DNA of 64,000 nt from Paracoccaceae bacterium (GTDB taxonomy: Bacteria > Pseudomonadota > Alphaproteobacteria > Rhodobacterales > Rhodobacteraceae): NCBI GenBank assembly GCA_965214325.1, contig CBDCBG010000004.1, positions 190,843-254,842 on the forward strand, written 5' to 3'. This document shows, one piece after another, positions 1 to 64,000 of this stretch. How positions within the stretch are numbered: the stretch's first letter is position 1; every line of letters begins with the position of its first letter. The notes under the pieces were generated by a model. The model had not been told where the DNA came from. It did not search any database and saw nothing but the letters and a program-made list of their open reading frames with translations. Both the position numbers and the translations under genes were made by a program.

Positions 1-101
1 GCTTCCCATGGCGGTCCGACGCCGCTCACTGGCGTCGGCCGCAACAGCCTGCGGCCTGCGGGGCTGCACCCATCAACCCAGTCAAGGAAGGGAATCCTGA
101 A

Positions 102-344
102 ATGGCACATTTCAACATCGTCGTTCCGGTGAAGGTCGGCGAGAGGACGCACTATCGCCGCGTCGGCGCGCTGTTCGAGAATGTCAGCCGCGAGACGGGC
201 GAGGTCTTCTACCGGATGCGGATGGACTTCCCGGTCGGCGCGACGGAAATGCTCGCGTTTCCGCCGCGGGCCGGCGAGGACGAGGCTGCGCAAGGCGAAG
301 GCGCGGCCGGGCGGGCCCACGCGACGGGCACGGCGGCGACGTGA
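102..344 (+). CDS. hypothetical small protein (80 aa)
   Basis: ATG ORF with strong GC3 codon bias. No family recognised. The 3' end overlaps the antisense ORF 209..727. Confidence 0.45.
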   Translation: MAHFNIVVPVKVGERTHYRRVGALFENVSRETGEVFYRMRMDFPVGATEMLAFPPRAGEDEAAQGEGAAGRAHATGTAAT

Positions 345-727
345 CGCTGCCGGGCGAATTGACCGCGGCAGTCACTGCCGGCCGCCGTGTCCGGGACCGT
401 TCGGCGCCTCCTTCGGGACGTGCCGGAACGGACGTGTCCGCCGGACGGCGTCGCGCGCCGAGCCTGCTGGCCGGCAACCGCCGCGACGCAGGCGGCGCCG
501 AAGGTGTTCAGGAACATGAAGAGCGCGGCGACGGCCTTGACCTGCCGGCTGTCGCGGTCCGCCATGTCGGCGCGCATGCCGGCGATCTCCCTGGCCGTCG
601 CCCCGTCACGGTCGGCCATGTCGACGCGCACGTCCGCGATGTGCCTGGCCTGCCGGCGCAGTTCCGCGGCCACGCCGGCATCGGCCGCGCTCGCCGCATC
701 CTCTTTCGGCCCGGTGTCTTCTGCCAT
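209..727 (-). CDS. hypothetical coiled-coil protein with one TM helix
   Basis: This frame has strong GC3 bias from about 1100 down to about 400. ATG at 727 (MAEDTGPKED...). Repeated DMADRD motif and hydrophobic AVAALFMFLNTFGAACVAAVAG. The start could lie upstream (ATG 1147). The C-terminal part overlaps 102..344, so the end is uncertain. Confidence 0.3.
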   Translation of the reverse strand: MAEDTGPKEDAASAADAGVAAELRRQARHIADVRVDMADRDGATAREIAGMRADMADRDSRQVKAVAALFMFLNTFGAACVAAVAGQQARRATPSGGHVRSGTSRRRRRTVPDTAAGSDCRGQFARQRHVAAVPVAWARPAAPSPCAASSSPARGGNASISVAPTGKSIRIR

Positions 728-1372
728 TCCTGCGGTCTCCGTTCCCGTTTCCGTCTTCGCCGGTTCCGGGCTTTCTGCCTGGCCCGTGCCCGGACGCGTC
801 CCGGACCGGGTCTCCCGTTCGCGGGACACAGGCCATCGGTCCGCGACGTTCCAGAGGTTTCGGGGCGATTTCCGGGACGCGTCGCGGGTCGGAACGTGAG
901 CGGAACAGATGCCGTAAAACGCGGTGGCCGGCGCCCGGCGTTCCTCCAGCATGGCCGTCCCTTCGCGGACGCGAAGCACGGGATCCTGCGGATGCCAGAC
1001 GGAGCGGACCGGGCTCTGCAGGCGGGAGGGGACGGGCGGCGAGAAAGTGGCCGTGGTTACGGGGGGAGGGAAGGCGATGACCGGGACATCTCCTGAACGG
1101 CGGCAAGGCCTGAGGCTCAGGAAGGACGTGAACGGCCTTGAGCGCATCGTGGTCCCGGTGCGACCCGGCATGGGTGCGCAGGAACGAGGCGACGTCTTCC
1201 GGGACATGCTGGCCCGCTTCGTTGCCGAGCATGGCAACGACGAAGCGCAGGCAGACGAACGGGAGCGCGCACCATGACAACGCTCACTCCATCCTTCGAG
1301 GGAACGTCCCGGGAGCACGGGGTCTGGCGGGCGGGCGTGCATTCGAGGGCCCTGGGGCTCAGGCGCCGTGCG

Positions 1373-2209
1373 TCAGCGCATCGGCACGGCCGGGAGCATG
1401 AGTTCCAGGCTTTCCGGCGCGTGCCGCTCTGCGGTGACGTATGTCCTGATGCACCGATCAGGGTCCCCGAGACCGTCATGGCCGATTCCATCCTGGTGGG
1501 ACAGCAGCCGGTCAGCGCCGAGCAGCGCCGCGAGCCTGAGCAACCGCGCGGTCGTCAGAAAGGGAGCCCGGACGTACACTTCGTTGTTGACGGCCATGTC
1601 CTTGATCATGGCTGTGGCGGTTCGGTCGAGGCGGCAGCTTGCCACGTCCGAGCGCAGTCCTCGGCTCAAGCGTGCCCCTGCGTTCCCGTTCTGGACTTGC
1701 TGCATGAGCAGGTAAGTCGCGTGCTCGAAGAGCTCTTGAGGGAAGGCCTGATCGGCCAGGTCCGAAGGCTGTTCCTCGCCCGCAGCGTCTCGTGCCAAGG
1801 ACATGCGCCCGGTAACCGCAGCCAGCCCGCGCACGTTCAGGAGCTGGAGCACGGAGCTTTCCGGCGGATGCCGGCCCGCACCGGCCTGGATCCTGAGGTG
1901 AGAGACCGGATCGTCGACGGCGTCAAGGCGGAAGCCGGCCGGAAGGGTCAGCATCCTGTCCGTCGCCATGAGCGCCGTGGCCTTGAGGAACCAGTCCCTC
2001 GATCGATCCGGGTCCTGGCTGAACCTGGCGGGATTGCCCTCTTTTTCCTTGAGCAAGTCGCGGGCGTCCTTGCGCAAGGAGTCGGTCGTCGCGTCCGGGG
2101 TCGCATTCACGCTTTGGCCTGCTGCGGTGTCCGCTCTCCGCAGCTCCCGTTCGAGCAGGGCCACTACTTGGTCGAGCATCCTGGACGAATTGCCGTCCGT
2201 TCCGGGCAT
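1373..2209 (-). CDS. hypothetical protein (278 aa)
   Basis: Protein-like composition from MPGTDGNSSRMLDQVVALLEREL... within ORF 1373..2335. No family recognised. Confidence 0.5.
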   Translation of the reverse strand: MPGTDGNSSRMLDQVVALLERELRRADTAAGQSVNATPDATTDSLRKDARDLLKEKEGNPARFSQDPDRSRDWFLKATALMATDRMLTLPAGFRLDAVDDPVSHLRIQAGAGRHPPESSVLQLLNVRGLAAVTGRMSLARDAAGEEQPSDLADQAFPQELFEHATYLLMQQVQNGNAGARLSRGLRSDVASCRLDRTATAMIKDMAVNNEVYVRAPFLTTARLLRLAALLGADRLLSHQDGIGHDGLGDPDRCIRTYVTAERHAPESLELMLPAVPMR

Positions 2210-2407
2210 ATCCCAATCCTTCTGTTGGTTTTTGGCAAAGACAGCATGAGGGACGGCAGGGCGTCGCGCAACCGCGCGGCGTCCTGCCACACTCACACGC
2301 TCGCACCGCGCAGCCGTGACCATCGGACCGCGCACGGCGGGCCGTGGTTCGCCGCGGCGTGGCCGGCTTCAGGCTTCCGACATCAGGGGCCGGGCCTCGT
2401 CGTGGGT

Positions 2408-2644
2408 TCATTCGGCAGGGGCGTCCGTGAGCTCGCGGCGGCGCTCGATCCGGTCAGGACGCACGAACACGTTGCCCTGCTGGCTGTCCCGGTTGAGGTC
2501 GTTTTGCACGAGCCCGGCAACGTGAGCCTTGATCGCACGGATCTCGTCGCGGATCTCATGCCGCTCCGGCCGCGCGTTCCTTGCGTCTTCCCCGATCGCC
2601 TTCAGGTGTTCCAGGATCGGTTCGTTCGTGACGTTCCCGGTCAT
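2408..2644 (-). CDS. hypothetical small protein (78 aa)
   Basis: MTGNVTNEPILEHLKAIGEDARN... The ATG overlaps the upstream gene stop (ATGA), which suggests translational coupling with 2641..2949. Confidence 0.5.
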   Translation of the reverse strand: MTGNVTNEPILEHLKAIGEDARNARPERHEIRDEIRAIKAHVAGLVQNDLNRDSQQGNVFVRPDRIERRRELTDAPAE

Positions 2645-2949
2645 CTTTGCAGGAGCTGGTCCAGCTTCTCCTCGATGCGGGTCGTGCGCTCTTCCAGTCC
2701 GGCCTGGCCTTCCCTGAGAAGCGCCACGTCCTTCTTGAGAAGCGCCAGATCCGTCCGGGTATCCGCCATGCCGAGGACCAGCCAGCCCAGGGTGCTCAGG
2801 AACGCCGCCAGGACGATGCCGGCCACCGCCACGGCCATCGGATTGCGGGTCAGGTCGCCGGGGCCGCGCCGCGGCAGCCGGTCGGCCAGGAGCCGCGCCA
2901 GCTCCGGGCTTGCGCCCGCGTTCTGCAGTTCCTCGCGTGTCAAGTTCAT
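2641..2949 (-). CDS. small membrane-anchored coiled-coil protein (102 aa)
   Basis: MNLTREELQNAG..., a TM helix AVAVAGIVLAAFLSTLGWLVLGM, then a heptad-like C-terminus (LALLKKDVALLREGQAGLEERTTRIEEKLDQLLQ). Confidence 0.5.
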   Translation of the reverse strand: MNLTREELQNAGASPELARLLADRLPRRGPGDLTRNPMAVAVAGIVLAAFLSTLGWLVLGMADTRTDLALLKKDVALLREGQAGLEERTTRIEEKLDQLLQR

Positions 2950-3257
2950 GCCGGGCTCGCTTTCCGTCCTGCCGCCCGTCACGCATAGCATGCCGGGAAA
3001 CGCCGGTTCAAGCCGCGCGCGGCCGCGCCGTGGGTCAGCTTCCTCTCCTGGCTGGCATTGGCAGACGTTCCGCGACGTTCCGCGCCGTCTTCCGAAACGC
3101 TTCACGACACGGAACGGTAACGGAACCTTTGCCCCGAAACGCGACATATTTAACATAAGACATGTTATCGGCCTTAAGGATGCGGGGCTCGCAGGACCCG
3201 CTTTCCTGCCGCCGGTCGCCGCCCTCGCGCGCCTGGCGGCGGCTTCCGCACAGCCTG

Positions 3258-3437
3258 CTATTCGGCTGGCGGCTTGCTGCGTCCCAAGAAGCCTTCGAAC
3301 AGGCCCTCCAGCCGGGCCATGCGCTCCTTCAGATCGGCGATCTCGTTCCTCAGGTCACGGTTCAGGGACCATAGAAACGCAAGAATCGCGACAATGCCGC
3401 CAAGCGTCATCCAGTCGGCAAGTTCGGCCATTGGCAT
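3258..3437 (-). CDS. small membrane-anchored coiled-coil protein (59 aa)
   Basis: MPMAELADWMTLGGIVAILAFLWSLNRDLRNEIADLKERMARLEGLFEG. Same TM plus coiled-coil architecture as 2641..2949. Confidence 0.45.
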   Translation of the reverse strand: MPMAELADWMTLGGIVAILAFLWSLNRDLRNEIADLKERMARLEGLFEGFLGRSKPPAE

Positions 3438-3555
3438 CCCCTTCGCGTGCGGCGCATCGTTTCCGTCGCGGTCTCGCCCTACTGCGCAACATAGCGGCAT
3501 TCGTGCGGGATTTCCAGTCTCCAATGCGATCCGGGATGCCGGCCGGAGACGCTCG

Positions 3556-3837
3556 ATGACGGTGACGGGACACATGAAGCGCAGGCGGCGCCTGAGGGGC
3601 CTTGACGAGATGCCCGTGCCCAACCCGCGAGACGCGCAATGGCGCCGTCCGCTTGGCGCAGGAAGGCGCCTGAAACAAGCGGCGGTGATAGCTGCAATCG
3701 CCTACGGAGTCGTTGGCGCGCTGGTCCTGACGGCACTGCTTTCAAGACACGGATCGGGGACGGTCCTGGCGTTCATGGGAGACACTGCAGCCGCATCGTG
3801 GCGGTGGCTGACGATCCTCGCGAGGGAGGCAACATGA
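3556..3837 (+). CDS. hypothetical membrane protein (93 aa)
   Basis: ATG 3556, basic N-terminus, TM helix AAVIAAIAYGVVGALVLTALL. The stop overlaps the next start (ATGATGA). Confidence 0.4.
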   Translation: MTVTGHMKRRRRLRGLDEMPVPNPRDAQWRRPLGAGRRLKQAAVIAAIAYGVVGALVLTALLSRHGSGTVLAFMGDTAAASWRWLTILAREAT

Positions 3838-4160
3838 TGACGACCGAATTCAAGTGGCCCCCCAGCGTGCCGGCCACGATCCTGATCACGATGTTCGTTG
3901 GCGGGCTTGTCCTGACAGAGCCCGGAGAGCCGGGAACGCTCGACGAAGTTTGGCAGCCGCCCGAGCTCGATCCGCTGGACGCGCTCGCCAGGAGCAGGGA
4001 GCGCGTCCGCGAGCTCGATGCCGCGCTCCGGCGCATTCGCGACATCGTCGACGCGGAGGTCTTCGACCCTCGCAGCGTGGAGGTCTTCGATCCTCGGGAC
4101 GTGGAAGCCTTCGCCCCGCCCCCTGCGGCCGTTCCTGCCGCCAGGGAGGCAGCTCCATGA
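3834..4160 (+). CDS. hypothetical membrane protein (108 aa)
   Basis: GGGAGG RBS before ATG 3834. TM helix PATILITMFVGGLVL. The stop overlaps the nuclease start (ATGA). Confidence 0.5.
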   Translation: MMTTEFKWPPSVPATILITMFVGGLVLTEPGEPGTLDEVWQPPELDPLDALARSRERVRELDAALRRIRDIVDAEVFDPRSVEVFDPRDVEAFAPPPAAVPAAREAAP

Positions 4161-4840
4161 TCCGGATTCCGCGTCTCGCCCTCGCCCTGCTCGCTGCCGC
4201 GGCACTCGCCGACATGGCGACGGCGCAAGACGTGCTGTCCGGCCCGGCCCGCGTCATCGACGGCGACACGATCGAGGTCCGGGGCCAGCGCGTCCGCCTC
4301 CACGGCATCGACGCGCCGGAAAGCGCGCAGGACTGCGCCGACGCGGCCGGGCGGTCCTATGGCTGCGGTCGGATCGCGACGCGGGCGCTCGCCAGCATGG
4401 TCGGTCGCGCCCCCGTGGCCTGCCAGATCCGCGACACGGACCTTTATGGCCGGCTCGTTGCGGTCTGCTACCGGGACGGGGTCGATCTCAACGCGTGGAT
4501 GGTCTCCGATGGCCACGCGCTGGCGTACCGTCGCTACAGCCGCGACTACGTCGGTCACGAGAACGCCGCCCGTGCCCGGCAACGGGGGATCTGGCAGGGC
4601 CGCTTCGTTCCGCCCTGGGACTGGCGGAGGACGCAACAGGGCGGCGCGAACGCGCCCTCGCCGACCTCGCGCCCTGGCTGCGCGATCAAGGGCAATGTCA
4701 GCTCTTCCGGCGAGCGGATCTACCACGTGCCAGGACAGCGACACTACGACGCGACGCGCATTTCCGAGCCGAAAGGCGAGCGCTGGTTCTGCTCGGAGGC
4801 GGAGGCGCGCGCCGCCGGGTGGCGGAGGGCGCGTCGATGA
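4157..4840 (+). CDS. secreted thermonuclease (SNase-like) family protein
   Basis: Signal peptide MIRIPRLALALLAAAALADMATA. SNase motifs VIDGDTIEV, RVRLHGIDAPE, YGRLVA. The C-terminal CAIKGN.S..GERIYHVPG...Y domain is common on such nucleases. Confidence 0.85.
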   Translation: MIRIPRLALALLAAAALADMATAQDVLSGPARVIDGDTIEVRGQRVRLHGIDAPESAQDCADAAGRSYGCGRIATRALASMVGRAPVACQIRDTDLYGRLVAVCYRDGVDLNAWMVSDGHALAYRRYSRDYVGHENAARARQRGIWQGRFVPPWDWRRTQQGGANAPSPTSRPGCAIKGNVSSSGERIYHVPGQRHYDATRISEPKGERWFCSEAEARAAGWRRARR

Positions 4841-4890
4841 CGCGGGTGGCATTCACGTGGGCGCTCGACGCCGGCGTTCCGTCCGGAATG

Positions 4891-5391
4891 TCAGTCGGTT
4901 CGGGACTTCGGCATGCAGCCGAGGATGAGGACGGCCGCGCCGACGGCAAGGAAAGCCAGCGTTCCGAGCGCCGGAACGAGGCCGAAGAACGCGCAGGCCA
5001 GCCCGGCGGGTGCGACGACGGCCGTCACGACGCCGATCCGCGTGAGGGCGACGGCGCCGTCCGACGGCGGGTCGTCGTATCCGACGAAGTGCAGGTGCCG
5101 GGGGAGGGTCGGGTCGGGAAGCACGTCCGGCATGTGCCGGGGATACCTGGCCGCGTCGAAAAGCACGGCGAACCAGAACGGGTCGTGCGCCGCGATGCGC
5201 CTCAGGACCATGACGCCGGCGGAGGCGAGCATGACGCCGCCCGCGAGGCCCGGGAAGGTGATGCCGAAGCCGATGACGGTCACGAAGGCCGCCATGCCGA
5301 TCACGGCCAGGAACGGCACCCGCTCGCAGCCGAGGATCTGCGGCGGGCGCAGCATCGCCTCGTCGATGAAGCCGTAGGGTTCGTCGTTCAT
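4891..5391 (-). CDS. membrane protein, possibly VirB3/TrbD-like N-terminal region
   Basis: AAGGAGG RBS. RPPQILGCERVPFLAVIGMAAF...LRRIAAHDPFWFAVLFDAARYPRHM resembles the TrbD/VirB3 pattern (lfmG.dRe...lr.maK.DP....y.rh.ry). Extra C-terminal TM helices. The match is weak. Confidence 0.3.
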   Translation of the reverse strand: MNDEPYGFIDEAMLRPPQILGCERVPFLAVIGMAAFVTVIGFGITFPGLAGGVMLASAGVMVLRRIAAHDPFWFAVLFDAARYPRHMPDVLPDPTLPRHLHFVGYDDPPSDGAVALTRIGVVTAVVAPAGLACAFFGLVPALGTLAFLAVGAAVLILGCMPKSRTD

Positions 5392-5444
5392 TTCGTCGCC
5401 CTCCTTCGAGCGGGCATGAAACATCCGACCCGAGGAGCGTGTCA

Positions 5445-6380
5445 ATGCCGGACGGAATGACGAACGCGACGTCCCTGGCCGACCTGCTGGGGCCGCTGGC
5501 GGCCGTGCTGGAGGAGGCCGGCACGGTCGAGATCAGCTGCAACCCGGACGGCCAGGTCTTCGTGGAGCGCTTCGGCGCGGAACCGGAGCGCTGGGGACGG
5601 CTGGAGCCCGGCCGCACGAAGAGGTTCGTCCACTGGTGCGCCAGCTGGTCGGAGACGATGGTGTCCGGGGACCGGCCAATCCTGTCGGGGCGGATACCGG
5701 GGACGGCGCACCGGATAGAGGCGCTGCTGCCGCCGGTGACGGACGGCCCCTGCTTCTCGATCCGGCGCCACAGGGACACCGTGCCGGGTCTCGAGGAGTG
5801 CGTTCCGGACGCCGTGGCGCGCGAGATCCTTGCGACGGCCATCGCGGCGCGGAAGAACGTCCTGATCGCGGGCGCCACCGGCGCCGGCAAGACGACGCTG
5901 CTCAATGCCTGCCTGGGAGAGATGGAGCGGATCGCGCCGGAGACGCGGCTGCTCGTGATCGAGGACACGCCGGAGATCCGCTCGCCGTTCCGGAACTCGG
6001 TGGCGCTGCGGACCTCGGACGGCGTCGCCATGGACCGTCTGCTGGTCTCCGCGCTGCGCCAGGCCCCCGACAGGATCGTGGTGGGCGAGGTGCGCGAGGG
6101 CAGCGTGCTGCTCACGCTGATCAAGGCCTGGAACACGGGTCATCCCGGCGGGCTTGTCACGCTGCACGCCAACTCGGCCGACGAGGTGATCGACCGCCTG
6201 TCGCTGCTGGCGACGGAGGTCATGGCCGCCGATCCGGTGCCCGTTCTCATGCAGGCCACCGACCTGATCGTCTTCATCCACCGCGACACGGGACGTCCCG
6301 TGCTCTCGTCGATCCGCGCGGCGGTGCGCGACGCGGACGGCGCAACCCGATTGGAGAACCGCTATGAACACCCGACCTGA
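5445..6380 (+). CDS. trbB: P-type conjugative transfer ATPase TrbB (VirB11 family)
   Basis: Walker A GATGAGKTT, Walker B LLVIEDTPE, VGEVR and TGHPG...T.HA motifs typical of VirB11/TrbB. GAGGAG RBS 7 nt before ATG 5445. Confidence 0.9.
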   Translation: MPDGMTNATSLADLLGPLAAVLEEAGTVEISCNPDGQVFVERFGAEPERWGRLEPGRTKRFVHWCASWSETMVSGDRPILSGRIPGTAHRIEALLPPVTDGPCFSIRRHRDTVPGLEECVPDAVAREILATAIAARKNVLIAGATGAGKTTLLNACLGEMERIAPETRLLVIEDTPEIRSPFRNSVALRTSDGVAMDRLLVSALRQAPDRIVVGEVREGSVLLTLIKAWNTGHPGGLVTLHANSADEVIDRLSLLATEVMAADPVPVLMQATDLIVFIHRDTGRPVLSSIRAAVRDADGATRLENRYEHPT

Positions 6381-6737
6381 GCGCCCTGCGCTCCCCCCGC
6401 CCCTGGACCCCTTCAATCAACGGAGCGATCAGGAAAAGGGCGGCCTCCCGGCCGCCCCGGCTTCGCTTCAGGCCTTCATCGAGGTCCTGTTCCACTCGCC
6501 TACCGCCCTACAAGCCAGAGTGCTAGCTGATGGGGATCGTTAGAAATCTTCGGGCAGCGCTGCCTGCAGCTTTGGAACGGCGAGTGCCATGCTCCTGCCA
6601 AAAGCATTTGCAAGACAGGATAGATCGCACCCTTGTGCAACGGGCGCCTGACTGTGACTGCCGGTAGCACGAACCGGCATCGGGGTCACAGTCCGCAGCG
6701 AGAAAACTAACATCATACTTGAACACTACCACTATCA

Positions 6738-7793
6738 ATGTTATCTTTCAAAAGCATGTTAGACTTGGATCAGAAATCCTCCCAGGACTTCCTCAAGGAA
6801 GCGCAGTCACACCTGCGTGCGACGCTTCATGTGCCGGCCAGCTTGAAGGCCTGGCGGAAAAAGAAAGGGCTGCCGCTCTTTCTTGCCAACGGCTTCGATT
6901 ACCGACAAACAGAGCTCTTCGGGCATGCGATCTTGCTCGCCGTCCCGAAGTCTGACGACGCCAAGAATCCTACAGGTCTTTCAAAGCAGCTCGGAGCCAT
7001 CCAACGCCACTTTGAGGGAATCCACGTATTGGTCCTGGACCACCTCTCCGCCTACCAGCGCAGCCGGCTCATTGAGGAGTCCGCGGCCTTCATTGTCCCT
7101 GGCAATCAGCTCTTCATCCCGCAGCTTGCGATGGACCTCAGGGAGCACTTTCGGCGAAGACGCGATTATGCGGAGGACCAACTCTCGCCCGCGTCCCAAG
7201 CGCTCTTCTTGCGACACCTGAACCTCAGGGACGTGGAAGACGCCCGGCCGAGCGATCTTGCGGAAACTCTACGATACTCGGCGATGACGATCGGCCGCGC
7301 CTTCGAAGAACTGGAGGCCAGCGGCCTGTCCCACGTGGAAACGCGGGGGCGAAGCAAGCACATCCAGTTCTCCGGCGCTCCTCGAGAAATGTTCAAAGCG
7401 GCGGCTCCAAGACTGCGTTCGCCTGTCAAGGCCGAGCATTGGTTTCGGGCACCCTCTCTCCCGAAGGGCTTCTACGGCAGTCCACTGCCTGAGTATCTGC
7501 CGACCGGCGGCGAAAGTGCCTTGTCAGAACGCTCGACGATGTCCAGAGCGCGCATCCTGCATTTTGCCGCCGGGCCAAAGGACTGGAAGCGGATTCAAAG
7601 TGGCGAGTTCGGGAAAGAGGTCGAACAGGACGAAGAGCCGAACTTCGCCATCGACGTATGGTGGTACGACCCCGACATCGTGTCGGGTGCGCGTGAGGTC
7701 GACGCGCTATCGCTCTACCTGCAGTTCCGCGACAACCCCGACGAGCGGCTGGAAGCCGCCGCAGAACAACTTTTGGAGGAGTTCGCATGGTAG
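6738..7793 (+). CDS. putative wHTH regulator/antitoxin partner of AbiEii-type nucleotidyltransferase
   Basis: 351 aa in the lower-GC segment. MarR-like wHTH stretch PSDLAETLRYSAMTIGRAFEELEASGL. The stop overlaps the downstream NTase start by 7 nt. Confidence 0.45.
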   Translation: MLSFKSMLDLDQKSSQDFLKEAQSHLRATLHVPASLKAWRKKKGLPLFLANGFDYRQTELFGHAILLAVPKSDDAKNPTGLSKQLGAIQRHFEGIHVLVLDHLSAYQRSRLIEESAAFIVPGNQLFIPQLAMDLREHFRRRRDYAEDQLSPASQALFLRHLNLRDVEDARPSDLAETLRYSAMTIGRAFEELEASGLSHVETRGRSKHIQFSGAPREMFKAAAPRLRSPVKAEHWFRAPSLPKGFYGSPLPEYLPTGGESALSERSTMSRARILHFAAGPKDWKRIQSGEFGKEVEQDEEPNFAIDVWWYDPDIVSGAREVDALSLYLQFRDNPDERLEAAAEQLLEEFAW

Positions 7794-8563
7794 TCGGCCT
7801 AGACAAGTTTCGTGAGCATTTCGCGGAACATGCGGACCATTATGCGGTTATCGGCGGCACTGCATGTTCGATGATCTTCGAGGAGGTCGGCATCGGTTTC
7901 CGCCAGACCGACGACATCGACATGGTTCTCTGTGTCGAGGTCGTGGATCCGTCTTTTGCGCAGTCCCTGAAAGCCTTCCTGGATGGCGGTGGCTACCAAG
8001 CGCGCGAACGTAGCAGCGGGCGGCGTGAATTCTACAGGTTCCGCAAGCCGACCGACCCATCATATCCAGCGATGCTCGAGCTCTTTGCGCGGAAGCCCGA
8101 AGCGCTCGAAATCCCGGAGGATGCGGGGCTGACGGTGGTCGAGGTTTCGGACGAAACCCTGAGCATCTCCGCGATCCTGCTGGACACGGACTACTACCTG
8201 GACACGGACTACTACAAGGCACTCCTCGCGCGCCGTCGCGCCATTGACGATATTCTTGTTCTCGATGAGCGCCTGCTAATCCCGTTCAAGGCCAGAGCAT
8301 TCGTCGACCTGTCTCAGCGAAAGGAAGCCGGTGACGAGACCGCCAAGGGCAGCGACATCAAGAAGCATCGGAACGACGTGTTCCGATTGCTGCAGCTTCT
8401 CCCGACCGATCGAACCATCGAGGTTACCGAACCGTTGAAAGCTGACCTCAGGGCCTACGTGAAGCGGGTGAACGAGTTGCTGGACTTCGATCCGAAATCA
8501 TTCGACGTCCCCATAGATCGTGAAACTGGCATCGACATGATCTCCCGTCTCTACCAGCTCTAA
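7787..8563 (+). CDS. nucleotidyltransferase, AbiEii/AbiGii toxin family (DUF1814-like)
   Basis: Minimal NTase signature VIGGTACSM...RQTDDIDMVL near the N-terminus. 258 aa. Operonic with the upstream wHTH gene. Confidence 0.6.
   Translation: MVVGLDKFREHFAEHADHYAVIGGTACSMIFEEVGIGFRQTDDIDMVLCVEVVDPSFAQSLKAFLDGGGYQARERSSGRREFYRFRKPTDPSYPAMLELFARKPEALEIPEDAGLTVVEVSDETLSISAILLDTDYYLDTDYYKALLARRRAIDDILVLDERLLIPFKARAFVDLSQRKEAGDETAKGSDIKKHRNDVFRLLQLLPTDRTIEVTEPLKADLRAYVKRVNELLDFDPKSFDVPIDRETGIDMISRLYQL
8180..8215 (+). repeat. perfect 18-bp tandem duplication inside the NTase gene (LDTDYY x2)
   Basis: ctggacacggactactac occurs twice in a row, codon-aligned. Confidence 0.95.
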
Positions 8564-8632
8564 CGACGGCTCTGTTGCAAACCTTGATCCCGGAGGTGAT
8601 CATTTTGCTGGATCGAGACATGGGAGCAGGGC

Positions 8633-8974
8633 ATGAACGACTTCAAGGGGCGGCATTTCGAAGGCGAGACGGTGCTTTGGGCGGTGCGCTGGCACTGCCG
8701 GCATGGCATCAGCCATCGTGACCTTGGGGGAATGATGGCGGAACGTGGCGTCCGCGTGGATCACGGCACGGCACGATCCATCGCGGGGGGCGGAAATACG
8801 CACCTGCAATCGAAAAACGGATGCGTTGGCAGTGGCGACGCCCCCGGCCGGACGGTTGGCGGGTGGACGAGACCTGTGTCAAGGTGCGTGGGAAATGGGC
8901 ATGTCCTTGCCGGGCGGTCGACAAATTTGGCGACACGATTGATTTCCACCTGTCTGCGACACGCAATGCAAAGG
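8633..8974 (+). pseudogene. IS6-family transposase, N-terminal part (frameshifted, then interrupted)
   Basis: MNDFKGRHFEGETVLWAVRWHCRHGISHRDL... The frame is lost near 8775. The expected continuation RVDETCVKVRGKW..DKFGDTIDFHLSATRNAK lies in another frame. Confidence 0.8.
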
Positions 8975-9078
8975 GTAAGCGTTCGGTCGAGCGGTGACGA
9001 CGGTCCGTCCTGACGTCATTTCGGTCACTGCAAATCTGGCACTGGTAACTCGGAATCCAGCATGCTATCGCGTCGCGC

Positions 9079-10985
9079 ATGGAGATGCGCATCGAGGATT
9101 CCGGGACTTCGCCCGTTCCGGACGTTGCTGGCGACGGGCCCCTTTCGTCGTCGCGGCCGGCGGCGTCGGCGCCCGGTCCGGTCGACCGGGAATTCCTTTG
9201 CGAGCGCGAGCGTGTCCGTGCCGATGAGGCGGAAGCCCGCGCGGACGCTGCGGAGGCGCGCTGCGAGGACCTGCGCTGGAGGGAGGTGCGGGCCCGGCAC
9301 CGCGCAAGCAGCCTGGAAACGGCTGTCGAGAGGAACCGGGCGAAGCTGAACGCCGCCCGCGAGGCGGTCAGGAATGTCCGCCGGACGGCGAAGCGCGCCA
9401 TTGCGCTGGAGAAGGAGGTTGCGCGGCTGGGCAGGCTTCTCGCGGAGGCCGGCGTCGATGCGCGGAAGCGTTCCACGGTCATGTCCCTGCGCATGGAGAA
9501 CGCCGCCCTGAAGGCGGAGGCGGGCGATCTGCGCGACAGGGTCGCGGCGCTCGAGGCGCGGAACGACGAGCTTCGTTCGAGCAGGTCCGCGATGTCGAGA
9601 TCGCTGTTCGGCGGCAAGAGCGAGAAGAGGCCGGGGCCGTCGTCGAGGCGCGGGCGCGGCCAGCGGCCCGGGGCGCCCGGCCATGGCCGCACGCCCCGGC
9701 CGGACCTCGAGGAGAAGGAGGAACGGGTGGACCCGCCGGAGGACGCGCGGACCTGTTCCTGCTGCGGCAAGCCCTATGTCGCCAACGGCTCGCATGACTC
9801 GGAGGTCATCGAGATCGAGGTGAAGGCGCACAGGCGGAGGATCGTCCGCCCGCGCTGGCGCCGGGGATGCGACTGCGCCTCCTCGCCGTCCGAGGTGACG
9901 GCGCCGCCGCCGGCGCGGCTGTTCCCCGGCACGGCCTTCGGGACCAGCGTGTGGGCGCTTGTCCTGCACGAGCGCTTCATGTTCATGCGGCCCTGCCGCC
10001 GTGTCGCGGCCTGGCTGACATGCCAGGGCCTGGCGGTCTCGGCGGGGACGCTGGCCGACGGCACGGGCCGCATGCCGCCCCTGTTCGAGCCTCTCCGGGA
10101 GGCGGTCCTCGCGCGCCAGAACGAGGCGGGGCTGCGCCATGCCGACGAGACCGGCTGGCGGATCCAGGCCTTGAGGGAGATCCGGAAGTCGCACCGCGCC
10201 TGGCCCGGACGTCCGTCAGCCATGACGCGGTCCTCTTCCACGTCGACCGCACGCGCAGCGCCGAGGCCGCCGCGAAGCTGTTCGCCGACGCCGCCGGTCC
10301 CGTGCATCTGGTCTGCGACCGCTGCAGCGCCTGCAAGAAGCTGGCGCGCCTGTTGCCCGCAATCGTCATCCTGTGCTTCTGCTGGGCCCATTCCAGGCGG
10401 GATTTCCTGAAGTGCGCGACCGGGCGGCCGCGGCTGGCGGAGTGGAGGGACGAACGGGTCGACCGGATCGCGGGGACCTGCCGGCTGAACGCTGTCCGGC
10501 TCGGCTGCCTCGACCCCGGCAGCGGATCCCGGAAGAAGGGGTTCGAGGCGGCGCAGGCCGAACTGGAGGGTGCGGTCGCCACGCTGTTCGCGGAAGCCGG
10601 GCGCCAGCTGGGGAAGCTTCCGGAGGGGGCGCCGGAGGGCAAGCCCCTGCGCTCGCTGCTCAAGCACCGCGAGGGGCTGTGCGTGTTCCTCGGCCATCCC
10701 GAGGTTCCCATGGACAACAACGTCGCGGAAAGGGCCGTCAGGGGTCCGGCCATCGGGCGGAAGCTCAGCTTCGGCTCCGACAGCGAGGCGGGCGCCCGGA
10801 TGACGGCGGTCATGCATTCGGTCCTCGGCACGGTCGCGAGGAACGGTCTCGACGTCCTGCGCTGGCTCGGGGCGTGGCTTGACGCCTGCGCGGAGAACGG
10901 CGGCCTCCCGCCCGGCGACCTGTCGCCCTGGCTGCCGTGGTCGATGAGCGAGGAGAGAAGGCAGGCCTTCCTGGCGCCGCCGTGA
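9079..10985 (+). pseudogene. IS66-family transposase with internal frameshift (about 10,200)
   Basis: Coiled-coil N-terminus, CxxC zinc motif (CSCCGKPY), ADETGWRIQ, then the frame switches to ...SVSHDAVLFHVDRTRS...CWAHSRRDF...MDNNVAERAVR (IS66 motifs). No slippery heptamer at the shift. Confidence 0.8.
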
Positions 10986-11859
10986 CCGACGAGGTCGAGT
11001 GCCGCTGTCATGGCCATGACTTCACCGTCGCCGAAATGAGGCTGCTGCGCGAACTGGTCGCCACGGAGCCGACCCGGGCGGCCATCGCCCGCGCCTTCTG
11101 CCGCCGCATCGGCTGGCTGAAGCCCGACGGCGGCCTGAAGAGCATGATGGCGAAGGTCGTCATGCTGAAGATGCACCGCGACGGGATCATCGAGCTGCCG
11201 CCGCCGTCCCGGGCGCCACCCGTCCCGAAGCCGATCACGTTCGGGCCGGACACCGAGCCGCCTCCGCTGCTCCCCGTTCCGAAGGCCCTCGACGAGGTCC
11301 GCCCGCTGGATGTCCGGATCGTCAGGAGCGGCACCCGGGCAGGCAGGCTCTGGAACGAGTTCGTCGCCCGCTGGCACTACCTCGGATACACGCGCCTCGT
11401 CGGCGCGCAGATGCGCTACGCGGTCCATGACCGGAACGGCAGGCCTCTGGCCATGCTCGGCTTCTCGACCGCCGCATGGAGGCTGGGCCGAGGGACGCCT
11501 TCATCGGATGGACGCCGGAACTGCGCGAAAGGAACCTCCCGCTCGTGGTCGACAACCCGAGATTCCTGATCCTTCCATGGATGGCGGTTCCGAACCTGGG
11601 GTCCCACATCCTCTCGCTCGTCCGCAGGCGCCTGCCCGAGGACTGGACCGTGCGCTACGGCACCACGCCCGTGCTCTGCGAGACCTTCGTGGAGGTTCCG
11701 CGCCACAGCGGCGGCGTCTATCGTGCGTCAGGCTGGATCCGCGTCGGAACGACCAAGGGGCGCGGCCGCTACGACCGGCACAACAAGGCCGACAAGCCGA
11801 AGAAGGACATCTGGCTCTGCCCGCTCCGGAAGGACTGGAAGCGGACGCTCAACCGCTGA
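10982..11859 (+). pseudogene. DUF4338 (DruA-like) domain protein, frameshifted near 11,480
   Basis: GTG overlaps the transposase stop (GTGA). Homologous to the intact copy 51100..51978 and to the N-terminal half of 37196..39385 (RFLILPWM..NLGSHILSL, ETFVE...GGVYRASGW). One frameshift after AAWRLG. Confidence 0.75.
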
Positions 11860-12047
11860 CCCTCGTCCTGTCCTGTCCGCAGGCCGGATTGCAGCCCGTC
11901 GTCATCGAGGCACGGACGTCGGTCTCGGCGACGCCACCGCAGCGGAAAGCGGGGTCGGCACGATTGCGCATTCAGCGCGGCGGCAGTCAGGAAAGAAAGT
12001 CAGGCAGACAACGAAGACAGCTCGTCACCGCTCGACCGAACGCTTAC

Positions 12048-12477
12048 TGCAAAGGCGGCGAAACGCTTCCTTGGCAAGGCGTTGAAGGACTTGAAAGATT
12101 GGGAGCGACCACGGGTGATCAACACGGACAAGGCCCCGAGCCGTGCTGTCGCCCTGGCCGAACCGAAGGCCGAAATCACGCGCCCGGGCGACGTGCAGCA
12201 TCGTCAGGTCGAATATCTCGACAACATCGTGGAGGCCGACCACGGCAAGCTCGAACAGCTGATCCGCCCGGTGCGCGGGTTCAAGACGATGAAATCGGCT
12301 TGCGCCACGATCAAGGGCTTCGAAGCGATGCGTGCCCTGCGCAAGGGTCAATCCCGCAGCTTCGACCTGACCGGTGACATCAAGGGTGAGGTCCGCATGA
12401 TTGAACGCGCCTTCGGATTGGGCCAATGCGCCCTGACCGAGGCGATGACCATGCTCGAAGGCCGTCCGGCAGCATGA
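12048..12477 (+). pseudogene. IS6-family transposase, C-terminal part
   Basis: Continues AKAAKRFLGKAL... then VINTDKAP..., [43 protein letters not shown], the typical IS6 C-terminus. Confidence 0.8.
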
Positions 12478-12626
12478 AAAAAGGAAAAATTCCGACTTTT
12501 CAACCTCAGAACAAATTTTCAACAGAGCCCGAAGGATCGTATGCCGCATTGGAAGAGACGCACCTCATACGGCTCCGGGCTTAAGAGCAATGGATTTAGT
12601 GGCCGTTGGTGGGCTGAGGGTCGGAG

Positions 12627-13655
12627 CTAAACGTTCTCTGAAGTATGTATCTCGAACCCAAGGGCGACGTTTTGTGCGCCAGCCTCAACCCCGCCCTTCT
12701 TGAGTTGGATCATCGTGTCGATTGATGCGCGCGCGAACGGTTCCAGCGGGTGAGAAATCACCATTTTCAACGTTCCGTCGATCAAAGCGTTGCGTGTTGT
12801 GTCAAAGAGCTCGTAGCCGACCGCGACAAAGTCGTCGCGTCTCTTGATATCGCGCAGGGCCGCAATGGCACCTGAAATACCTCCGCCCGAGACAAAAAGC
12901 CCGCAAAGGTCAGGGTGCTGACGGAACAGGGTTTCAACCTTCTCTTGTGCAACGGCGGCGGATTCGTAGGTGGCTTCGGGTTCGAGCAAGGCAAACGCCG
13001 TATTGTGTTCGCGGAAATAGGATCTGAACCCGGTCTCATTCAGTTCCTGATTTCGGTAGCGGTGGTTGCCCACGAGGATTCCGAGCCTGCCCGGAACGCG
13101 CACCATATTGTCAAACGCCCAGGCTGCCGTACGCCCGACGGAATAGGCATCGAGCCCGACGAAACTGACGCTAGAGCGCGCATTCAGCGGGGCGATGAGT
13201 GCGACGACGGGCACTCCACCCGCGACACATGTATCGATGGCATCGGCGACTTTTGGGTGTTGTGCGGCGACAAGGGCGACGGCATCGCAGGTCTGGTATA
13301 GACCGGTCAGCCGTGCGGCCACATTGTCCGGGGACAGATCGTCAAGGTAATGCAGCGTAAGTTCCACGGGAGCATCGACGTGGTGTTTGGCTTCCTGGCG
13401 AAGCGCGTTCCCGAGATTGCGATAGAACGCGCGTCCGCCCTGCTGAAGAAGTATGCCCAGCCTGTGTATGTCACGGCCTTTTCGGACCGAGCGCTCAAGT
13501 GTACCGAGGCCATAGAATCCGATTTCTTCTGCGGTCGCTAGAACATGCTCGCGCGTGTGTTCTCGCACCGACTCAGGTTGGTTCAGGACGCGGTTGACGG
13601 TCGAGACAGAAACGTCGGCCGCCTTGGCGAGATCGGAGATCGTCAGGCGTTTCAA
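12627..13655 (-). CDS. LacI-family transcriptional regulator
   Basis: N-terminal HTH MKRLTISDLAKAADVSVSTVNRVLNQ plus a periplasmic-binding-fold sugar sensor domain. 342 aa. Paralogue of 16130..17158. Confidence 0.9.
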   Translation of the reverse strand: MKRLTISDLAKAADVSVSTVNRVLNQPESVREHTREHVLATAEEIGFYGLGTLERSVRKGRDIHRLGILLQQGGRAFYRNLGNALRQEAKHHVDAPVELTLHYLDDLSPDNVAARLTGLYQTCDAVALVAAQHPKVADAIDTCVAGGVPVVALIAPLNARSSVSFVGLDAYSVGRTAAWAFDNMVRVPGRLGILVGNHRYRNQELNETGFRSYFREHNTAFALLEPEATYESAAVAQEKVETLFRQHPDLCGLFVSGGGISGAIAALRDIKRRDDFVAVGYELFDTTRNALIDGTLKMVISHPLEPFARASIDTMIQLKKGGVEAGAQNVALGFEIHTSENV

Positions 13656-13826
13656 AGCTTCGCCTTGATATCAAGATGACTAACCATGTCTCATAATGAC
13701 ATAGTCATGCCGCATAATGAAACAATAATCAAGTTCACCATGAACCATTCTTGATCTGCCATCAGGCGAGGCTCAAAGAAAGAGGTGCATCATGATCGCG
13801 ATGCACCGGCTTTGGAGGGTTACGCC

Positions 13827-14852
13827 ATGGACGATCTTCAATTCGGAACGCGGGACAAGCGGGGCAACTGGACACCGAACGCCCTGGCAGAGCCCGCGCC
13901 GATCTGGCAGCGGCCATTCTCCCTTCGGAAGGTGGTTGCGTGGATCCCGGAATACATCTGGCCATGGAACACATTTCACCTTGCAACCGCGCTTCTCTGG
14001 ATTCTGGTGCTGATCCCGAGTTGGGAAAGCCTCGCCACCCTTTCGCTGGCCAATTACCTCTACCTCTATCTGCTTAACGCGGCTGGTATGATCCTGTTCC
14101 TGGGCGGCTTCGAGTTTGTCTACTACATCAAGCGCAAGCAAGAGAACCGTTTCAAGTACAACGCAAAGTTTCCGGCGGATCATCCCTCGGATGTCTTTTG
14201 GTTCAAATCCCAGAACCTCGACAACTTCATCCGCTCAATCTTCGTTACCGTGCCTTTGTGGACCGTGGTCGAGATCGTGATGCTCTGGGCTTATGCCAAC
14301 AGCTGGGCCATCTGGCTGCCATGGACGACGCAATGGCCGTGGCTCGGCTTCGTCATCCTGATTGCGCCCGCAGTGCACGAAGTTTACTTCTTCTGCCTGC
14401 ATCGCGCGATCCACTGGCCGCCGCTCTACAAATATATCCATTCCGTGCACCACAACTCGATCAACCCGAGCCCGTGGTCGTCACTGTCGATGCATCCCGG
14501 AGAGGGCTTCCCCTACATGGCAGAAGCCTGGCTGCACCTTTTGATCCCGTCGAACCCGGTCTGTGCGTATTTCACGCTGCATTCAGTCGGCTTTGGGGCC
14601 GTCAACGGGCATCTCGGCTTCGAAAAGTTCGAACTGACCGAAACCACCACGCTCGATAGCCATGCCTATGTCCACTACCTGCATCACAAGTATTTCGAGG
14701 TGAACTACGGAGGCGACGGGCTTGTGCCACTCGATAAGCTCCTTGGAACTTGGCACGACGGCTCGAAGGAATCCGACGAACGGATGAAAGAACGATTCCG
14801 CAAGAAGAAGGAACGCATGAAAGCCAGGCAGACCGTGACGCCAGCCGAATAG
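13827..14852 (+). CDS. fatty-acid hydroxylase / sterol desaturase-family membrane oxygenase (MocD-like)
   Basis: Three His boxes HEVYFFCLHRAIH, HSVHHNS, HYLHHKY. Several TM helices. GGAGGG RBS before ATG 13827. Confidence 0.85.
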   Translation: MDDLQFGTRDKRGNWTPNALAEPAPIWQRPFSLRKVVAWIPEYIWPWNTFHLATALLWILVLIPSWESLATLSLANYLYLYLLNAAGMILFLGGFEFVYYIKRKQENRFKYNAKFPADHPSDVFWFKSQNLDNFIRSIFVTVPLWTVVEIVMLWAYANSWAIWLPWTTQWPWLGFVILIAPAVHEVYFFCLHRAIHWPPLYKYIHSVHHNSINPSPWSSLSMHPGEGFPYMAEAWLHLLIPSNPVCAYFTLHSVGFGAVNGHLGFEKFELTETTTLDSHAYVHYLHHKYFEVNYGGDGLVPLDKLLGTWHDGSKESDERMKERFRKKKERMKARQTVTPAE

Positions 14853-14934
14853 AGCGCCGACGTCTACCGCAAGGCACCTGAACCGATACCCGCAGCGACG
14901 GGCAGCCCACCTTACTCAAAAAGGAGAATTACAT

Positions 14935-15246
14935 ATGGCCGAATGGATCGACGCCTGTGCTGCGGACGACATCGAGGAAGAGGATGTGATACGTTTCGAT
15001 CACGGACCGCGAACCTTCATCATCGTGCGCGACCACGAAGACAATTACTACTGCACCGACGGCCTCTGCACGCATGAGGAAGTGCATCTGTCGGACGGTT
15101 TGGTGGTCGAAGCCACGATCGAATGCCCAAAGCACTCATCCATTTTCGACTGCGCCAACGGCGAGGTTGAAACGCCGCCGGCCTGCGAAAACCTGCACAC
15201 CTATCCATCAAAGGTCGAGGGCAGCCGCGTGTTTGTCGAAATCTGA
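14935..15246 (+). CDS. Rieske [2Fe-2S] ferredoxin (MocE-like)
   Basis: CTHEEVHL ... CPKHSSIF (CxH...CxxH Rieske ligands). 103 aa. AAGGAG RBS. Confidence 0.9.
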   Translation: MAEWIDACAADDIEEEDVIRFDHGPRTFIIVRDHEDNYYCTDGLCTHEEVHLSDGLVVEATIECPKHSSIFDCANGEVETPPACENLHTYPSKVEGSRVFVEI

Positions 15247-15261
15247 TCGGGGAAACTGAAT

Positions 15262-16080
15262 ATGTACCACAATCGGCCGCATGTCGAAGAAATCCGTGCG
15301 ATGAAGAAGCGCGGCGAAAAGATCTCGATGCTCTTTGTCACCACCCCCGAGGAAGCCGCTGCCGCCGGCGCTGCGGGGATCCATATGCTCTCCATCGAGG
15401 GTCGGTTTTTCGATGCCCAGATGCGCGAGGCGGCGGGCGATTGCTTCGTCCAGGTCGGGCTGCCCTACGGCGGCTGGGGCCGGTTCGAGGGGCGGCCGAT
15501 TGCCACCGCCGAGGATTACCTCCGGGCCGCGTTCCACTATGCGGGCATCGGCGGAGATGCGTACTATTGCGCGGCGTCTTACGACATTCAGAAGGTGCTC
15601 TGTGACAACCATCTGCCGGTCGTCGGACATATCGGGTTGATCCCGAGTTACATCACCTGGACAGGTTGGCGCGCCGTCGGAAAGACGGCTGACGAGGCGG
15701 AGGCTTTGTGGCACCACACGCAAAAGCTGGAAGAAATCGGCGTCTTCGGTGCAGAGCTCGAGGTGGTGCCCGACCGCGTCGCGAAATTCCTGACCGAGAA
15801 TTCTTCGCTGATCATGCTGGGAATGGGCGCCGGCAAGTATGCCGACGCGCAGTATCTTTTCACCGAAGATGTCTGCGGTTATGGCAAGGACCACAAACCA
15901 CGACACGGGAAGATGTACCGCAACTTCGCGCCCGAGTTGGAACGCCTGCAGAGCGAACGCATTGCGGCCTTCAAGGAGTACAAAGCGGACGTGGAGGCCG
16001 GCGACTATCCCGCAGCGGAACATGTCGTTCCGATTCAGGACGATGAGTTTGACGCCTTTCTGGCAAAGGTGGGCGCTTGA
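15262..16080 (+). CDS. 3-methyl-2-oxobutanoate hydroxymethyltransferase (PanB)-like protein
   Basis: PanB-like pattern KKRGEKISML..T, VVGHIGLIPS, GAELEVVP, MLGMGAG. Divergent from canonical PanB around the active-site DS/GDS region. Confidence 0.6.
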   Translation: MYHNRPHVEEIRAMKKRGEKISMLFVTTPEEAAAAGAAGIHMLSIEGRFFDAQMREAAGDCFVQVGLPYGGWGRFEGRPIATAEDYLRAAFHYAGIGGDAYYCAASYDIQKVLCDNHLPVVGHIGLIPSYITWTGWRAVGKTADEAEALWHHTQKLEEIGVFGAELEVVPDRVAKFLTENSSLIMLGMGAGKYADAQYLFTEDVCGYGKDHKPRHGKMYRNFAPELERLQSERIAAFKEYKADVEAGDYPAAEHVVPIQDDEFDAFLAKVGA

Positions 16081-16129
16081 CCAGTGCTACTGCCATGTCC
16101 CTTTGGGAGTGTGGCGGATTGACAGGGGG

Positions 16130-17158
16130 TCAGACACTTCCGGGCGTGTAGATGTCGAAGCCGAAGGTGACGTGGTGTGCACCTGCATCGCGGCCTCCGC
16201 TCTTGGCTTTCATCAAGGTTGCGATGGTTTCGCGGGCAAAGCGTTCCATCGGATGCGAGATGATCATCGACAGAGTGCCGTCGATCAATGCTGCACGCGT
16301 GTCGTCGAAGAGCTCGTACCCAACCGCAACAAAGTCGTCTCGTTTCGGCATCGCCCGGAGCGCGGCAATTGCGCCGGTGACGCCGCCGCCCGAAATATAG
16401 AGGCCACAGAGGTCCGGATGGTCGGTCAGTATCTCTTCGACGTGCTCGCGTGCGACGTCAGCGGACTCATAGGTAGGAAGCGGCTCAAGAACCGTGAAAT
16501 TGGCGTTGTGTTCGCGGAAGTAGGATCGGAATCCGCTCTCGTTCATTTCCTGGTTGCGAAGTCGATGACTGCCGACAAGAACCCCGATCTCGCCTGGATC
16601 GCGTACCATCTTGTCGAAGGCCCAGGCGGCGGTTCGTCCGACCTTCCAGTTGTCGAGCCCAACGAAGCTGATGTTCCCTTTCGCGGTTAGCGGACCGATG
16701 AGTGAAACGATCGGTACGCCAGAACCCAGAACTGTGTCGATGGCATCGGCCACAAGAGGATGCTGTGGAGCGACGATGGCGAGCGCCTCGCATCGTTCCC
16801 CCATTGAGAGCATGTGCTTGGCGACTTTTTCGGGTGTCAGATCCTCAAGGAACTCCACTGTCAGCTCGATCGTGTGACCGTCATAGGCTTCGGCAGCGGC
16901 GGCGATAGCGTCACCAAGATTTCGATAGAAGGCCCGCGACCCTCTCTGCAGGAGCACCCCCAAGTGATGAGTGGTTTGCGTGGATTTCACGGCATGCTCG
17001 ATGGCGCCGAGACCATAAAAACCAATTTCTTCGGCAGCAGCCAGCACACGCTCCTGCGTCGGAGACCGAACAGACTTTGGTTGGTTCAGTACACGGTTGA
17101 CCGTGGACACCGAAACGCCAGCGGCCTTTGCGAGGTCAGGGATTGTTGGTCTCTTCAT
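16130..17158 (-). CDS. LacI-family transcriptional regulator (paralogue)
   Basis: MKRPTIPDLAKAAGVSVSTVNRVLNQ. 342 aa. Colinear with 12627..13655 along its whole length. Confidence 0.9.
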   Translation of the reverse strand: MKRPTIPDLAKAAGVSVSTVNRVLNQPKSVRSPTQERVLAAAEEIGFYGLGAIEHAVKSTQTTHHLGVLLQRGSRAFYRNLGDAIAAAAEAYDGHTIELTVEFLEDLTPEKVAKHMLSMGERCEALAIVAPQHPLVADAIDTVLGSGVPIVSLIGPLTAKGNISFVGLDNWKVGRTAAWAFDKMVRDPGEIGVLVGSHRLRNQEMNESGFRSYFREHNANFTVLEPLPTYESADVAREHVEEILTDHPDLCGLYISGGGVTGAIAALRAMPKRDDFVAVGYELFDDTRAALIDGTLSMIISHPMERFARETIATLMKAKSGGRDAGAHHVTFGFDIYTPGSV

Positions 17159-17455
17159 CTCATTTCATCTCAAATTCTCAACGTCTCGAAACGAAATGAG
17201 ACGAAAAAGCTCCGTAGGTAGGATTGTGCTTGATATGTATGATGTCAACATTGCATTGAGAAGAGCTGATGACGCTCACGAGAGAATCGAGGCGTCAACG
17301 TTTTGGGGGAGGCCCAATGCACAGTTGCGAGATGAAACGACCTGCTCTGGCAGACCGGTCATCCTGTGCTCTCTCTCGCGAGCAAACCGGCCTGATGGCC
17401 AACACGATATGTCGAGCCGCAATGGAGCGGCCTTTACCAAAGGGAGGAAATCGAC

Positions 17456-18415
17456 ATGACTTTCACCAAAACCCTCGCAGCAACGGCGACCGCAGCACTT
17501 CTCGCGTCCGGTGCTTACGCGCAGGACATCGCCGTGATCGGCGGTTCGGCCCAGGACGGCTTCTGGAACCTGATCAAGAAGGGCGTCGATGACGCAACGC
17601 TGATGGTCGAAGCCAATGGCGGTTCGGTCAACTACCTGCTGACCCAAAACTACGACAACTTCGGCCCCGACCTCGTTCAGCTGATCGAACAGGCCGTCGC
17701 ACAAGGCGTTGACGGCATTGCGATCCCGAACTGGATTCCTGAGTCCGAAACTCCTGCGCTCATCGCGGCTGCAGAAGCGGGTGTCGTGATCACCTCCTAC
17801 AACGCTGGCCAGTCTGAAATCGACAAGTACGGTGCGCTGAACTACTTCGGCTCGGACGAGTACCTCGCCGGTGTCGCAGGGGGAAAATACCTAGCCGAGC
17901 AGGGTGCAAAGAAGATTCTCTGCCACATCCAGATCCCCGGCGCGATCAACCTTGAAACCCGTTGCGAAGGTGTGACGGACGGTGCCAAGGAAGCCGGCGC
18001 TGAAACCTATATCGTCCGTGTTCCGGCCAACCTCGATGGTGACATGGTTGGAACATCGGAGGCCATAAAGGCAGAGCTGATCGGCGACGACAGCATCGAC
18101 GCCGTGATCAACCTGGCCGCTTGGGCTGCAGACGCTTCGGCAAACGCGATCAACGAACTTGGCAAAACTGACAGTGTCATGCTCGGCACGTTCGACATGT
18201 CAGCGTCGGTTCTGAACCGCATTTCCGAAGGCACCCAGACCATGGCCATCGACCAGCAACCCTACCTGCAGGGCTTCCTGGCCACGTCCATGTTGTTTGC
18301 AAACCTGAAGTTCGGCACCGAGATTGCCACGCAGCCGGTTCTGACCGGGCCGGCCATCGTTGATGCATCGAACGTCGCATCGGCCATCGCAGGCGTTGAG
18401 CTGGGCGCACGCTAA
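17456..18415 (+). CDS. sugar ABC transporter substrate-binding protein (RbsB/MocB-like)
   Basis: Signal peptide MTFTKTLAATATAALLASGAYA and periplasmic binding protein type I composition. 319 aa. Confidence 0.85.
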   Translation: MTFTKTLAATATAALLASGAYAQDIAVIGGSAQDGFWNLIKKGVDDATLMVEANGGSVNYLLTQNYDNFGPDLVQLIEQAVAQGVDGIAIPNWIPESETPALIAAAEAGVVITSYNAGQSEIDKYGALNYFGSDEYLAGVAGGKYLAEQGAKKILCHIQIPGAINLETRCEGVTDGAKEAGAETYIVRVPANLDGDMVGTSEAIKAELIGDDSIDAVINLAAWAADASANAINELGKTDSVMLGTFDMSASVLNRISEGTQTMAIDQQPYLQGFLATSMLFANLKFGTEIATQPVLTGPAIVDASNVASAIAGVELGAR

Positions 18416-18508
18416 GCGACCTACGAAGAACGAGGTCCGGCCGATTTGGCCGGATCTCATCCGAGCGGTTAGACTTGGAACATTCGCGAGAAACTGGAGG
18501 CGGCTCAA

Positions 18509-19543
18509 ATGACTGATGCAACTGAAGACGCCACCACAACCTCTGCTTCGCAGGGCTTTTCCATTGGCGATTTCTTTCGCAGCCCGGCTGCTGGCGCCTT
18601 CATGGGTTTCGTCGCAGTCTTCATCATCTGCGCGATTTTCGGGTTCAGCAGAAACTTCCTCTCCGTTCCAGGGGTTTCCACGTGGGTGAATTTCGCATCC
18701 CTTGTCGGGATCATTGCCATTCCGGTCGGCTTTCTGATGATCGCAGGCGAGTTGGATATCTCAACCGGTGCGGTTCTACCGGCCGGTGCGATGACCGTGG
18801 CCATCCTTTCAGGGCACTATGAGCTGCCTGTTGTCGTCGGGATGGGGGCTGCTCTCGGCGTTGGTGCCTTCATCGGCTTCGTCAACGGATTCATCGTCAC
18901 ACGTACGCAGGTGCCATCGTTCATTGTCACCCTCGCGACGCTCTTCGCGGTGGCCGGTCTGACGCTTTTCCTTTCGATCACGCTGATCAACAACACCAAC
19001 TCTTTCTACCACGCTCCCGACTGGGCAAAGGTGATCTTTGGCAGCAAGATTTTCGGGTTCAACTCGTCGGTCTTCTGGTGGCTTGGGCTGGTCTGCATAT
19101 TCTATTTCACATTGCACAAATCTCCTGTCGGCAGCTGGATCTTTGCGTTGGGCGGCGACCAGGAAAGCGCACGCAACGCGGGTATTCCGGTGCGTCGCCT
19201 GAAGATCAGCCTATTCATGTTGTGTTCCACCTGTGCGGCCTTTGCCGGTACGCTTCAGGCGATCACCTTCAATTCCGCGACCAGCCAGGCCAACTTCGGC
19301 CTGATCTTCAACACGATCATTTCGGTTGTTGTCGGCGGTGTTCTTCTGACCGGCGGGTTCGGAACGGTCATGGGCATTGTCTTCGGGGTCCTGACGCTGT
19401 CGATCGTGACCCAGGGGATCGGCTTCACCGAGATCGACCGGAACCTGTCCTTCCTGATCATCGGCGTGATGCTTCTGATCGCGGTTCTGATGAACGACAC
19501 CTTCCGCAACCTTGCGACCAGCTGGCCGTCAAAAAAGAAGTAA
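18509..19543 (+). CDS. sugar ABC transporter permease (RbsC-like)
   Basis: 344 aa, polytopic, typical ribose-type permease sequence (GELDISTGAV, VPSFIVTLATL). Confidence 0.85.
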   Translation: MTDATEDATTTSASQGFSIGDFFRSPAAGAFMGFVAVFIICAIFGFSRNFLSVPGVSTWVNFASLVGIIAIPVGFLMIAGELDISTGAVLPAGAMTVAILSGHYELPVVVGMGAALGVGAFIGFVNGFIVTRTQVPSFIVTLATLFAVAGLTLFLSITLINNTNSFYHAPDWAKVIFGSKIFGFNSSVFWWLGLVCIFYFTLHKSPVGSWIFALGGDQESARNAGIPVRRLKISLFMLCSTCAAFAGTLQAITFNSATSQANFGLIFNTIISVVVGGVLLTGGFGTVMGIVFGVLTLSIVTQGIGFTEIDRNLSFLIIGVMLLIAVLMNDTFRNLATSWPSKKK

Positions 19544-19554
19544 GGAGAGAACAG

Positions 19555-20379
19555 ATGTCAGACAAACAACCAGTTCTCGAACTTCGCAACGTCGACAAGT
19601 CCTTCGGTCCTATCGATGTTTTGCACGAAATCAGCCTGAAAGTCGGCGAAGGCGAAGTCCTCTGCCTGTTGGGCGACAACGGCGCGGGCAAATCCACCCT
19701 CATCAAGACGCTGGCCGGTGTGCATCAACCGACTCGCGGCGATATCCTGATGGATGGACAGCCCATCAGCTTCACCAGCCCTCGCGACGCACAGAATCGC
19801 GGGATCGCCACTGTGCACCAGTTCGGTGGCACCTATCCGTTAATGTCGGTGGGTCGCAATTTCTTCATGGGCGTCGAGCCGACGAAAGGGTGGGGGCCGT
19901 TCAAGGTCTTCGACCGAAAGAAAGCGAATGAAATCGCCGTGAATGAGGTCCGGAACTTCGGCATCAACAGGATCGACGACGGCGACCGGCTGGTCGGCGG
20001 CCTGTCGGGTGGCGAGCGGCAGTCGCTGGCCATTGCGCGGGCTGTTTACTTCGGCGCACGTGTCCTGATCCTCGACGAGCCGACGGCGGCGCTTGGTGTC
20101 AAGCAATCGGCTCACGTCCTGCGCATTGTGAATGAGGCCAAGCGGCGCGGTCTGGCGGTGATCTTTATCACCCACCAGGTGATGCACGCGATGGCCGTGG
20201 GCGACCACTTTGCCGTTCTGATCCGGGGCGCAATCGCCGCCGACTTCCGCAAGGGCGAAAAGACCCGGGAGGAGATCGCGGATCTGATGGCGGGTGGTGA
20301 AAGCATGGCTGACCTCGAAGCCAGCATCGAAGGTTACATGGAAACGCACGAGGGTCATCCGCCGCCGCCGGCGCATTGA
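19555..20379 (+). CDS. sugar ABC transporter ATP-binding protein
   Basis: Walker A GDNGAGKST, signature LSGGERQ, Walker B LILDEPTAAL. AAGGAG RBS before ATG 19555. Confidence 0.9.
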   Translation: MSDKQPVLELRNVDKSFGPIDVLHEISLKVGEGEVLCLLGDNGAGKSTLIKTLAGVHQPTRGDILMDGQPISFTSPRDAQNRGIATVHQFGGTYPLMSVGRNFFMGVEPTKGWGPFKVFDRKKANEIAVNEVRNFGINRIDDGDRLVGGLSGGERQSLAIARAVYFGARVLILDEPTAALGVKQSAHVLRIVNEAKRRGLAVIFITHQVMHAMAVGDHFAVLIRGAIAADFRKGEKTREEIADLMAGGESMADLEASIEGYMETHEGHPPPPAH

Positions 20380-20474
20380 TTCGGCCCGGTGGGATCCACC
20401 ACCGGCCCTTTCCCAGTGTGAACTGAATGAGAGCGGCCTGCCTTTGGCGAGACCGAACAGAGGGAGACTGTCTG

Positions 20475-21497
20475 ATGATCCAATTGGCCATCATTGGCGC
20501 GGGCCTGATGGGGGAAGACCACGCCCGGCTCGTCGCGCAGGATCTTCCCGGGGCAATGCTTCAGGTCATTTGCGATATGGACCGGTCACGCGCGCAATCC
20601 GTCGCCGACGCAACTGGCGCGGCAGACATTTCAATCGAGCCCGAGACGGTGATTGGCCGTTCGGATGTCGATGCGGTGATCGTGGTCTCGCCGGATTTCA
20701 CCCATGCGCCCTTATCGACGGCCTGCATCGCGGCGGGCAAACCTGTTCTGTGTGAGAAACCCTTGTCGCAGTCATCAGTCGAATGCCTCGAGGTCATCAA
20801 GGCGGAGCAGAACACCGGCAAACAACATGTGATGCTGGGCTTCATGCGCCGATACGACCGGTCTTACATAGAGATGCGGGATGCGCTGGCGTCGGGCCGC
20901 CTGGGACGCGCGCTCATGATGCACAATTTTCACCGCAACGTAGAGACGCCTGCAGCGGATTTCACTGGTGCGATGGCAATTACCAATTCCGCTCCGCACG
21001 AATTCGATGTCGTGCGACACGTTCTTGGCACCGAATTCACAAGCGTGACGGCGCACCAGCCGCGTCGGTCCGATACCCGTGTCGCGCCGGTGGTGATGGT
21101 TTTGGAGACCGAAGACGGTCAACTGGTGACCGTCGAGATCAATAACAACGCGGCCTACGGGTACGACGTCCGCGCGGAACTGGTGGGCGAGGCTGGCTCC
21201 GTCGCCATGAACAACGTGGCCTACACCCGAACGGATATGAAACTAGCGTCCAGCACCCGTTATGACGCGGATTGGCGCGCACGCTATCACGAGGCCTACG
21301 TCCGCCAGAACCGGGATTTCCTCCGTTTCGTTGAAACAGGCACGTTCCCGGAAATCGCGTCGAACGCCTGGGACGGGTACTGCGCGGCCGTCGTAGCCGA
21401 AGCCGGCGCCGAGTCATTGAATACCGGTCAAAAACAGCCAGTCGAGTTGCTGTCGAAGCCGGAATTCTATGCAGGTCAAAAAGGGGCTGCGGCATGA
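20475..21497 (+). CDS. Gfo/Idh/MocA-family oxidoreductase (inositol dehydrogenase-like)
   Basis: Rossmann motif IIGAGLMGEDHA and the CEKPL motif. 340 aa. Confidence 0.85.
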   Translation: MIQLAIIGAGLMGEDHARLVAQDLPGAMLQVICDMDRSRAQSVADATGAADISIEPETVIGRSDVDAVIVVSPDFTHAPLSTACIAAGKPVLCEKPLSQSSVECLEVIKAEQNTGKQHVMLGFMRRYDRSYIEMRDALASGRLGRALMMHNFHRNVETPAADFTGAMAITNSAPHEFDVVRHVLGTEFTSVTAHQPRRSDTRVAPVVMVLETEDGQLVTVEINNNAAYGYDVRAELVGEAGSVAMNNVAYTRTDMKLASSTRYDADWRARYHEAYVRQNRDFLRFVETGTFPEIASNAWDGYCAAVVAEAGAESLNTGQKQPVELLSKPEFYAGQKGAAA

Positions 21498-22453
21498 AAC
21501 TAGGGTTTGTGTCAGACAGTCTCGGGGCGATGTCTTTCGAAGACATGCTGGACAACGCGGCGCGTATGGGTGTGTCGGGCGTCGAGGTGAACTCCTGCGG
21601 CTGGTCCACGGCACCGCATTTCGATTTGCGGACGATGCTCGGCGATGCTGGAGCCCGCAAGGCGTTCGAGACAGCCTTCGCGGACCGAGGTCTGGAGATC
21701 ATCAGCCTGAATGCCAACGGTAACCCGCTGCACCCAACCGACGCGTCACAGGGCGAGGGGCTGAAGGACACGATCCTCGTAGCGGGTGCTATGGGGATCA
21801 AGACGGTTTGCACGATGTCCGGCCTGCCTGCGGGAAATGCAAATGACACGATGCCCAATTGGGTCGTCTCCTCCTGGCCGCCGGAGACGCAGGAGATCCT
21901 GCGCTACCAGTGGGACGAAAAACTGGTTCCTTTCTGGACCGAGATCGCAAGCCTCGCCCGCGAAAATGGCGTCGAGCGCATTGCGCTCGAGCTTCATGGT
22001 AACCAATGCATCTACAATGTTCCCTCCCTGAGAAGACTTCGCGAGGCGGTCGGGCCCATGATTGGGGCGAACCTCGACCCCTCGCATCTTTTCTGGATGG
22101 GGGCGGACCCCCTAGTCGCGGCCGAGGCGTTGGGAGATGCGATCTACCACGTCCACGCCAAAGACACGTTGCTGAATGCGCCTGTTCAGGCGACCACCAG
22201 CCTTCTGGAAAACGGATCACTCATGGACATCCCGGCCCGTAGCTGGTCCTACATCACGCTTGGCTTCGGTCACGGCGAGGAATGGTGGCGGCAGTTCTGC
22301 TACCGGCTCAAGATGGCGGGCTACGATGGCTGGTTATCTATCGAGCACGAGGACGTGCTTCTGAACTCGCTTGAGGGCCTCGAAAAATCGGTCGCTCTTC
22401 TGCAGGGCGTCATGCCCGGCAAGCCCGCAGACTATGAACCACAGGATATCTGA
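21494..22453 (+). CDS. sugar phosphate isomerase/epimerase (xylose-isomerase-like TIM barrel, MocC/IolE-like)
   Basis: 319 aa, ELHGN, HVHAKD, SIEHED motifs typical of AP-endonuclease-2/TIM barrel family. Start overlaps the upstream stop. Confidence 0.8.
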   Translation: MKLGFVSDSLGAMSFEDMLDNAARMGVSGVEVNSCGWSTAPHFDLRTMLGDAGARKAFETAFADRGLEIISLNANGNPLHPTDASQGEGLKDTILVAGAMGIKTVCTMSGLPAGNANDTMPNWVVSSWPPETQEILRYQWDEKLVPFWTEIASLARENGVERIALELHGNQCIYNVPSLRRLREAVGPMIGANLDPSHLFWMGADPLVAAEALGDAIYHVHAKDTLLNAPVQATTSLLENGSLMDIPARSWSYITLGFGHGEEWWRQFCYRLKMAGYDGWLSIEHEDVLLNSLEGLEKSVALLQGVMPGKPADYEPQDI

Positions 22454-22454
22454 G

Positions 22455-23065
22455 ATGACGTTTCAACTCGCGGCCTGCGCTGAGATGTTCTGGCAAGACA
22501 AACCAATCCACTGGCGAGCGGCGCGTTTGCACGAGTTGGGCTTTGGCGTCGGCCTCTGGAATTGGCCCGCCTGGGATCTGGACGCGCTGGAGCACACCGG
22601 CGCAATCTTCACCATTATGAATGGCTATCTCGAGGGGCGGCTCGCCGACGCCGAAGGAGCCGACATGCTGCTGAAATCTGCGCGCGAGACGGCGCAGATC
22701 GGCAAGCGGCTTGGGGTGCATCGGCTGAACCTCCACGGCACCGGTCTGGGTGATCAGGGCCTGCCCATCCAGCAGATGGCCCATGTGGCACCCTGCATGT
22801 GGCTCAGGGCACGCGACACGCTCAATCGCATTTGCGACATGGCCGAGGAAGAGGACGTGACCTTCACGCTCGAAAACCTCAACCTGCGCGAACATCCCGG
22901 CTGTCCGTTCAATTCGACCGCCGATGTCTTGTCGCTCGTGGCGGCCGTTGACCGTCCGCAACTGCGTATCAACCTCGATCTCTACCACACCCAGATCGGC
23001 GAAGGAGACGTGATCCGCCATGCGGAAGCCTGCCTGCCGTGGATCGGCGAAGTGCAGGTTGCCGA
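22455..23065 (+). pseudogene. hydroxypyruvate-isomerase-like TIM-barrel gene, 3'-truncated
   Basis: MTFQLAACAEMFW...NLDLYHTQIGEGD...IGEVQVAE, then similarity and codon bias stop abruptly near 23,065, where intron-like non-coding sequence starts. Confidence 0.7.
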
Positions 23066-23836
23066 ATCTGGCCGGGTAGGAGGGGTCGTTGCCGAGCCCC
23101 TCCCCCCACAGAGCCGGACGTGCCCGCATCAGGGCATCCGGTTGCTCGCATGGCGGGTTCGCAGATCCAGTGCGGCTGTCCGGGACCGTTGCGTTGACAC
23201 GCAAGGCGAGCGCAGTGTCTCGGCGTGCTTCCCTCCTCCGGTTCCGTCCATGCGACGCCTCGCTTCCCTCCGCCGGGTCCCGATGGACACGGTTCCCCGT
23301 CCTCGACGGCACTGTCAAGGCGCTGCGACTCCCGGCTCCGCTTCCCTCGGGCCTGTTGATTCGCCGTCCGGCACCATGCGCTCCCGCGAGGTTCGTGGTG
23401 TCGCTCTCGCGCTCCCGGGGCAGATGCGGGCCTGCTCCGGGCCGGGGTCTTGACTGTTCGCGCCGGCCGTTCCCCTTCCAGCGATGCCTGCACATGGACG
23501 AGGCCGGGCCTCCCAGGTTCCCTGGCGATCATCCCGTGGCCTTGCGACGTTCTCCGACCCCGGCCGGTCCGGTCCGCCTCGCCAGTGGCGGCGGTCCCGG
23601 TGCTGCCCCCGCTGTCAGGAAACAAGAAGGCACCGGCATTGCCTGTCTCGAGGCTCAGCAGGTCGCTTCGCCACCCGCTGTGCACGCTTCACGACACACG
23701 TTGCCGTGCGCCATGCAACACGCGCTTCCGGCTGGCGGGCTGCGCCTTTGCCGGGCGGGAGTCGAACCCGCTGGATCACGATGAATGGTTCCAGGTCATC
23801 CTGTCCTCCTTTCCAGGGCTTTGGCCTGGCGCAAAG
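23066..23836 (-). mobile_element. group II intron 5' fragment (type C, ORF-less, 3' part deleted)
   Basis: The reverse strand starts TTGCGCCAGGCCAAAGCCCTGG... It shares blocks with the 5' domain of the full introns (GTGCGCCAGGC, GTGAAGCGT..CAGCGG, TGAGCCTCGA, ACCTGGGAGG). No protein-like ORF and no domain V seen. Confidence 0.45.
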
Positions 23837-23998
23837 CGATTTCGGTCTGTCTTGGACAGCCAACCGCAAGTGCAGGAACAGCGGGGCCGGATGCTCGGGA
23901 AGCCAACTGAGTGATACTAAGAGATCACCTTGAAAGGCATCCTTGCGTGGCCTATATTAAATTCATCCGAAAGTCGGATACATTTAGGGGAGCTGAAC

Positions 23999-24664
23999 AT
24001 GCCAATCCCGACCACACTTGAAATGTCGCCAGGCAAAGCGATACTGATCAGAGAGGCTGCTGCGGCCACGGGAGTCTCGGCGCGCAAGATCAACCGCCTG
24101 ATCGATGATGCCGTTCTGCCGAAGTCTGCATGCGTCAAGCTCGGCTCGCGCCGCGCGGTGCGCGCTTACGCGGTTCCCATGGTCAGATTCGGTGCAACCG
24201 ACGGTTCCAAGCTGAGCAAGGGCATGCGTCTGGAAGCCATGCGGATGATTGAGAAGTTCGCCAAGGAGAACTGGCCCCGCCTTCGCGACGAGCCCGAGCA
24301 TGCAAGGCCCCTGCGGTTTGAAAGCGGCTGCGTCATGATCTCCCTTGGAGAGCCTGTAAGTGCAGCGATGGCAGGGCTGAACAAACTGAACGATGCGTTC
24401 AGTCGCATCGTCGCGGACTCGGAGACAAGAGGCGGCATTCCTGTCGTGCGCGGAACCCGGATAGGTGTCTACGAAGTCGCGGATTCACTCGCCGCAGACG
24501 GCCTGGAGACCACATTGGAGGACTTCCCGACCTTGAGCCGCGAAGATGTCGAGGCAGCGACGCTTTACGTCAAGACACACCCGAGAACCGGGCGGCCTCG
24601 CGCCGAGTCCAAGCTTCGACGCCTGGTGTCAGAAGAAACAGTCGAGTTGACGAGCGCGGATTGA
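23999..24664 (+). CDS. DUF433-domain protein (putative antitoxin) with long N-terminal extension
   Basis: C-terminal GGIPVVRGTRIGVYEVADSLAADGLETTLEDFPTLSREDVEAATLY matches the DUF433 pattern. GGGGAG RBS before ATG 23999. Confidence 0.7.
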   Translation: MPIPTTLEMSPGKAILIREAAAATGVSARKINRLIDDAVLPKSACVKLGSRRAVRAYAVPMVRFGATDGSKLSKGMRLEAMRMIEKFAKENWPRLRDEPEHARPLRFESGCVMISLGEPVSAAMAGLNKLNDAFSRIVADSETRGGIPVVRGTRIGVYEVADSLAADGLETTLEDFPTLSREDVEAATLYVKTHPRTGRPRAESKLRRLVSEETVELTSAD

Positions 24665-24680
24665 ACAAAGGCAGGCAATT

Positions 24681-25109
24681 GTGAAGTTCCTTATCGACGA
24701 ATGCTTGTCCATTGCTTTGGTCGACAAGGCCGTGGCAGCTGGACATGTCGAAAGCGCACATGTCTCGCGGCGAGGAATGAACGGCTGGAAAGACCATCGG
24801 CTGATGCAAGCCGTCATTGATGACGACTGGACGCTTGTAACCCGAAACTCCGATGATTTTCGACCGAGACATGGAAGCGCCAGCCAAGCGCCATGCTACG
24901 TCGGCCAGCCACTGCATGCAGGTCTTGTTTGTCTCAACTTGCCCGCAAGCTCTGGGCGGGCAGGTCAATTGCAGTACTTCCAAGCGGCGCTGGACTGCAT
25001 CGGCAATCCGGGCGACCTGGTCAACAAGGTGATCGAGGTCGATCCTGACCCAGCAGATGCCGGGCAGGTGCTGCTCAGGATCTATGACTTCCCCGACGAC
25101 GAGACGTAG
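24681..25109 (+). CDS. DUF5615-family PIN-like putative toxin
   Basis: GTG start. The MKFLIDECLS N-terminus and the ...LVTRNSDDF motif are typical of Mut7-C/DUF5615 partners of DUF433. Confidence 0.65.
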   Translation: MKFLIDECLSIALVDKAVAAGHVESAHVSRRGMNGWKDHRLMQAVIDDDWTLVTRNSDDFRPRHGSASQAPCYVGQPLHAGLVCLNLPASSGRAGQLQYFQAALDCIGNPGDLVNKVIEVDPDPADAGQVLLRIYDFPDDET

Positions 25110-25421
25110 AACCATGGGTTTCCTCATTTGAGTCCTTCGTCTTCAGTGCATCGGAAATGGTAGCCGCGAGCGAATTGCCACATGTAGGGGTAATGGGCTC
25201 GAAGCTGCATATTTGGCCACGAAATCGAACATAAAGCGCACATCAGATGCTGCTTTCCCGAACTTGTCGAGATCAAATGCATCGCGACGGGCGTGCAGGT
25301 GATCGCCGTTCTTCTCCTGGAAACATCCGGTCCGAGTTGCCGCACCATCCATTTCACGGGACCGTCAACTGCTGTCTCCGGGATCCTGATGGTCATTGCG
25401 GGAAGCACCAAAACCTGGGCG

Positions 25422-26811
25422 TCAAGCGGCCACCTCGATTTCCTGATCCGTGTTTGCCGCATTGAAGAGCCCGGGATGCCAGGACTGGAACCTGGCCCTG
25501 AGCGTGCCGTCGAGCACGCGGGTCCTGGTCTGGAGCATGAGGTGCGCTCCGGATCTTGACCATCGCATCTGCCGCTTCTTCGAGAAGCGCTTTCCCACGA
25601 CCGTGTTGACCGTGGATTCGACGAACGCGGTCGACACCCGTTCCCCGTATCGATGGCGCTCGGCGCAGTTCGGCATGGTGTGGGCATTGTTGGCGACGCA
25701 GGCCTGGAACTCGCAGGCACCCTTTCGGAACGCCTTGATGTTCGGACACCGGGTCTTGATGCACTCAAGGCCGGCGACAAGGTCGTCGATGCAGGGAAGG
25801 GCCGCACGGACATTGCCGTGCCACAGGAACCCCTTGACGCGTCCCGGCGCCCGGTCGATTCCTTCCGCTTCCTCCCGGTCGCGGTGATGGGCGGCAAGGC
25901 CCTTGGCGCACTGCCTCGGCACCGTGATGCGCATGGTGACGTGGAACCGGTCGAGCACATGCCCGGCGCAGGGCGACATGAATTCCGCCATGCTGCGGAT
26001 GCTGTCCTCGCCGTCGGCCAGGAACGTGATCTCCTGGTTCATCTGCAGGCCCTGTTCCTGCAATGCATCGTGCAGTCGGCGCCCGGGTTTTTCGTCAAGG
26101 CTCTGCACAAGGCCGAAGCAACGGTCTCCCCTGTCCGCCGCGACGGACTTTCCGACCACGACCTCGAAGTTCGTCAGCCGTCCCTCGCCGTCTCTTTCGC
26201 GGGCACGAACGCATCCTCCGTCCATCCCGACGATGATCGGGCCTTCGGCCGGCGGCAGCGCGGCATGGTCTCGCGGCGCGCCTTCGACGAAGCTGAACCG
26301 CTCCTCCCCCAGTTCCCCTTCCATGCGGTTCGCCGCATGGTGGAGGTGGTTGCGCACGGTCTCGGCGTTGAGCGCGGCACCGACGGGAAGCACGTCCTTG
26401 AGCAGGCCCGCCGTGGCATCGAAGGAGACCGGGGAAGCCCGTTTCGTTTCCGGACAGGGCATTTCCGGCGCGACATGCTCTTGGAAGAGGCTCGCAAGAG
26501 GATTGAAGGTCTCTCCGTCCTCGCTGCCGTTGCAGGAACAGCGTTCCAGTCGCGGCCCGGCAATCGGGATGTCGCCGAAGGGCGTTCGGAACCGGAACGT
26601 ACGCCGGCCCTTGCTCCAGAGGCGGTTTCCGCAGCGGGGGCAGGACCGGCTGTCCTCCACGAAGGCGGCGGCCTGCGCCGCAACGATCCGCTCCTGAAGC
26701 CGCCCGAGGAGATCCTTGGCCTCGTCGAGCGACAGAGCCCGGTCCGCTCAAGCGCGTCGTGCGGCCTGTCGAGTTCCAGCACGTCCTCGTCGATGAAACT
26801 GACTTCCCCGG
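25422..26811 (-). pseudogene. ISKra4-family transposase, split by an IS66-type insertion and frameshifted
   Basis: CPRCGN zinc motif, FLADGEDSIRS, HVLDRFHV, ESTVNTVVGKRFSKKRQMRW. The first 13 codons (MKIGIRLKIDAGE) lie at 29157..29119 beyond the insertion. There is an extra 1-nt frameshift near 26,690. Confidence 0.6.
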
Positions 26812-26830
26812 GTAACTGCTCACCCCATTT

Positions 26831-28291
26831 TCAGGCATCCTGATCGAGACAGTCAACGGCCTTTCCCTTGAGGGCGATCATGATGGCGACGAGCGGGTTG
26901 TATCCGAGCGCGGCCATTGTCCGGAGGTAGCTCGATATGCGGCACCAGGCGTGTGCGAACGCGACGCTTCGGAAGCAGCCCGATATCTTCTGCTTGACCT
27001 TGGCCATCCTGAAGTCGCGCTCCGCCCGGTTGTTCGAGAACGGGGTGTCGGCACGCCTTGTGAAGCGCAGGACGTTCCGTCTCTGGGCGGCGAGGCGTTC
27101 GAGAAGGTTGTGGGCATCGGACCTGGCGACCGGTCCGCGGCGGCCCTTCCGCCTCTTCGGGATCTCGGGCATCTCCTTTCGGCCCTGCTCCAGGATCTCC
27201 CTGTAGCATCGTGCGACTCGCCTGTAGTGGCGCATGGAGAGCCGCCTGTCCGGCCGTCGCATGACCTGCCGCCGCGCGATGAGCAGCAGCTTGCGCATCC
27301 TCTCCGCCCACGGCCAGCCGTTGCTGTCGGTCGCGGCCTGAAGCTCGCGCAGCAAATGGGGGCAGCAGAGCTGATGCTTGCAGTTCGTGTAGGTGAGGTA
27401 CGCCTTCCAGCAGTCGTGGACGATGACGCCTCCGTACCGGGGGATGATCCCGATGTCGTCGATGGCCTCGCATCCGCGCTTCCGGTGCAGCCGCTTGACG
27501 GTGACCGGGCCGCCGGAGCAGACGTGGATCCAGTGGTTCCTTCCGTCCACCCGCAGCGAGGTTTCGTCGACGTTCAGCACGGGCATCGCGAGGAGCTTCC
27601 CGATCGCGGCGGCCTCCCATGTTTCCAGCGCCTGATGCAGGCGCGAGACGAAGCCGAGAAGCGTGGCCTCGGAGAGCAGCCGTCCGGTCGTCGCCTGGAT
27701 CATGGCCGCGGTCCGCTTGAGCGGGACCATCTGCGCGCAGAGCAGGTGCACGGCATAGGCGACGATGCCGGGTCCGTACTGCAGCGGCCCCGGCATGGTG
27801 TCGGGGAACGCGCCCTTGTTCCGGGCGCGGCAGCGCGGGCAGTCCTTGATCTCGGCCTCGACCCGGCGCTCGACGGTCTCGAAGACGATGTCGATCTCGA
27901 CGCGTGCCTCGTGTCCGGAGCACGCGGTTCCGGACAGGTCGTGGCCGCATTGCCGGCACGCGGTGACCGAGCTGGATTCCGTGACGGTGACCGTGCGCAG
28001 GTTGCCCGGTTCCGTCTCCCTCGCCTTCGGCCCCTTGCTGCGGGAGCCCTTGCCGGCGCGCCGCGCGGTCTCGTCCCTGTCCGTCTGCGACGGCGGGAGG
28101 CCGGAGTTGCGCGAGGTCTTCGGCGTCGTCTTCTCGAGGAACACCGCCACCAAGATGTCCAGAAGCAGGAACAGGGCGTCGATCAGCGCGAGGGTTTCGG
28201 CGCCCGCCTCGCCCTTCCGCTTGATGCCGTCGAACCGGGCCCGGCAATCGTCCATCTGCGCGCGCAGCGATGCCCCGTTCACCGTCGGCAT
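26831..28291 (-). CDS. IS66-family transposase (single-ORF type)
   Basis: 486 aa. CRQCGHDL and CPRCRA zinc motifs, VDETSLRVDGRNHWIHV, HQLCCPHLLREL, SNNRAERDFRMAKVKQKISGCFRS. Confidence 0.85.
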   Translation of the reverse strand: MPTVNGASLRAQMDDCRARFDGIKRKGEAGAETLALIDALFLLLDILVAVFLEKTTPKTSRNSGLPPSQTDRDETARRAGKGSRSKGPKARETEPGNLRTVTVTESSSVTACRQCGHDLSGTACSGHEARVEIDIVFETVERRVEAEIKDCPRCRARNKGAFPDTMPGPLQYGPGIVAYAVHLLCAQMVPLKRTAAMIQATTGRLLSEATLLGFVSRLHQALETWEAAAIGKLLAMPVLNVDETSLRVDGRNHWIHVCSGGPVTVKRLHRKRGCEAIDDIGIIPRYGGVIVHDCWKAYLTYTNCKHQLCCPHLLRELQAATDSNGWPWAERMRKLLLIARRQVMRRPDRRLSMRHYRRVARCYREILEQGRKEMPEIPKRRKGRRGPVARSDAHNLLERLAAQRRNVLRFTRRADTPFSNNRAERDFRMAKVKQKISGCFRSVAFAHAWCRISSYLRTMAALGYNPLVAIMIALKGKAVDCLDQDA

Positions 28292-28953
28292 CACTCCGCC
28301 TCCACCGCCATGATCGCCGAGACCACCGCGAGCCGCTCGCCCGGCGGCATCTTCCGGTAGCCCTCCGCCCAGCGGGCGGCCTTGCGCCTGATGCGCTGGC
28401 GGTCGGTCCTGTCCCGCCCGGCATGGCCGGCCCAGTGCATCCGGTCGGGCGCGAAGTTGAACCAGACCACCTCGGTGCGGACCTGGCCCTGGGTCGTCAC
28501 CTGAAGCGCGATCCGGCGCCAGTCCCGCAGCATGTCGTCGTACAGCGCCGAGGGGTGTCCCGAGACCATCACCTGGCACGGCAGGCCCTTGAGCAGGTCG
28601 AGGAGCGCGACATGGTCGGCCTCGGCGTAGTCGTGGCGGTACCGCCGCCGCGACCGGCGGGTCGCGTGCAGGTACGGCGGGTCGCTGTAGACCAGTTCCG
28701 TGCCCCGGAACGGGAAGCCGGCCAGGAACGCGTGCGCGCAGCCGTGCACCAGCTCCACCGGGTAGCCGCACTCGAACCCGTCAATCGCGCGCCGGTCCCG
28801 GTCGATCCCGATGCTGCGCGCCGCCGGGGCCTTGCGCTTCATCAGCGCGCCGCCCCCGAGATGAGACTCCAGATAAAGATCGTGCGGGGGCTGGAGTCCC
28901 AGAAGCATCTGGCACAGCCCGCTCGTTGCCTTGGAACCAAAATATCCCATCAA
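28291..28953 (-). CDS. DNA N6-adenine methyltransferase (D12/Dam class)
   Basis: YFGSK N-terminal motif and catalytic DPPY (VYSDPPYL). 220 aa. The stop overlaps the transposase ATG (TGATG). Confidence 0.8.
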   Translation of the reverse strand: MMGYFGSKATSGLCQMLLGLQPPHDLYLESHLGGGALMKRKAPAARSIGIDRDRRAIDGFECGYPVELVHGCAHAFLAGFPFRGTELVYSDPPYLHATRRSRRRYRHDYAEADHVALLDLLKGLPCQVMVSGHPSALYDDMLRDWRRIALQVTTQGQVRTEVVWFNFAPDRMHWAGHAGRDRTDRQRIRRKAARWAEGYRKMPPGERLAVVSAIMAVEAE

Positions 28954-29491
28954 CGGTCCCCGTCGCTCACGGGAACCGCCGATAACCGGATCAGTCTACG
29001 GTGTCAACTCCCCTCGCCACCGACGTCCCGTGCGGCGGGCCCCGGCCAGTCAGCGCCTCCAATGATCTCGTCGGATGTCACCCCGACATCGTTCCGGAAC
29101 TAGGGGGTGAGCAGGTACTTCCCCGGCATCGATCTTCAGCCTGATCCCGATCTTCATGTCGCTCCCCCGCAACGGCTTTCCAGAACGGGCAGAGAGGAAA
29201 ACCCGCGCGGCGCAGGCCCCTCCGTCACGGTGGATCCTGACGATGGAACGAGGCAGGCCGCAACCCGGCTTGCTTTCCGTAACGACGAGTGCCAATCCGT
29301 GAACGGCTGCATCGAGCGCATTTCCGGCGAGATCACCGACATCCTGCTGCGGGAAGGCATCGACCACATGTCCAGACCATGGCCGTCTTCAAGGCCGCAC
29401 GCCGACATCGGCGCGACGCGCATCCATGCCGGGACAAGCATCGCGATGCTGCAACGCAAGTTCGGCCAGGTTGCGGATCCGGCCGGCCGCG

Positions 29492-31867
29492 CAATGGCAT
29501 TGAGTTTGGCCGGAACAGATTTTCCTGATTTCCGCGACCGGCCAAAGACCATGTCCTGAGGCGTTTGCTTGCGCGCGCCGGAATCTTTCGTTCAGGCCTG
29601 CCTCATGGATCGGCCCGGTTCAATGTAGCGTCGAATCAGTCCGTCCCGAGGGAGGCCGCGATGGATCCGCGCATCGAGAACCTGGAGACCACCACCTTTT
29701 TCGGCAAGCGGCTGACCCGCAGGCAGATCGCGGTCATGCAGGAGATGGTCGAGCTGTTCCCGAAGGACAGCCGGCGGGAGCTGGCCCGCACGCTGTGCGA
29801 GAACTTCAACTGGCACACGCCGTCCGGAACCTGCAGGGAGCAGTTCTGCCTGCGGGTTCTCGAAAAGCTGGAGACGCTGGGCATCCTGACCCTGCCGGAA
29901 CGGCGCGAGACGGGCGGGCGGCGCGGGCCTTCCGCCCGCACCGAAGCCGGCGAGCCCGGCGAGCCGGTCGATGCGCCGCTCCGGGACCTGGAGCCGGTCA
30001 CGCTGGAGGTCGCCGCCGACGGGCGGGACCTTGCCGAATGGACCGAGCTCGTGGACCGCTGCCATCCGCGCGGCTACAGGTCGCCCATCGGCTGCCACCT
30101 CGCGTATTTCGTCCTCGACGGCAGCGGCCGCCGCCTGGGCTGCCTGATGTTCGAGAGCTCCGGGTCGCTTCCGGTCCGCGACGCATGGATCGGATGGACG
30201 GAGCGCCAGCGCGAGGACGGCCTCCGGCGGGTTGTCCGGCACAGCCGCTTTTTGGTGTTTCCATGGGTCCGTGTCAGGAACCTGGCCTCCCGGTCGCTGT
30301 CGCTGGCGACCCGCCGGGTCGCCGACGACTGGCACCGGCGCTGGGGCGTGCGCCCGCTTCTGGCGGAGACGTTCGTCGACCCGCAGGAGCAGGAGGGCAG
30401 CTGCTACCGCGCGGCGGGATGGAAGGGGATCGGCGCCACCGCCTCCCGCGCGCCCAAGGACGTGTACGTGACCGAGCTGGAAACGGACGCCCGGGCCGCG
30501 CTGCGCGGCGAGCGGAAGGAAGCGGGAGGCAAGCCGGCCCGCGCCCCCGAAAGCGCCCGGACGGTCGCCGGGATGTGGAGCGCGGTCGCCGCCGCCGCCG
30601 CCAGGACGGCCGAGCGCCACGACCGCGAGTGGCGGGTGCGCCGGCGACTGATCGGCACCTTCCTGGTCGTCCTCTTCGTCCTCCGCCTGGTGTTCGGGAC
30701 CGGGCGCAGCTACGGCGATGCCCTCGCCGAGATCTGGGAGAACGCGCGCAGCCTGGGGGTGGCGCTGCCGCAGGAAAGCCCGGTGACGCCGTCGGCGATG
30801 TCCCGGGCGCGCGCCAAGGTCGATCCGCAGGTCTTCAGGGACCTCCACCGGGAGGTCCTCGCCCGGGCTCCGGACCGCCCGCTCTGGAAGGGGCGGCGGG
30901 TCTTCGGCGTCGACGGCGCCAAGGTCAACCTGCCGCCGCCGCTTGCTGATGCCGAGACTGCCGGCCGACTTCGGCCTGTACGCCGACACCAACGAGCGGC
31001 GCGCCGCCGTCGAGCACCTCAGGACCCTGTCCGCCGGGGACGTGGTCGTCCACGACCGGGGCTGTTTCTCCTGCGAGATGCTTCTCGCCCATGTCGTCCG
31101 GGGCCAGGACGCCGTGTTCCGGCTCAAGCGGGACGCGAACGCGGAGACCGTCGCCTTCCTCGCCGGCCCGCTGGAAGAGAGGCTGGTCTGGATCCGGCCC
31201 GACGACAGGGCGCTGGCCCGGCTGAAGGCCCGCCACCCCGGCGCGGCGTTCGGGCCGCTGAAGCTTAGGCTGGTCCGCTACGCCGCCGGCGACACCGTCT
31301 TCGCCCTCGGCACCACCTTGGCCGCCGAAGACGGCTTCACCGTCGAGGACCTGGCAGGCATCTGCAGGGCGCGCTGGCGCATCGAGGAGATGTACAAGAC
31401 CGCGAAGTGGTTCCTGGCCGTCGAGTCCTTCCGCTCCGAAAGCGAGCGCGGCGTCCTCCAGGAACTCTACGCCAACTTCGTCATGGTCACCGCGACCCGC
31501 CTCATGACCAACGAGATCGACGGGGAGATCAACGCCTCGCCGGACGGCAGGCCGCCGAAAAGGGTGAACTTCAAGCACGCCGTCGCCGCCGTCTTCCGCA
31601 ACTTCGAGGCCCTCGCGCTCGTCCAGGCCGATGCCGTCGCCGAAACCGTCGCGCGGATCGTCGACGACGTCGCCGCCCTCTGGCAGCGGGAACGGCCCGG
31701 CCGCAGCTACCCAAGGGTGTCGTTCAAGCCGAAAAGCAAATGGGCACGGAAGGGGAAGGTCGCCGCAGCAAGCTGAGCCGCTTCCACCCGAAAGACCGGC
31801 CTTCCGGTGCAGGACCACCCACGTCCCGTTAAGTCAACAACCCTGATTCCTTAAGTCAATGCCATTG
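29492..31867 (+). mobile_element. IS4-type element with DUF4338-DDE fusion transposase, copy 1 (deleted/frameshifted)
   Basis: Termini CAATGGCATTGA... / ...CAATGCCATTG. 10-bp TSD GCCGGCCGCG at 29482..29491 and 31868..31877. About 82 bp shorter than copy 2. Confidence 0.8.
29661..31776 (+). pseudogene. DUF4338-IS4 DDE fusion transposase, inactivated by an internal deletion near 30,950
   Basis: Colinear with 37196..39385 up to GVDGAKVNLPPPL. About 82 nt are then missing and the frame shifts. The C-terminal part resumes in ORF 30943..31776. Confidence 0.8.
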
Positions 31868-31892
31868 GCCGGCCGCGGGCTTGCGGGAACCG

Positions 31893-32561
31893 TCAGGAAG
31901 CGCCAGGGGGATGACGCCGTCGCGTTCGCTGCAGCCCTCCTGTGCACGGACCGGCGCGACCTTGCATGACCTGCTGGTGCATGAGCCGCAGGTGTTCGCC
32001 TGTGCGGAACCTCTTGTTGGCCGGCCCGCGCAGAAACCTGTCCTCCAGGAACCGGAGCCGGGACCTGCATCGCTCCGACGCCGCCTCGGCACGCCAAGGC
32101 TCATCCTCGATTCCGGACAGGTCTCGCTGGATCACGATCCGGTCGATGAACCCGGCAACCCGGTCCAGGTCCATCGCGGCATCCAGGCCCGTCGCCTCCT
32201 CCCGCCATGCGTGGCAGCCGTCGGGACCGCCACATTCCTCCGGAGGGCAGGCGCCGGAGCCGCCGATGCATGCCGGATGCCTGTTGGCCGACCCCGCGGA
32301 CACGCGATCCTCGACCCTCGGCTCGCGCTCCCACCAGCACCTCATGTCGCAGAGGCAGCGAAACTTCGCATTGCTGCGAAACCGGAAATCCGAAAGGGGA
32401 ACGTCCACGGGCTGGCCGCGCAGATGCGGGCCGGCGTGCACGACGCCCCGGACGCTGCACTGAAAGAGGTGAATCGCTTCCCGTCCCGTCGCCACCTGGA
32501 GCACGCCGTGAAGTTCGTGCAACGACATGGTTTCCGGAACAAGAACGCGTCGCCATGTCAT
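31893..32561 (-). pseudogene. pRiA4b ORF-3-like family protein, 5'-truncated by a MITE
   Basis: TWRRVLVPETMSLHELHGVLQVATGREAIHLFQ matches the IWRRi.VP...tL.dLH..iq.amgW...HLh.F pattern. The apparent ATG is built from the MITE terminus (A32560, T32561). Confidence 0.55.
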
Positions 32562-33063
32562 TGGCCCTAACCCAACATCGGAACCAAAAGTCCCACAACG
32601 GGCCGGTGAGCGGGAACCGGAGCTCTCAGAGGCCGTTGACGGGCGATTGCGCAGGCAAATGGGCTGAGAGCATCGAAAATTCCCTGAGATTTCGCCTGTA
32701 TCCCAGAGTCGCGCGTGAGCTTGACAGGACTTGCCGTCATTTCAGGCGTGTGGTGGCCTGAATTCCCGGATTCCTTATCTCACCCGACAGCTCGAGGCCG
32801 CCAGGACCCCTGAGGCAAGGGACAATATCCTGAAGATGATCGCACTCCATTCGCCCTAGGCAAAGTGCCACGCCAACATGCTTGGCGAGCATGATCTCTC
32901 GCAGGACAGGCTGCGGGACAACACTGGCGTCCTGCCCCCCAAATCTGCACCCAGCATCATCCCTGAAAATTGGGAGCTTCCAAGTCGATAATGCGTCAAC
33001 GTTTTCAGAGCAAAATGAACTTCCTTGTGGGACTCTTGGTTCCGATGTTGGGTTAGGGCCAAT
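32560..33063. mobile_element. 504-bp MITE-like element with 39-bp terminal inverted repeats
   Basis: ATTGGCCCTAACCCAACATCGGAACCAAAAGTCCCACAA (32560..32598) is inverted at 33025..33063 with 1 mismatch. No ORF inside. It truncates genes or elements on both sides. Confidence 0.6.
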
Positions 33064-33069
33064 TTGCGA

Positions 33070-33667
33070 CGGTTTCCGAGCACCGCCACCATGACGTCCG
33101 ACTTGAGACCACCCGAGCCCAGAGGTCCTCGCTCAGGATGGGTTGTGTTGTCCCACCCCTCATCGCTTAATCGACCTCATCCGCCAGTGAGAGGAACTCC
33201 GCGCCATTTCCCGCTTTGCGGTCATAGGCCTGGTCTTTGACATTCGTGGGTCATCCTGTCCGTTCCTTTCACCTTCCGATCTTTCGCCACTGAACTTTCC
33301 CGAATTGCCGCCGTCTCTACGTCGGGGGGTCCCGATGCGTGCACCTCAGTTCTTCCGCATCGGCTCTGGCCATCAGGTTGGCAACAGACCCTTGGCGTCC
33401 CCGTTCACCCCACAAATCAGCTTCATGTGGGAAGGAGATTTTCGTCGCTTCAAGCAATCGTTCGCTTTCGCTACGGCCCTCCGGTTTGCTCGCCGTCCTG
33501 GCTGACCGGACCAAAGGCAGTTCAGCATTTGGCCTGCGACGGCTTCTTGCTTCCCAGCTCGCTGATACAGGGTCGCCCCGGTACCAGTGGGATATGCTAC
33601 GGCGCCAAACTGAGAATTGCGCCGGCGGGACTTCCACCCGCAAGTTCAACAGCTAGATTCGCTGCAC
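33070..33667 (-). mobile_element. ORF-less group II intron-like unit B2 (3' part cut off by the MITE)
   Basis: Starts GTGCAGCGAATCTAGCTGTTGAACT on the reverse strand. About 85-90 percent identical by eye to unit B1 over its length. Confidence 0.5.
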
Positions 33668-33754
33668 GTTACCCTTTGTTGGGTAGGCTGCTGGCGCGCG
33701 CGTCCTTAGGTGGAGGCTTTTCCGGTCCCGCTCTTTCGATTGCGGGCGGGTGCG

Positions 33755-34551
33755 CAGTTCCACCATAGACCACGTTTCCAGCGGCCCCCCTAAAATTCCG
33801 TACGTCCGGTTTTCCCGGGTACGGCTTCAAGCATCGGGCACCGCAAAGTTGAGATAGGGCCTTCCCCATGCTGCAACAGGTTAAGGCTGACCCAGCCATA
33901 CTCTGTCCGCCGCAGGCGTTTACCCTATCCGTAGGCGACAGGCTGACGCCACTCTACATCGGTTTCTGAGCACCGACACCATGACGCCGGACTTGTAGCC
34001 ACCCGAACCCAGAGGTCCTCGCTCAGAGTGGGTTGTGTTGTCCCACCCATCGTCGCTTAATCGACCTCATCCGCCAGTGAAAGATACTCCGCGCCATTTC
34101 CCGTTTACGGTTATAGGTTTGGTCTTTGACATTCATGGGTCATCCTGTCTGTTCCTTTCACCTTCCGATCTTTCACCGCTGAACTTTCCCGAATTGCCGC
34201 CGTCTATACGTCGGGGGACCCAATGCGTGCTTTCCTCAGTTCTTCCGCATCGGTTCTAGCCATCAGGTGGAAAGGAAGCCCTTGGCGTCCCCATTTGCCC
34301 CACAAATCAGCTTCATGTGGGAGTCCCATTTCGTCGCTTCAAACAATCGTTCGCTTTCGCTACGGCCCTCCGGTTTGCTCGCCACCCTGGCTGACCAGAC
34401 CAGGTCAATAGACTGGCCTACGGTGACTTTGCACTTCCCAGCTCGCTGTGCACAGATCTCTCTGCGTTCAGTGGGATATGCTACGGCGCCGAACTGAGAA
34501 TTGCGCCGACAGGACTTTCACCTGCGAGTTCAACAGCTAGATTCGCTGCAC
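33755..34551 (-). mobile_element. ORF-less group II intron-like unit B1 (about 790 nt)
   Basis: Canonical domain V on the reverse strand (AAGCCGTACCCGGGAAAACCGGACGTACGGAATT, about 33795..33829), followed by a domain-VI-like hairpin with a bulged A. No ORF. The 3' end is uncertain by about 10 nt, and the 5' end may lack about 23 nt relative to type A. Confidence 0.5.
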
Positions 34552-34588
34552 CCTTCCTGCGGGACTTTCACCCGCTGCACATTCACCA

Positions 34589-36502
34589 GTTATCGCGGTA
34601 GGGAACCGGGTTACCCCGGTCCCCCCGCTCAGATCCCGGCGTGCGCGTTAACGCACCGGGCTCCTCCCTTGGGTCCTCACGACGAGCCGTTGGCTCGGCC
34701 ACGGGTGGCGGATCCCGACTTTGGGCCAGTGGACGGCGGTCAGGAGATCGATGTCCTCCCATTCCGTGCGGTCCCTTTGGGACCGACGCCGGAGGGCACG
34801 CCAGAGCAGCCGCTTGCAGAGGTGAACGAACCTCTCCAGATGTCGGCCACTCCCGGGGACAGCGTAGTGGTTGAGCCAGCCGTTGATGACCCTGCCCAGC
34901 CACGCAGCCGTGTCGTGCCGGTTGTCGTGCCACCGCTCGCGAAGCCTTTCCTTGATCCGCCGCAAAGTGCGGTTGACCCGTTTCCGGGACGGCTTGCGTC
35001 CGACCCTGAACCTTCCCTTCCTCGACTCGTCGCAGAAGTGCGTCATGCCAAGGAAGTCGAACGTCTCCGGCTTGCCCTGCCCCCGGTTCCGGCGGTTCGC
35101 CTTCGCGAACCGGCCGAACTCGATGAGCCGGGTCTTGTCCGGATGCAGTTCCAGTCCGAACAGGGCCAGCCTTTCGCCCAAGTCCCGGAGGAAGCGCTTC
35201 GCGTCGCCCTCGTGCTGGAAGCCGCACACGAAGTCGTCCGCATGGCGGACGATGATCGTGTCGCCTCCGGCAATCCGCTTGCGCCATGTGTTGTGGAACC
35301 AGACGTCGAGCACATGGTGCAGGCAGACGTTGGCGAGGATCGGGGAAACTGTCCCGCCTTGCGGAACGCCCCTGCCCGTGTCCGTCCAGTCGGTCCCCTC
35401 CATGACGCCGGCGTCGAGCCACTTGACGATCAGCCGCATGACCCGCACGTCCCCGATGCGTCTCTCAAGCATCCGGACCGGATGGTCCCGCCCGAGATTG
35501 TCGAAGAACCCGCGAATGTCGGCGTCAACGATCCGGCTGACCTTCCGCCGTTCCATTCCGACCGCAATGGCGTCGAGCGCATTGTGCGTCCCCCGCCCCG
35601 GTCGGAACCCGTGGCTGAAGCCGAGGAACTCCGTCTCGTGGATCGGCACCGGAATCGTGTCCGTCACCGCCCGCTGAAGTATCTTGTCCTCCAGCGAGGC
35701 AATGCCGAGCGGTCGCTGCCCCCCGTCCTCCTTGGGCATGTATGCCCGCCGGGACGGCGGCGCGCGGTACGCCCCCCTGTGCACGCGCCCGTGCAGGTCG
35801 ATCAGCCGATCTTCCAGCCCTTCGGCGTACATCTCCCATGTCACGCCGTCCACGCCAGCGGCCACGTCACTCTTGAGCGAGTGAAACGCCTCCGCCAGCG
35901 CGTCCGTCGTCACATGGTGCAGGAGCGCCACGAGACGCTCTTCCGGGTTCCTCGTTGCAGCCTTTCGTATCCGGTCGGCCGCCTGTGACCCGCTTCCCCG
36001 TTTCTGCGCACGGCGCGAGCTTTGGCCTCCCGGATTCCCCTTGGGTCCGGCCCTTCGCTCCCCCGGCTCCGCTGACCCGGAAGGGCCGTTGTTCGCCGGA
36101 TTCTTCGCTACCATGGCCGAATCTGATTTCTTCAGATCGTTCATCTCCGTTTCGGATTCCTCCTTCGCTTTGCGGCCCCGCACGACAGCGGGGCGAACTG
36201 AAGACCTCCCAGGTCCCGGTGGACTGCTTCGACGCGTGCCTTGGTTCCCAGACCCCGCGGAGCCTCTCCTCGCCTCACCAAACCGGCTCGAAGAGTGTTG
36301 CCTTCGGCCCGTCTGACAGCCTCGGCACTCCAGTTGTGTCAGTTTTCGTGGCTCAGTCGCCCGGCCCACGCCTGCCGCTTGCCAACGCTTCACCTGCCGC
36401 CTCGCGACGACCGGCGCATGGTTCGCGGAGAAAGTGGCTGGCTGACCTCTCTTTCTGCCGGGACTTTCACCCGGCGACATTCCACCAGTTAGCCTGGCGC
36501 AC
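34589..36502 (-). mobile_element. group II intron A1, full length (1,914 nt)
   Basis: 5' GTGCGCCAGGCTAACTGGTG (compare Ll.LtrB GUGCGCCCAGAUAGGGUG). RT/maturase ORF in domain IV. Domain V GAGCC..GGATC spans the ORF stop. Domain VI hairpin with a TA bulge, 3' end ...CGCGATAAC. Confidence 0.8.
34648..36144 (-). CDS. group II intron reverse transcriptase/maturase (no endonuclease domain)
   Basis: RT blocks RPLGIASLEDKILQ, FRPGRGTHNA, DADIRGFFDN, GVPQGGTVSPILAN, RHADDF. Maturase X domain GWLNHYA. No HNH/En motif. ATG 36144. Confidence 0.9.
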   Translation of the reverse strand: MNDLKKSDSAMVAKNPANNGPSGSAEPGERRAGPKGNPGGQSSRRAQKRGSGSQAADRIRKAATRNPEERLVALLHHVTTDALAEAFHSLKSDVAAGVDGVTWEMYAEGLEDRLIDLHGRVHRGAYRAPPSRRAYMPKEDGGQRPLGIASLEDKILQRAVTDTIPVPIHETEFLGFSHGFRPGRGTHNALDAIAVGMERRKVSRIVDADIRGFFDNLGRDHPVRMLERRIGDVRVMRLIVKWLDAGVMEGTDWTDTGRGVPQGGTVSPILANVCLHHVLDVWFHNTWRKRIAGGDTIIVRHADDFVCGFQHEGDAKRFLRDLGERLALFGLELHPDKTRLIEFGRFAKANRRNRGQGKPETFDFLGMTHFCDESRKGRFRVGRKPSRKRVNRTLRRIKERLRERWHDNRHDTAAWLGRVINGWLNHYAVPGSGRHLERFVHLCKRLLWRALRRRSQRDRTEWEDIDLLTAVHWPKVGIRHPWPSQRLVVRTQGRSPVR

Positions 36503-36539
36503 CACACGTCCTGACATCGCCCCTTGCGACAGGCAACTT

Positions 36540-37021
36540 TCATGAGGCGGGTTTCCCCGCCCTGGCATTGTTCCCGGGCAATTCGTAGACCATGCGCAGG
36601 CCGGTTCCGGGGAAGATCGTGCATGTCTGGTTGAGCTCTTCGAGCAGTCCCGCGACGGCGGCGTCGCCCGCATCGCTTGCGGTGTCGAGGATGCCGTTCT
36701 CCGGTTCGGGGAAGATGTCGGCCTCCGACCGGAACAGCTCCGCGAGGGGACGGCGGGGGCGTTGCCTCGCGCCCTGCGCGTCGGCGACGGCAGGCATCAT
36801 CCGGGTCTCGGCGCGGCAGGCGATCATCCGGATGACGTCGAGGAGCAGCCTCTCGCCGGAGGGCAGCGCGTCAAGCCACTCGCCCTCGCCGAGTTCCGCG
36901 ACCTTGACGTGCGTGGGCAGCTCCCCGCGCCGGAGCTTGAGCGCCTCGCGCTCGGCGTCGAGCGTCCCGATCTCGGCCTTCAGCCTCTCGGCGGACCTGG
37001 CGGCCGTGCCGGACGGCCCGC
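36540..37021 (-). pseudogene. unclassified DDE transposase, C-terminal fragment (interrupted by the IS4-type element)
   Basis: Reads on from 39480..39839 across the insertion: ...LTGGGP|SGTAARSAERLKAE...LLLDVIRMIACRAETRMM...TGLRMVYEL. IS family not recognised. Confidence 0.45.
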
Positions 37022-39479
37022 CAATGGCATTGAATTAGGCCCGATCAGATTTTCCTGATTTTCGCGCCTTTTCAAAGTCCATGTTTTTTGGGCGTTTCCG
37101 CGCTCGCGCGGGGATCTTTCGTTCGGGCTTGACTCATGGAGCGGATCGGTTCATCATAGCATCGACCCAGTCCGTCCGTCCCGAGGGAGGCCACGATGGA
37201 TCCGCGCATCGAGAACCTGGAAGCCACCACCTTTTTCGGCAAGCGCCTGACGCGGAGGCAGATCGCGCTCATGAAGGAGACGGTCGAGCTGTTCCCGAAC
37301 GACAGCCGGCGGGAACTTGCCCGCACGCTGTGCGAGAACTTCAACTGGCACACGCCGTCCGGAACCTACAGGGAGCAGTTCTGCCTGCGGGTTCTTGAGG
37401 AACTGGAGAGGCTGGGCATCCTGACCCTGCCGGAGCGGCGCGAGACGGGCGGGCGGCGCAACGCTCCCGCCCGCACCGAGGCCGGCGAACCCGGGGAGCC
37501 GATCAACGCGCCGCTCCCGGCCCTGGAGCCGGTCACGCTGGAAATCGCCGCCGGCGGACGGGATCTGGCGGAATGGAACGAGCTCGTGGACCGGTACCAT
37601 CCGCGCGGCTACATGTCGCCCATCGGCTGCCATCTCGCGTATTTCATCCTCGACGCTCACGGCCGCCGCCTGGGCTGCCTGATGTTCGAGAGCGCGGGCG
37701 CGCTGCCGGTTCGCGACGCGTGGGTCGGATGGGACCGGCGGCAGCGCGACGCGGGCCTCGCCCGCCTTCTCAGGAACAGCCGGTTCCTGGTGTTTCCATG
37801 GGTCAGCGTCAGGAACCTTGCCTCCCGGTCCCTGTCGCTGGCGGCCCGACGGGTCGCCGACGATTGGCACCGGCGCTGGGGTGTGCACCCGCTCCTTGTG
37901 GAGACGTTCGTCGACCCGCAGGAGCAGGAGGGCAGTTGCTACCGCGCGGCGGGATGGACGGAGATCGGCGCCACGGCCTCCCGCAGCGTACCCAAGAACG
38001 TGTACGTGCTCGAGCTGGAGACGGACGCCCGGGCCGCGCTGCGCGGCGAGAGGAAGGAGACAAGACGCAGGCCGGCCCGCGCTCCGGAAAGCGCGCGGAC
38101 GGCCGCCGGGATGTGGAGCGCGGTCGCCGCCGCCGCCGCCAGGACGTCCGAGCGCCACGACCGCGAGTGGCGGGTGCGCCGCCGACTGATCGGCACCTTC
38201 CTGGTCGTCCTCTTCGTCCTCCGCCTCGTGTTCGGCACGGGGCGCAGTTACGGCTCAGCCCTCGCCGAGATCTGGGAGAGCGCCCGCAGGATGGGCGTGA
38301 CGCTGCCGCAGGACCGCCCGGTGACGCCGTCGTCGATGTCCCGGGCGCGCGCCAAGGTCGACCCGGAGGTCTTCAGGGAGCTTCACCGGGAGATCCTGGC
38401 CGAGGCCCCTGACCGCCCGCTCTGGAAGGGACGGCGGGTCTTCGGCGTCGACGGAGCCAAGATCAACCTGCCGAGGCCGCTCGTGGATGCCGGATACGCG
38501 ACGCCGGGCAAGCATGCACACTACCCGCAGGGTCTGGTCAGCTGCCTTTACGAACTGGAGCCGCGGCTGCCGTTCGACTTCGGACTGCACGCCGACACCA
38601 ACGAGCGCCGCGCCGCAGCCAGGCACCTCAAGGCCCTGTCCGCCGGGGACGTGGTCGTCTACGACCGGGGCTACTTCTCCTACGAGATGCTTCTCGCCCA
38701 CGTCGTCCGGGGCCAGGACGCCGTGTTCCGGCTCAAGCGGGATGCGAACGCGGAGACCGTCGCCTTCCTCGCCGGCTCGCTGGACGACAGGACGGTCGAG
38801 ATCCGGCCCGACGGCAAGGCGCTGGCCCGGCTGAAGGCCCGCCACCCAGGTGCCGCGTTCGGGCCGCTGAAGCTGAGGCTGGTCCGCTACGCCGCCGGCG
38901 ACACGGTCTTCGCCCTCGGCACCACGCTCACGGAAGACGACGGCTTCCGCGTCGAGGACCTGGCCGCGATCTATCGGGCGCGTTGGCGTCTTGAAGAGAT
39001 GTACAAGACCGCCAAGTGGTTCCTGGCCGTCGAGTCCTTCCGCGCCGAAAACGAGCGCGGCGTCCTGCAGGAACTCTACGCCAGCTTCGTCATGGTCACC
39101 GCCACCCGCCTGATGACCAACGAGATCGACGGGGAAATCAACGCAGCGCCCGGGGACGGACACCCGAAGAGGGTGAACTTCAAGAACGCCGCAGCAGCGG
39201 TCTTCCGCAACTTCGAGGCCCTCGCGCTCGCCCAGGCCGACGCCCTCGCCGAAACCGTCTCGCGCATCGTCGACGACGTCGCCGCACTCTGGCAGCGCGA
39301 AAGGCCCGACCGCAGCTATCCGAGGATGTCACGCAAGCCCAGAAACAAATGGTCGCGAAAGGGGAAGGTCGCCGCCGCCAGCTGAACCACGCACGACAAG
39401 CGGAATACACGCCTTCCGCTGCTGGACCTTCCACGTCCCGTTAAGTCAACAGCGCCGATTCCTTAAGTCAATGCCATTG
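37022..39479 (+). mobile_element. IS4-type element with DUF4338-DDE fusion transposase, copy 2 (intact, 2,458 bp)
   Basis: Same termini as copy 1. 10-bp TSD GACGGCCCGC at 37012..37021 and 39480..39489. Confidence 0.85.
37196..39385 (+). CDS. fusion transposase: N-terminal DUF4338 (DruA-like) domain plus C-terminal IS4-family DDE domain (729 aa)
   Basis: N-terminal half aligns with the stand-alone DUF4338 proteins (RFLVFPWVSVRNLASRSLSL, ETFVDP...GSCYRAAGW). C-terminal half has DGAKINL, VVYDRGYFS and the YRARWRLEEMYKTAK (Y-2-R-3-E-6-K) IS4 signature. Confidence 0.85.
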   Translation: MDPRIENLEATTFFGKRLTRRQIALMKETVELFPNDSRRELARTLCENFNWHTPSGTYREQFCLRVLEELERLGILTLPERRETGGRRNAPARTEAGEPGEPINAPLPALEPVTLEIAAGGRDLAEWNELVDRYHPRGYMSPIGCHLAYFILDAHGRRLGCLMFESAGALPVRDAWVGWDRRQRDAGLARLLRNSRFLVFPWVSVRNLASRSLSLAARRVADDWHRRWGVHPLLVETFVDPQEQEGSCYRAAGWTEIGATASRSVPKNVYVLELETDARAALRGERKETRRRPARAPESARTAAGMWSAVAAAAARTSERHDREWRVRRRLIGTFLVVLFVLRLVFGTGRSYGSALAEIWESARRMGVTLPQDRPVTPSSMSRARAKVDPEVFRELHREILAEAPDRPLWKGRRVFGVDGAKINLPRPLVDAGYATPGKHAHYPQGLVSCLYELEPRLPFDFGLHADTNERRAAARHLKALSAGDVVVYDRGYFSYEMLLAHVVRGQDAVFRLKRDANAETVAFLAGSLDDRTVEIRPDGKALARLKARHPGAAFGPLKLRLVRYAAGDTVFALGTTLTEDDGFRVEDLAAIYRARWRLEEMYKTAKWFLAVESFRAENERGVLQELYASFVMVTATRLMTNEIDGEINAAPGDGHPKRVNFKNAAAAVFRNFEALALAQADALAETVSRIVDDVAALWQRERPDRSYPRMSRKPRNKWSRKGKVAAAS

Positions 39480-39839
39480 GACGGCCCGCCCCCGGTCAGG
39501 TCGGCGACGCGGTTGCGCAGCGTGCCGAGCCTGTTCCGCATCCGGTTGATCCGGCGGTCCAGCTCGCGCCGGGCCGGATTGACGACGCGCGCCTCCGGAT
39601 CCTGCTCGGCGAGGCCGTGCACCGGCAGCGCGTCGTGGCTGAACTCGTCGCGCATGTACTTGAAGAAGCTCTCCTGCGCCCACCGGGAGAACAGCGCGCC
39701 TGCGGCCTGCTCCGTCGGCAAGCCGAAGTCGGTGGTCACGAGCGGGACCTGCCGGCCCGAGTCCAGCAGGCGGCGGATCTGGCGAACCCCGGGCCCCTTG
39801 CCCAGCCTGATCCGCCGCTCGGCGAGCCGGACCTCGGCG
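39480..39839 (-). pseudogene. unclassified DDE transposase, middle fragment (5' end removed by IS6 copy B)
   Basis: ...VPLVTTDFGLPTEQAAGALFSRWAQESFFKYMRDEF... (RW.QE..FK DDE-E region). Confidence 0.45.
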
Positions 39840-40758
39840 GGCCCTGTTGCAAAAACCGCTCTCAGCTGTCCTTGTGAGCGAGGCAGCGGTAGATTGCGCT
39901 TTTGGAGGCTCTCCCACGACCCATGACTTCAAGTGGCGGCACTTCCGGGGCGAGATCATTCCGCGGGCCGTTCGGTGGCACTGCAGATATGGCGTCAGCT
40001 ACCGTGACCTCGAGGAAATGCTGGAAGAGCGCGGCGTCGCGGTGGACCATGCCACCATCCATCGCTGGGTGCAGGCCTGCGCGCCGGAAATCGAAGGGCG
40101 CCTGCGCCGGCACTGTCGCCCAGGCGGACTTTCGCGGTCCCGGCGCGTGGACGAGACCTGCATCAAGGTCAGAGGGAAACGGGCGTATCTGTACCGCGCG
40201 GTCGACGGCCGTGGCGACGCCATCGACTTCCACCTGTCGCAGACCCGCAATGCCAACGCCGCCAAGCGGTTCCCGGGCAAGGCGCTGCGCGGGTGCAAGG
40301 AGCGGGAGAGGCCCGTCGTGATCAACACCGGCAAGGCGGGATGCCACGGCCAGGCCATCCGGGAGTCGAAGCAGGCCGGCAAGTGTCCCCCCGAGACCGG
40401 ACACGGGCAGGCGAAATGCCTCGACAACGTCGTCGAGGCCGACCATGGCAAGCTCAAGCGCCTGATCAAGCCGACCCTTGGATTCAAGTCAATGAAGACG
40501 GCCTGCGCCACGATCAAGGGCTTCGAGGCGATGCGTGCCCTAAGGAAGAAGCAGGCCAAGGCCTTCCAGCTCCAGCAGGGATCAGGGGTGAAGTGCGTCT
40601 TGTCGAACGTGCCTTCGGGGTCGGGCCGGAGATGATGAGCGAGTTGATGTCGCTGCATGGAGCGGAGCTTGAAAAGATCGCGATCCAGCAAGGATCTTGA
40701 AGAAAGACGGAACCAGACCAAACCCCCGGCAACTCCGGCAAATTCTTGCAACAGAGCC
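39840..40758 (+). mobile_element. IS6-family element, copy B (decayed)
   Basis: IRs GGCCCTGTTGCAAAA / TTGCAACAGAGCC. Near-identical to copy C. No TSD. Confidence 0.8.
39916..40700 (+). pseudogene. IS6-family transposase with lost start codon and C-terminal frameshift
   Basis: The ATG of copy C is ACG here (cc acg acc cat gac). The frame diverges after AKAFQLQ (1-nt indel near 40,580). Confidence 0.8.
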
Positions 40759-41236
40759 CCCCGGAGCAGGGGCACCGGACCTCTCGCTCGGGTCGCTCGG
40801 GCTTGAAGCCACCAGAAGGGAGCAGCCGGACGGCAAGCCGCGCGCACGGGCGAGGCTGGTGGATCTCGTATTCGCATTCCCGAATCATGCACCGGTTCCA
40901 TGACAAATCCCGCATGCATTTCGGCGCCAGCCGCCCGTTTCATGTGGAAAATCGCCCGGAATGGCGCGCCGCGACCCCGGCGGGCGGATGTTCACGCCAT
41001 GTCCTGGCCGCACAGCGCAGGAAGCTCCTTCCCGTGACCTCGAAAATGCCGGGAATTTACCCCCGCTGAAACGGCCTGAATCCGGGTCGTTTCGGGGCAC
41101 GGCAGGTCAGTGGGGAGCCGGTGCGGCCGGCCCCTGATCGACTGCCTGCCGGCCCAGCCGGGCCGATCCGCACTGCATCATGCGCCAATCAGGGGTCAGG
41201 GGTCAGCCGGAGGCCGCTCGCGCTCTCACCCGGCTA

Positions 41237-42067
41237 TCACTCGAAACTGAATTCGTTGAGTAGCCGCCATGCCCTGGTTCCGCGCAGCGCCTTGTTGTCC
41301 TGGGCCAGGTCCCAGGCCGTCCTGCCGTAATCTGCTCTCGCCGTGCCGTCGGCGCCGAGTTCCACCAGCCGGGTGATGACGTCGGGGTCGGCGCCGGCCG
41401 CCGCGTGGTGCAGCGGCGTCCGTCCGAACACATCCCCCGCCTCCAGATCAGCGCCAAGCTCAACCAGCCTGGCGGTCACGTCGGGGTTGGTGTTGTAGCG
41501 GGCGGCGCTGTGCAGCGGTCTCCATTCAAATTCCAGTTCCAGGCCGTACACCCTCGCCTCCAGATCGGCACCAAGCTCGACCAGGCGGGCGGTCACGTCG
41601 GGATTGTCGTTGAAGGCCGCCGCGTGGTGCAGCGGTGTCCGTCCGAGCACATCCCCCGCCTCCGGATCGGCACCGCCTTGTACACATTTCTCGACATCTT
41701 CAGCCGTGGCCTGGCTGAAGAACTCCTGGCTGTTCCAGGTGTCGCAGGGCAGGTGAGAAGGCGTGCCTAGATCTTCGAGCAGCCGCCAGGCATCTGTCCC
41801 GCGCAGCGCATCGTTGTCCTGGGCCAGGTCCCAGGCCGTCTCTCCGTAATCTGTTCTCGCCGTGCCGTCGGCACCGAGCTCGACCAGCCGGGCGATCACG
41901 TCGGGGTTGGTGTTATAGCGGGCGGCGAAATGCAGCGGTGTCCGTCCAGCCCTGTCCTCCCTCGCATCCGGATCGGCGCCGGCCTGAACACATTTCTCGA
42001 CATCCTGGACCGTGGCCTGGCTGAAGAACGCCTCGCTATTCCAGGTGTCGCATGATGGTGCGGCCAC
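41237..42067 (-). CDS. ankyrin-repeat protein (possibly inactivated secreted form)
   Basis: Repeated G.TPLH.AA....NPDV..RLVELGAD ankyrin units. Two homologous halves of about 135 aa each begin CDTWNS..FFSQAT..DVEKCVQ.GADP. Upstream in frame, ATG 42130 encodes a signal peptide broken by TAG at 42103..42101. Confidence 0.65.
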   Translation of the reverse strand: MAAPSCDTWNSEAFFSQATVQDVEKCVQAGADPDAREDRAGRTPLHFAARYNTNPDVIARLVELGADGTARTDYGETAWDLAQDNDALRGTDAWRLLEDLGTPSHLPCDTWNSQEFFSQATAEDVEKCVQGGADPEAGDVLGRTPLHHAAAFNDNPDVTARLVELGADLEARVYGLELEFEWRPLHSAARYNTNPDVTARLVELGADLEAGDVFGRTPLHHAAAGADPDVITRLVELGADGTARADYGRTAWDLAQDNKALRGTRAWRLLNEFSFE

Positions 42068-42289
42068 GGCCGGGATCGTGCTGAACGCAACAGCAGCCAG
42101 CTAGGTGCAGAGGCGTGTTGAAGTTTTCATTGTGGTCTCCCTCGGCCGGTTGCTGGATCTGGCGCACGCACAATCGCCGCTGAGCCCGGCACTGTCAATT
42201 GAGGCCGCGGGGCGGTGAGAGCTTCCAGCCGTTGCCCTTACGCCCGGCCCCGGCCGCCCGTGAAGAGGGTGAGAGGCAACGACAAATGC

Positions 42290-42616
42290 TTAGCGCAGGA
42301 TTCTGCCCTCTACCGGAACCGACCCGAGGGTGTCCGCGACCATCTGCGGGTTCCGGTCAATCAGCGCCATCAGCACCAGGGCAGCACGATCCGGGGAGCG
42401 GCGATTCTGCTCCCAGTCCCGCAGCGTGCTGACGGGAAGACCGTACCGCTCGGCGAACGCGGCCTGCGAGAGCCGGAGCTTCTTCCGGATTGCCGCAACG
42501 TCCACGGCTTCAGGCACGAACACGCCGGCCGGTTCGATCTCCCCCCTTGCAATGGCGAGGGCGTCCTTCGCGCTGTGGATCAGTTCTTCACCAAAACTCA
42601 TTTTGATCTCCTTCAT
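42290..42616 (-). CDS. XRE-type HTH antitoxin (HigA-like)
   Basis: LRLSQAAFAERYGLPVSTLRDWEQNRRSPDRAALVLMALI. The start overlaps the toxin stop (ATGA). Confidence 0.8.
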   Translation of the reverse strand: MKEIKMSFGEELIHSAKDALAIARGEIEPAGVFVPEAVDVAAIRKKLRLSQAAFAERYGLPVSTLRDWEQNRRSPDRAALVLMALIDRNPQMVADTLGSVPVEGRILR

Positions 42617-42987
42617 TGCGCGGTGCGAAACTTCCGGGTCAGCTCCCTGGTATTGGCCCGGTAGGCATCGGCGATTTCTGGCAGCAACTTCGCCAACTCG
42701 TTTCGCTCGGCCCCTGTCAGGTTGGCCTTGGCGCCTTTGCTGTAGACCGCCAGAAGAAACACCGGCACGTCATCGCCGCCGAAATAGTGGATCGTGCGGC
42801 AACCGCCGCTCTTCCCACCGCCAGGGCGCGCATGACGCAGTTTTCGCGCCCCGCCGGTTCCGGCTATCGTGTCGCCGGCGAGCGGGTCCTGGGCCAGTGT
42901 GTTCACAATGGCAGTCACCTCGTCTCCCGACAGGCCGCAGCGCTTGGCCTGAACTGTAAAGGTTGCCGTCCAGATCACCGAGTGCAT
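42613..42987 (-). CDS. RelE/HigB-type toxin (DUF1044/PF06296-like)
   Basis: AGTGGARKLRHARPGGGKSGGCRTIHYF...FLLAVYSKGAKANL matches the GTGG.RK.R....GKGK.GG.R.IY pattern. An alternative ATG lies at 43005. Confidence 0.75.
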   Translation of the reverse strand: MHSVIWTATFTVQAKRCGLSGDEVTAIVNTLAQDPLAGDTIAGTGGARKLRHARPGGGKSGGCRTIHYFGGDDVPVFLLAVYSKGAKANLTGAERNELAKLLPEIADAYRANTRELTRKFRTAQ

Positions 42988-43144
42988 GACGGGTATATAC
43001 GGCATTGCCGTATCCTTGACAAGGGGGAGGCGCGGCGCGGCCTGGGAATTCTCCCGACCATGTCTTGCCCGCACCGCGCCGGAAGGTCCCTTCCGGGAGT
43101 GTCCTCCGGGGTCACGGGAAATTTCGGGTCCATCCCGACAAAGG

Positions 43145-45060
43145 GTGCGCCAGGCTAACTGGTGCGAGTGCAGCGGGTGAGAGTCCCGCAGGAAGGAAAG
43201 GTTAACCACCGACTTTCACCGCGAGCCGTGCGCCGGGCACCGTGAGGTGTCAGGTGAAGCGTCGGCAGCGGCATGTGCGGGCCGGGCGATTGAGCCTCGA
43301 AATGGGATTGATCGGATGCGCCGAGACTTTCCTTTGGGTCGAAGGCAACACCCATCAGCCGATATGGTGAGGCGAAATGGGGCATCCCGGGGTCAAAGAA
43401 CCATGGCACGTACAGAAGCATTCCACCGGGACCTGGGAGGTCTTCAAGTCGCCCCGCAGTCGTGCGGGGCCGCAGCGGAAAGGAGGGGAAACCCAAAGCC
43501 AATGACGGACGGCTTGAAGAAGTCAGACCCGTCCATAGTAGCTTTGAAACCAGCGAACAAAGGGCGGCAACGCTCAGCGGAGTTGGCGGAGCCAAGGGAC
43601 GGGGCCGAGGGAAATTCGGGAAGCCGAAGCAGGCGCCGCGCGCAGAAGCGGGAAAGCCTGTCACAGGAGGCCGACCGGATACGGCAGGCTGCAAAGAGAA
43701 ACCCGGAAGAGCGTCTCGTGGCGCTCCTGCACCACATCACGGTGCCCGTGCTGGCGGAAGCGTTCCACTCGCTCAAGAGTGACGTGGCCGCCGGCGTGGA
43801 TGGCGTGACGTGGGAAATGTATGCCGAAGGGCTGGAAGATCGCCTGATCGACCTGCACGGACGGCTGCACAGGGGAGCGTACCGCGCGCCGCCGGTTCGG
43901 CGGGTCGAGATACCCAAGCCGGACGGCGGAACACGACCGCTCGGCATCGCCACACTGGAGGACAAGATCGTTCAGAAGGCGGTGGCGGACATGATTCTGG
44001 TACCGATCTACGAGTCGGAGTTTCTCGGGTTCAGCTACGGGTTCCGACCGGGGCGCGGGGCGCACAACGCGCTCGACGCGCTCACGGTCGGAATTGAGCA
44101 GCGCAAGATCAACTGGATTCTTGACGCGGATATCCGCGCATTCTTCGACAATTTGGACCGGGGCTGGATGATTCGGTTTCTGGAACATCGCATCGGAGAC
44201 AAGCGCCTCATCCGCCTCATCACCAAATGGTTGAACGCTGGCGTCATGGAGGGGACCGACTGGACGGACACGGGCAGAGGCGTTCCTCAGGGGGCGATTG
44301 TCTCGCCGGTCCTGGCTAACGCCTACCTGCACTACGTGTTTGACCTCTGGGTGCACAAGTCATGGCGCAAACGGAAGGGGAAAGGCGACATGATCGTTGT
44401 TCGCTACGCGGACGACTTCGTGGTTGGCTTTCAACACCAGTGGGAAGCGGAGAGCTTCCTGAGCGATCTGAGGGAAAGGCTCGCCCGTTTCGGGCTGGAC
44501 ATGCACCCCGACAAGACCCGGCTCATTGCGTTCGGACGGTTTGCGAAAGCAAGACGGAAAGAACGCGGGCAGGGCAAACCGGAGACCTTCGACTTTCTGG
44601 GCATGACGCACTTTTGCGTCACCACCCTGCGAGGGAAATTCCGGGTCGGACGCAAGCCGTCCCGAAAACGGGTGAGGCGGACACTCAGGCGCATCAAGGA
44701 AGAACTGCGCAAACGTCGGCACATGGGCAAACACGAAGTGGCGCGATGGCTCGGAAGAGTCATCAACGGGTGGCTGAACTACTACGCCGTTCCCGGCACT
44801 TCAAAAGCCCTGTCGAGGTTTGTCATCGCGGTCAAGCGGCTGCTCCTGCGCGCCTTGCGCAGACGCTCGCAGAAAGACCGCACTGAATGGTCGGCACTGG
44901 CTCGCCTAATCGGAGCCCACTGGCCAGAACCCACCATCCGTCACCCGTGGCCCGGCCAGCGTCTCGCCGTCAACACCCAAGGCAGGAGCCGGATGCGTTA
45001 ACGCGCACGTCCGGATCTGTGCGGGGGGACCGGGGTAACCCGGTTTCCTACCGCGATTAC
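43145..45060 (+). mobile_element. group II intron A2, full length (1,916 nt)
   Basis: 5' GTGCGCCAGGCTAACTGGTGCGAG. Domain V GAGCCGGATGCGTTAACGCGCACGTCCGGATC spans the RT stop codon. Domain VI GCGGGGGGACCGGGGTAACCCGGTTTCCTACCGC. 3' end ...GATTAC. Confidence 0.8.
43502..45001 (+). CDS. group II intron reverse transcriptase/maturase (no endonuclease domain)
   Basis: RPLGIATLEDKIVQ, FRPGRGAHNA, DADIRAFFDN, GVPQGAIVSPVLAN, RYADDF, GWLNYYA. AGGAGGGG RBS. Paralogue of 34648..36144. Confidence 0.9.
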   Translation: MTDGLKKSDPSIVALKPANKGRQRSAELAEPRDGAEGNSGSRSRRRAQKRESLSQEADRIRQAAKRNPEERLVALLHHITVPVLAEAFHSLKSDVAAGVDGVTWEMYAEGLEDRLIDLHGRLHRGAYRAPPVRRVEIPKPDGGTRPLGIATLEDKIVQKAVADMILVPIYESEFLGFSYGFRPGRGAHNALDALTVGIEQRKINWILDADIRAFFDNLDRGWMIRFLEHRIGDKRLIRLITKWLNAGVMEGTDWTDTGRGVPQGAIVSPVLANAYLHYVFDLWVHKSWRKRKGKGDMIVVRYADDFVVGFQHQWEAESFLSDLRERLARFGLDMHPDKTRLIAFGRFAKARRKERGQGKPETFDFLGMTHFCVTTLRGKFRVGRKPSRKRVRRTLRRIKEELRKRRHMGKHEVARWLGRVINGWLNYYAVPGTSKALSRFVIAVKRLLLRALRRRSQKDRTEWSALARLIGAHWPEPTIRHPWPGQRLAVNTQGRSRMR

Positions 45061-45077
45061 ATGACCCACCACTTTGA

Positions 45078-45224
45078 TCATGCCTGATTTCTTATGCGCA
45101 TGATGGTCTGTCTGCTGGTCCCGAACTGCCGGGCGATTGACGAAATGGACTCGCCGCCTCGAATCCTTTCCTTCACCAGCTCCTGCTGACCGGCGTTGAG
45201 AGCCGGCGGCCGGCCCAGCTGCTT
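45078..45224 (-). pseudogene. serine recombinase (resolvase/invertase) C-terminal HTH fragment, truncated by IS6 copy C
   Basis: [41 protein letters not shown] is a typical resolvase HTH tail. The upstream catalytic domain is absent. Confidence 0.65.
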
Positions 45225-46144
45225 GGCCCTGTTGCAAAAACCGCTCTCAGCTGTCCTTGCGAGCGAGGCAGCGGTAGATTGCGCTTTTGGAGACCCTCCC
45301 ATGACCCATGACTTCAAGTGGCGGCACTTCCGGGGCGAGATCATTCCGCGGGCCGTTCGGTGGCACTGCGGATATGGCGTCAGCTACCGTGACCTCGAGG
45401 AAATGCTGGAAGAGCGCGGCGTCGCGGTGGACCATGCCACCATCCATCGCCGGGTGCAGGCCTGCGCGCCGGAAATCGAAAGGCGCCTGCGCCGGCACTG
45501 TCGCCCAGGCGGACTTTCGCGGTCCCGGCGCGTGGACGAGACCTGCATCAAGGTCAGAGGGAAACGGGCGTATCTGTACCGCGCGGTCGACGGCCGTGGC
45601 GACGCCATCGACTTCCACCTGTCGCAGACCCGCAATGCCAACGCCGCCAAGCGGTTCCCGGGCAAGGCGCTGCGCGGGTGCAAGGAGCGGGAGAGGCCCG
45701 TCGTGATCAACACCGGCAAGGCGGGATGCCACGGCCAGGCCATCCGGGAGTCGAAGCAGGCCGGCAAGTGTCCCCCCGAGACCGGACACGGGCAGGTGAA
45801 ATGCCTCGACAACGTCGTCGAAGCCGATCACGGCAAGCTCAAGCGCCTGATCAAGCCGACCCTTGGATTCAAGTCAATGAAGACGGCCTGCGCCACGATC
45901 AAGGGCTTCGAGGCGATGCGTGCCCTAAGGAAGAAGCAGGCCAAGGCCTTCCAGCTTCAGCCCGGCATCAGGGGCGAAGCGCGTCTTGTCGAACGTGCCT
46001 TCGGGATCGGGCCGGAGATGTCGAGCGAGCTGATGTCGCTGCATGGAGCGGAGCTTGAAAAGATCGCGATCCAGCAAGGATCTTGAAGAAAGACGGAACC
46101 AGACCAAACCCCCGGCAACTCCGGCAAATTCTTGCAACAGAGCC
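45225..46144 (+). mobile_element. IS6-family element, copy C (intact)
   Basis: IRs GGCCCTGTTGCAAAA / TTGCAACAGAGCC. Intact transposase. No TSD. Same orientation as copies A and B. Confidence 0.85.
45301..46086 (+). CDS. IS6-family transposase
   Basis: [41 protein letters not shown]...[20 protein letters not shown]...[16 protein letters not shown]. 261 aa. Confidence 0.9.
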
Positions 46145-46544
46145 AACAGGATCGATTAACAGGCGCCCGGAAAACCCGAAGAAGAATTTTTCTGTTCCAG
46201 AAATGGACAAATTATCGTTCCCGGCACCGGATTCCGCGAAATCCGGCTGAACTTGCCGACTCTGTGAAAACCCACCTACACAGCGCCCGCCTGGTGAGTG
46301 AAACACCGCCTAGACGGAACTTCACACGGTCATTTTGCGTGCAACCCGTTGACATGAAACGGGAATCTGCGGTTCTGAGGCCCTGTAGATGGATTTCTGT
46401 TGCCATAACCCCCGCAGGCGTGGATTCCGGCGCATCCGGCGAGCGGTCCCGAGGGGATTGAACGGGGACGCAACATTTTTTCGATTTTCCGCTTGACATC
46501 ATGGGACGGGTCGGCATATGATGCCCGGAAAGTTCCCATGACGG

Positions 46545-48323
46545 ATGCCAGCCATGGCCCTCAACATCGAATCCGTCCCCAACCAGGCAGGAAAGCCCGC
46601 AATCCTCCTCCGCCAGGCTTGGCGGGAGGGAAAGCGGGTCCGCAAGAGGACCGTCGCCAACCTCTCGAAGTTCCCGCCCGAGATCGTCGATGGCTTCCGG
46701 GCCGTGCTCAAGGGCGCCGTCGCCGTCAGCGACGTCGGCGACCTCATGCAGGTGGAGCGCTCCCTCCTGCACGGACACGTCGCCGCCGTCCTCGGCACCG
46801 CGCGGGACCTCGGCCTCGAGCGCATGCTCCACCGGACCCGCAGCCGCGAGCGCCAGCTGGCGCTGGCCGCCGTCGTCTCGAGGGTGCTGTCGCCCGATTC
46901 CAAGCTCGCCACCGCCCGGCGGCTGTCGCCCGAGACCGCGACGAGCAGCCTCGGCGCCCTGCTCGGGCTCGGCCCCGTCGCCGGCAACGAGGTGCTCGAC
47001 ATGCTCGACTGGCTGCTGAAGCGCCAGCCCTGGATCGAGAGGAGCCTGGCCAGCCGGCACCTGAAGGACGGAACGCTCATCCTGCATGACGTGAGCAGTT
47101 CGTACCTCGAGGGCACCTGCTGCCCGCTCGCGGCCTTCGGCCACAGCCGCGACGGGAAGAGGGGCAAGCGGCAGATCGTGTTCGGGATGCTCTGCGCCTC
47201 CGACGGCTGCCCGGTCGCGGTGGAGGTGTTCCCCGGAAACACCGCGGACCCGTCCACGGTGGCAAGCCAGGTGAACAGGATCCGAAAGCGCTTCGGCATC
47301 GACCGCATCGCCCTCGTGGGCGACAGGGGGATGCTGACCACGGCGCGGATCCGCGAGGACATCGAGCCGGCGGGGCTCGACTGGATCTCGGCGCTGAAGA
47401 CGGGAGACATCCGCAAGCTCCTGAAGGAGGGCGCGGACGGCGCCCCGGCCCCGCTTGTGCCCGAGGCCCTGGCTCCCGACGCGGTGGCCGAGGTCACGGG
47501 CCCGGACTTCCCCGGCGAGCGGCTGATGGTCTGCATGAACCCCCGGCTGCGGCAGGAGCGGGCGCGCAAGCGTTCGGACCTGCTCCAGGCCACCGAGGAG
47601 GCGCTGGCGGCGATCGCGAGGTCGGTGCGCTCGGGCCGGCTGAAGGGCCGGGAGGCCATCGACCGCCGGGTGGGCAGGGACGTCAACCGCCGGAAGGTCG
47701 GGAAGCACATGGAGGTCGACGTGACCGACAGGGGCGTCTCCTGGCGCCGGCGGAAGGACCGGATCGAGGCGGAGGCGCGGCTCGACGGCGTGTACGTCAT
47801 CCGCACCAGCCTGGATTCCGCCTCCATGGGCGCAACGGAGGCCGTCGAGGATTGCAAGTCGCTCGCCGGCGTGGAGCGCGCGTTCCGGAACGACAGGAGC
47901 GACCTCCGGATCCGTCCGGTCTACGTGTACTCCCCCGACCACGTCCGCGCGCACGTGTTCCTTTGCATGCTGGCCCTGCACGTCGAATGGCACATGCGCC
48001 GGCGCCTCGCGCCGCTCCTGTTCGAGGACGACGACCGCGCGGACGCCCGGGAACGGCGGAACTCGCCGGTGGAGAAGGCCCGGCCGTCGGAATCCGCCCG
48101 GCGGAAGGCCGCAACGAAGCGCACCGCAGACGACCTGCCCGCCCACAGCTTCCGCACCCTGCTCGACGATCTCTCGGGGATGGCGCTGAACCAGCTGCGC
48201 CTGTCGGACCATGACGCAAGCCTGCTGTCCGTCGTCACCAGGCCGACCCCGGTCCAGAAACGGGCGTTCCAGCTTCTCGGAGTGAACCCTGACCGGAACG
48301 TTCCCATAAGGATGACAGGTTGA
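46545..48323 (+). CDS. IS1634-family (IS4-related) transposase
   Basis: HDVSSSYLEG, GHSRDGKRGKRQIVFGML, VFPGNTADPST, ALVGDRGMLT, DGVYVIRTS, VERAFRNDRSDLRIRPVYVYSPDHVRAHVFLCMLA. An alternative ATG lies at 46554. IS ends not resolved. Confidence 0.8.
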   Translation: MPAMALNIESVPNQAGKPAILLRQAWREGKRVRKRTVANLSKFPPEIVDGFRAVLKGAVAVSDVGDLMQVERSLLHGHVAAVLGTARDLGLERMLHRTRSRERQLALAAVVSRVLSPDSKLATARRLSPETATSSLGALLGLGPVAGNEVLDMLDWLLKRQPWIERSLASRHLKDGTLILHDVSSSYLEGTCCPLAAFGHSRDGKRGKRQIVFGMLCASDGCPVAVEVFPGNTADPSTVASQVNRIRKRFGIDRIALVGDRGMLTTARIREDIEPAGLDWISALKTGDIRKLLKEGADGAPAPLVPEALAPDAVAEVTGPDFPGERLMVCMNPRLRQERARKRSDLLQATEEALAAIARSVRSGRLKGREAIDRRVGRDVNRRKVGKHMEVDVTDRGVSWRRRKDRIEAEARLDGVYVIRTSLDSASMGATEAVEDCKSLAGVERAFRNDRSDLRIRPVYVYSPDHVRAHVFLCMLALHVEWHMRRRLAPLLFEDDDRADARERRNSPVEKARPSESARRKAATKRTADDLPAHSFRTLLDDLSGMALNQLRLSDHDASLLSVVTRPTPVQKRAFQLLGVNPDRNVPIRMTG

Positions 48324-48852
48324 CGGGCGGCCGCAGGGCCGGAAAACCCAAGAAAACCAGCAGGTTGGTCATGGAATCCCTTTTCAGATTCCCCTGAAGT
48401 TCCGCCTAGATGACCTTTGGGGGGACCGCAAAACCGTTCCCCCTGCTCTACGGGCCGCAAAACGGACTCTCCGGCGAAGTGCCGGAAACCGTGCGGAACA
48501 GGCCTTCGAGAGGTGCCTGGAAAATGATACCAGGCCATTCAGCGCGAACATCACTGCAATTTATACGAGTGCGACCGCTCCCGCACTTCCGCCCGTCGGC
48601 AGCCGGGTGCGAAACCGGTAGTCGATGCGGCGATCGCGGGTCCCTGCGATCAGGGTGCGGATTGCGGAAACGCGCCGCTGTCAAGCCCGCGGATCACGGG
48701 GCTTTCATGGCCGTCCGGATGGGCAGGACCGCCTCCCGGATCAAGGGCCGTGACACGCAACGAGCGCAGGTCAATGACAAAGTCCCGGCAGTCTCCGGGT
48801 CTCAGAGGCTGAATCATAAGTCATTGATTTGATATTGTTATTTGGTAACTGC

Positions 48853-50330
48853 TCACCCCTTTCCCAGGGCGGGTTGAGGGTCATGCAGTTCGATCATTTT
48901 GGCGGCATTTCCGGCGAGCGCGATCTGGATGGCGACGAGAGGGTTGTATCCGAGAGCCTCCATTGAGCTCAGGTAGCTCGAGATCCGGCACCAGGCGTGG
49001 GCGTGGAGTTGTGTCCGGAAGCATCCCGACACCTGATCTTGACCTTCGCCATGCGGATCTTCCGCTCCCCGGCATTGTTCGTGAAGCTGACGTCCGGGTC
49101 GCCCATGAAGCGCAGGACGGACCCTTCGTGCTTGACGAGGCGCTCATGGAGGTTGTGTGCATCGGACTTCGCGATCCGGCCGCGTTTTCCTTTCGGCTTC
49201 GGCGGGATGACGGGCAACTCGTTGCCCCCCTGGGTCAGGATGGTCCGGTAGCGCCTGCGCACGGCCGTGCGCCCGTCCTCGGGCAGGGTCTTGGTGTCGC
49301 TCCTGTTGACCCTGTGGCAGGCCTCGCGCAGCAGCCTCTTCATCAGGCGCGCCCAGCGGTAGCCGTTGGAGTCGACGACGAAGGTCAGCTCCCGCAGGAG
49401 GTGAGAGCCACAGAGCTGATGGCTGCACTGGTCGTAGGCGAAGTACGATGCCCAGCAGTCGTGGACCAGGGTGCCTGTGCAGCGGGGGATGATGCCGATG
49501 TCCTCGATCGCCTCCTTTCCGCGCTTGCGGTGCAGGAACTTCAGGGTCAGGGACCCGTCGGTGACGACATGGAGCCATTGGGTTCTGCCGTCGACCCGGA
49601 AGCCGGTCTCGTCGGCATGCAGGGCCGGGCGTTCCAGCAGCTGTGCGATGGCGGCGTGCTCCCATGATGCGAGGGCGTCATGAAGGCGGCGCACGCAGCC
49701 CAGGCAGGTGGCTTCGGAGAGCCTGAGGCCCGAGATCGCCTGCACCAGCGCGACGGCCCGGCGCAGCGACAGCATGTGGGCGCCCGGCAGGTTGACGACG
49801 AAGGCCTGGAGGCCGGCGCCGTACTGCAGCGGGCCCGGCATGTCGTCGGGGAACCGGCCCTTGGTGCGGGCCCGGCAGTCCGGGCATTCCTTGACCTCGG
49901 CCTCCACGCGGCGCTCGACGACCTCGAACACGATGTCGTGCAGGACGCGACGTTCCCGGCCGGCGGGGTCGACGCCGGACAGGTCGGCGCCGCATGTGTC
50001 GCAGGCCTCGACGGCGACCGTCTCCTCGACGGTGGTCTTCCGGAGGTTGTCGCCCGTCTGCAGGTTCGGCTTCGCGCCCTTGCCGCTGCTGCCGGCGCGC
50101 CGTGCGGTCCCGTCCCTGTCCGTCTGCGACGGCGGGAGGCTGGAGTTCCTCGATCCCTTGCGGGTCGTCCTTTCCAGCAGGACGGCGATCAGCACGCTCA
50201 TCAGCGTGATCAGCATCGCGAACATCGCGTCGGCTTCCGCCGACACCTTGCCGGCCTCGCGCAGCGTCTTGATCCGCGCCTTTGCCGCCTCGAACTCGTC
50301 GCGCAGCGACGCCGCGTTCACCGTCGCCAT
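48853..50330 (-). pseudogene. IS66-family transposase with C-terminal frameshift
   Basis: Colinear with 26831..28291 until AKVKI. The expected ...VSGCFRTQLHAHAWCRISSYLSSMEALGYNPL continues in another frame and ends at a TGA inside the IR. Confidence 0.75.
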
Positions 50331-50668
50331 CACCCGGCCTCCACCGCGAGCCGCTCGCCCGGGGGCGTCGCGCGGCAGCGGCGCTGCGACCTGCGCGTCG
50401 ACTGCACGCAGGGCGGCTCGCGGCCCTGGAAGTCGAAGCCGGACAGGAAGCGGCGGGCGCAGCCATGGCGGAGCTCGACGGGGCAGTCCCGTCCGAAGCC
50501 GTCGGTCGCCCGGCGGTCCAGGCCGATGCCGCGCTGCGCGGGCGGCTTGCGCTTCATGATCGCGCCGCCGCCCAAGCGCGTTTCCAGACATGCGGAACGA
50601 GGCGGCATGAGGCTCACGATGGCCTGGCAGAGCCCCGTCGTCGCCTTTGACCCGTACCATGCCCCCAT
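50330..50668 (-). pseudogene. Dam-like methyltransferase remnant (internal deletion removes the DPPY region)
   Basis: MGAWYGSKATTGLCQ... aligns with 28291..28953, but the segment containing DPPY is missing (about 290 bp shorter). The same TGATG overlap with the transposase start is kept. Confidence 0.7.

Positions 50669-64000: not shown

Follow-up and report, generated by a model that had tools for sequence, protein, structure and literature searches.

The gene of a DUF4338 protein recurs in physical linkage with transposase genes of several families, and in the IS66-type element described here the two genes together form a mobile unit bounded by inverted repeats and target-site duplications. 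The DUF4338 protein is probably an integral transposon-associated factor that acts with the transposase, and not a stray passenger.

Two inverted copies of an IS66-type element

The window, that is the whole 64-kb stretch of DNA that was analysed, holds two copies of the element, 3,073 bp each: copy A (8975..12047, + strand) and copy B (50912..53984, − strand), the latter in inverted orientation relative to the former. They are reverse complements of one another, not direct repeats. They are not identical: copy A matches copy B, read as its reverse complement, at ~99.2% identity, the differences being 22 SNPs and 2 single-base indels that cancel in length. Both end in perfect 26 bp terminal inverted repeats (GTAAGCGTTCGGTCGAGCGGTGACGA) starting GTAAGCG…. 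In copy A, the left repeat (8975..9000, + strand) is complementary over 26/26 positions to the right one (12022..12047, − strand); in copy B, the repeats lie at 50912..50937 (+ strand, DUF4338-proximal end) and at 53959..53984 (− strand, transposase-proximal end). Each copy is bordered by a perfect 8-bp duplication (no strand applies), which differs from one copy to the other: TGCAAAGG at 8967..8974 and 12048..12055 for copy A, GGTCAGGA at 50904..50911 and 53985..53992 for copy B. Two independent 8/8 matches have a probability of ~(4^-8)^2 of arising by chance. Repeats and duplications were both verified, in agreement with the earlier claim that two 3,073-bp copies with GTAAGCG termini and different target-site duplications have transposed.

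Both copies landed in other mobile elements. Copy A is inserted within an IS6-family transposase gene (the flanking ORF, 12082..12477, matches PF13610) and copy B within an IS5/IS4-type transposase gene (flanking ORF 53946..54713, PF01609), and fragments of other insertion sequences flank both. Other insertion sequences within the 64-kb window are likewise decayed. The nearby non-IS genes are full length; a Trp halogenase, for example, covers positions 1-457 of the 458 of its Pfam profile.

The transposase gene was annotated earlier as encoding an IS66-family transposase. The family stands, as PF03050 and NF033517 both match, while an intact ORF is found in neither copy: the gene is a pseudogene with one frameshift in copy A (9079..10985, + strand) and two in copy B (51975..53880, − strand). 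In both, the two profiles are split over two frames, PF03050 into positions 3-91 and 102-283, and NF033517 into positions 1-175 and 179-385, whereas in L001, L008 and L017, which are intact relatives, each matches over its full length. In an alignment with L001 as the reference, the lesion shared by the two copies is a T missing after 10204 (between 52755 and 52756 in copy B). The second lesion of copy B is the loss, near 53468/53469, of the G present in copy A at 9491. If repaired, the transposase of copy A would be ~635 aa long, with zero internal stops. Judged on its sequence, the transposase is dead in both window copies. Since one frameshift is common to both, either the element was mobilised in trans by an intact copy, or the lesion spread by gene conversion. 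A programmed -1 frameshift was considered and ruled out: the relatives have a single transposase ORF, the window copies are short of one T, and the site has no slippery heptamer.

The DUF4338 gene follows on the same strand. In copy B it is intact (51100..51978, − strand, 292 aa, with a PF14236 match), and it is the only intact DUF4338 ORF of the two copies; its GTG start is within a GTGA overlap with the transposase gene. In copy A (10982..11859, + strand) the GTG start also overlaps the TGA stop of the transposase, and the gene is a pseudogene, with a base missing after 11484. The earlier description of a protein of about 292 aa, GTGA-coupled to the transposase, therefore holds for the overlap and for the ORF of copy B, not for the frameshifted gene of copy A.

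That the frameshifts are assembly errors, and the copies really functional, appears quite unlikely to us. It is true that the lesions are single-base indels, that the one after 11484 is within a G run, and that many of the related records are long-read metagenome-assembled genomes. However, 2 of the 3 lesion sites are not homopolymers, and the 10204 lesion is present in both copies, which otherwise differ at 22 sites. The full length of the neighbouring non-IS genes, such as the halogenase, and the decay of the further insertion sequences in the window also argue against errors.

The two-gene layout in relatives and with other transposases

Relatives were scanned using one genome per species, which gave 221 tblastn-confirmed loci, of which 80 were kept (L001-L080). 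An IS66 transposase was found directly upstream of DUF4338, on the same strand, in 80/80 loci, and within 200 bp in 79 of them. DUF4338 is therefore not a passenger unique to this genome. Loci with several copies were detected in Alphaproteobacteria, Gammaproteobacteria and Thermodesulfobacteriota, and one 2.39-Mb genome contains more than 25 copies of the element. Pairs of GTAA… inverted repeats were present in 61 of the 80 loci, and perfect 8-bp duplications in 46, every one different. The junction between the two genes reads ATGA in 52 of 64 loci, and GTGA in 8 of 64. Intact elements measure 2.9-3.1 kb; a single transposase ORF of 620-784 aa overlaps the DUF4338 ORF and leaves no space for other genes. 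The low-GC ones hold just two ORFs of at least 100 aa, and a search for a small antitoxin gene beside DUF4338 found no further conserved ORF in these low-GC intact elements.

As the 80 loci were ascertained through the DUF4338 protein, the bias was corrected in part by a scan seeded with the transposase. At transposase identities of 37% or more it gave 17 loci, and DUF4338 was downstream in 15; the remaining two have at most 121 bp of downstream sequence, which is too short to tell. Conversely, DUF4338 was absent from all transposase relatives of 29-36% identity having at least 600 bp of downstream sequence. These nearest relatives are single-ORF IS66 elements without TnpB or DUF4338. We also searched six-frame translations of both copies and of intact relatives for tnpA/tnpB with phmmer (E <= 10), and only the positive control was detected, which bears out the earlier observation that tnpA/tnpB-like ORFs are lacking. 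The history attached to that observation, namely that DUF4338 replaces the usual accessory ORFs, is unlikely: as the nearest relatives are single-ORF elements devoid of either, DUF4338 looks added to an ISBst12-like lineage, not swapped for tnpA/tnpB. No DUF4338 homologue was found in 50,697 phage records, and the plasmid homologues were limited to Thiodictyon (IS-linked) and to distant true DruA genes.

The transposase of the clade is made of an N-terminal coiled coil, Zn-finger-like CxxC motifs and the IS66 DDE domain; in one lineage, the extra N-terminal coiled coil includes heptad (21-bp) tandem repeats. By sequence comparison, the element is placed in a distinct IS66 clade on the single-transposase (ISBst12-like) side, a placement made via its nearest relatives. 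With the single-ORF ISBst12-like group it shares an IS66-type DDE transposase (PF03050, NF033517), the lack of tnpA/tnpB, inverted repeats of ~26 bp starting GTAAGCG and an 8-bp target duplication. Unlike this group, it adds downstream of the transposase, clade-wide, a coupled gene for a DUF4338 protein of predicted GNAT fold, and its transposase has the extra N-terminal coiled coil. Because of this second conserved and coupled gene, we regard the element as a variant of the single-ORF group and not as a plain member. The canonical IS66/IS679 elements (tnpA-tnpB-tnpC) are also multi-gene, with the same transposase family, the same style of ends, 8-bp duplications and overlapping genes, but their accessory proteins are unrelated to DUF4338, and their accessory genes are upstream of the transposase, whereas that of our element is downstream.

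DUF4338 is not restricted to IS66 partners. In Tn5-like elements of ~2.36 kb, its gene is upstream of the transposase with a 4-bp overlap, and one such copy (L081) has CTGACT… ends and a perfect 9-bp duplication. With ISAs1 transposases, DUF4338 forms recurrent fusion proteins of ~443 aa, an architecture found in all of the top 120 matches; in public annotation these fusions carry the name 'ISAs1 family transposase'. Fusions to IS66, Tn5-like, IS4-type and IS630-type transposases were also found, those to IS630-type and other DDE domains being single fused proteins. In a Pfam census of 148 representatives, the domains co-occurring with DUF4338 were mostly transposase-related, although some single fusions (IstB, Mutator) could be nested insertion sequences or gene-calling artefacts. 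The Tn5-like and ISAs1 associations resemble the IS66 one in that bona fide insertion sequences have DUF4338 in close coupling with a DDE transposase, or fused to it, and the GNAT core is 37-42% identical to that of the IS66-linked protein, with the same invariant residues. They differ in the transposase family and in a reversed order, DUF4338 being upstream, or N-terminal in fusions. In addition, the ISAs1 fusions, unlike the IS66-linked protein, are without the N-terminal 100-aa domain and keep the GNAT core, meaning that domain requirements differ between contexts.

Fold, conservation and relation to DruA

The assignment of the intact protein to DUF4338 was confirmed by Pfam (PF14236 'DruA', E = 9.7e-37, 127 bits against a cut-off of 27), and zero NCBIfam models matched it. 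Its predicted layout is an N-terminal helical domain (~residues 1-70), a linker, and a GNAT fold (~residues 105-290). The structure check proposed for 51100..51978 returned this fold: Foldseek searches of the PDB with the AF2 model (pLDDT 81.6) gave GNAT matches at probability 1.0 (phosphinothricin acetyltransferase, SpeG, NAT10, GCN5), with target-normalised TM-scores of 0.5-0.67 to several solved GNATs. DUF4338 has independently been stated to be a GNAT domain (PMC10853773). We conclude that the protein is predicted to have a GNAT acetyltransferase fold. By sequence, a profile search of the family against the PDB yielded nothing meaningful (best E = 0.5). A structural search with the N-terminal domain against the PDB gave no significant match (best E = 1.3), its three helices having weak, non-significant HTH, wHTH and homeodomain resemblances.

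Whether the fold is catalytic is uncertain, as the pyrophosphate-binding motif for acyl-CoA (between strand 4 and helix 3, consensus Q/R-x-x-G-x-G/A) is degenerate: the site reads IPNLGS in the DUF4338 protein, the Tn5-linked clade has K-N-L-A-S, and conservation is limited to the final small residue and a serine. A motif-B-like VYRASGW is retained, and many polar residues of the GNAT core (R145, Y146, D172, R194, E234, Y247, and a GRG motif) are invariant across clades of ~40% identity. Another GNAT-fold protein, the DNA-modifying enzyme Mom of phage Mu, has a similar short motif, G.VY.AS.(W/F)..(V/I)G, and weak, sub-threshold matches to the Pfam 'Mom' family were obtained for two family members (E = 0.0078 and 1.1e-4). 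Homology to Mom is unsupported (hhalign probability 1.3% over 18 columns), and the resemblance is a lead only.

Values of dN/dS for the DUF4338 gene range from 0.08 to 0.46, mostly 0.16-0.34, and stay below the transposase value in each pair that allowed an estimate for both genes, placing the DUF4338 gene under purifying selection. At the protein level, conservation is higher in DUF4338 than over the C-terminal 420 aa of the transposase in 55/55 pairs (medians 75% versus 59%). The L038-L043 pair (transposase 56%, DUF4338 90%) was left out of this comparison, the transposase ORF of L043 being probably damaged.

With DruA of type I Druantia (e.g. the druABCDE operon of Ralstonia pUW163a), the IS-linked protein shares PF14236 and a homologous central GNAT core (hhalign probability 96.6%, E = 6.6e-10, 93 columns). 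The two differ in most other respects. True DruA is 413 aa long, covers the whole Pfam profile with 281 bits, and is encoded beside druB-E, which include a DEAD/DEAH helicase. The IS-linked protein has 292 aa, covers profile positions 45-227 with 127 bits, scores 23 bits with the PADLOC DruA model, and has conserved ETFV and YRA(S/A)(G/N)W motifs that DruA is without. None of the druB-E neighbours was found at the window copies or at the 80 related loci examined. By these comparisons, the IS-linked DUF4338 protein forms a subfamily of its own, and its kinship to true DruA is distant.

Possible roles of the DUF4338 protein

An intact element consists of the left inverted repeat, the gene of a transposase of ~620-780 aa, a coupled gene for a DUF4338 protein of ~293 aa, and the right inverted repeat. 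The DDE transposase acts on the 26-bp GTAAGCG… ends and inserts the element by an 8-bp staggered cut, as the distinct duplications of the 46 related insertions show. We infer that the DUF4338 protein would most likely be translated from the transposase mRNA through the ATGA/GTGA overlap, and would most likely work with the transposase at the transposition complex. It might be an adaptor, or else an acyltransferase whose substrate is the transposase, a host protein bound to DNA, or nucleic acid; either way it would promote or regulate transposition. The first-pass annotation had pointed to a DNA-targeting or transposition-accessory role. Coupling or fusion to several transposases strengthens the accessory part; targeting of DNA as the sole role is less likely, since each type of partner transposase still has DNA-binding domains of its own (PF14706 in Tn5-like, HTH_23/32 in IS630 and the CxxC motifs in IS66 transposases), and since it is the GNAT fold that is conserved in the protein. 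By analogy only, IstB (IS21), TnsC (Tn7) and TnpB (IS200/605) are also second proteins of minimal transposons, co-inherited with the transposase; they are AAA+ ATPases or an RNA-guided nuclease, none with a GNAT fold and none homologous to DUF4338.

We consider it unlikely that DUF4338 is passenger cargo, i.e. a stand-alone defence, anti-defence or other factor of benefit to the host or to the element, without a role in transposition. Passenger genes can ride on insertion sequences, and the Pfam family is named after Druantia DruA, whose true members sit within a defence operon. That DUF4338 is more conserved than the transposase is also compatible with selection on a function of its own (addiction, host benefit), and in copy B the DUF4338 gene is intact while its transposase has two frameshifts. 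Against this, the 4-nt start/stop overlap with the transposase is kept in 60/64 loci, and the gene is present in the transposase clade wherever this can be checked and absent from the sister group. DUF4338 has moreover entered separate associations with Tn5-like and ISAs1 transposases, and single fusions with IS630-type and IS4-type DDE domains, stable in-frame fusions included; as fusion to a transposase polypeptide is unexpected for cargo, a free-standing function is disfavoured. The lack of druB-E nearby and of homologues among the phage records points the same way. An addiction module, in which DUF4338, as a GNAT toxin of the TacT or AtaT kind, would stabilise the element by punishing its loss, seems very improbable. 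The predicted GNAT fold and a strong purifying selection independent of transposase integrity would suit it, but 2.9-3.1 kb elements have no space for an antitoxin gene, more than 25 copies are found in one small genome, stable transposase fusions exist, and the structural matches are no nearer to toxin GNATs than to generic GNATs.

If DUF4338 does act in transposition, it could do so as a non-catalytic adaptor, a GNAT fold that lost its activity and now serves as a subunit binding DNA or protein, for instance to select targets, recognise the ends or assemble the transpososome. The degenerate acyl-CoA motif A in the alignment is consistent with this, as are the weak, non-significant HTH-like resemblances of the N-terminal domain, and the N-terminal position of DUF4338 in the Tn5-like, IS630-type and ISAs1 fusions, DNA-binding modules of transposases being usually N-terminal. 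We nevertheless find an adaptor distinctly improbable: the transposases retain DNA-binding domains of their own, the ISAs1 fusions shed the N-terminal domain and keep the GNAT core, the polar core residues are preserved down to ~40% identity, and VYRASGW is retained as well. More tentatively than for the accessory role itself, we suggest that the DUF4338 GNAT may be a new class of catalytic transposition cofactor, an acyltransferase recruited separately by the unrelated DDE transposase families IS66, Tn5-like, ISAs1 and possibly IS630-type. Its substrate at the transposition complex would be the transposase, a host protein bound to DNA or the DNA itself, and DruA would then be a relative that has passed between mobile elements and defence.

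In the literature searched, we found no description of the DUF4338-transposase partnership, nor of a function for DruA; the element type may already be catalogued as an insertion sequence. The partnership suggests a class of insertion-sequence accessory protein without a description in that literature, and its recurrence with several unrelated transposase families suggests a helper role in transposition. DUF4338 relatives form 7,695 clusters at 50% identity (E <= 1e-3), and a PF14236 match that adjoins a transposase should be kept out of any count of Druantia or defence genes. The domain adds a clear case of a protein domain common to mobile elements and defence systems: DruA is a signature protein of type I Druantia, and the nearest large group of its relatives is located inside minimal transposons, where DUF4338 alone accompanies the transposase and is conserved more than any other part of the element. 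Such a two-gene system offers an experimentally tractable route to the function of the domain, and if DUF4338 is indeed a catalytic cofactor, simple transposition assays could allow one to deduce what DruA does.

The two copies and the state of their genes

The window carries two copies of an IS66-type element, both 3,073 bp long: copy A (8975..12047, + strand) and copy B (50912..53984, − strand), its reverse complement. Both are bounded by perfect 26-bp terminal inverted repeats, GTAAGCGTTCGGTCGAGCGGTGACGA, and perfect 8-bp direct repeats flank them, TGCAAAGG around copy A and GGTCAGGA around copy B, which bears out the two different target duplications reported in the first-pass annotation. 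Copy A sits in an IS6-family transposase gene that itself looks frameshifted (8633..9013 and 12082..12477, + strand), and copy B in an IS5/IS4-type transposase gene (53946..54713, − strand), both cases of an insertion nested in an insertion. Since flanking repeats and interrupted genes differ, the copies are two separate insertions of one element. They are distinguished by 22 SNPs plus two single-base indels whose effects on length offset each other. The SNPs are clustered (5 within 38 bp, 9776..9813; 8 within 92 bp, 11194..11285), a pattern suggesting that gene conversion with other, diverged copies, and not clock-like divergence, produced them. The stretch 43247..48323 is also dense in mobile elements, with a group II intron reverse transcriptase/maturase (43247..45001, + strand, PF00078 and PF08388), an intact IS6-family transposase (45196..46086, + strand, PF13610) and a 592-aa IS4-type DDE_Tnp_1 ORF (46545..48323, + strand).

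The transposase is of the IS66-family DDE type in both copies (Pfam and NCBIfam), and in both its PF03050 match is split over two frames (positions 3-91 versus 102-283). Lesions were mapped by alignment to L001, the closest intact relative (87.7% identical at the nucleotide level), which comes from a Paracoccaceae genome. A T after 10204 is missing from both copies, copy B additionally lacks a G present in copy A at 9491, and copy A misses one base after 11484, within the second gene. Judged by these three lesions, the transposase is a pseudogene twice over, and the DUF4338 gene is intact in copy B only (51100..51978, − strand, 292 aa). A programmed frameshift near 10204 was rejected, there being no slippery heptamer at the site and a single ORF in the relatives. 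Assembly error may also produce such frameshifts, but non-IS genes nearby are full length, for instance the tryptophan halogenase just past the IS cluster (56248..57738, + strand), which spans the whole Pfam profile (PF04820, E = 4.6e-180); the frameshifts are therefore probably real. The lesion at 10204, common to copies at different sites, implies either that an intact copy mobilised the element in trans or that gene conversion took place.

The DUF4338 gene and its predicted product

The copy B protein matches Pfam PF14236 ('DruA', formerly DUF4338) with E = 9.7e-37, as first proposed; its match to the PADLOC DruA model is weak (23 bits), and no NCBIfam model matched it. The GTG start of its gene overlaps the TGA stop of the transposase (GTGA), and no TnpA- or TnpB-like sequence was found in any frame of the element, so that the coupling and the absence of tnpA/tnpB-like ORFs initially described both stand.

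Structure prediction on 51100..51978 followed by Foldseek, a check proposed at the outset, was then carried out. In the AlphaFold2 model (59 homologues, mean pLDDT 81.6), a compact N-terminal domain of two short strands and three helices (residues ~1-70, pLDDT >90) is followed by a proline-rich linker and a C-terminal alpha/beta domain. The latter is predicted to adopt a GNAT acyltransferase fold: Foldseek aligned it with phosphinothricin acetyltransferase, SpeG, NAT10 and GCN5 (probability 1.0, E down to 1e-5, target-normalised TM-scores 0.5-0.67), and the viral proteins among the structural matches are GNAT (NAT_SF) proteins as well. A published description of DUF4338 as a GNAT domain (PMC10853773) agrees with this placement. 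When the N-terminal domain was modelled by itself, it had no significant structural neighbour; HTH, wHTH and homeodomain proteins were its best matches, all non-significant. In place of the canonical acyl-CoA motif A the protein has a degenerate segment, IPNLGS. It does have a motif-B-like VYRASGW, and a large number of its polar residues do not vary across DUF4338 clades with only ~40% mutual identity. A relationship with Mom of phage Mu was considered and dropped, the similarity being limited to one short motif and not significant.

Between elements from different genomes, dN/dS of the DUF4338 gene ranged from 0.08 to 0.46, mostly 0.16-0.34, and was below that of the partner transposase wherever a pair allowed an estimate of the two. 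In 55 pairs out of 55 (11 elements), conservation of the DUF4338 protein exceeded even that of the transposase's C-terminal 420 aa: median identity is 59% in this transposase core, against 75% over the complete DUF4338 protein and 79% in the GNAT part. By these measures, DUF4338 is the element's most constrained part.

The element family and other transposase partners

A scan that took a single genome for each species confirmed 221 loci, and 80 of them were kept; among the hosts are Paracoccaceae, other Alphaproteobacteria, Gammaproteobacteria and Thermodesulfobacteriota. Copy number is often high, exceeding 25 in one 2.39-Mb chromosome. An IS66 transposase lies upstream on the same strand in all 80 loci (within 200 bp in 79), and the gene is thus no peculiarity of this genome. 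Inverted-repeat pairs starting with GTAA bound elements of 2.9-3.4 kb in 61 of the 80 loci, and 46 have perfect 8-bp duplications, all distinct; the family thus moves by transposition with IS66-type ends and 8-bp duplications. Intact elements consist of two genes, one transposase ORF of 620-784 aa and a DUF4338 ORF of ~293 aa, joined by ATGA in 52 and GTGA in 8 of the 64 scorable loci. In the >25 copies of the 2.39-Mb genome (L008-L035), elements measure between 2,891 and 3,269 bp. The transposase N-terminal coiled coil holds 21-bp (heptad) tandem repeats, 8.2 copies in one of these loci (L022:2398-2570, Thermodesulfobacteriota OZ220467.1), and also in its sister copies; variation in repeat number may underlie the length range.

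This first set of loci was ascertained through the DUF4338 protein. A second search, independent of DUF4338, used a transposase profile against metagenome contigs. At transposase identities of at least 37%, 15 of 17 loci have a DUF4338 gene immediately downstream, the other two having at most 121 bp of downstream sequence. Among relatives at 29-36% identity with at least 600 bp downstream, none has DUF4338, and TnpB is absent from all 54 loci whose upstream sequence reaches at least 400 bp. The partnership therefore defines a clade, with single-ORF IS66 elements as sister group. This argues that DUF4338 was added to an ISBst12-like lineage, and not substituted for tnpA/tnpB; the first-pass annotation, in which it 'replaces' the usual accessory ORFs, has to be amended on this point. 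In the window, at a distance of 78 bp from copy B, a different IS66-family transposase ORF (48969..50834, − strand, PF03050 E = 4e-36) has no DUF4338 gene downstream, so that a plain single-ORF type and the DUF4338-bearing type coexist in this region. Some elements have IS66 transposase and DUF4338 in one open frame, as fusions of 810-883 aa; examples are L098 (2754-6098) and L109 (174-3266), both among the 15 loci above, and the proteins P0297 and P0305. DUF4338 proteins 70-94% identical to that of copy B occur in bins whose record names belong to very different phyla, such as Cenarchaeum sp. SB0669_bin_11, an archaeal name, and Boseongicola sp. IRC3_bin_8; this pattern suggests that they have recently spread horizontally inside a single habitat, possibly that of sponge-associated communities.

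Other transposases are partners too. A Tn5-like (IS4 family) clade has ~293-aa DUF4338 proteins ~40% identical to that of copy B (at least 7,936 matches), the gene lying upstream of a 456-aa transposase with a 4-bp overlap. Contigs carrying these elements measure ~2.4-2.9 kb, as is typical when insertion-sequence repeats collapse; the elements themselves have CTGACT ends and a length of 2,364 bp. One on a Thiodictyon plasmid (L081:4893-9780, NZ_CP020372.1) has a perfect 9-bp duplication, GGCCCTGGG, is split by a nested element with a site-specific integrase and an IS91 transposase, and lies whole inside a DUF2235 gene. In the ISAs1 group, ~443-aa proteins have the order DUF4338 core, DDE_Tnp_1_assoc, DDE_Tnp_1 (all 120 top matches) and are labelled 'ISAs1 family transposase' in public records. 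Single-polypeptide fusions also exist with IS66, Tn5-like, IS4-type and IS630-type transposases. In a census of 148 cluster representatives, most Pfam domains co-occurring with DUF4338 were transposase-related (IS66 DDE 7, Tn5 DNA-binding domain 5, others single cases); the IstB and Mutator singletons may be nesting artefacts.

Relation to DruA and proposed role

As a reference we took a genuine type I Druantia locus, druA-E of the Ralstonia plasmid pUW163a. Its 413-aa DruA covers the whole Pfam profile (281 bits), whereas the profile of IS-linked proteins aligns with it over 93 columns of the GNAT core only (probability 96.6%, E = 6.6e-10), and the ETFV and YRA(S/A)(G/N)W motifs of the IS-linked proteins are missing from DruA. 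In the plasmid collection, true DruA was reached from the copy B protein by tblastn at E = 0.4 only. The short alignment and the missing motifs thus place the IS-linked proteins in a separate, large subfamily (in a search of single representatives of 50%-identity clusters, 7,695 clusters matched at E <= 1e-3 and 4,216 at E <= 1e-10). Although PF14236 now carries the name 'DruA', the relatives of this subfamily lie mostly in transposons.

The DUF4338 gene is conserved, is physically coupled to the transposase gene and encodes a two-domain product with a predicted GNAT fold; judging from its partners, coupling arose with several transposase families, fusions included. Translational coupling would yield transposase and GNAT protein from one mRNA, and the GNAT protein would act with the transposase at the transposition complex, either as an adaptor or as a catalyst that transfers an acyl group to the transposase, to a nucleoid protein or to nucleic acid, so that transposition would be promoted or regulated. 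A free-standing cargo, toxin or defence function is argued against by fusion to the transposase polypeptide. A mere DNA-targeting domain, one of the two roles originally put forward, fits poorly with partner transposases that retain their own DNA-binding domains, and with ISAs1 fusions that retain the GNAT core only. The other, a transposition-accessory role, is the one we keep: the odds somewhat favour the DUF4338 protein being an integral transposition-associated factor, and we hold any particular chemistry to be much less probable.

No description of the DUF4338-transposase partnership was found in the searchable literature, and we regard the element as an IS66-family member with an undescribed accessory gene. 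IS-borne PF14236 genes could inflate counts of Druantia or defence genes that rely on domains, and annotation of the ISAs1 fusions merely as transposases hides their GNAT domain. More widely, the DruA-type GNAT domain would be a recurrent partner of transposases.

Follow-up and report, generated by a model that had tools for sequence, protein, structure and literature searches.

A Upf31-like methylase-fold gene heads the transposase operon of a mobile IS66-family insertion sequence and may govern it

Insertion sequences are usually seen as a transposase plus ends. The locus analyzed here, which lies in a 64,000-nucleotide stretch of DNA (the window), raises the question of why such an element should open with a gene for a Dam-like methylase, and what this gene does for it. 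The original prediction had described an IS66-family-type element of 2,307 bp with 15-bp inverted repeats and an 8-bp target site duplication, in which the methylase stop codon overlaps the transposase start codon. The coordinates bore out all of these structural claims. The element occupies window positions 26812-29118 (2,307 bp) between 15-bp inverted repeats. The transposase-distal repeat, GTAACTGCTCACCCC (26812-26826, plus strand), is the same in all sister copies, and the methylase-proximal repeat, GGGGTGAGCAGGTAC (29104-29118, plus strand), has one mismatch to it. In the sister copies the latter reads GGGGTGAGCAGTTAC; the repeats thus pair at 15/15 positions there and at 14/15 in the window copy. 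The element is flanked by the duplication TTCCCCGG on the left (26804-26811) and on the right (29119-29126), neither of which is assigned a strand. The family assignment agreed with the target duplications, which are 8 bp long in six insertions and in a distant relative (L045), and with terminal repeats within the range of about 15-30 bp, starting with the GTAA that is typical of IS66-family inverted repeats.

Two open reading frames only were present inside the inverted repeats. The downstream one encodes an intact IS66-family DDE transposase of 486 aa (26831-28291, minus strand; ATG 28291-28289, stop 26833-26831), which matched PF03050 (E 2.6e-41, 142 bits, cut-off 23.1) and NCBIfam NF033517 for IS66 (243.6 bits, cut-off 180). 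The upstream one encodes a methylase-like protein of 220 aa (28291-28953, minus strand; reading frame 28294-28953 plus TGA 28293-28291), starting with TTG at 28953 or ATG at 28950. Its TGA and the transposase ATG overlap as TGATG (28293-28289), and a Shine-Dalgarno-like GGAGGCGGAG lies just 5' of that ATG, within the end of the methylase gene. In some lineages 2-18 nt separate the two genes, so that translational coupling is not universal. Neither tnpA nor tnpB was found between the repeats by ORF and profile searches, and with just two reading frames the element was therefore placed in the IS66 subgroup devoid of tnpA and tnpB, which we take to be the ISBst12-type organization of the ISfinder grouping. 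It shares with that subgroup a TnpC-type DDE transposase, the 8-bp duplication, and short repeats starting with GTAA; however, it differs in that the transposase gene is preceded, and overlapped, by a Upf31-like gene equipped with a promoter and dyad of its own.

The same genome contains five full sister copies of 99.3-100% identity, a further copy split by an insert of approximately 3.5 kb, and one fragment. The 8-bp duplications of the complete sister copies all differ (CGGCGTTT, AAAAGAAG, TCGCTTTC, AGATCTAT, and CATGAGTC). Moreover, when the flanks of the window copy are joined, the resulting sequence runs uninterrupted (98.3%) through C4:265088-265848, a paralogue that holds a single TTCCCCGG and represents the empty site. 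Six independent insertions with distinct duplications, as well as an empty site, show that the element has been recently mobile in this genome; we regard it as autonomous. A second element of 2,346 bp in the same genome, with the inverted repeat GTAAGCGG, encodes a methylase 66% identical to that of the window, an ATGA gene overlap, and a transposase that is canonical TnpC-type IS66 by its sequence motifs. Another lineage, of approximately 10 copies, has an internally deleted methylase gene and has lost the second promoter half-site too. Its transposase gene carries a frameshift, and its inverted repeats barely differ from those of the intact element, so that it may have been mobilized in trans; these two features confound any copy-number argument drawn from this lineage. 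In a sister lineage, a 1,464-bp insert was considered as an intron, but this was rejected; it has no Rfam match and is an IS110-family element.

To place the upstream protein, its motifs, profile scores, and predicted structure were compared with those of known methyltransferases. It carries YFGSK (FGSK at residues 5-8), LGGGA at 32-36 as the SAM-binding motif I, and DPPY at 91-94, followed by a C-terminal helical hairpin at residues 182-218 with an invariant W195. The predicted structure consists of a Rossmann core and this hairpin and nothing more, and is nearest to DpnM and Escherichia coli Dam, with a TM of about 0.5. The D12 class given in the original prediction held for the YFGSK and DPPY motifs and for the fold; nevertheless, the protein scored only 14.4 bits against MethyltransfD12 (PF02086), below the cut-off of 22, and 18.6 bits against TIGR00571, below the cut-off of 114.85. 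We retained the class on account of the motifs, the fold, a match to the phage methyltransferase family phrog_56 (E 1.6e-20), and relatives at 40-48% identity that do exceed the PF02086 cut-off. Relatives are also found fused to C5-cytosine methylases. The Rossmann core and the order of motif I before DPPY are shared with the Dam family (E. coli Dam, T4 Dam, and DpnM). In contrast to that family, only 38 residues separate the aligned blocks of motif I and DPPY, compared to 129 in DpnM, so that the target-recognition region of Dam and DpnM, approximately 90 residues, is absent, and the C-terminal hairpin is extra; the protein is a putative enzyme. DPPY was invariant in a 35-sequence alignment; all close homologues (120/120) carried it, as did 118/124 full-length representatives. 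The dN/dS of the gene, 0.13-0.49, indicates purifying selection.

Sequence homology places the protein in the Upf31 family. It aligned over the full length of pB1 Upf31 (residues 2-219), C-terminal domain included, at 45-52% identity, and an orphan homologue on a Xanthomonas plasmid was 54% identical. The orphan homologues of conjugative plasmids sit near transfer genes with no adjoining transposase, and the plasmid homologues share DPPY and an RxRIKRKxARW helix, the W of which is W198, the residue mutated in published Upf31 work (PMC11997246). Upf31 of the IncP-1beta plasmids pBP136 and R751 (Elg et al. 2025, PMC11997246) resembles the IS protein in its approximately 220 aa, its DPPY, its C-terminal helical domain with a tryptophan, and a promoter whose TTGAC precedes an inverted repeat with the same axis. 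In a xylE reporter assay, Upf31 repressed upf31p, the promoter of its own gene, about 50-fold; in E. coli, no methylation by Upf31 was found by DpnI/MboI digestion or SMRT sequencing, and GATC methylation was not restored (PMC11997246). The phenotype also involves KorB, through which Upf31 is thought to act (PMC11997246). Whereas Upf31 is encoded by a plasmid backbone gene, the IS protein heads a transposase operon in which there is no KorB, and the half-sites differ (CCGTAG-type in the IS, GCATCG in Upf31).

The promoter region of the element was then compared across lineages. The predicted promoter (minus strand) consists of a -35 box TTGACA (29007-29002), a 17-nt spacer, and a -10 box TATCGG (28984-28979), which is poor. 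An imperfect, operator-like dyad, ACCGTAGAC / ATCGGCGGT (29002-28975, minus strand), has the same layout as upf31p (PMC11997246). Upstream of every lineage examined, TTGAC preceded a dyad that overlaps the -10 box, and the half-sites co-vary between lineages (CCATAG/CTATGG, ATAGGCG/CGCCTAT, ACGTAG/CTACGC, and ATCATAG/CTAGTGAT; the IncP half-sites are GCATCG/CGATGC). Among 31 unique promoter variants, complementarity was highest, at 0.49, about a single fixed axis that lies 17.5 nt from the initial T of TTGAC, compared to 0.11-0.34 at the other axes tested. The dyad is perfect in several lineages, whereas that of the window lineage is weak, with 6-7 of 9 positions pairing and an extra base in the second half-site. 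Searches for additional half-sites near the IS ends gave near-matches only in the window element and none in L045, the one element in which the half-site was checked and found at the promoter only. Between promoter and gene, a 5'-UTR hairpin, CGGTTCCCGT-GAGCG-ACGGGGACCG (28954-28978, minus strand), is predicted at -18.3 kcal/mol, and the Shine-Dalgarno sequence GGGGA lies within its 3' arm. Equivalent hairpins of different sequence were present in most of the other lineages folded.

Whether the gene belongs to the element can be judged from its neighborhoods. It lies within the inverted repeats in all copies, as had been predicted, and an IS66-type transposase gene was directly downstream of it in 78/80 loci from other genomes. 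The pairing was seen in several phyla and in no fewer than four deep lineages of IS66 transposases. Marine and sponge-type MAGs, as well as acid-mine bacteria, carry such elements in multiple copies, and long-read assemblies such as CBDCUM01, CBDDBU01, and OZ253470 contain dozens of them. With the gene inside the repeats and the pairing conserved in these loci and further lineages, neither of the two observations that might have undone the association was made. An orphan methylase as the first gene of an IS had been called unusual. The pairing occurs in thousands of copies and is not rare; nevertheless, we found no published account of a methylase plus IS66 transposase arrangement in the literature. 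In 400 sampled genomes of the same phylum, 21 of them of the same family, there was no other copy of the IS-type methylase gene. All the sampled contexts of the gene were IS66, save L122, where the neighboring protein is only very distantly IS66-like and scores below threshold. Still more remote homologues (P0127, P0131, and P0137) were in non-IS or uninformative contexts, and a copy at C6:4673355 is a decayed relic. The transposases paired with the methylase gene are only 18-30% identical to one another. Compared with locus L021, the promoter and methylase gene were 92-98% identical, and identity fell to approximately 55-75% from the transposase start; dS was 0.14 for the methylase gene and 0.74 for the transposase gene. 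This comparison indicates that the methylase gene has been exchanged in cassette form, the breakpoint falling sharply where the two genes meet.

Since Upf31 represses itself and the promoter-dyad layout is shared, autoregulation is better supported than the roles suggested in the original prediction (coupling of transposition to methylation state, anti-restriction, or epigenetic cargo), which need changing in view of the self-repression of Upf31 and its lack of detectable methylation. With a palindrome-bearing promoter of its own, the methylase gene most likely throttles the transposase of the element rather than serving as cargo. We therefore lean, with restrained confidence, towards the methylase-fold protein being an autoregulatory, possibly still catalytic repressor that governs the methylase-transposase operon. 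One promoter in the methylase-proximal end would give a bicistronic mRNA, on which transposase translation would be coupled to the first gene via the TGATG overlap. Probably acting as a dimer, the Upf31-like protein would bind the dyad over the -35/-10 region and repress the operon, and the hairpin, by masking the ribosome-binding site, would act as a second brake. Because such a repressor diffuses, repression should rise with copy number, which would make it a built-in governor of transposase supply. The near-invariance of DPPY and the SAM motifs suggests that the protein probably also methylates adenine, at a rare, long site that may be its own operator. We infer repression, copy-number feedback, and methylation for the IS element, and several points count against the governor. 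The case for repression is carried over from a plasmid protein of approximately 47% identity, whose KorB partner is absent here; moreover, a pure repressor would not need an invariant DPPY, so that the protein may function mainly in catalysis. The weak dyad and poor -10 box of the window lineage, the lineages in which the two genes do not overlap, and the confounded copy-number argument also count against it.

Trans-acting regulators of transposase supply are encoded by other insertion sequences, as in IS1 InsA, the Tn5 inhibitor protein, and the fold-back inhibition of IS10. The proposed governor would resemble these in its diffusible repressor, its masking of a ribosome site, and its scaling with copy number. 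In contrast, the putative regulator here has a methyltransferase fold, is carried by an exchangeable cassette, and is unrelated to them. A bifunctional form of the governor, which we hold only tentatively, is an operator-directed methyltransferase-repressor that both binds and methylates its own dyad, leaving a heritable on/off mark on the transposase operon. Such a protein would find its DNA via a dimeric C-terminal or HTH part, without the Dam recognition domain, and plasmids and several deep IS66 lineages would have exchanged the promoter-dyad-gene unit via recombination as a portable governor of transposition. If this were true, Upf31 would have shown no methylation because it was expressed in E. 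coli without the operator.

The catalytic motifs also allow the opposite emphasis, in which the protein acts mainly as an orphan N6-adenine methyltransferase, an active enzyme that the element carries as useful cargo. It would methylate host or vector DNA for restriction evasion or altered gene expression, and the dyad would reflect no more than the usual autoregulation of methylases. The near-invariant DPPY and SAM motifs, the modelled fold closest to DpnM and E. coli Dam, the phage-family match, the relatives near plasmid transfer genes or fused to C5-cytosine methylases, and the spread across phyla are all consistent with it. We nevertheless consider it rather unlikely. The recognition region of approximately 90 residues is missing, the sole member of the family tested gave no methylation signal (PMC11997246), and anti-restriction leaves unexplained both the fixed position of the gene upstream of, and overlapping, the transposase gene in many IS66 lineages and the purifying selection on every copy of multi-copy chromosomal elements. 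A methylase could also tie transposition to replication independently of the host Dam, with only freshly replicated copies, hemimethylated at ends or promoter, being active, as Dam does with IS10 and IS50. In the window lineage, GATC sites approximately 50 bp inward from either end and within the operator spacer fit this scheme, as do the conserved catalytic motifs. However, GATC is not enriched in the element (7.4 per kb, compared to a genome mean of 7.7 per kb), which argues against a simple version of it; the central operator GATC is missing from many other lineages, the ends of the one element checked (L045) lack dyad half-sites, and Upf31 did not restore GATC methylation (PMC11997246). 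We judge this scheme improbable.

Since the methylase gene stands where the accessory genes would be and is translated together with the transposase gene, its product might instead be a cofactor that takes over from TnpA/TnpB in transposition, by touching the transposase or transpososome and not through transcription. A specific protein partner is unlikely, however, when the cassette works with, and is swapped freely among, transposases of 18-30% identity. Plasmid homologues without a neighboring transposase also speak against a cofactor, as does the persistence of about 10 copies in the methylase-destroyed lineage, possibly helped in trans; we judge this reading improbable. The loss of the gene in that lineage would, at the same time, favor a neutral hitch-hiker that does nothing for the element, as would the passenger genes that insertion sequences sometimes carry. 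Such a hitch-hiker would be hard to reconcile with purifying selection, invariant motifs, a position and promoter conserved across deep lineages and phyla, and a cassette recently acquired by recombination, and we regard this explanation, already disfavored, as very improbable.

We know of no explanation for the accessory genes of IS66 elements. A large, cross-phylum IS66 group has replaced them with an exchangeable promoter-operator-methylase-fold cassette, shared with broad-host-range plasmids. If this cassette acts as a copy-number governor, it would represent a new mechanism for mobile elements to curb the damage they cause. The Upf31 family, the function of which on IncP-1 plasmids is understood only in part, would then gain a biological role. 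If the protein also methylates its own operator, the cassette would amount to a simple epigenetic switch of natural origin.

The predicted 2,307-bp element with 15-bp inverted repeats (IRs) and an 8-bp target duplication was found to be real. It occupies window 26812-29118, its terminal IRs (GTAACTGCTCACCCC at the start and, as complement, GGGGTGAGCAGGTAC at the end) match at 14/15 positions, and the direct repeat TTCCCCGG flanks it on both sides. When the window's own genome (G000; 5.66 Mb, 6 contigs, C4 to C6 among them) was searched with the element by BLAST, four further full copies were found at 99.3-99.7% identity, together with one copy interrupted by a ~3.5-kb insertion and one end fragment. 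The 15-bp IRs were perfect in all sister copies, and the 8-bp direct repeat differed in every complete copy (CGGCGTTT, AAAAGAAG, TCGCTTTC, AGATCTAT and CATGAGTC). Furthermore, the joined flanks of the window copy were continuous at C4:265088-265848 (98.3% over 765 bp), which is a true empty site, since this target paralogue holds a single TTCCCCGG. We conclude that this is an insertion sequence that has moved recently, and chance is excluded.

The insertion target (window 25422-26811 and 29127-29560) is itself a repeated element, of which paralogues occur at C4:265088-265848 and at C5:412366-412956. On its minus strand it codes for a Cys-rich protein of 412 aa (25422-26660), which had no match in Pfam and is possibly an unclassified transposase. 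The neighbouring ORF (29565-31268) carries a DruA domain (PF14236, E 4e-24) and a weak match to an IS4 N-terminal domain. At C6:916690-920453, a sister copy was inserted 13 bp from the end of a related IS66 element; IS66 elements in this genome are stacking onto one another. At the transposase-distal end, TTGACT, 18 nt, GAAAAT (26827-26856, minus) points outward across the IR. No other sigma-70-like consensus match occurs in the element, and flanking genes could be driven from this one after insertion.

The two genes lie on the minus strand, and the stop of the methylase-like gene (28953-28291, 220 aa) overlaps the transposase ATG as TGATG, as had been claimed. The transposase (28291-26831, 486 aa, with GGAGGCGGAG just upstream of its start) bears out the assignment to the IS66 family and is a clear member (PF03050, E 2.6e-41; NF033517, 243.6 bits with the cut-off at 180). 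The element belongs to IS66 by transposase, duplication length and ends, but the classical accessory genes tnpA and tnpB are absent. The 150 bp between the methylase-proximal IR and the first gene hold a predicted promoter (-35 TTGACA, 29007-29002; 17-nt spacer; -10 TATCGG, 28984-28979), spanned by an imperfect dyad with half-sites ACCGTAGAC and ATCGGCGGT. Directly after the -10 box, a hairpin with a 10-bp stem (28978-28954, -18.3 kcal/mol) carries the Shine-Dalgarno sequence in its 3' arm.

The first protein had been called a D12-class methylase. Its motifs (FGSK at residues 5-8, LGGGA at 32-36, DPPY at 91-94) agree with this, whereas its direct family scores were weak: PF02086 gave 14.4 bits (cut-off 22), TIGR00571 (dam) an E of 1.2e-3, and DpnM (2dpm) an E of 8e-4 in a match confined to the DPPY surroundings. 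Nevertheless, phrog_56 (DNA methyltransferase) matched at E 1.6e-20, relatives at 40-48% identity exceeded the Pfam threshold, and the AlphaFold model (pLDDT 81.5, pTM 0.74) showed a Rossmann methyltransferase core, with DpnM, E. coli Dam and McbE1 as the top PDB matches. On this basis, placement in the Dam-like superfamily is sound. In Dam-type enzymes, the region between motif I and DPPY is the target-recognition domain. Since the two blocks are separated by 38 residues here and by 129 in DpnM, this region is missing from the first protein. A second difference from Dam is an extra C-terminal helical hairpin (residues 182-218 of the model).

A tblastn search of plasmids with the first protein gave 174 records, none of which reached 60% identity. 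Most were conjugative plasmids, and the IncP-1beta plasmid pB1 was among the records; its matched genes were annotated "Upf31.0" and "DNA methylase". The alignment with pB1 Upf31 was full-length at 45-52% identity and included DPPY and the helix RxRIKRKxARW. An orphan homologue on a Xanthomonas plasmid (54% identity) had transfer and stability genes around it, and no transposase was close by. The first gene belongs to the Upf31 family, an offshoot of the Dam-like methyltransferases that lacks the recognition domain. Upf31 reduces expression from its own 68-bp promoter, situated among inverted repeats (CAGCATCG), from 4.76 to 0.09 XylE units, and its function requires the C-terminal domain, where W198 was one of three aromatic residues mutated (Elg et al. 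2025, PMC11997246). In E. coli, methylation by Upf31 was detected neither by DpnI/MboI digestion nor by SMRT sequencing; according to the primers, the insert was the coding region only (PMC11997246). We infer that the operator, or another recognition site that is long and rare, would have escaped this test. In the literature, we found no description of an insertion sequence carrying an Upf31-like gene and no link between Upf31 and transposons.

A word-index search found 3,092 homologues of the first protein, the best 120 at 65-95% identity; many of these 120 sit on 2-3 kb contigs, as expected of a repeat that breaks assemblies. HMMER matched 5,774 clusters of the 50% representatives. Relatives were encoded in 383 stretches of one-genome-per-species contigs, and among the best 80 loci an IS66-type transposase lay directly downstream in 78, so the pairing is conserved. 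The hosts were metagenome-assembled genomes labelled Paracoccaceae, Rhodobacterales, other Alphaproteobacteria, Dehalococcoidia and Tectimicrobiota; further members of the clusters came from Acidiferrobacter and from metagenomes of mine drainage, where their annotation went no further than "DNA methylase" or "phage DNA methylase". Additional sampled lineages had the same arrangement, and in one (L122) the partner transposase was very divergent, with only a faint IS66 match. The distribution across the window's phylum is patchy: a sample of 400 other genomes, of which 21 belong to the same family, did not contain the IS-type gene. G000 itself holds a second methylase-bearing element (L017:3252-5597, equal to C6:2077751-2080096; 2,346 bp; IR GTAAGCGG, also given as GTAAGCGGTTAAAG) in at least 5 copies at 99-100% identity. 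Its methylase is 66% identical to that of the window element and overlaps as ATGA with a 526-aa IS66 transposase, which has canonical TnpC-type motifs and no similarity to the window transposase detectable by tblastn. The methylase-transposase arrangement is widespread and under selection.

The methylase is far more conserved than its partner, being 76-97% identical where the transposases drop to 29-77%. Between the window element and locus L021, nucleotide identity was 92-98% over the promoter and the whole methylase gene and dropped to ~55-75% exactly at the transposase start, with synonymous divergence of 0.14 for the methylase and 0.74 for the transposase. Therefore, the promoter-plus-methylase unit was exchanged recently between different IS66 lineages. 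Upstream regions were compared among the window element, the second G000 element, about a dozen foreign lineages, a non-IS relative (L106) and pB1. The layout was common to every lineage examined: TTGAC, a half-site at once, ~10 nt, and a complementary half-site overlapping the -10 box. The half-sites vary between lineages yet change together (CCATAG / CTATGG; CCATAGA / TCTATGG; ATAGGCG / CGCCTAT; ACGTAG / CTACGC; CACTCTA / AAGAGTG; ATCATAG / CTAGTGAT; CACCATAG / CTATGGTG; and GCATCG / CGATGC in IncP). Across 31 unique promoter variants, the complementary-pair fraction had a single peak, 0.49, at an axis lying 17.5 nt from the first T of TTGAC, whereas each of the 18 other axes tested gave 0.11-0.34. 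The dyad of the window lineage is weaker, its second half-site being TATCGG and not CTACGG. Upstream of the Xanthomonas orphan, TTGAC is absent and an inverted repeat GACTAT / ATAGTC precedes the start. In most IS-borne lineages the -10 box is closely followed by a hairpin, which differs in sequence from lineage to lineage and includes the Shine-Dalgarno sequence in the 3' arm. The promoter-dyad is part of the cassette.

A sister IS66 lineage (one copy at window 48845-50862; IR GTAACTGCTCGCCCC; transposase 55% identical; ~10 near-identical copies in G000) has lost the function of the methylase gene. It retains only a 126-aa methylase remnant, from which DPPY and the C-terminal half are deleted, and the second half-site of its dyad has decayed. 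This joint loss fits a functional link between protein and dyad. The lineage also shows that the methylase gene is dispensable in cis; the case is confounded, since its transposase has a frameshift near residue 433 and its IR differs little from the IR of the intact element, by which it may be mobilised in trans as a non-autonomous derivative. In at least 7 copies of this lineage, an IS110-family element (1,464 bp; 391-aa ORF starting MTIVVAGIDVSKK; L101:277-1741, equal to G000 C6:88976-90441; no Rfam match) interrupts the 3' end of the transposase gene at exactly one position, a site uninterrupted in the window copy (49034), which suggests site-specific targeting of the truncated lineage.

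In the mechanism we propose, one promoter would give a bicistronic methylase-transposase mRNA, transposase translation would depend largely on that of the first gene, and the Upf31-like protein would bind the dyad and repress the operon. Such repression would act in trans on all copies, so that transposase supply would be inverse to copy number. The 5' hairpin would further limit translation and may especially hit read-through transcripts entering from outside, perhaps in the manner of IS10.

Several other roles were weighed. That the methylase is cargo seems unlikely. Some family members in the representative library (P0262, P0264 and P0245) are fused to C5-cytosine DNA methyltransferase domains (PF00145), as in phage multi-methylases, so that the wider family seems, at least in part, to consist of true DNA-modifying enzymes. 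A Dam/IS10-style coupling to replication and a role as transposition cofactor are each improbable. In L045 (2,437 bp, 8-bp duplication CCAAAAAC), the one foreign element that was checked over its full length, the half-site was restricted to the promoter, which fits transcriptional control and not binding at the element ends. A neutral passenger is hardly credible, and pairwise dN/dS of 0.13-0.49 indicates that the methylase gene is under purifying selection. DPPY was present in 120/120 close homologues and in 118/124 full-length representatives. This near-invariance argues that the catalytic site is still in use and makes a methylation step plausible; whether the protein also methylates DNA we put at nearly even. 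Autoregulation is the main role toward which we lean, with modest confidence, and the arrangement offers a directly testable mechanism.

Follow-up and report, generated by a model that had tools for sequence, protein, structure and literature searches.

The DruA domain (Pfam PF14236, formerly DUF4338) repeatedly accompanies DDE transposases from six or more unrelated families. In the window, by which we mean the whole 64 000-nt stretch of DNA analysed here, it is fused to an IS4-family transposase in one insertion sequence (IS) and encoded by a separate gene in another. This recurrence with at least six transposase families leads us to regard the module as a portable transposon accessory, and not as a Druantia defence gene here. 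The association of the module with transposases is solid, as is its family identity; the module is probably an undescribed transposon helper enzyme.

The fusion is encoded by a 2458 bp IS4-family insertion sequence with one ORF (37022..39479, + strand), whose limits were read from its inverted repeats (IRs, 18–19 nt) and target site duplication (TSD), and from the stop of homology with a second copy at the borders. The left repeat, CAATGGCATTGAATTAGG (37022..37039, + strand), pairs with the reverse complement of the right end, CAATGGCATTGACTTAAGG (39461..39479, − strand; CCTTAAGTCAATGCCATTG on the + strand). Outside the repeats the same 10-bp sequence, GACGGCCCGC, is found on the left (37012..37021) and on the right (39480..39489). 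Copy 2 (29492..31867, + strand) is decayed, being ~87% identical and lacking 71 bp of its DDE domain, and has a different 10-bp TSD, GCCGGCCGCG. The original prediction had given the element its own IRs and 10-bp TSDs, and both could be read. The left terminus is also found in copy 2 and in six loci elsewhere (L013–L018), and relatives elsewhere share the element ends, one of them (L014) with a perfect 10-bp TSD, GGCCGCCTCC. Several relatives per genome share these ends in Paracoccaceae MAGs; there, as in the window, the copies have different flanks, which is indirect evidence of transposition. IS4 elements duplicate ~9–13 bp, different for each copy, in agreement with the 10-bp TSDs at both window copies and at L014. 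Judged from its sequence, the element at 37022..39479 is intact and recently mobile. Every TSD seen is rich in G and C around a core of GGCC or CCGCC. The right end also carries two exact copies of the 9-mer TTAAGTCAA, 22 bp apart (39441..39471, + strand), the outer one within the right IR. The pair is present in copy 2 as well (31829 and 31851), and a count over the window gave eight occurrences of the 9-mer against 1.9 expected.

The ORF (37196..39385, + strand) encodes 729 aa, made up of a DruA-like module and an IS4 transposase according to Pfam, NCBIfam and 828 homologous clusters. Its N-terminal part matches PF14236 at aa 125–261 (E = 1.6e-24; 87.1 bits, cut-off 27). BLASTP aligns aa 13–264 colinearly with aa 24–277 of the ORF at 51100..52023 (− strand), at 33% identity over 256 aa (E = 3e-40). 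The claim that the N-terminal half is colinear with a stand-alone DUF4338 protein is borne out by these two matches, and the blocks quoted for it, RFLVFPWV..NLAS and ETFVD..YRAAGW, rank with the best-conserved columns in an alignment of 116 homologues. The predicted IS4 DDE domain in the C-terminal half was likewise recovered above cut-off by both Pfam DDE_Tnp_1 (PF01609; aa 411–632, E = 1.7e-15, 57.7 bits, cut-off 23) and the NCBIfam model NF033592, ‘IS4 family transposase’ (aa 329–640, model positions 23–331 of 332, 163 bits, cut-off 115). Within this core (38180..39115, + strand) the candidate catalytic triad is D419 (38450), D490 (38663) and E600 (38993), and the YREK signature Y-(2)-R-(3)-E-(6)-K is formed by Y593, R596, E600 and K607. 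A weak Nterm_IS4 match lies upstream of the DDE domain (aa 325–396). By these sequence features the IS4 transposase within the ORF is complete, with its own N-terminal region, DDE triad and YREK signature.

Three parts precede the transposase. The first is a small helical domain of a β-hairpin and three helices (aa 1–80; 37196..37435, + strand), supported by AlphaFold and by colinearity with the start of the IS66-linked protein, and a candidate for nucleic-acid binding. It is followed by a GNAT-fold domain that forms the PF14236 core (aa 110–283; 37523..38044, + strand), supported by Foldseek, Pfam, PHROG and hhalign, with Mom-like residues W127, H135, R196, S210, E236/D240 and Y249. The third is an Arg/Ala-rich linker (aa 284–328; 38045..38179, + strand), predicted to be disordered from pLDDT, which drops from ~75 (aa 281–290) to ~50 (aa 291–305) in the AlphaFold model, and poorly conserved in the 116-sequence alignment. 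The module of ~290 aa is an addition to the IS4 transposase and replaces no part of it, because NF033592 is matched nearly end to end, module-free IS4 transposases align with the ORF (38% identity over aa 350–723), Tn5-like fusions keep their Tnp_DNA_bind domain, and the linker is variable with low pLDDT.

Long spurious ORFs arise in high-GC DNA, and module and transposase do occur as two genes, as in a Thiodictyon plasmid, so one might suspect that two genes had been joined here through faulty assembly, faulty ORF calling or a frameshift. However, the same single ORF of ~735 aa is found in more than 100 independent clusters, at 43–99% identity and from many assemblies, with both halves conserved throughout. 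We rejected an artefact on this ground and consider it exceedingly improbable. Fusions of DUF4338 with DDE_Tnp domains, for which the original prediction had suggested a search, are seen as PF14236 plus PF01609 in nearly all of the best 120 of the 828 homologous clusters.

The original prediction had also tied the domain to an IS66-type transposase, and the element concerned proved to be a bona fide IS66-family element of 3073 bp with IRs and TSDs in two copies, 99.2% identical to each other. In both copies the IRs are perfect over 26 bp, start with GTAAGCG and enclose the DruA-like ORF; each copy is flanked by an 8-bp TSD of its own. One copy (50912..53984, − strand; TSD TCCTGACC), with Pfam DDE_Tnp_IS66 matches on its transposase ORFs, holds the intact stand-alone gene for a protein of 292 aa (51100..51978, − strand; Pfam DruA E = 1e-36, 126.9 bits, cut-off 27). 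In the other (8975..12047, + strand; TSD TGCAAAGG) the DruA-like gene is frameshifted. The PF03050 transposase, the GTAAGCG ends and the 8-bp TSD place the element in the IS66 family. Canonical tnpA and tnpB are absent from the 3073 bp, which contain only the frameshift-split transposase and the DruA-like gene, and the same is true of loci L001–L012. No slippery motif was found at the shift in the transposase near 10205, and a programmed frameshift was rejected for that reason; the shift is probably a mutation common to both copies. The GTG start of the stand-alone gene overlaps the TGA stop of the transposase (GTGA), with an equivalent ATGA overlap in L001. These 4-nt overlaps indicate that the DruA-like gene would be translationally coupled to the IS66 transposase.

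Outside the window, the stand-alone ~293-aa protein gave 1817 homologous clusters. At 12 loci with different flanks the gene directly upstream was an IS66 transposase domain call with a 4-nt overlap in 10, and the upstream IS66 transposase gene was broken up in the remaining two. In a few IS66 relatives transposase and DruA-like domain are fused (810–883 aa). The family numbers ~12 000 representatives in all. Among 148 family representatives at 50% identity, the transposase domains fused or adjacent to the DruA-like domain are IS4-type, Tn5/IS50-type, IS66, ISAzo13, IS630 (DDE_3), ISAs1 and IS256-type. The 69 long representatives gave Pfam matches to DDE_Tnp_1 (24), Tnp_DNA_bind (11), IS66 (3), ISAzo13 (2), DDE_3 (1) and ISAs1 (1), and a further Pfam scan of the representatives added one Transposase_mut (IS256-type). 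Neighbouring genes were transposases in 14 related loci; for example, P0340 adjoins an IS66 transposase gene and P0263 an ISAs1-type one. The module is thus found fused at the N- or the C-terminus, or as a translationally coupled neighbour gene. The argument that independent ties of one domain to IS66-type and IS4-type transposases point to a functional link with transposition is strengthened by these fusions and neighbours beyond the window.

The DruA-like profile had zero matches to all PDB sequences even at E ≤ 10. With the AlphaFold model of the module (pLDDT 86; about 85–91 for aa 11–80), Foldseek against the PDB returned AAC(6')-Ib and SpeG (probability 1.0, E = 2e-5), and also GCN5, with target-normalised TM-scores of ~0.6; the protein acetyltransferase HP0935 is also among the best structural matches. 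The predicted structure follows the GNAT order of elements, β1-α1-α2-β2-4-α3-β5-α4-β6-7. DUF4338 has been assigned to GNAT domains before, by the Aravind lab (PMC10853773).

A second lead comes from phage Mu. Mom of that phage is a GNAT that modifies N6 of adenine in double-stranded DNA via Gly-tRNA(Gly), with no acyl-CoA (PMC13219725). Its R111 and S124 are essential, with functional importance also for H58, Y59, D149 and Y159, and R151 and an HTH-like insertion (residues 175–209) are essential for momylation (PMC13219725). Beyond DruA itself, no Pfam or PHROG family but Mom matches the module repeatedly, and it always does so below threshold. The stand-alone protein has a single PHROG match, to ‘Mom-like DNA modification protein’ (E = 1.4e-5), which is also one of three weak matches of the fusion module (E = 0.023). 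Pfam Mom (PF25680) is sub-threshold in 23 of the 148 representatives (best 21.2 bits, cut-off 27.1), and had no match among window proteins at E ≤ 10. In hhalign the module profile and the Mom profile align over 169 colinear columns with marginal significance (P = 0.0018, probability 15%). The alignment pairs H135 with H58, R196 with R111, S210 with S124, D240 with D149, and Y249 with Y159; it sets Q242 opposite Mom R151 and a gap opposite the HTH-like insertion. The Mom-aligned residues of the module are invariant or at least 90% conserved in DruA-like alignments. HMM-to-sequence searches between the two families gave 8–14 bits only, and Mom (PDB 8bv8) was not in the top 50 Foldseek matches to PDB or BFVD. 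With scores below thresholds, these low bit scores and the absence from the Foldseek top 50, we did not adopt an assignment to the Mom family, and keep Mom as a lead.

Given this fold, the domain could use acetyl-CoA on a protein. The module would then be an N-acetyltransferase of the transposase, or of a host DNA-architectural or replication factor, that tunes transposition. The best structural matches, AAC(6')-Ib, SpeG and HP0935, are CoA-dependent, and in our own reading CYRAAGW in α4 resembles the common GNAT motif B, xYxxxGF. Against this, inspection of the sequence finds no acyl-CoA pyrophosphate loop Q/R-x-x-G-x-G/A after β4; the β4-α3 loop has instead the family-conserved (V)xNLAS(R/K). 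Nor does any Pfam acetyltransferase family match the window proteins at E ≤ 10, or any classical one the 148 relatives, and Mom, the sole recurrent remote family, does not use acyl-CoA. We consider protein acetylation unlikely.

The original prediction had raised a DNA-binding domain, with a ‘wHTH-like’ start to the protein. AlphaFold does predict a domain at aa 1–80; the winged-helix label found no support, as aa 1–92 predicted alone gave nothing significant in Foldseek against the PDB (best E = 0.87), only scattered winged-helix-like matches. DNA binding by this helical domain is possible. In a wider form of the same proposal the whole module would be a non-catalytic domain on a GNAT scaffold, for DNA binding, targeting or oligomerisation, for example binding the TTAAGTCAA repeats or choosing targets. 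Consistent with that are the duplicated 9-mer at the right end, the weak winged-helix likeness, although not significant, and the GC-rich TSDs with their GGCC/CCGCC core. However, the strongest conservation across the divergent members (148 representatives) is in residues lining the GNAT active-site region and not in the helical domain, and the transposases retain their own end-binding domains. A module without enzymatic function is in our view distinctly improbable; its GNAT core looks catalytic. Binding of the IRs is not the likeliest role of the module, since the transposases in the fusions retain end-binding domains of their own at the N-terminus, as seen in the weak Nterm_IS4 match here and the strong Tnp_DNA_bind match in Tn5-like fusions.

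We propose that the module is an accessory transferase acting at transposase-bound DNA, and put this at an even chance. The GNAT domain would be an active transferase, as suggested by the near-invariant H135, R196, S210, E236/D240 and Y249, which align with Mom catalytic residues. Since it is fused to a cis-acting transposase or translated together with one, it would modify nucleic acid covalently, with DNA bases as the likeliest substrate, either at the transposon ends and their surroundings or in the target bound by the transposase. Such modification may mark transposon DNA, protect it or regulate transposition. Cells make very little transposase, an amount that suits local action but would be a poor means of modifying DNA broadly.

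The same chemistry might instead be cargo: a Mom-like anti-restriction or other conflict enzyme that acts on the whole host replicon or on DNA awaiting transfer, helps the IS and its carrier through horizontal transfer and takes no part in transposition. Mu, itself a DDE transposon, has mom as its rightmost gene for that purpose; the protein is separate and possibly diffusible in the IS66-type elements; and two conflict systems draw on the same family, Druantia for DruA and DndF for an N-terminal domain. Yet the in-frame fusion to cis-acting, low-abundance transposases has occurred repeatedly and in several families, and such tethering fits whole-replicon modification poorly, while the separate gene too is translationally coupled to its transposase. 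A passenger role is possible, if on the unlikely side. As a broader and tentative view of the accessory transferase, which we also think rather unlikely in full, DruA/DUF4338 proteins would be Mom-like DNA-base transferases, using aminoacyl-tRNA or another activated acyl donor, that DDE transposons have repeatedly captured to mark or protect the DNA they handle; type I Druantia would then employ this enzyme for self-marking, as the counterpart of the type II DruM methylase.

Transposases are usually viewed as DNA-binding plus DDE catalytic domains, to which some families add an ATPase or RNA guide. If a conserved transferase module accompanies six or more transposase families, it would represent a class of accessory function new to transposons. 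Small and abundant, the transposon-borne forms lend themselves readily to testing and offer a handle on DruA in type I Druantia, while the Mom alignment points to particular residues and to base-modification chemistry. These proteins are labelled ‘DruA’ by Pfam and defence-finding pipelines, and the fusions simply ‘IS4 family transposase’ by NCBI; from these names one would not learn that the family, as far as sampled, is mostly carried by transposons. In the literature searched we found no mechanistic paper on DruA, nothing on transposons among papers mentioning DUF4338, and nothing relevant for ‘Mom-like’ with ‘transposase’; a Paracoccus mobilome paper gives no description of the module. No publication was found that describes the fusion of module and transposase as given here.

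Among known systems, DruA of type I Druantia (the namesake of PF14236; DruA1 in PADLOC) belongs to the same Pfam family, well above threshold. The module differs in having no druBCDE neighbours and in sitting inside an IS: we found no druABCDE operon with a DruE (DUF1998) helicase, and the transposase is the sole partner within the IS borders. The PADLOC DruA model does not match the fusion and is weak for the stand-alone protein (E = 9.8e-6, 22.9 bits); a reading as a Druantia gene was rejected because that model misses the fusion.

With the IS4 family (IS4 subgroup) the element shares the DDE and YREK residues, short IRs, a 10-bp TSD, a single ORF and several copies per genome. Its transposase is ~300 aa longer, through the N-terminal DruA-like helical and GNAT module, and the element has ~2.46 kb against ~1.4–1.6 kb for the family, whose review makes no mention of an N-terminal extension (PMC2266710). 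The companion element resembles the IS66 family (tnpA-tnpB-tnpC, with ISBst12-like single-gene forms) in its GTAAGCG IRs, 8-bp TSD and PF03050 transposase, but instead of tnpA and tnpB it has a DruA-like gene overlapping the transposase stop.

Phage Mu Mom differs from the module in that sequence similarity is sub-threshold and Mom R151 is unmatched. The module is without the HTH-like insertion 175–209, and has instead an RDxWIGW two-helix insertion between β3 and β4 and a separate N-terminal helical domain. Alike in both are the GNAT fold, the lack of a Gly-rich CoA loop, and counterparts of Mom W48, H58/Y59, R111, S124, D149 and Y159 in the same order and with near-identical spacing. Each is also encoded at one end of a DDE-type transposable element.

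The ORF at 37196..39385 (+) encodes a 729-aa protein that the original prediction described as a DUF4338 domain fused to an IS4-type DDE transposase, and this observation is confirmed. Pfam PF14236 (DruA, formerly DUF4338) matches aa 125-261 (E=1.6e-24; 87 bits, cut-off 27), and BLASTP against a stand-alone DruA-like ORF of the window, 51100..52023 (-), gives a single colinear alignment (aa 13-264 with aa 24-277, 33% identity, E=3e-40); the similarity to DUF4338 profiles and to the stand-alone protein, on which the claim hinged, is thus present in both comparisons. Farther along, aa 329-640 cover positions 23-331 of the 332 in the NCBIfam IS4 model NF033592 (163 bits, cut-off 115), DDE_Tnp_1 matches aa 411-632 (Pfam, E=1.7e-15) and Nterm_IS4 weakly matches aa 325-396 (Pfam). 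D419, D490 and E600 are the candidate catalytic residues, and all four residues of the IS4 signature are there (Y593-R596-E600-K607). The C-terminal ~400 aa are therefore a whole IS4 transposase, and the first ~300 aa, here called the module, are an addition. The linker between them is poorly conserved and modeled with low confidence, and IS4 transposases without the module exist (38% identity). Since the transposase part is complete with its own N-terminal region, and Tn5-like fusions retain the end-binding Tnp_DNA_bind domain, the module is not a substitute for end recognition.

The element carrying the fusion spans 2,458 bp (37022..39479, +). It has inverted repeats of its own, CAATGGCATTGAATTAGG at the left and, as reverse complement, CAATGGCATTGACTTAAGG at the right, and is flanked by the 10-bp direct repeat GACGGCCCGC (37012-37021 and 39480-39489), as originally noted. 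Deleting the element and one repeat rejoins the reading frame VADLTGGGPSGTAA of a transposase gene on the minus strand (36500..37021 and 39490..40000; Pfam PF21804, Transposase_29, E=8e-32), so the element is nested within another mobile element. A second copy, 29492..31867, is ~87% identical and has a separate 10-bp target-site duplication, GCCGGCCGCG; it is dead, because a 71-bp deletion directly after the first catalytic Asp shifts its frame. The nearest public relatives (proteins 80-85% identical) occur in several copies per genome in Paracoccaceae MAGs, with termini identical to those in the window and, at one locus (L014), a perfect 10-bp duplication. The unit at 37022..39479 is a real, mobile IS, and is an IS4 family member by every feature that could be tested. 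An exact 9-mer, TTAAGTCAA, occurs twice, 22 bp apart, at the right end of both copies (39441-39449 and 39463-39471; 31829-31837 and 31851-31859), and the left end has one imperfect copy only; these duplicated 9-mers could be subterminal protein-binding sites.

Both stand-alone DruA-like genes in the window are part of a single element type, whose two copies, 8975..12047 (+) and 50912..53984 (-), are 99.2% identical and have perfect 26-bp inverted repeats GTAAGCGTTCGGTCGAGCGGTGACGA and separate 8-bp duplications (TGCAAAGG and TCCTGACC). With these hallmarks, and with ORFs upstream of the DruA-like gene that match DDE_Tnp_IS66 (Pfam), the element is of the IS66 family; it has no tnpA or tnpB. 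The DruA-like gene, intact in the minus-strand copy only, has a GTG start that overlaps the transposase stop (GTGA at 51978-51975), and a relative has ATGA at the equivalent position, an overlap that by its sequence predicts classic translational coupling of the two genes. Owing to a frameshift common to both copies, near ~10205 in the plus-strand one, the transposase is broken into two overlapping ORFs (443 and 372 aa), and relatives encode one ORF of 632-785 aa; a search for a slippery motif at this frameshift found none.

The plus-strand copy interrupts an IS6-family transposase gene (halves 8633..9013 and 12082..12477), of which the downstream half matches DDE_Tnp_IS240 and the upstream half has no Pfam match; two related IS6 copies are full-length (39840..40758 and 45225..46144; 97.7% identical). 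A further IS66-family transposase ORF, 48969..50834 (-) (621 aa, PF03050 E=4e-36), adjoins the minus-strand copy, and the region 26857..28130 is 71% identical to it; both are without a DruA-like gene. Rfam gives six matches to group II introns (RF02005, RF02003, RF00029), at 23548-23764 (-), 33466-33643 (-), 34355-34527 (-), 36243-36467 (-), 43180-43402 (+) and 44984-45057 (+), and an RT/maturase ORF, 34648..36624 (-), has a 78% identical copy at 43144..45057. With its introns and ISs, the window amounts to a graveyard of mobile elements.

Public genomes extend the association. The fusion has homologs in 828 clusters (E<=1e-5); the best 120 are 43-99% identical and ~735 aa long, nearly all have both Pfam domains, and where the source names homologs it calls them 'IS4 family transposase'. 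The 292-aa stand-alone protein has 1,817 homologous clusters, the best 120 being 69-94% identical. Tracing two such proteins gave 12 loci with differing flanks, at 10 of which the gene directly upstream, with a 4-nt overlap, has a called IS66 transposase domain; the remaining two have a fragmented transposase gene. At E<=1e-3 a search with the module profile returned 12,066 representatives of 50% identity clusters, of which 1,957 pass E<=1e-30. Pfam scans of the best 148 found DDE_Tnp_1 in 24 and seven further partner types: Tn5-type Tnp_DNA_bind (11), Dimer_Tnp_Tn5 (5), DDE_Tnp_IS66 (3, with the module C-terminal in proteins of 810-883 aa), DDE_Tnp_ISAZ013 (2), and DDE_3 (IS630 type), DDE_Tnp_1_assoc (ISAs1 type) and Transposase_mut (IS256 type) (1 each). 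Two more stand-alone representatives adjoin transposase genes, one IS66 and one ISAs1-type with a 4-nt overlap. At locus L024 (Logan SRR22387949 contig, 147..1642), the DruA-like gene is upstream of a DDE_Tnp_1_assoc (ISAs1-type) gene, overlapping by 4 nt, an order reversed relative to the IS66-type elements. On Thiodictyon syntrophicum plasmid pTs485 (NZ_CP020372.1, 282572..287344), a split DUF2235 gene contains both a DUF4338 ORF and a gene for an IS4-family transposase, with an integrase/IS91 pair inserted between the two; the arrangement looks like the module in a two-gene form. DDE transposases that are unrelated to one another thus have this module as a recurrent partner, either fused to one of their ends or encoded by a coupled gene. 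The functional link to transposition, first suggested by the IS66 and IS4 associations, is thereby supported, and it extends to further unrelated DDE families.

A confident AlphaFold2 model of the module (24 homologs, pLDDT 86) has a small beta-hairpin plus three-helix domain at aa 11-75 and an alpha/beta domain at aa ~110-283; confidence is low in the spacer between the two and in the tail toward the transposase. The small N-terminal domain, predicted alone, had no significant PDB match, leaving its earlier 'wHTH-like' label a guess. The top Foldseek matches of the module in PDB are GNAT acyltransferases only (AAC(6')-Ib, SpeG, GCN5 and others; probability 1.0, E down to 2e-5, target-normalized TM-score ~0.6), in agreement with the Aravind group's assignment of DUF4338 as a GNAT domain (PMC10853773). 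Among viral proteins (BFVD), the best Foldseek matches are to, among others, a giant-virus protein of 469 aa (E=7e-9 over 258 aligned columns) and numerous myovirus proteins (~400-560 aa) that are annotated 'homing endonuclease' or 'endonuclease-like', so other nucleases of mobile DNA may also have a GNAT module of this kind joined to them.

Conservation across very diverse members is concentrated in six motifs: RYHxLGY (H135), RDxWIGW (173-179, an insertion between beta3 and beta4), NxRFL (R196), PWVxVxNLAS (S210), ETFVD (E236, D240) and CYRAAxW (Y249). This pattern makes a non-catalytic binding domain unlikely. A CoA-dependent protein acetyltransferase is also unlikely: classical acetyltransferase families give no sequence match to the module even at E<=10, and the loop after beta4 is without the glycines that bind CoA pyrophosphate.

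A different GNAT, Mom of phage Mu, modifies adenine in dsDNA at N6 with glycine taken from Gly-tRNA(Gly); its R111 and S124 are essential, and R151, D149, H58, Y59, Y159 and W48 matter (PMC13219725, 2026). The sole PHROGs match of the IS66-linked protein is phrog_1384, 'Mom-like DNA modification protein' (E=1.4e-5); the fusion module has three weak matches, including phrog_1384 (E=0.023) and an unannotated family (E=0.021). Among the 148 representatives, PF25680 (Mom) is the only recurrent family besides DruA and transposase domains, sub-threshold in 23 (best E=1.5e-4). An hhalign comparison of the module profile with one of Mu Mom and 107 homologs gave 169 colinear columns (module aa 97-288, Mom 10-225, P=0.0018), pairing H58/Y59 with H135 (Y in the consensus), R111 with R196, S124 with S210, D149 with D240 and Y159 with Y249, and we match W48 to W127 by position. 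The spacing of paired residues is equal within one or two residues, but R151 (opposite Q242) and Mom's essential HTH-like insertion (175-209, a gap) are unmatched. All Mom-module scores are below curated thresholds (HMM-to-sequence, 8-14 bits), and the Mom structure 8bv8 is absent from the module's top 50 Foldseek matches. We treat the likeness as a specific lead, rather than family membership. The Mom paper does not mention Druantia, DUF4338 or transposases, and our literature search found nothing linking DUF4338 to Mom.

The module is probably an active transferase, because its invariant residues sit at GNAT chemistry sites and mirror the Mom catalytic set. It has repeatedly been tethered to, or co-translated with, cis-acting, scarce transposases, which suggests that it probably acts on some component of the transposase-DNA complex. 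As the most economical explanation we propose that it modifies DNA at the transposon ends or the target, or close to them, which might mark, protect or time transposition; this mechanism, part of which we infer, has in our judgment an even chance of being right. The module could instead be a globally acting cargo enzyme, for anti-restriction, as Mom is for Mu, which we consider rather unlikely given the repeated in-frame fusions to transposases.

The module belongs to PF14236, the family of DruA, but we rejected a role in Druantia, because the fusion has no match to the PADLOC model of DruA, druBCDE genes are missing from its context and the domain sits within an IS. These proteins are already in databases, under bland names. 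Across the literature searched, just four papers mention DUF4338, none of them about transposons, and no mechanistic work on DruA was found. What is new is that known IS families, IS4 and IS66, have an undescribed, probably enzymatic accessory module. Its chemistry is possibly DNA modification like that of Mom and, if so, the same chemistry would also explain DruA.
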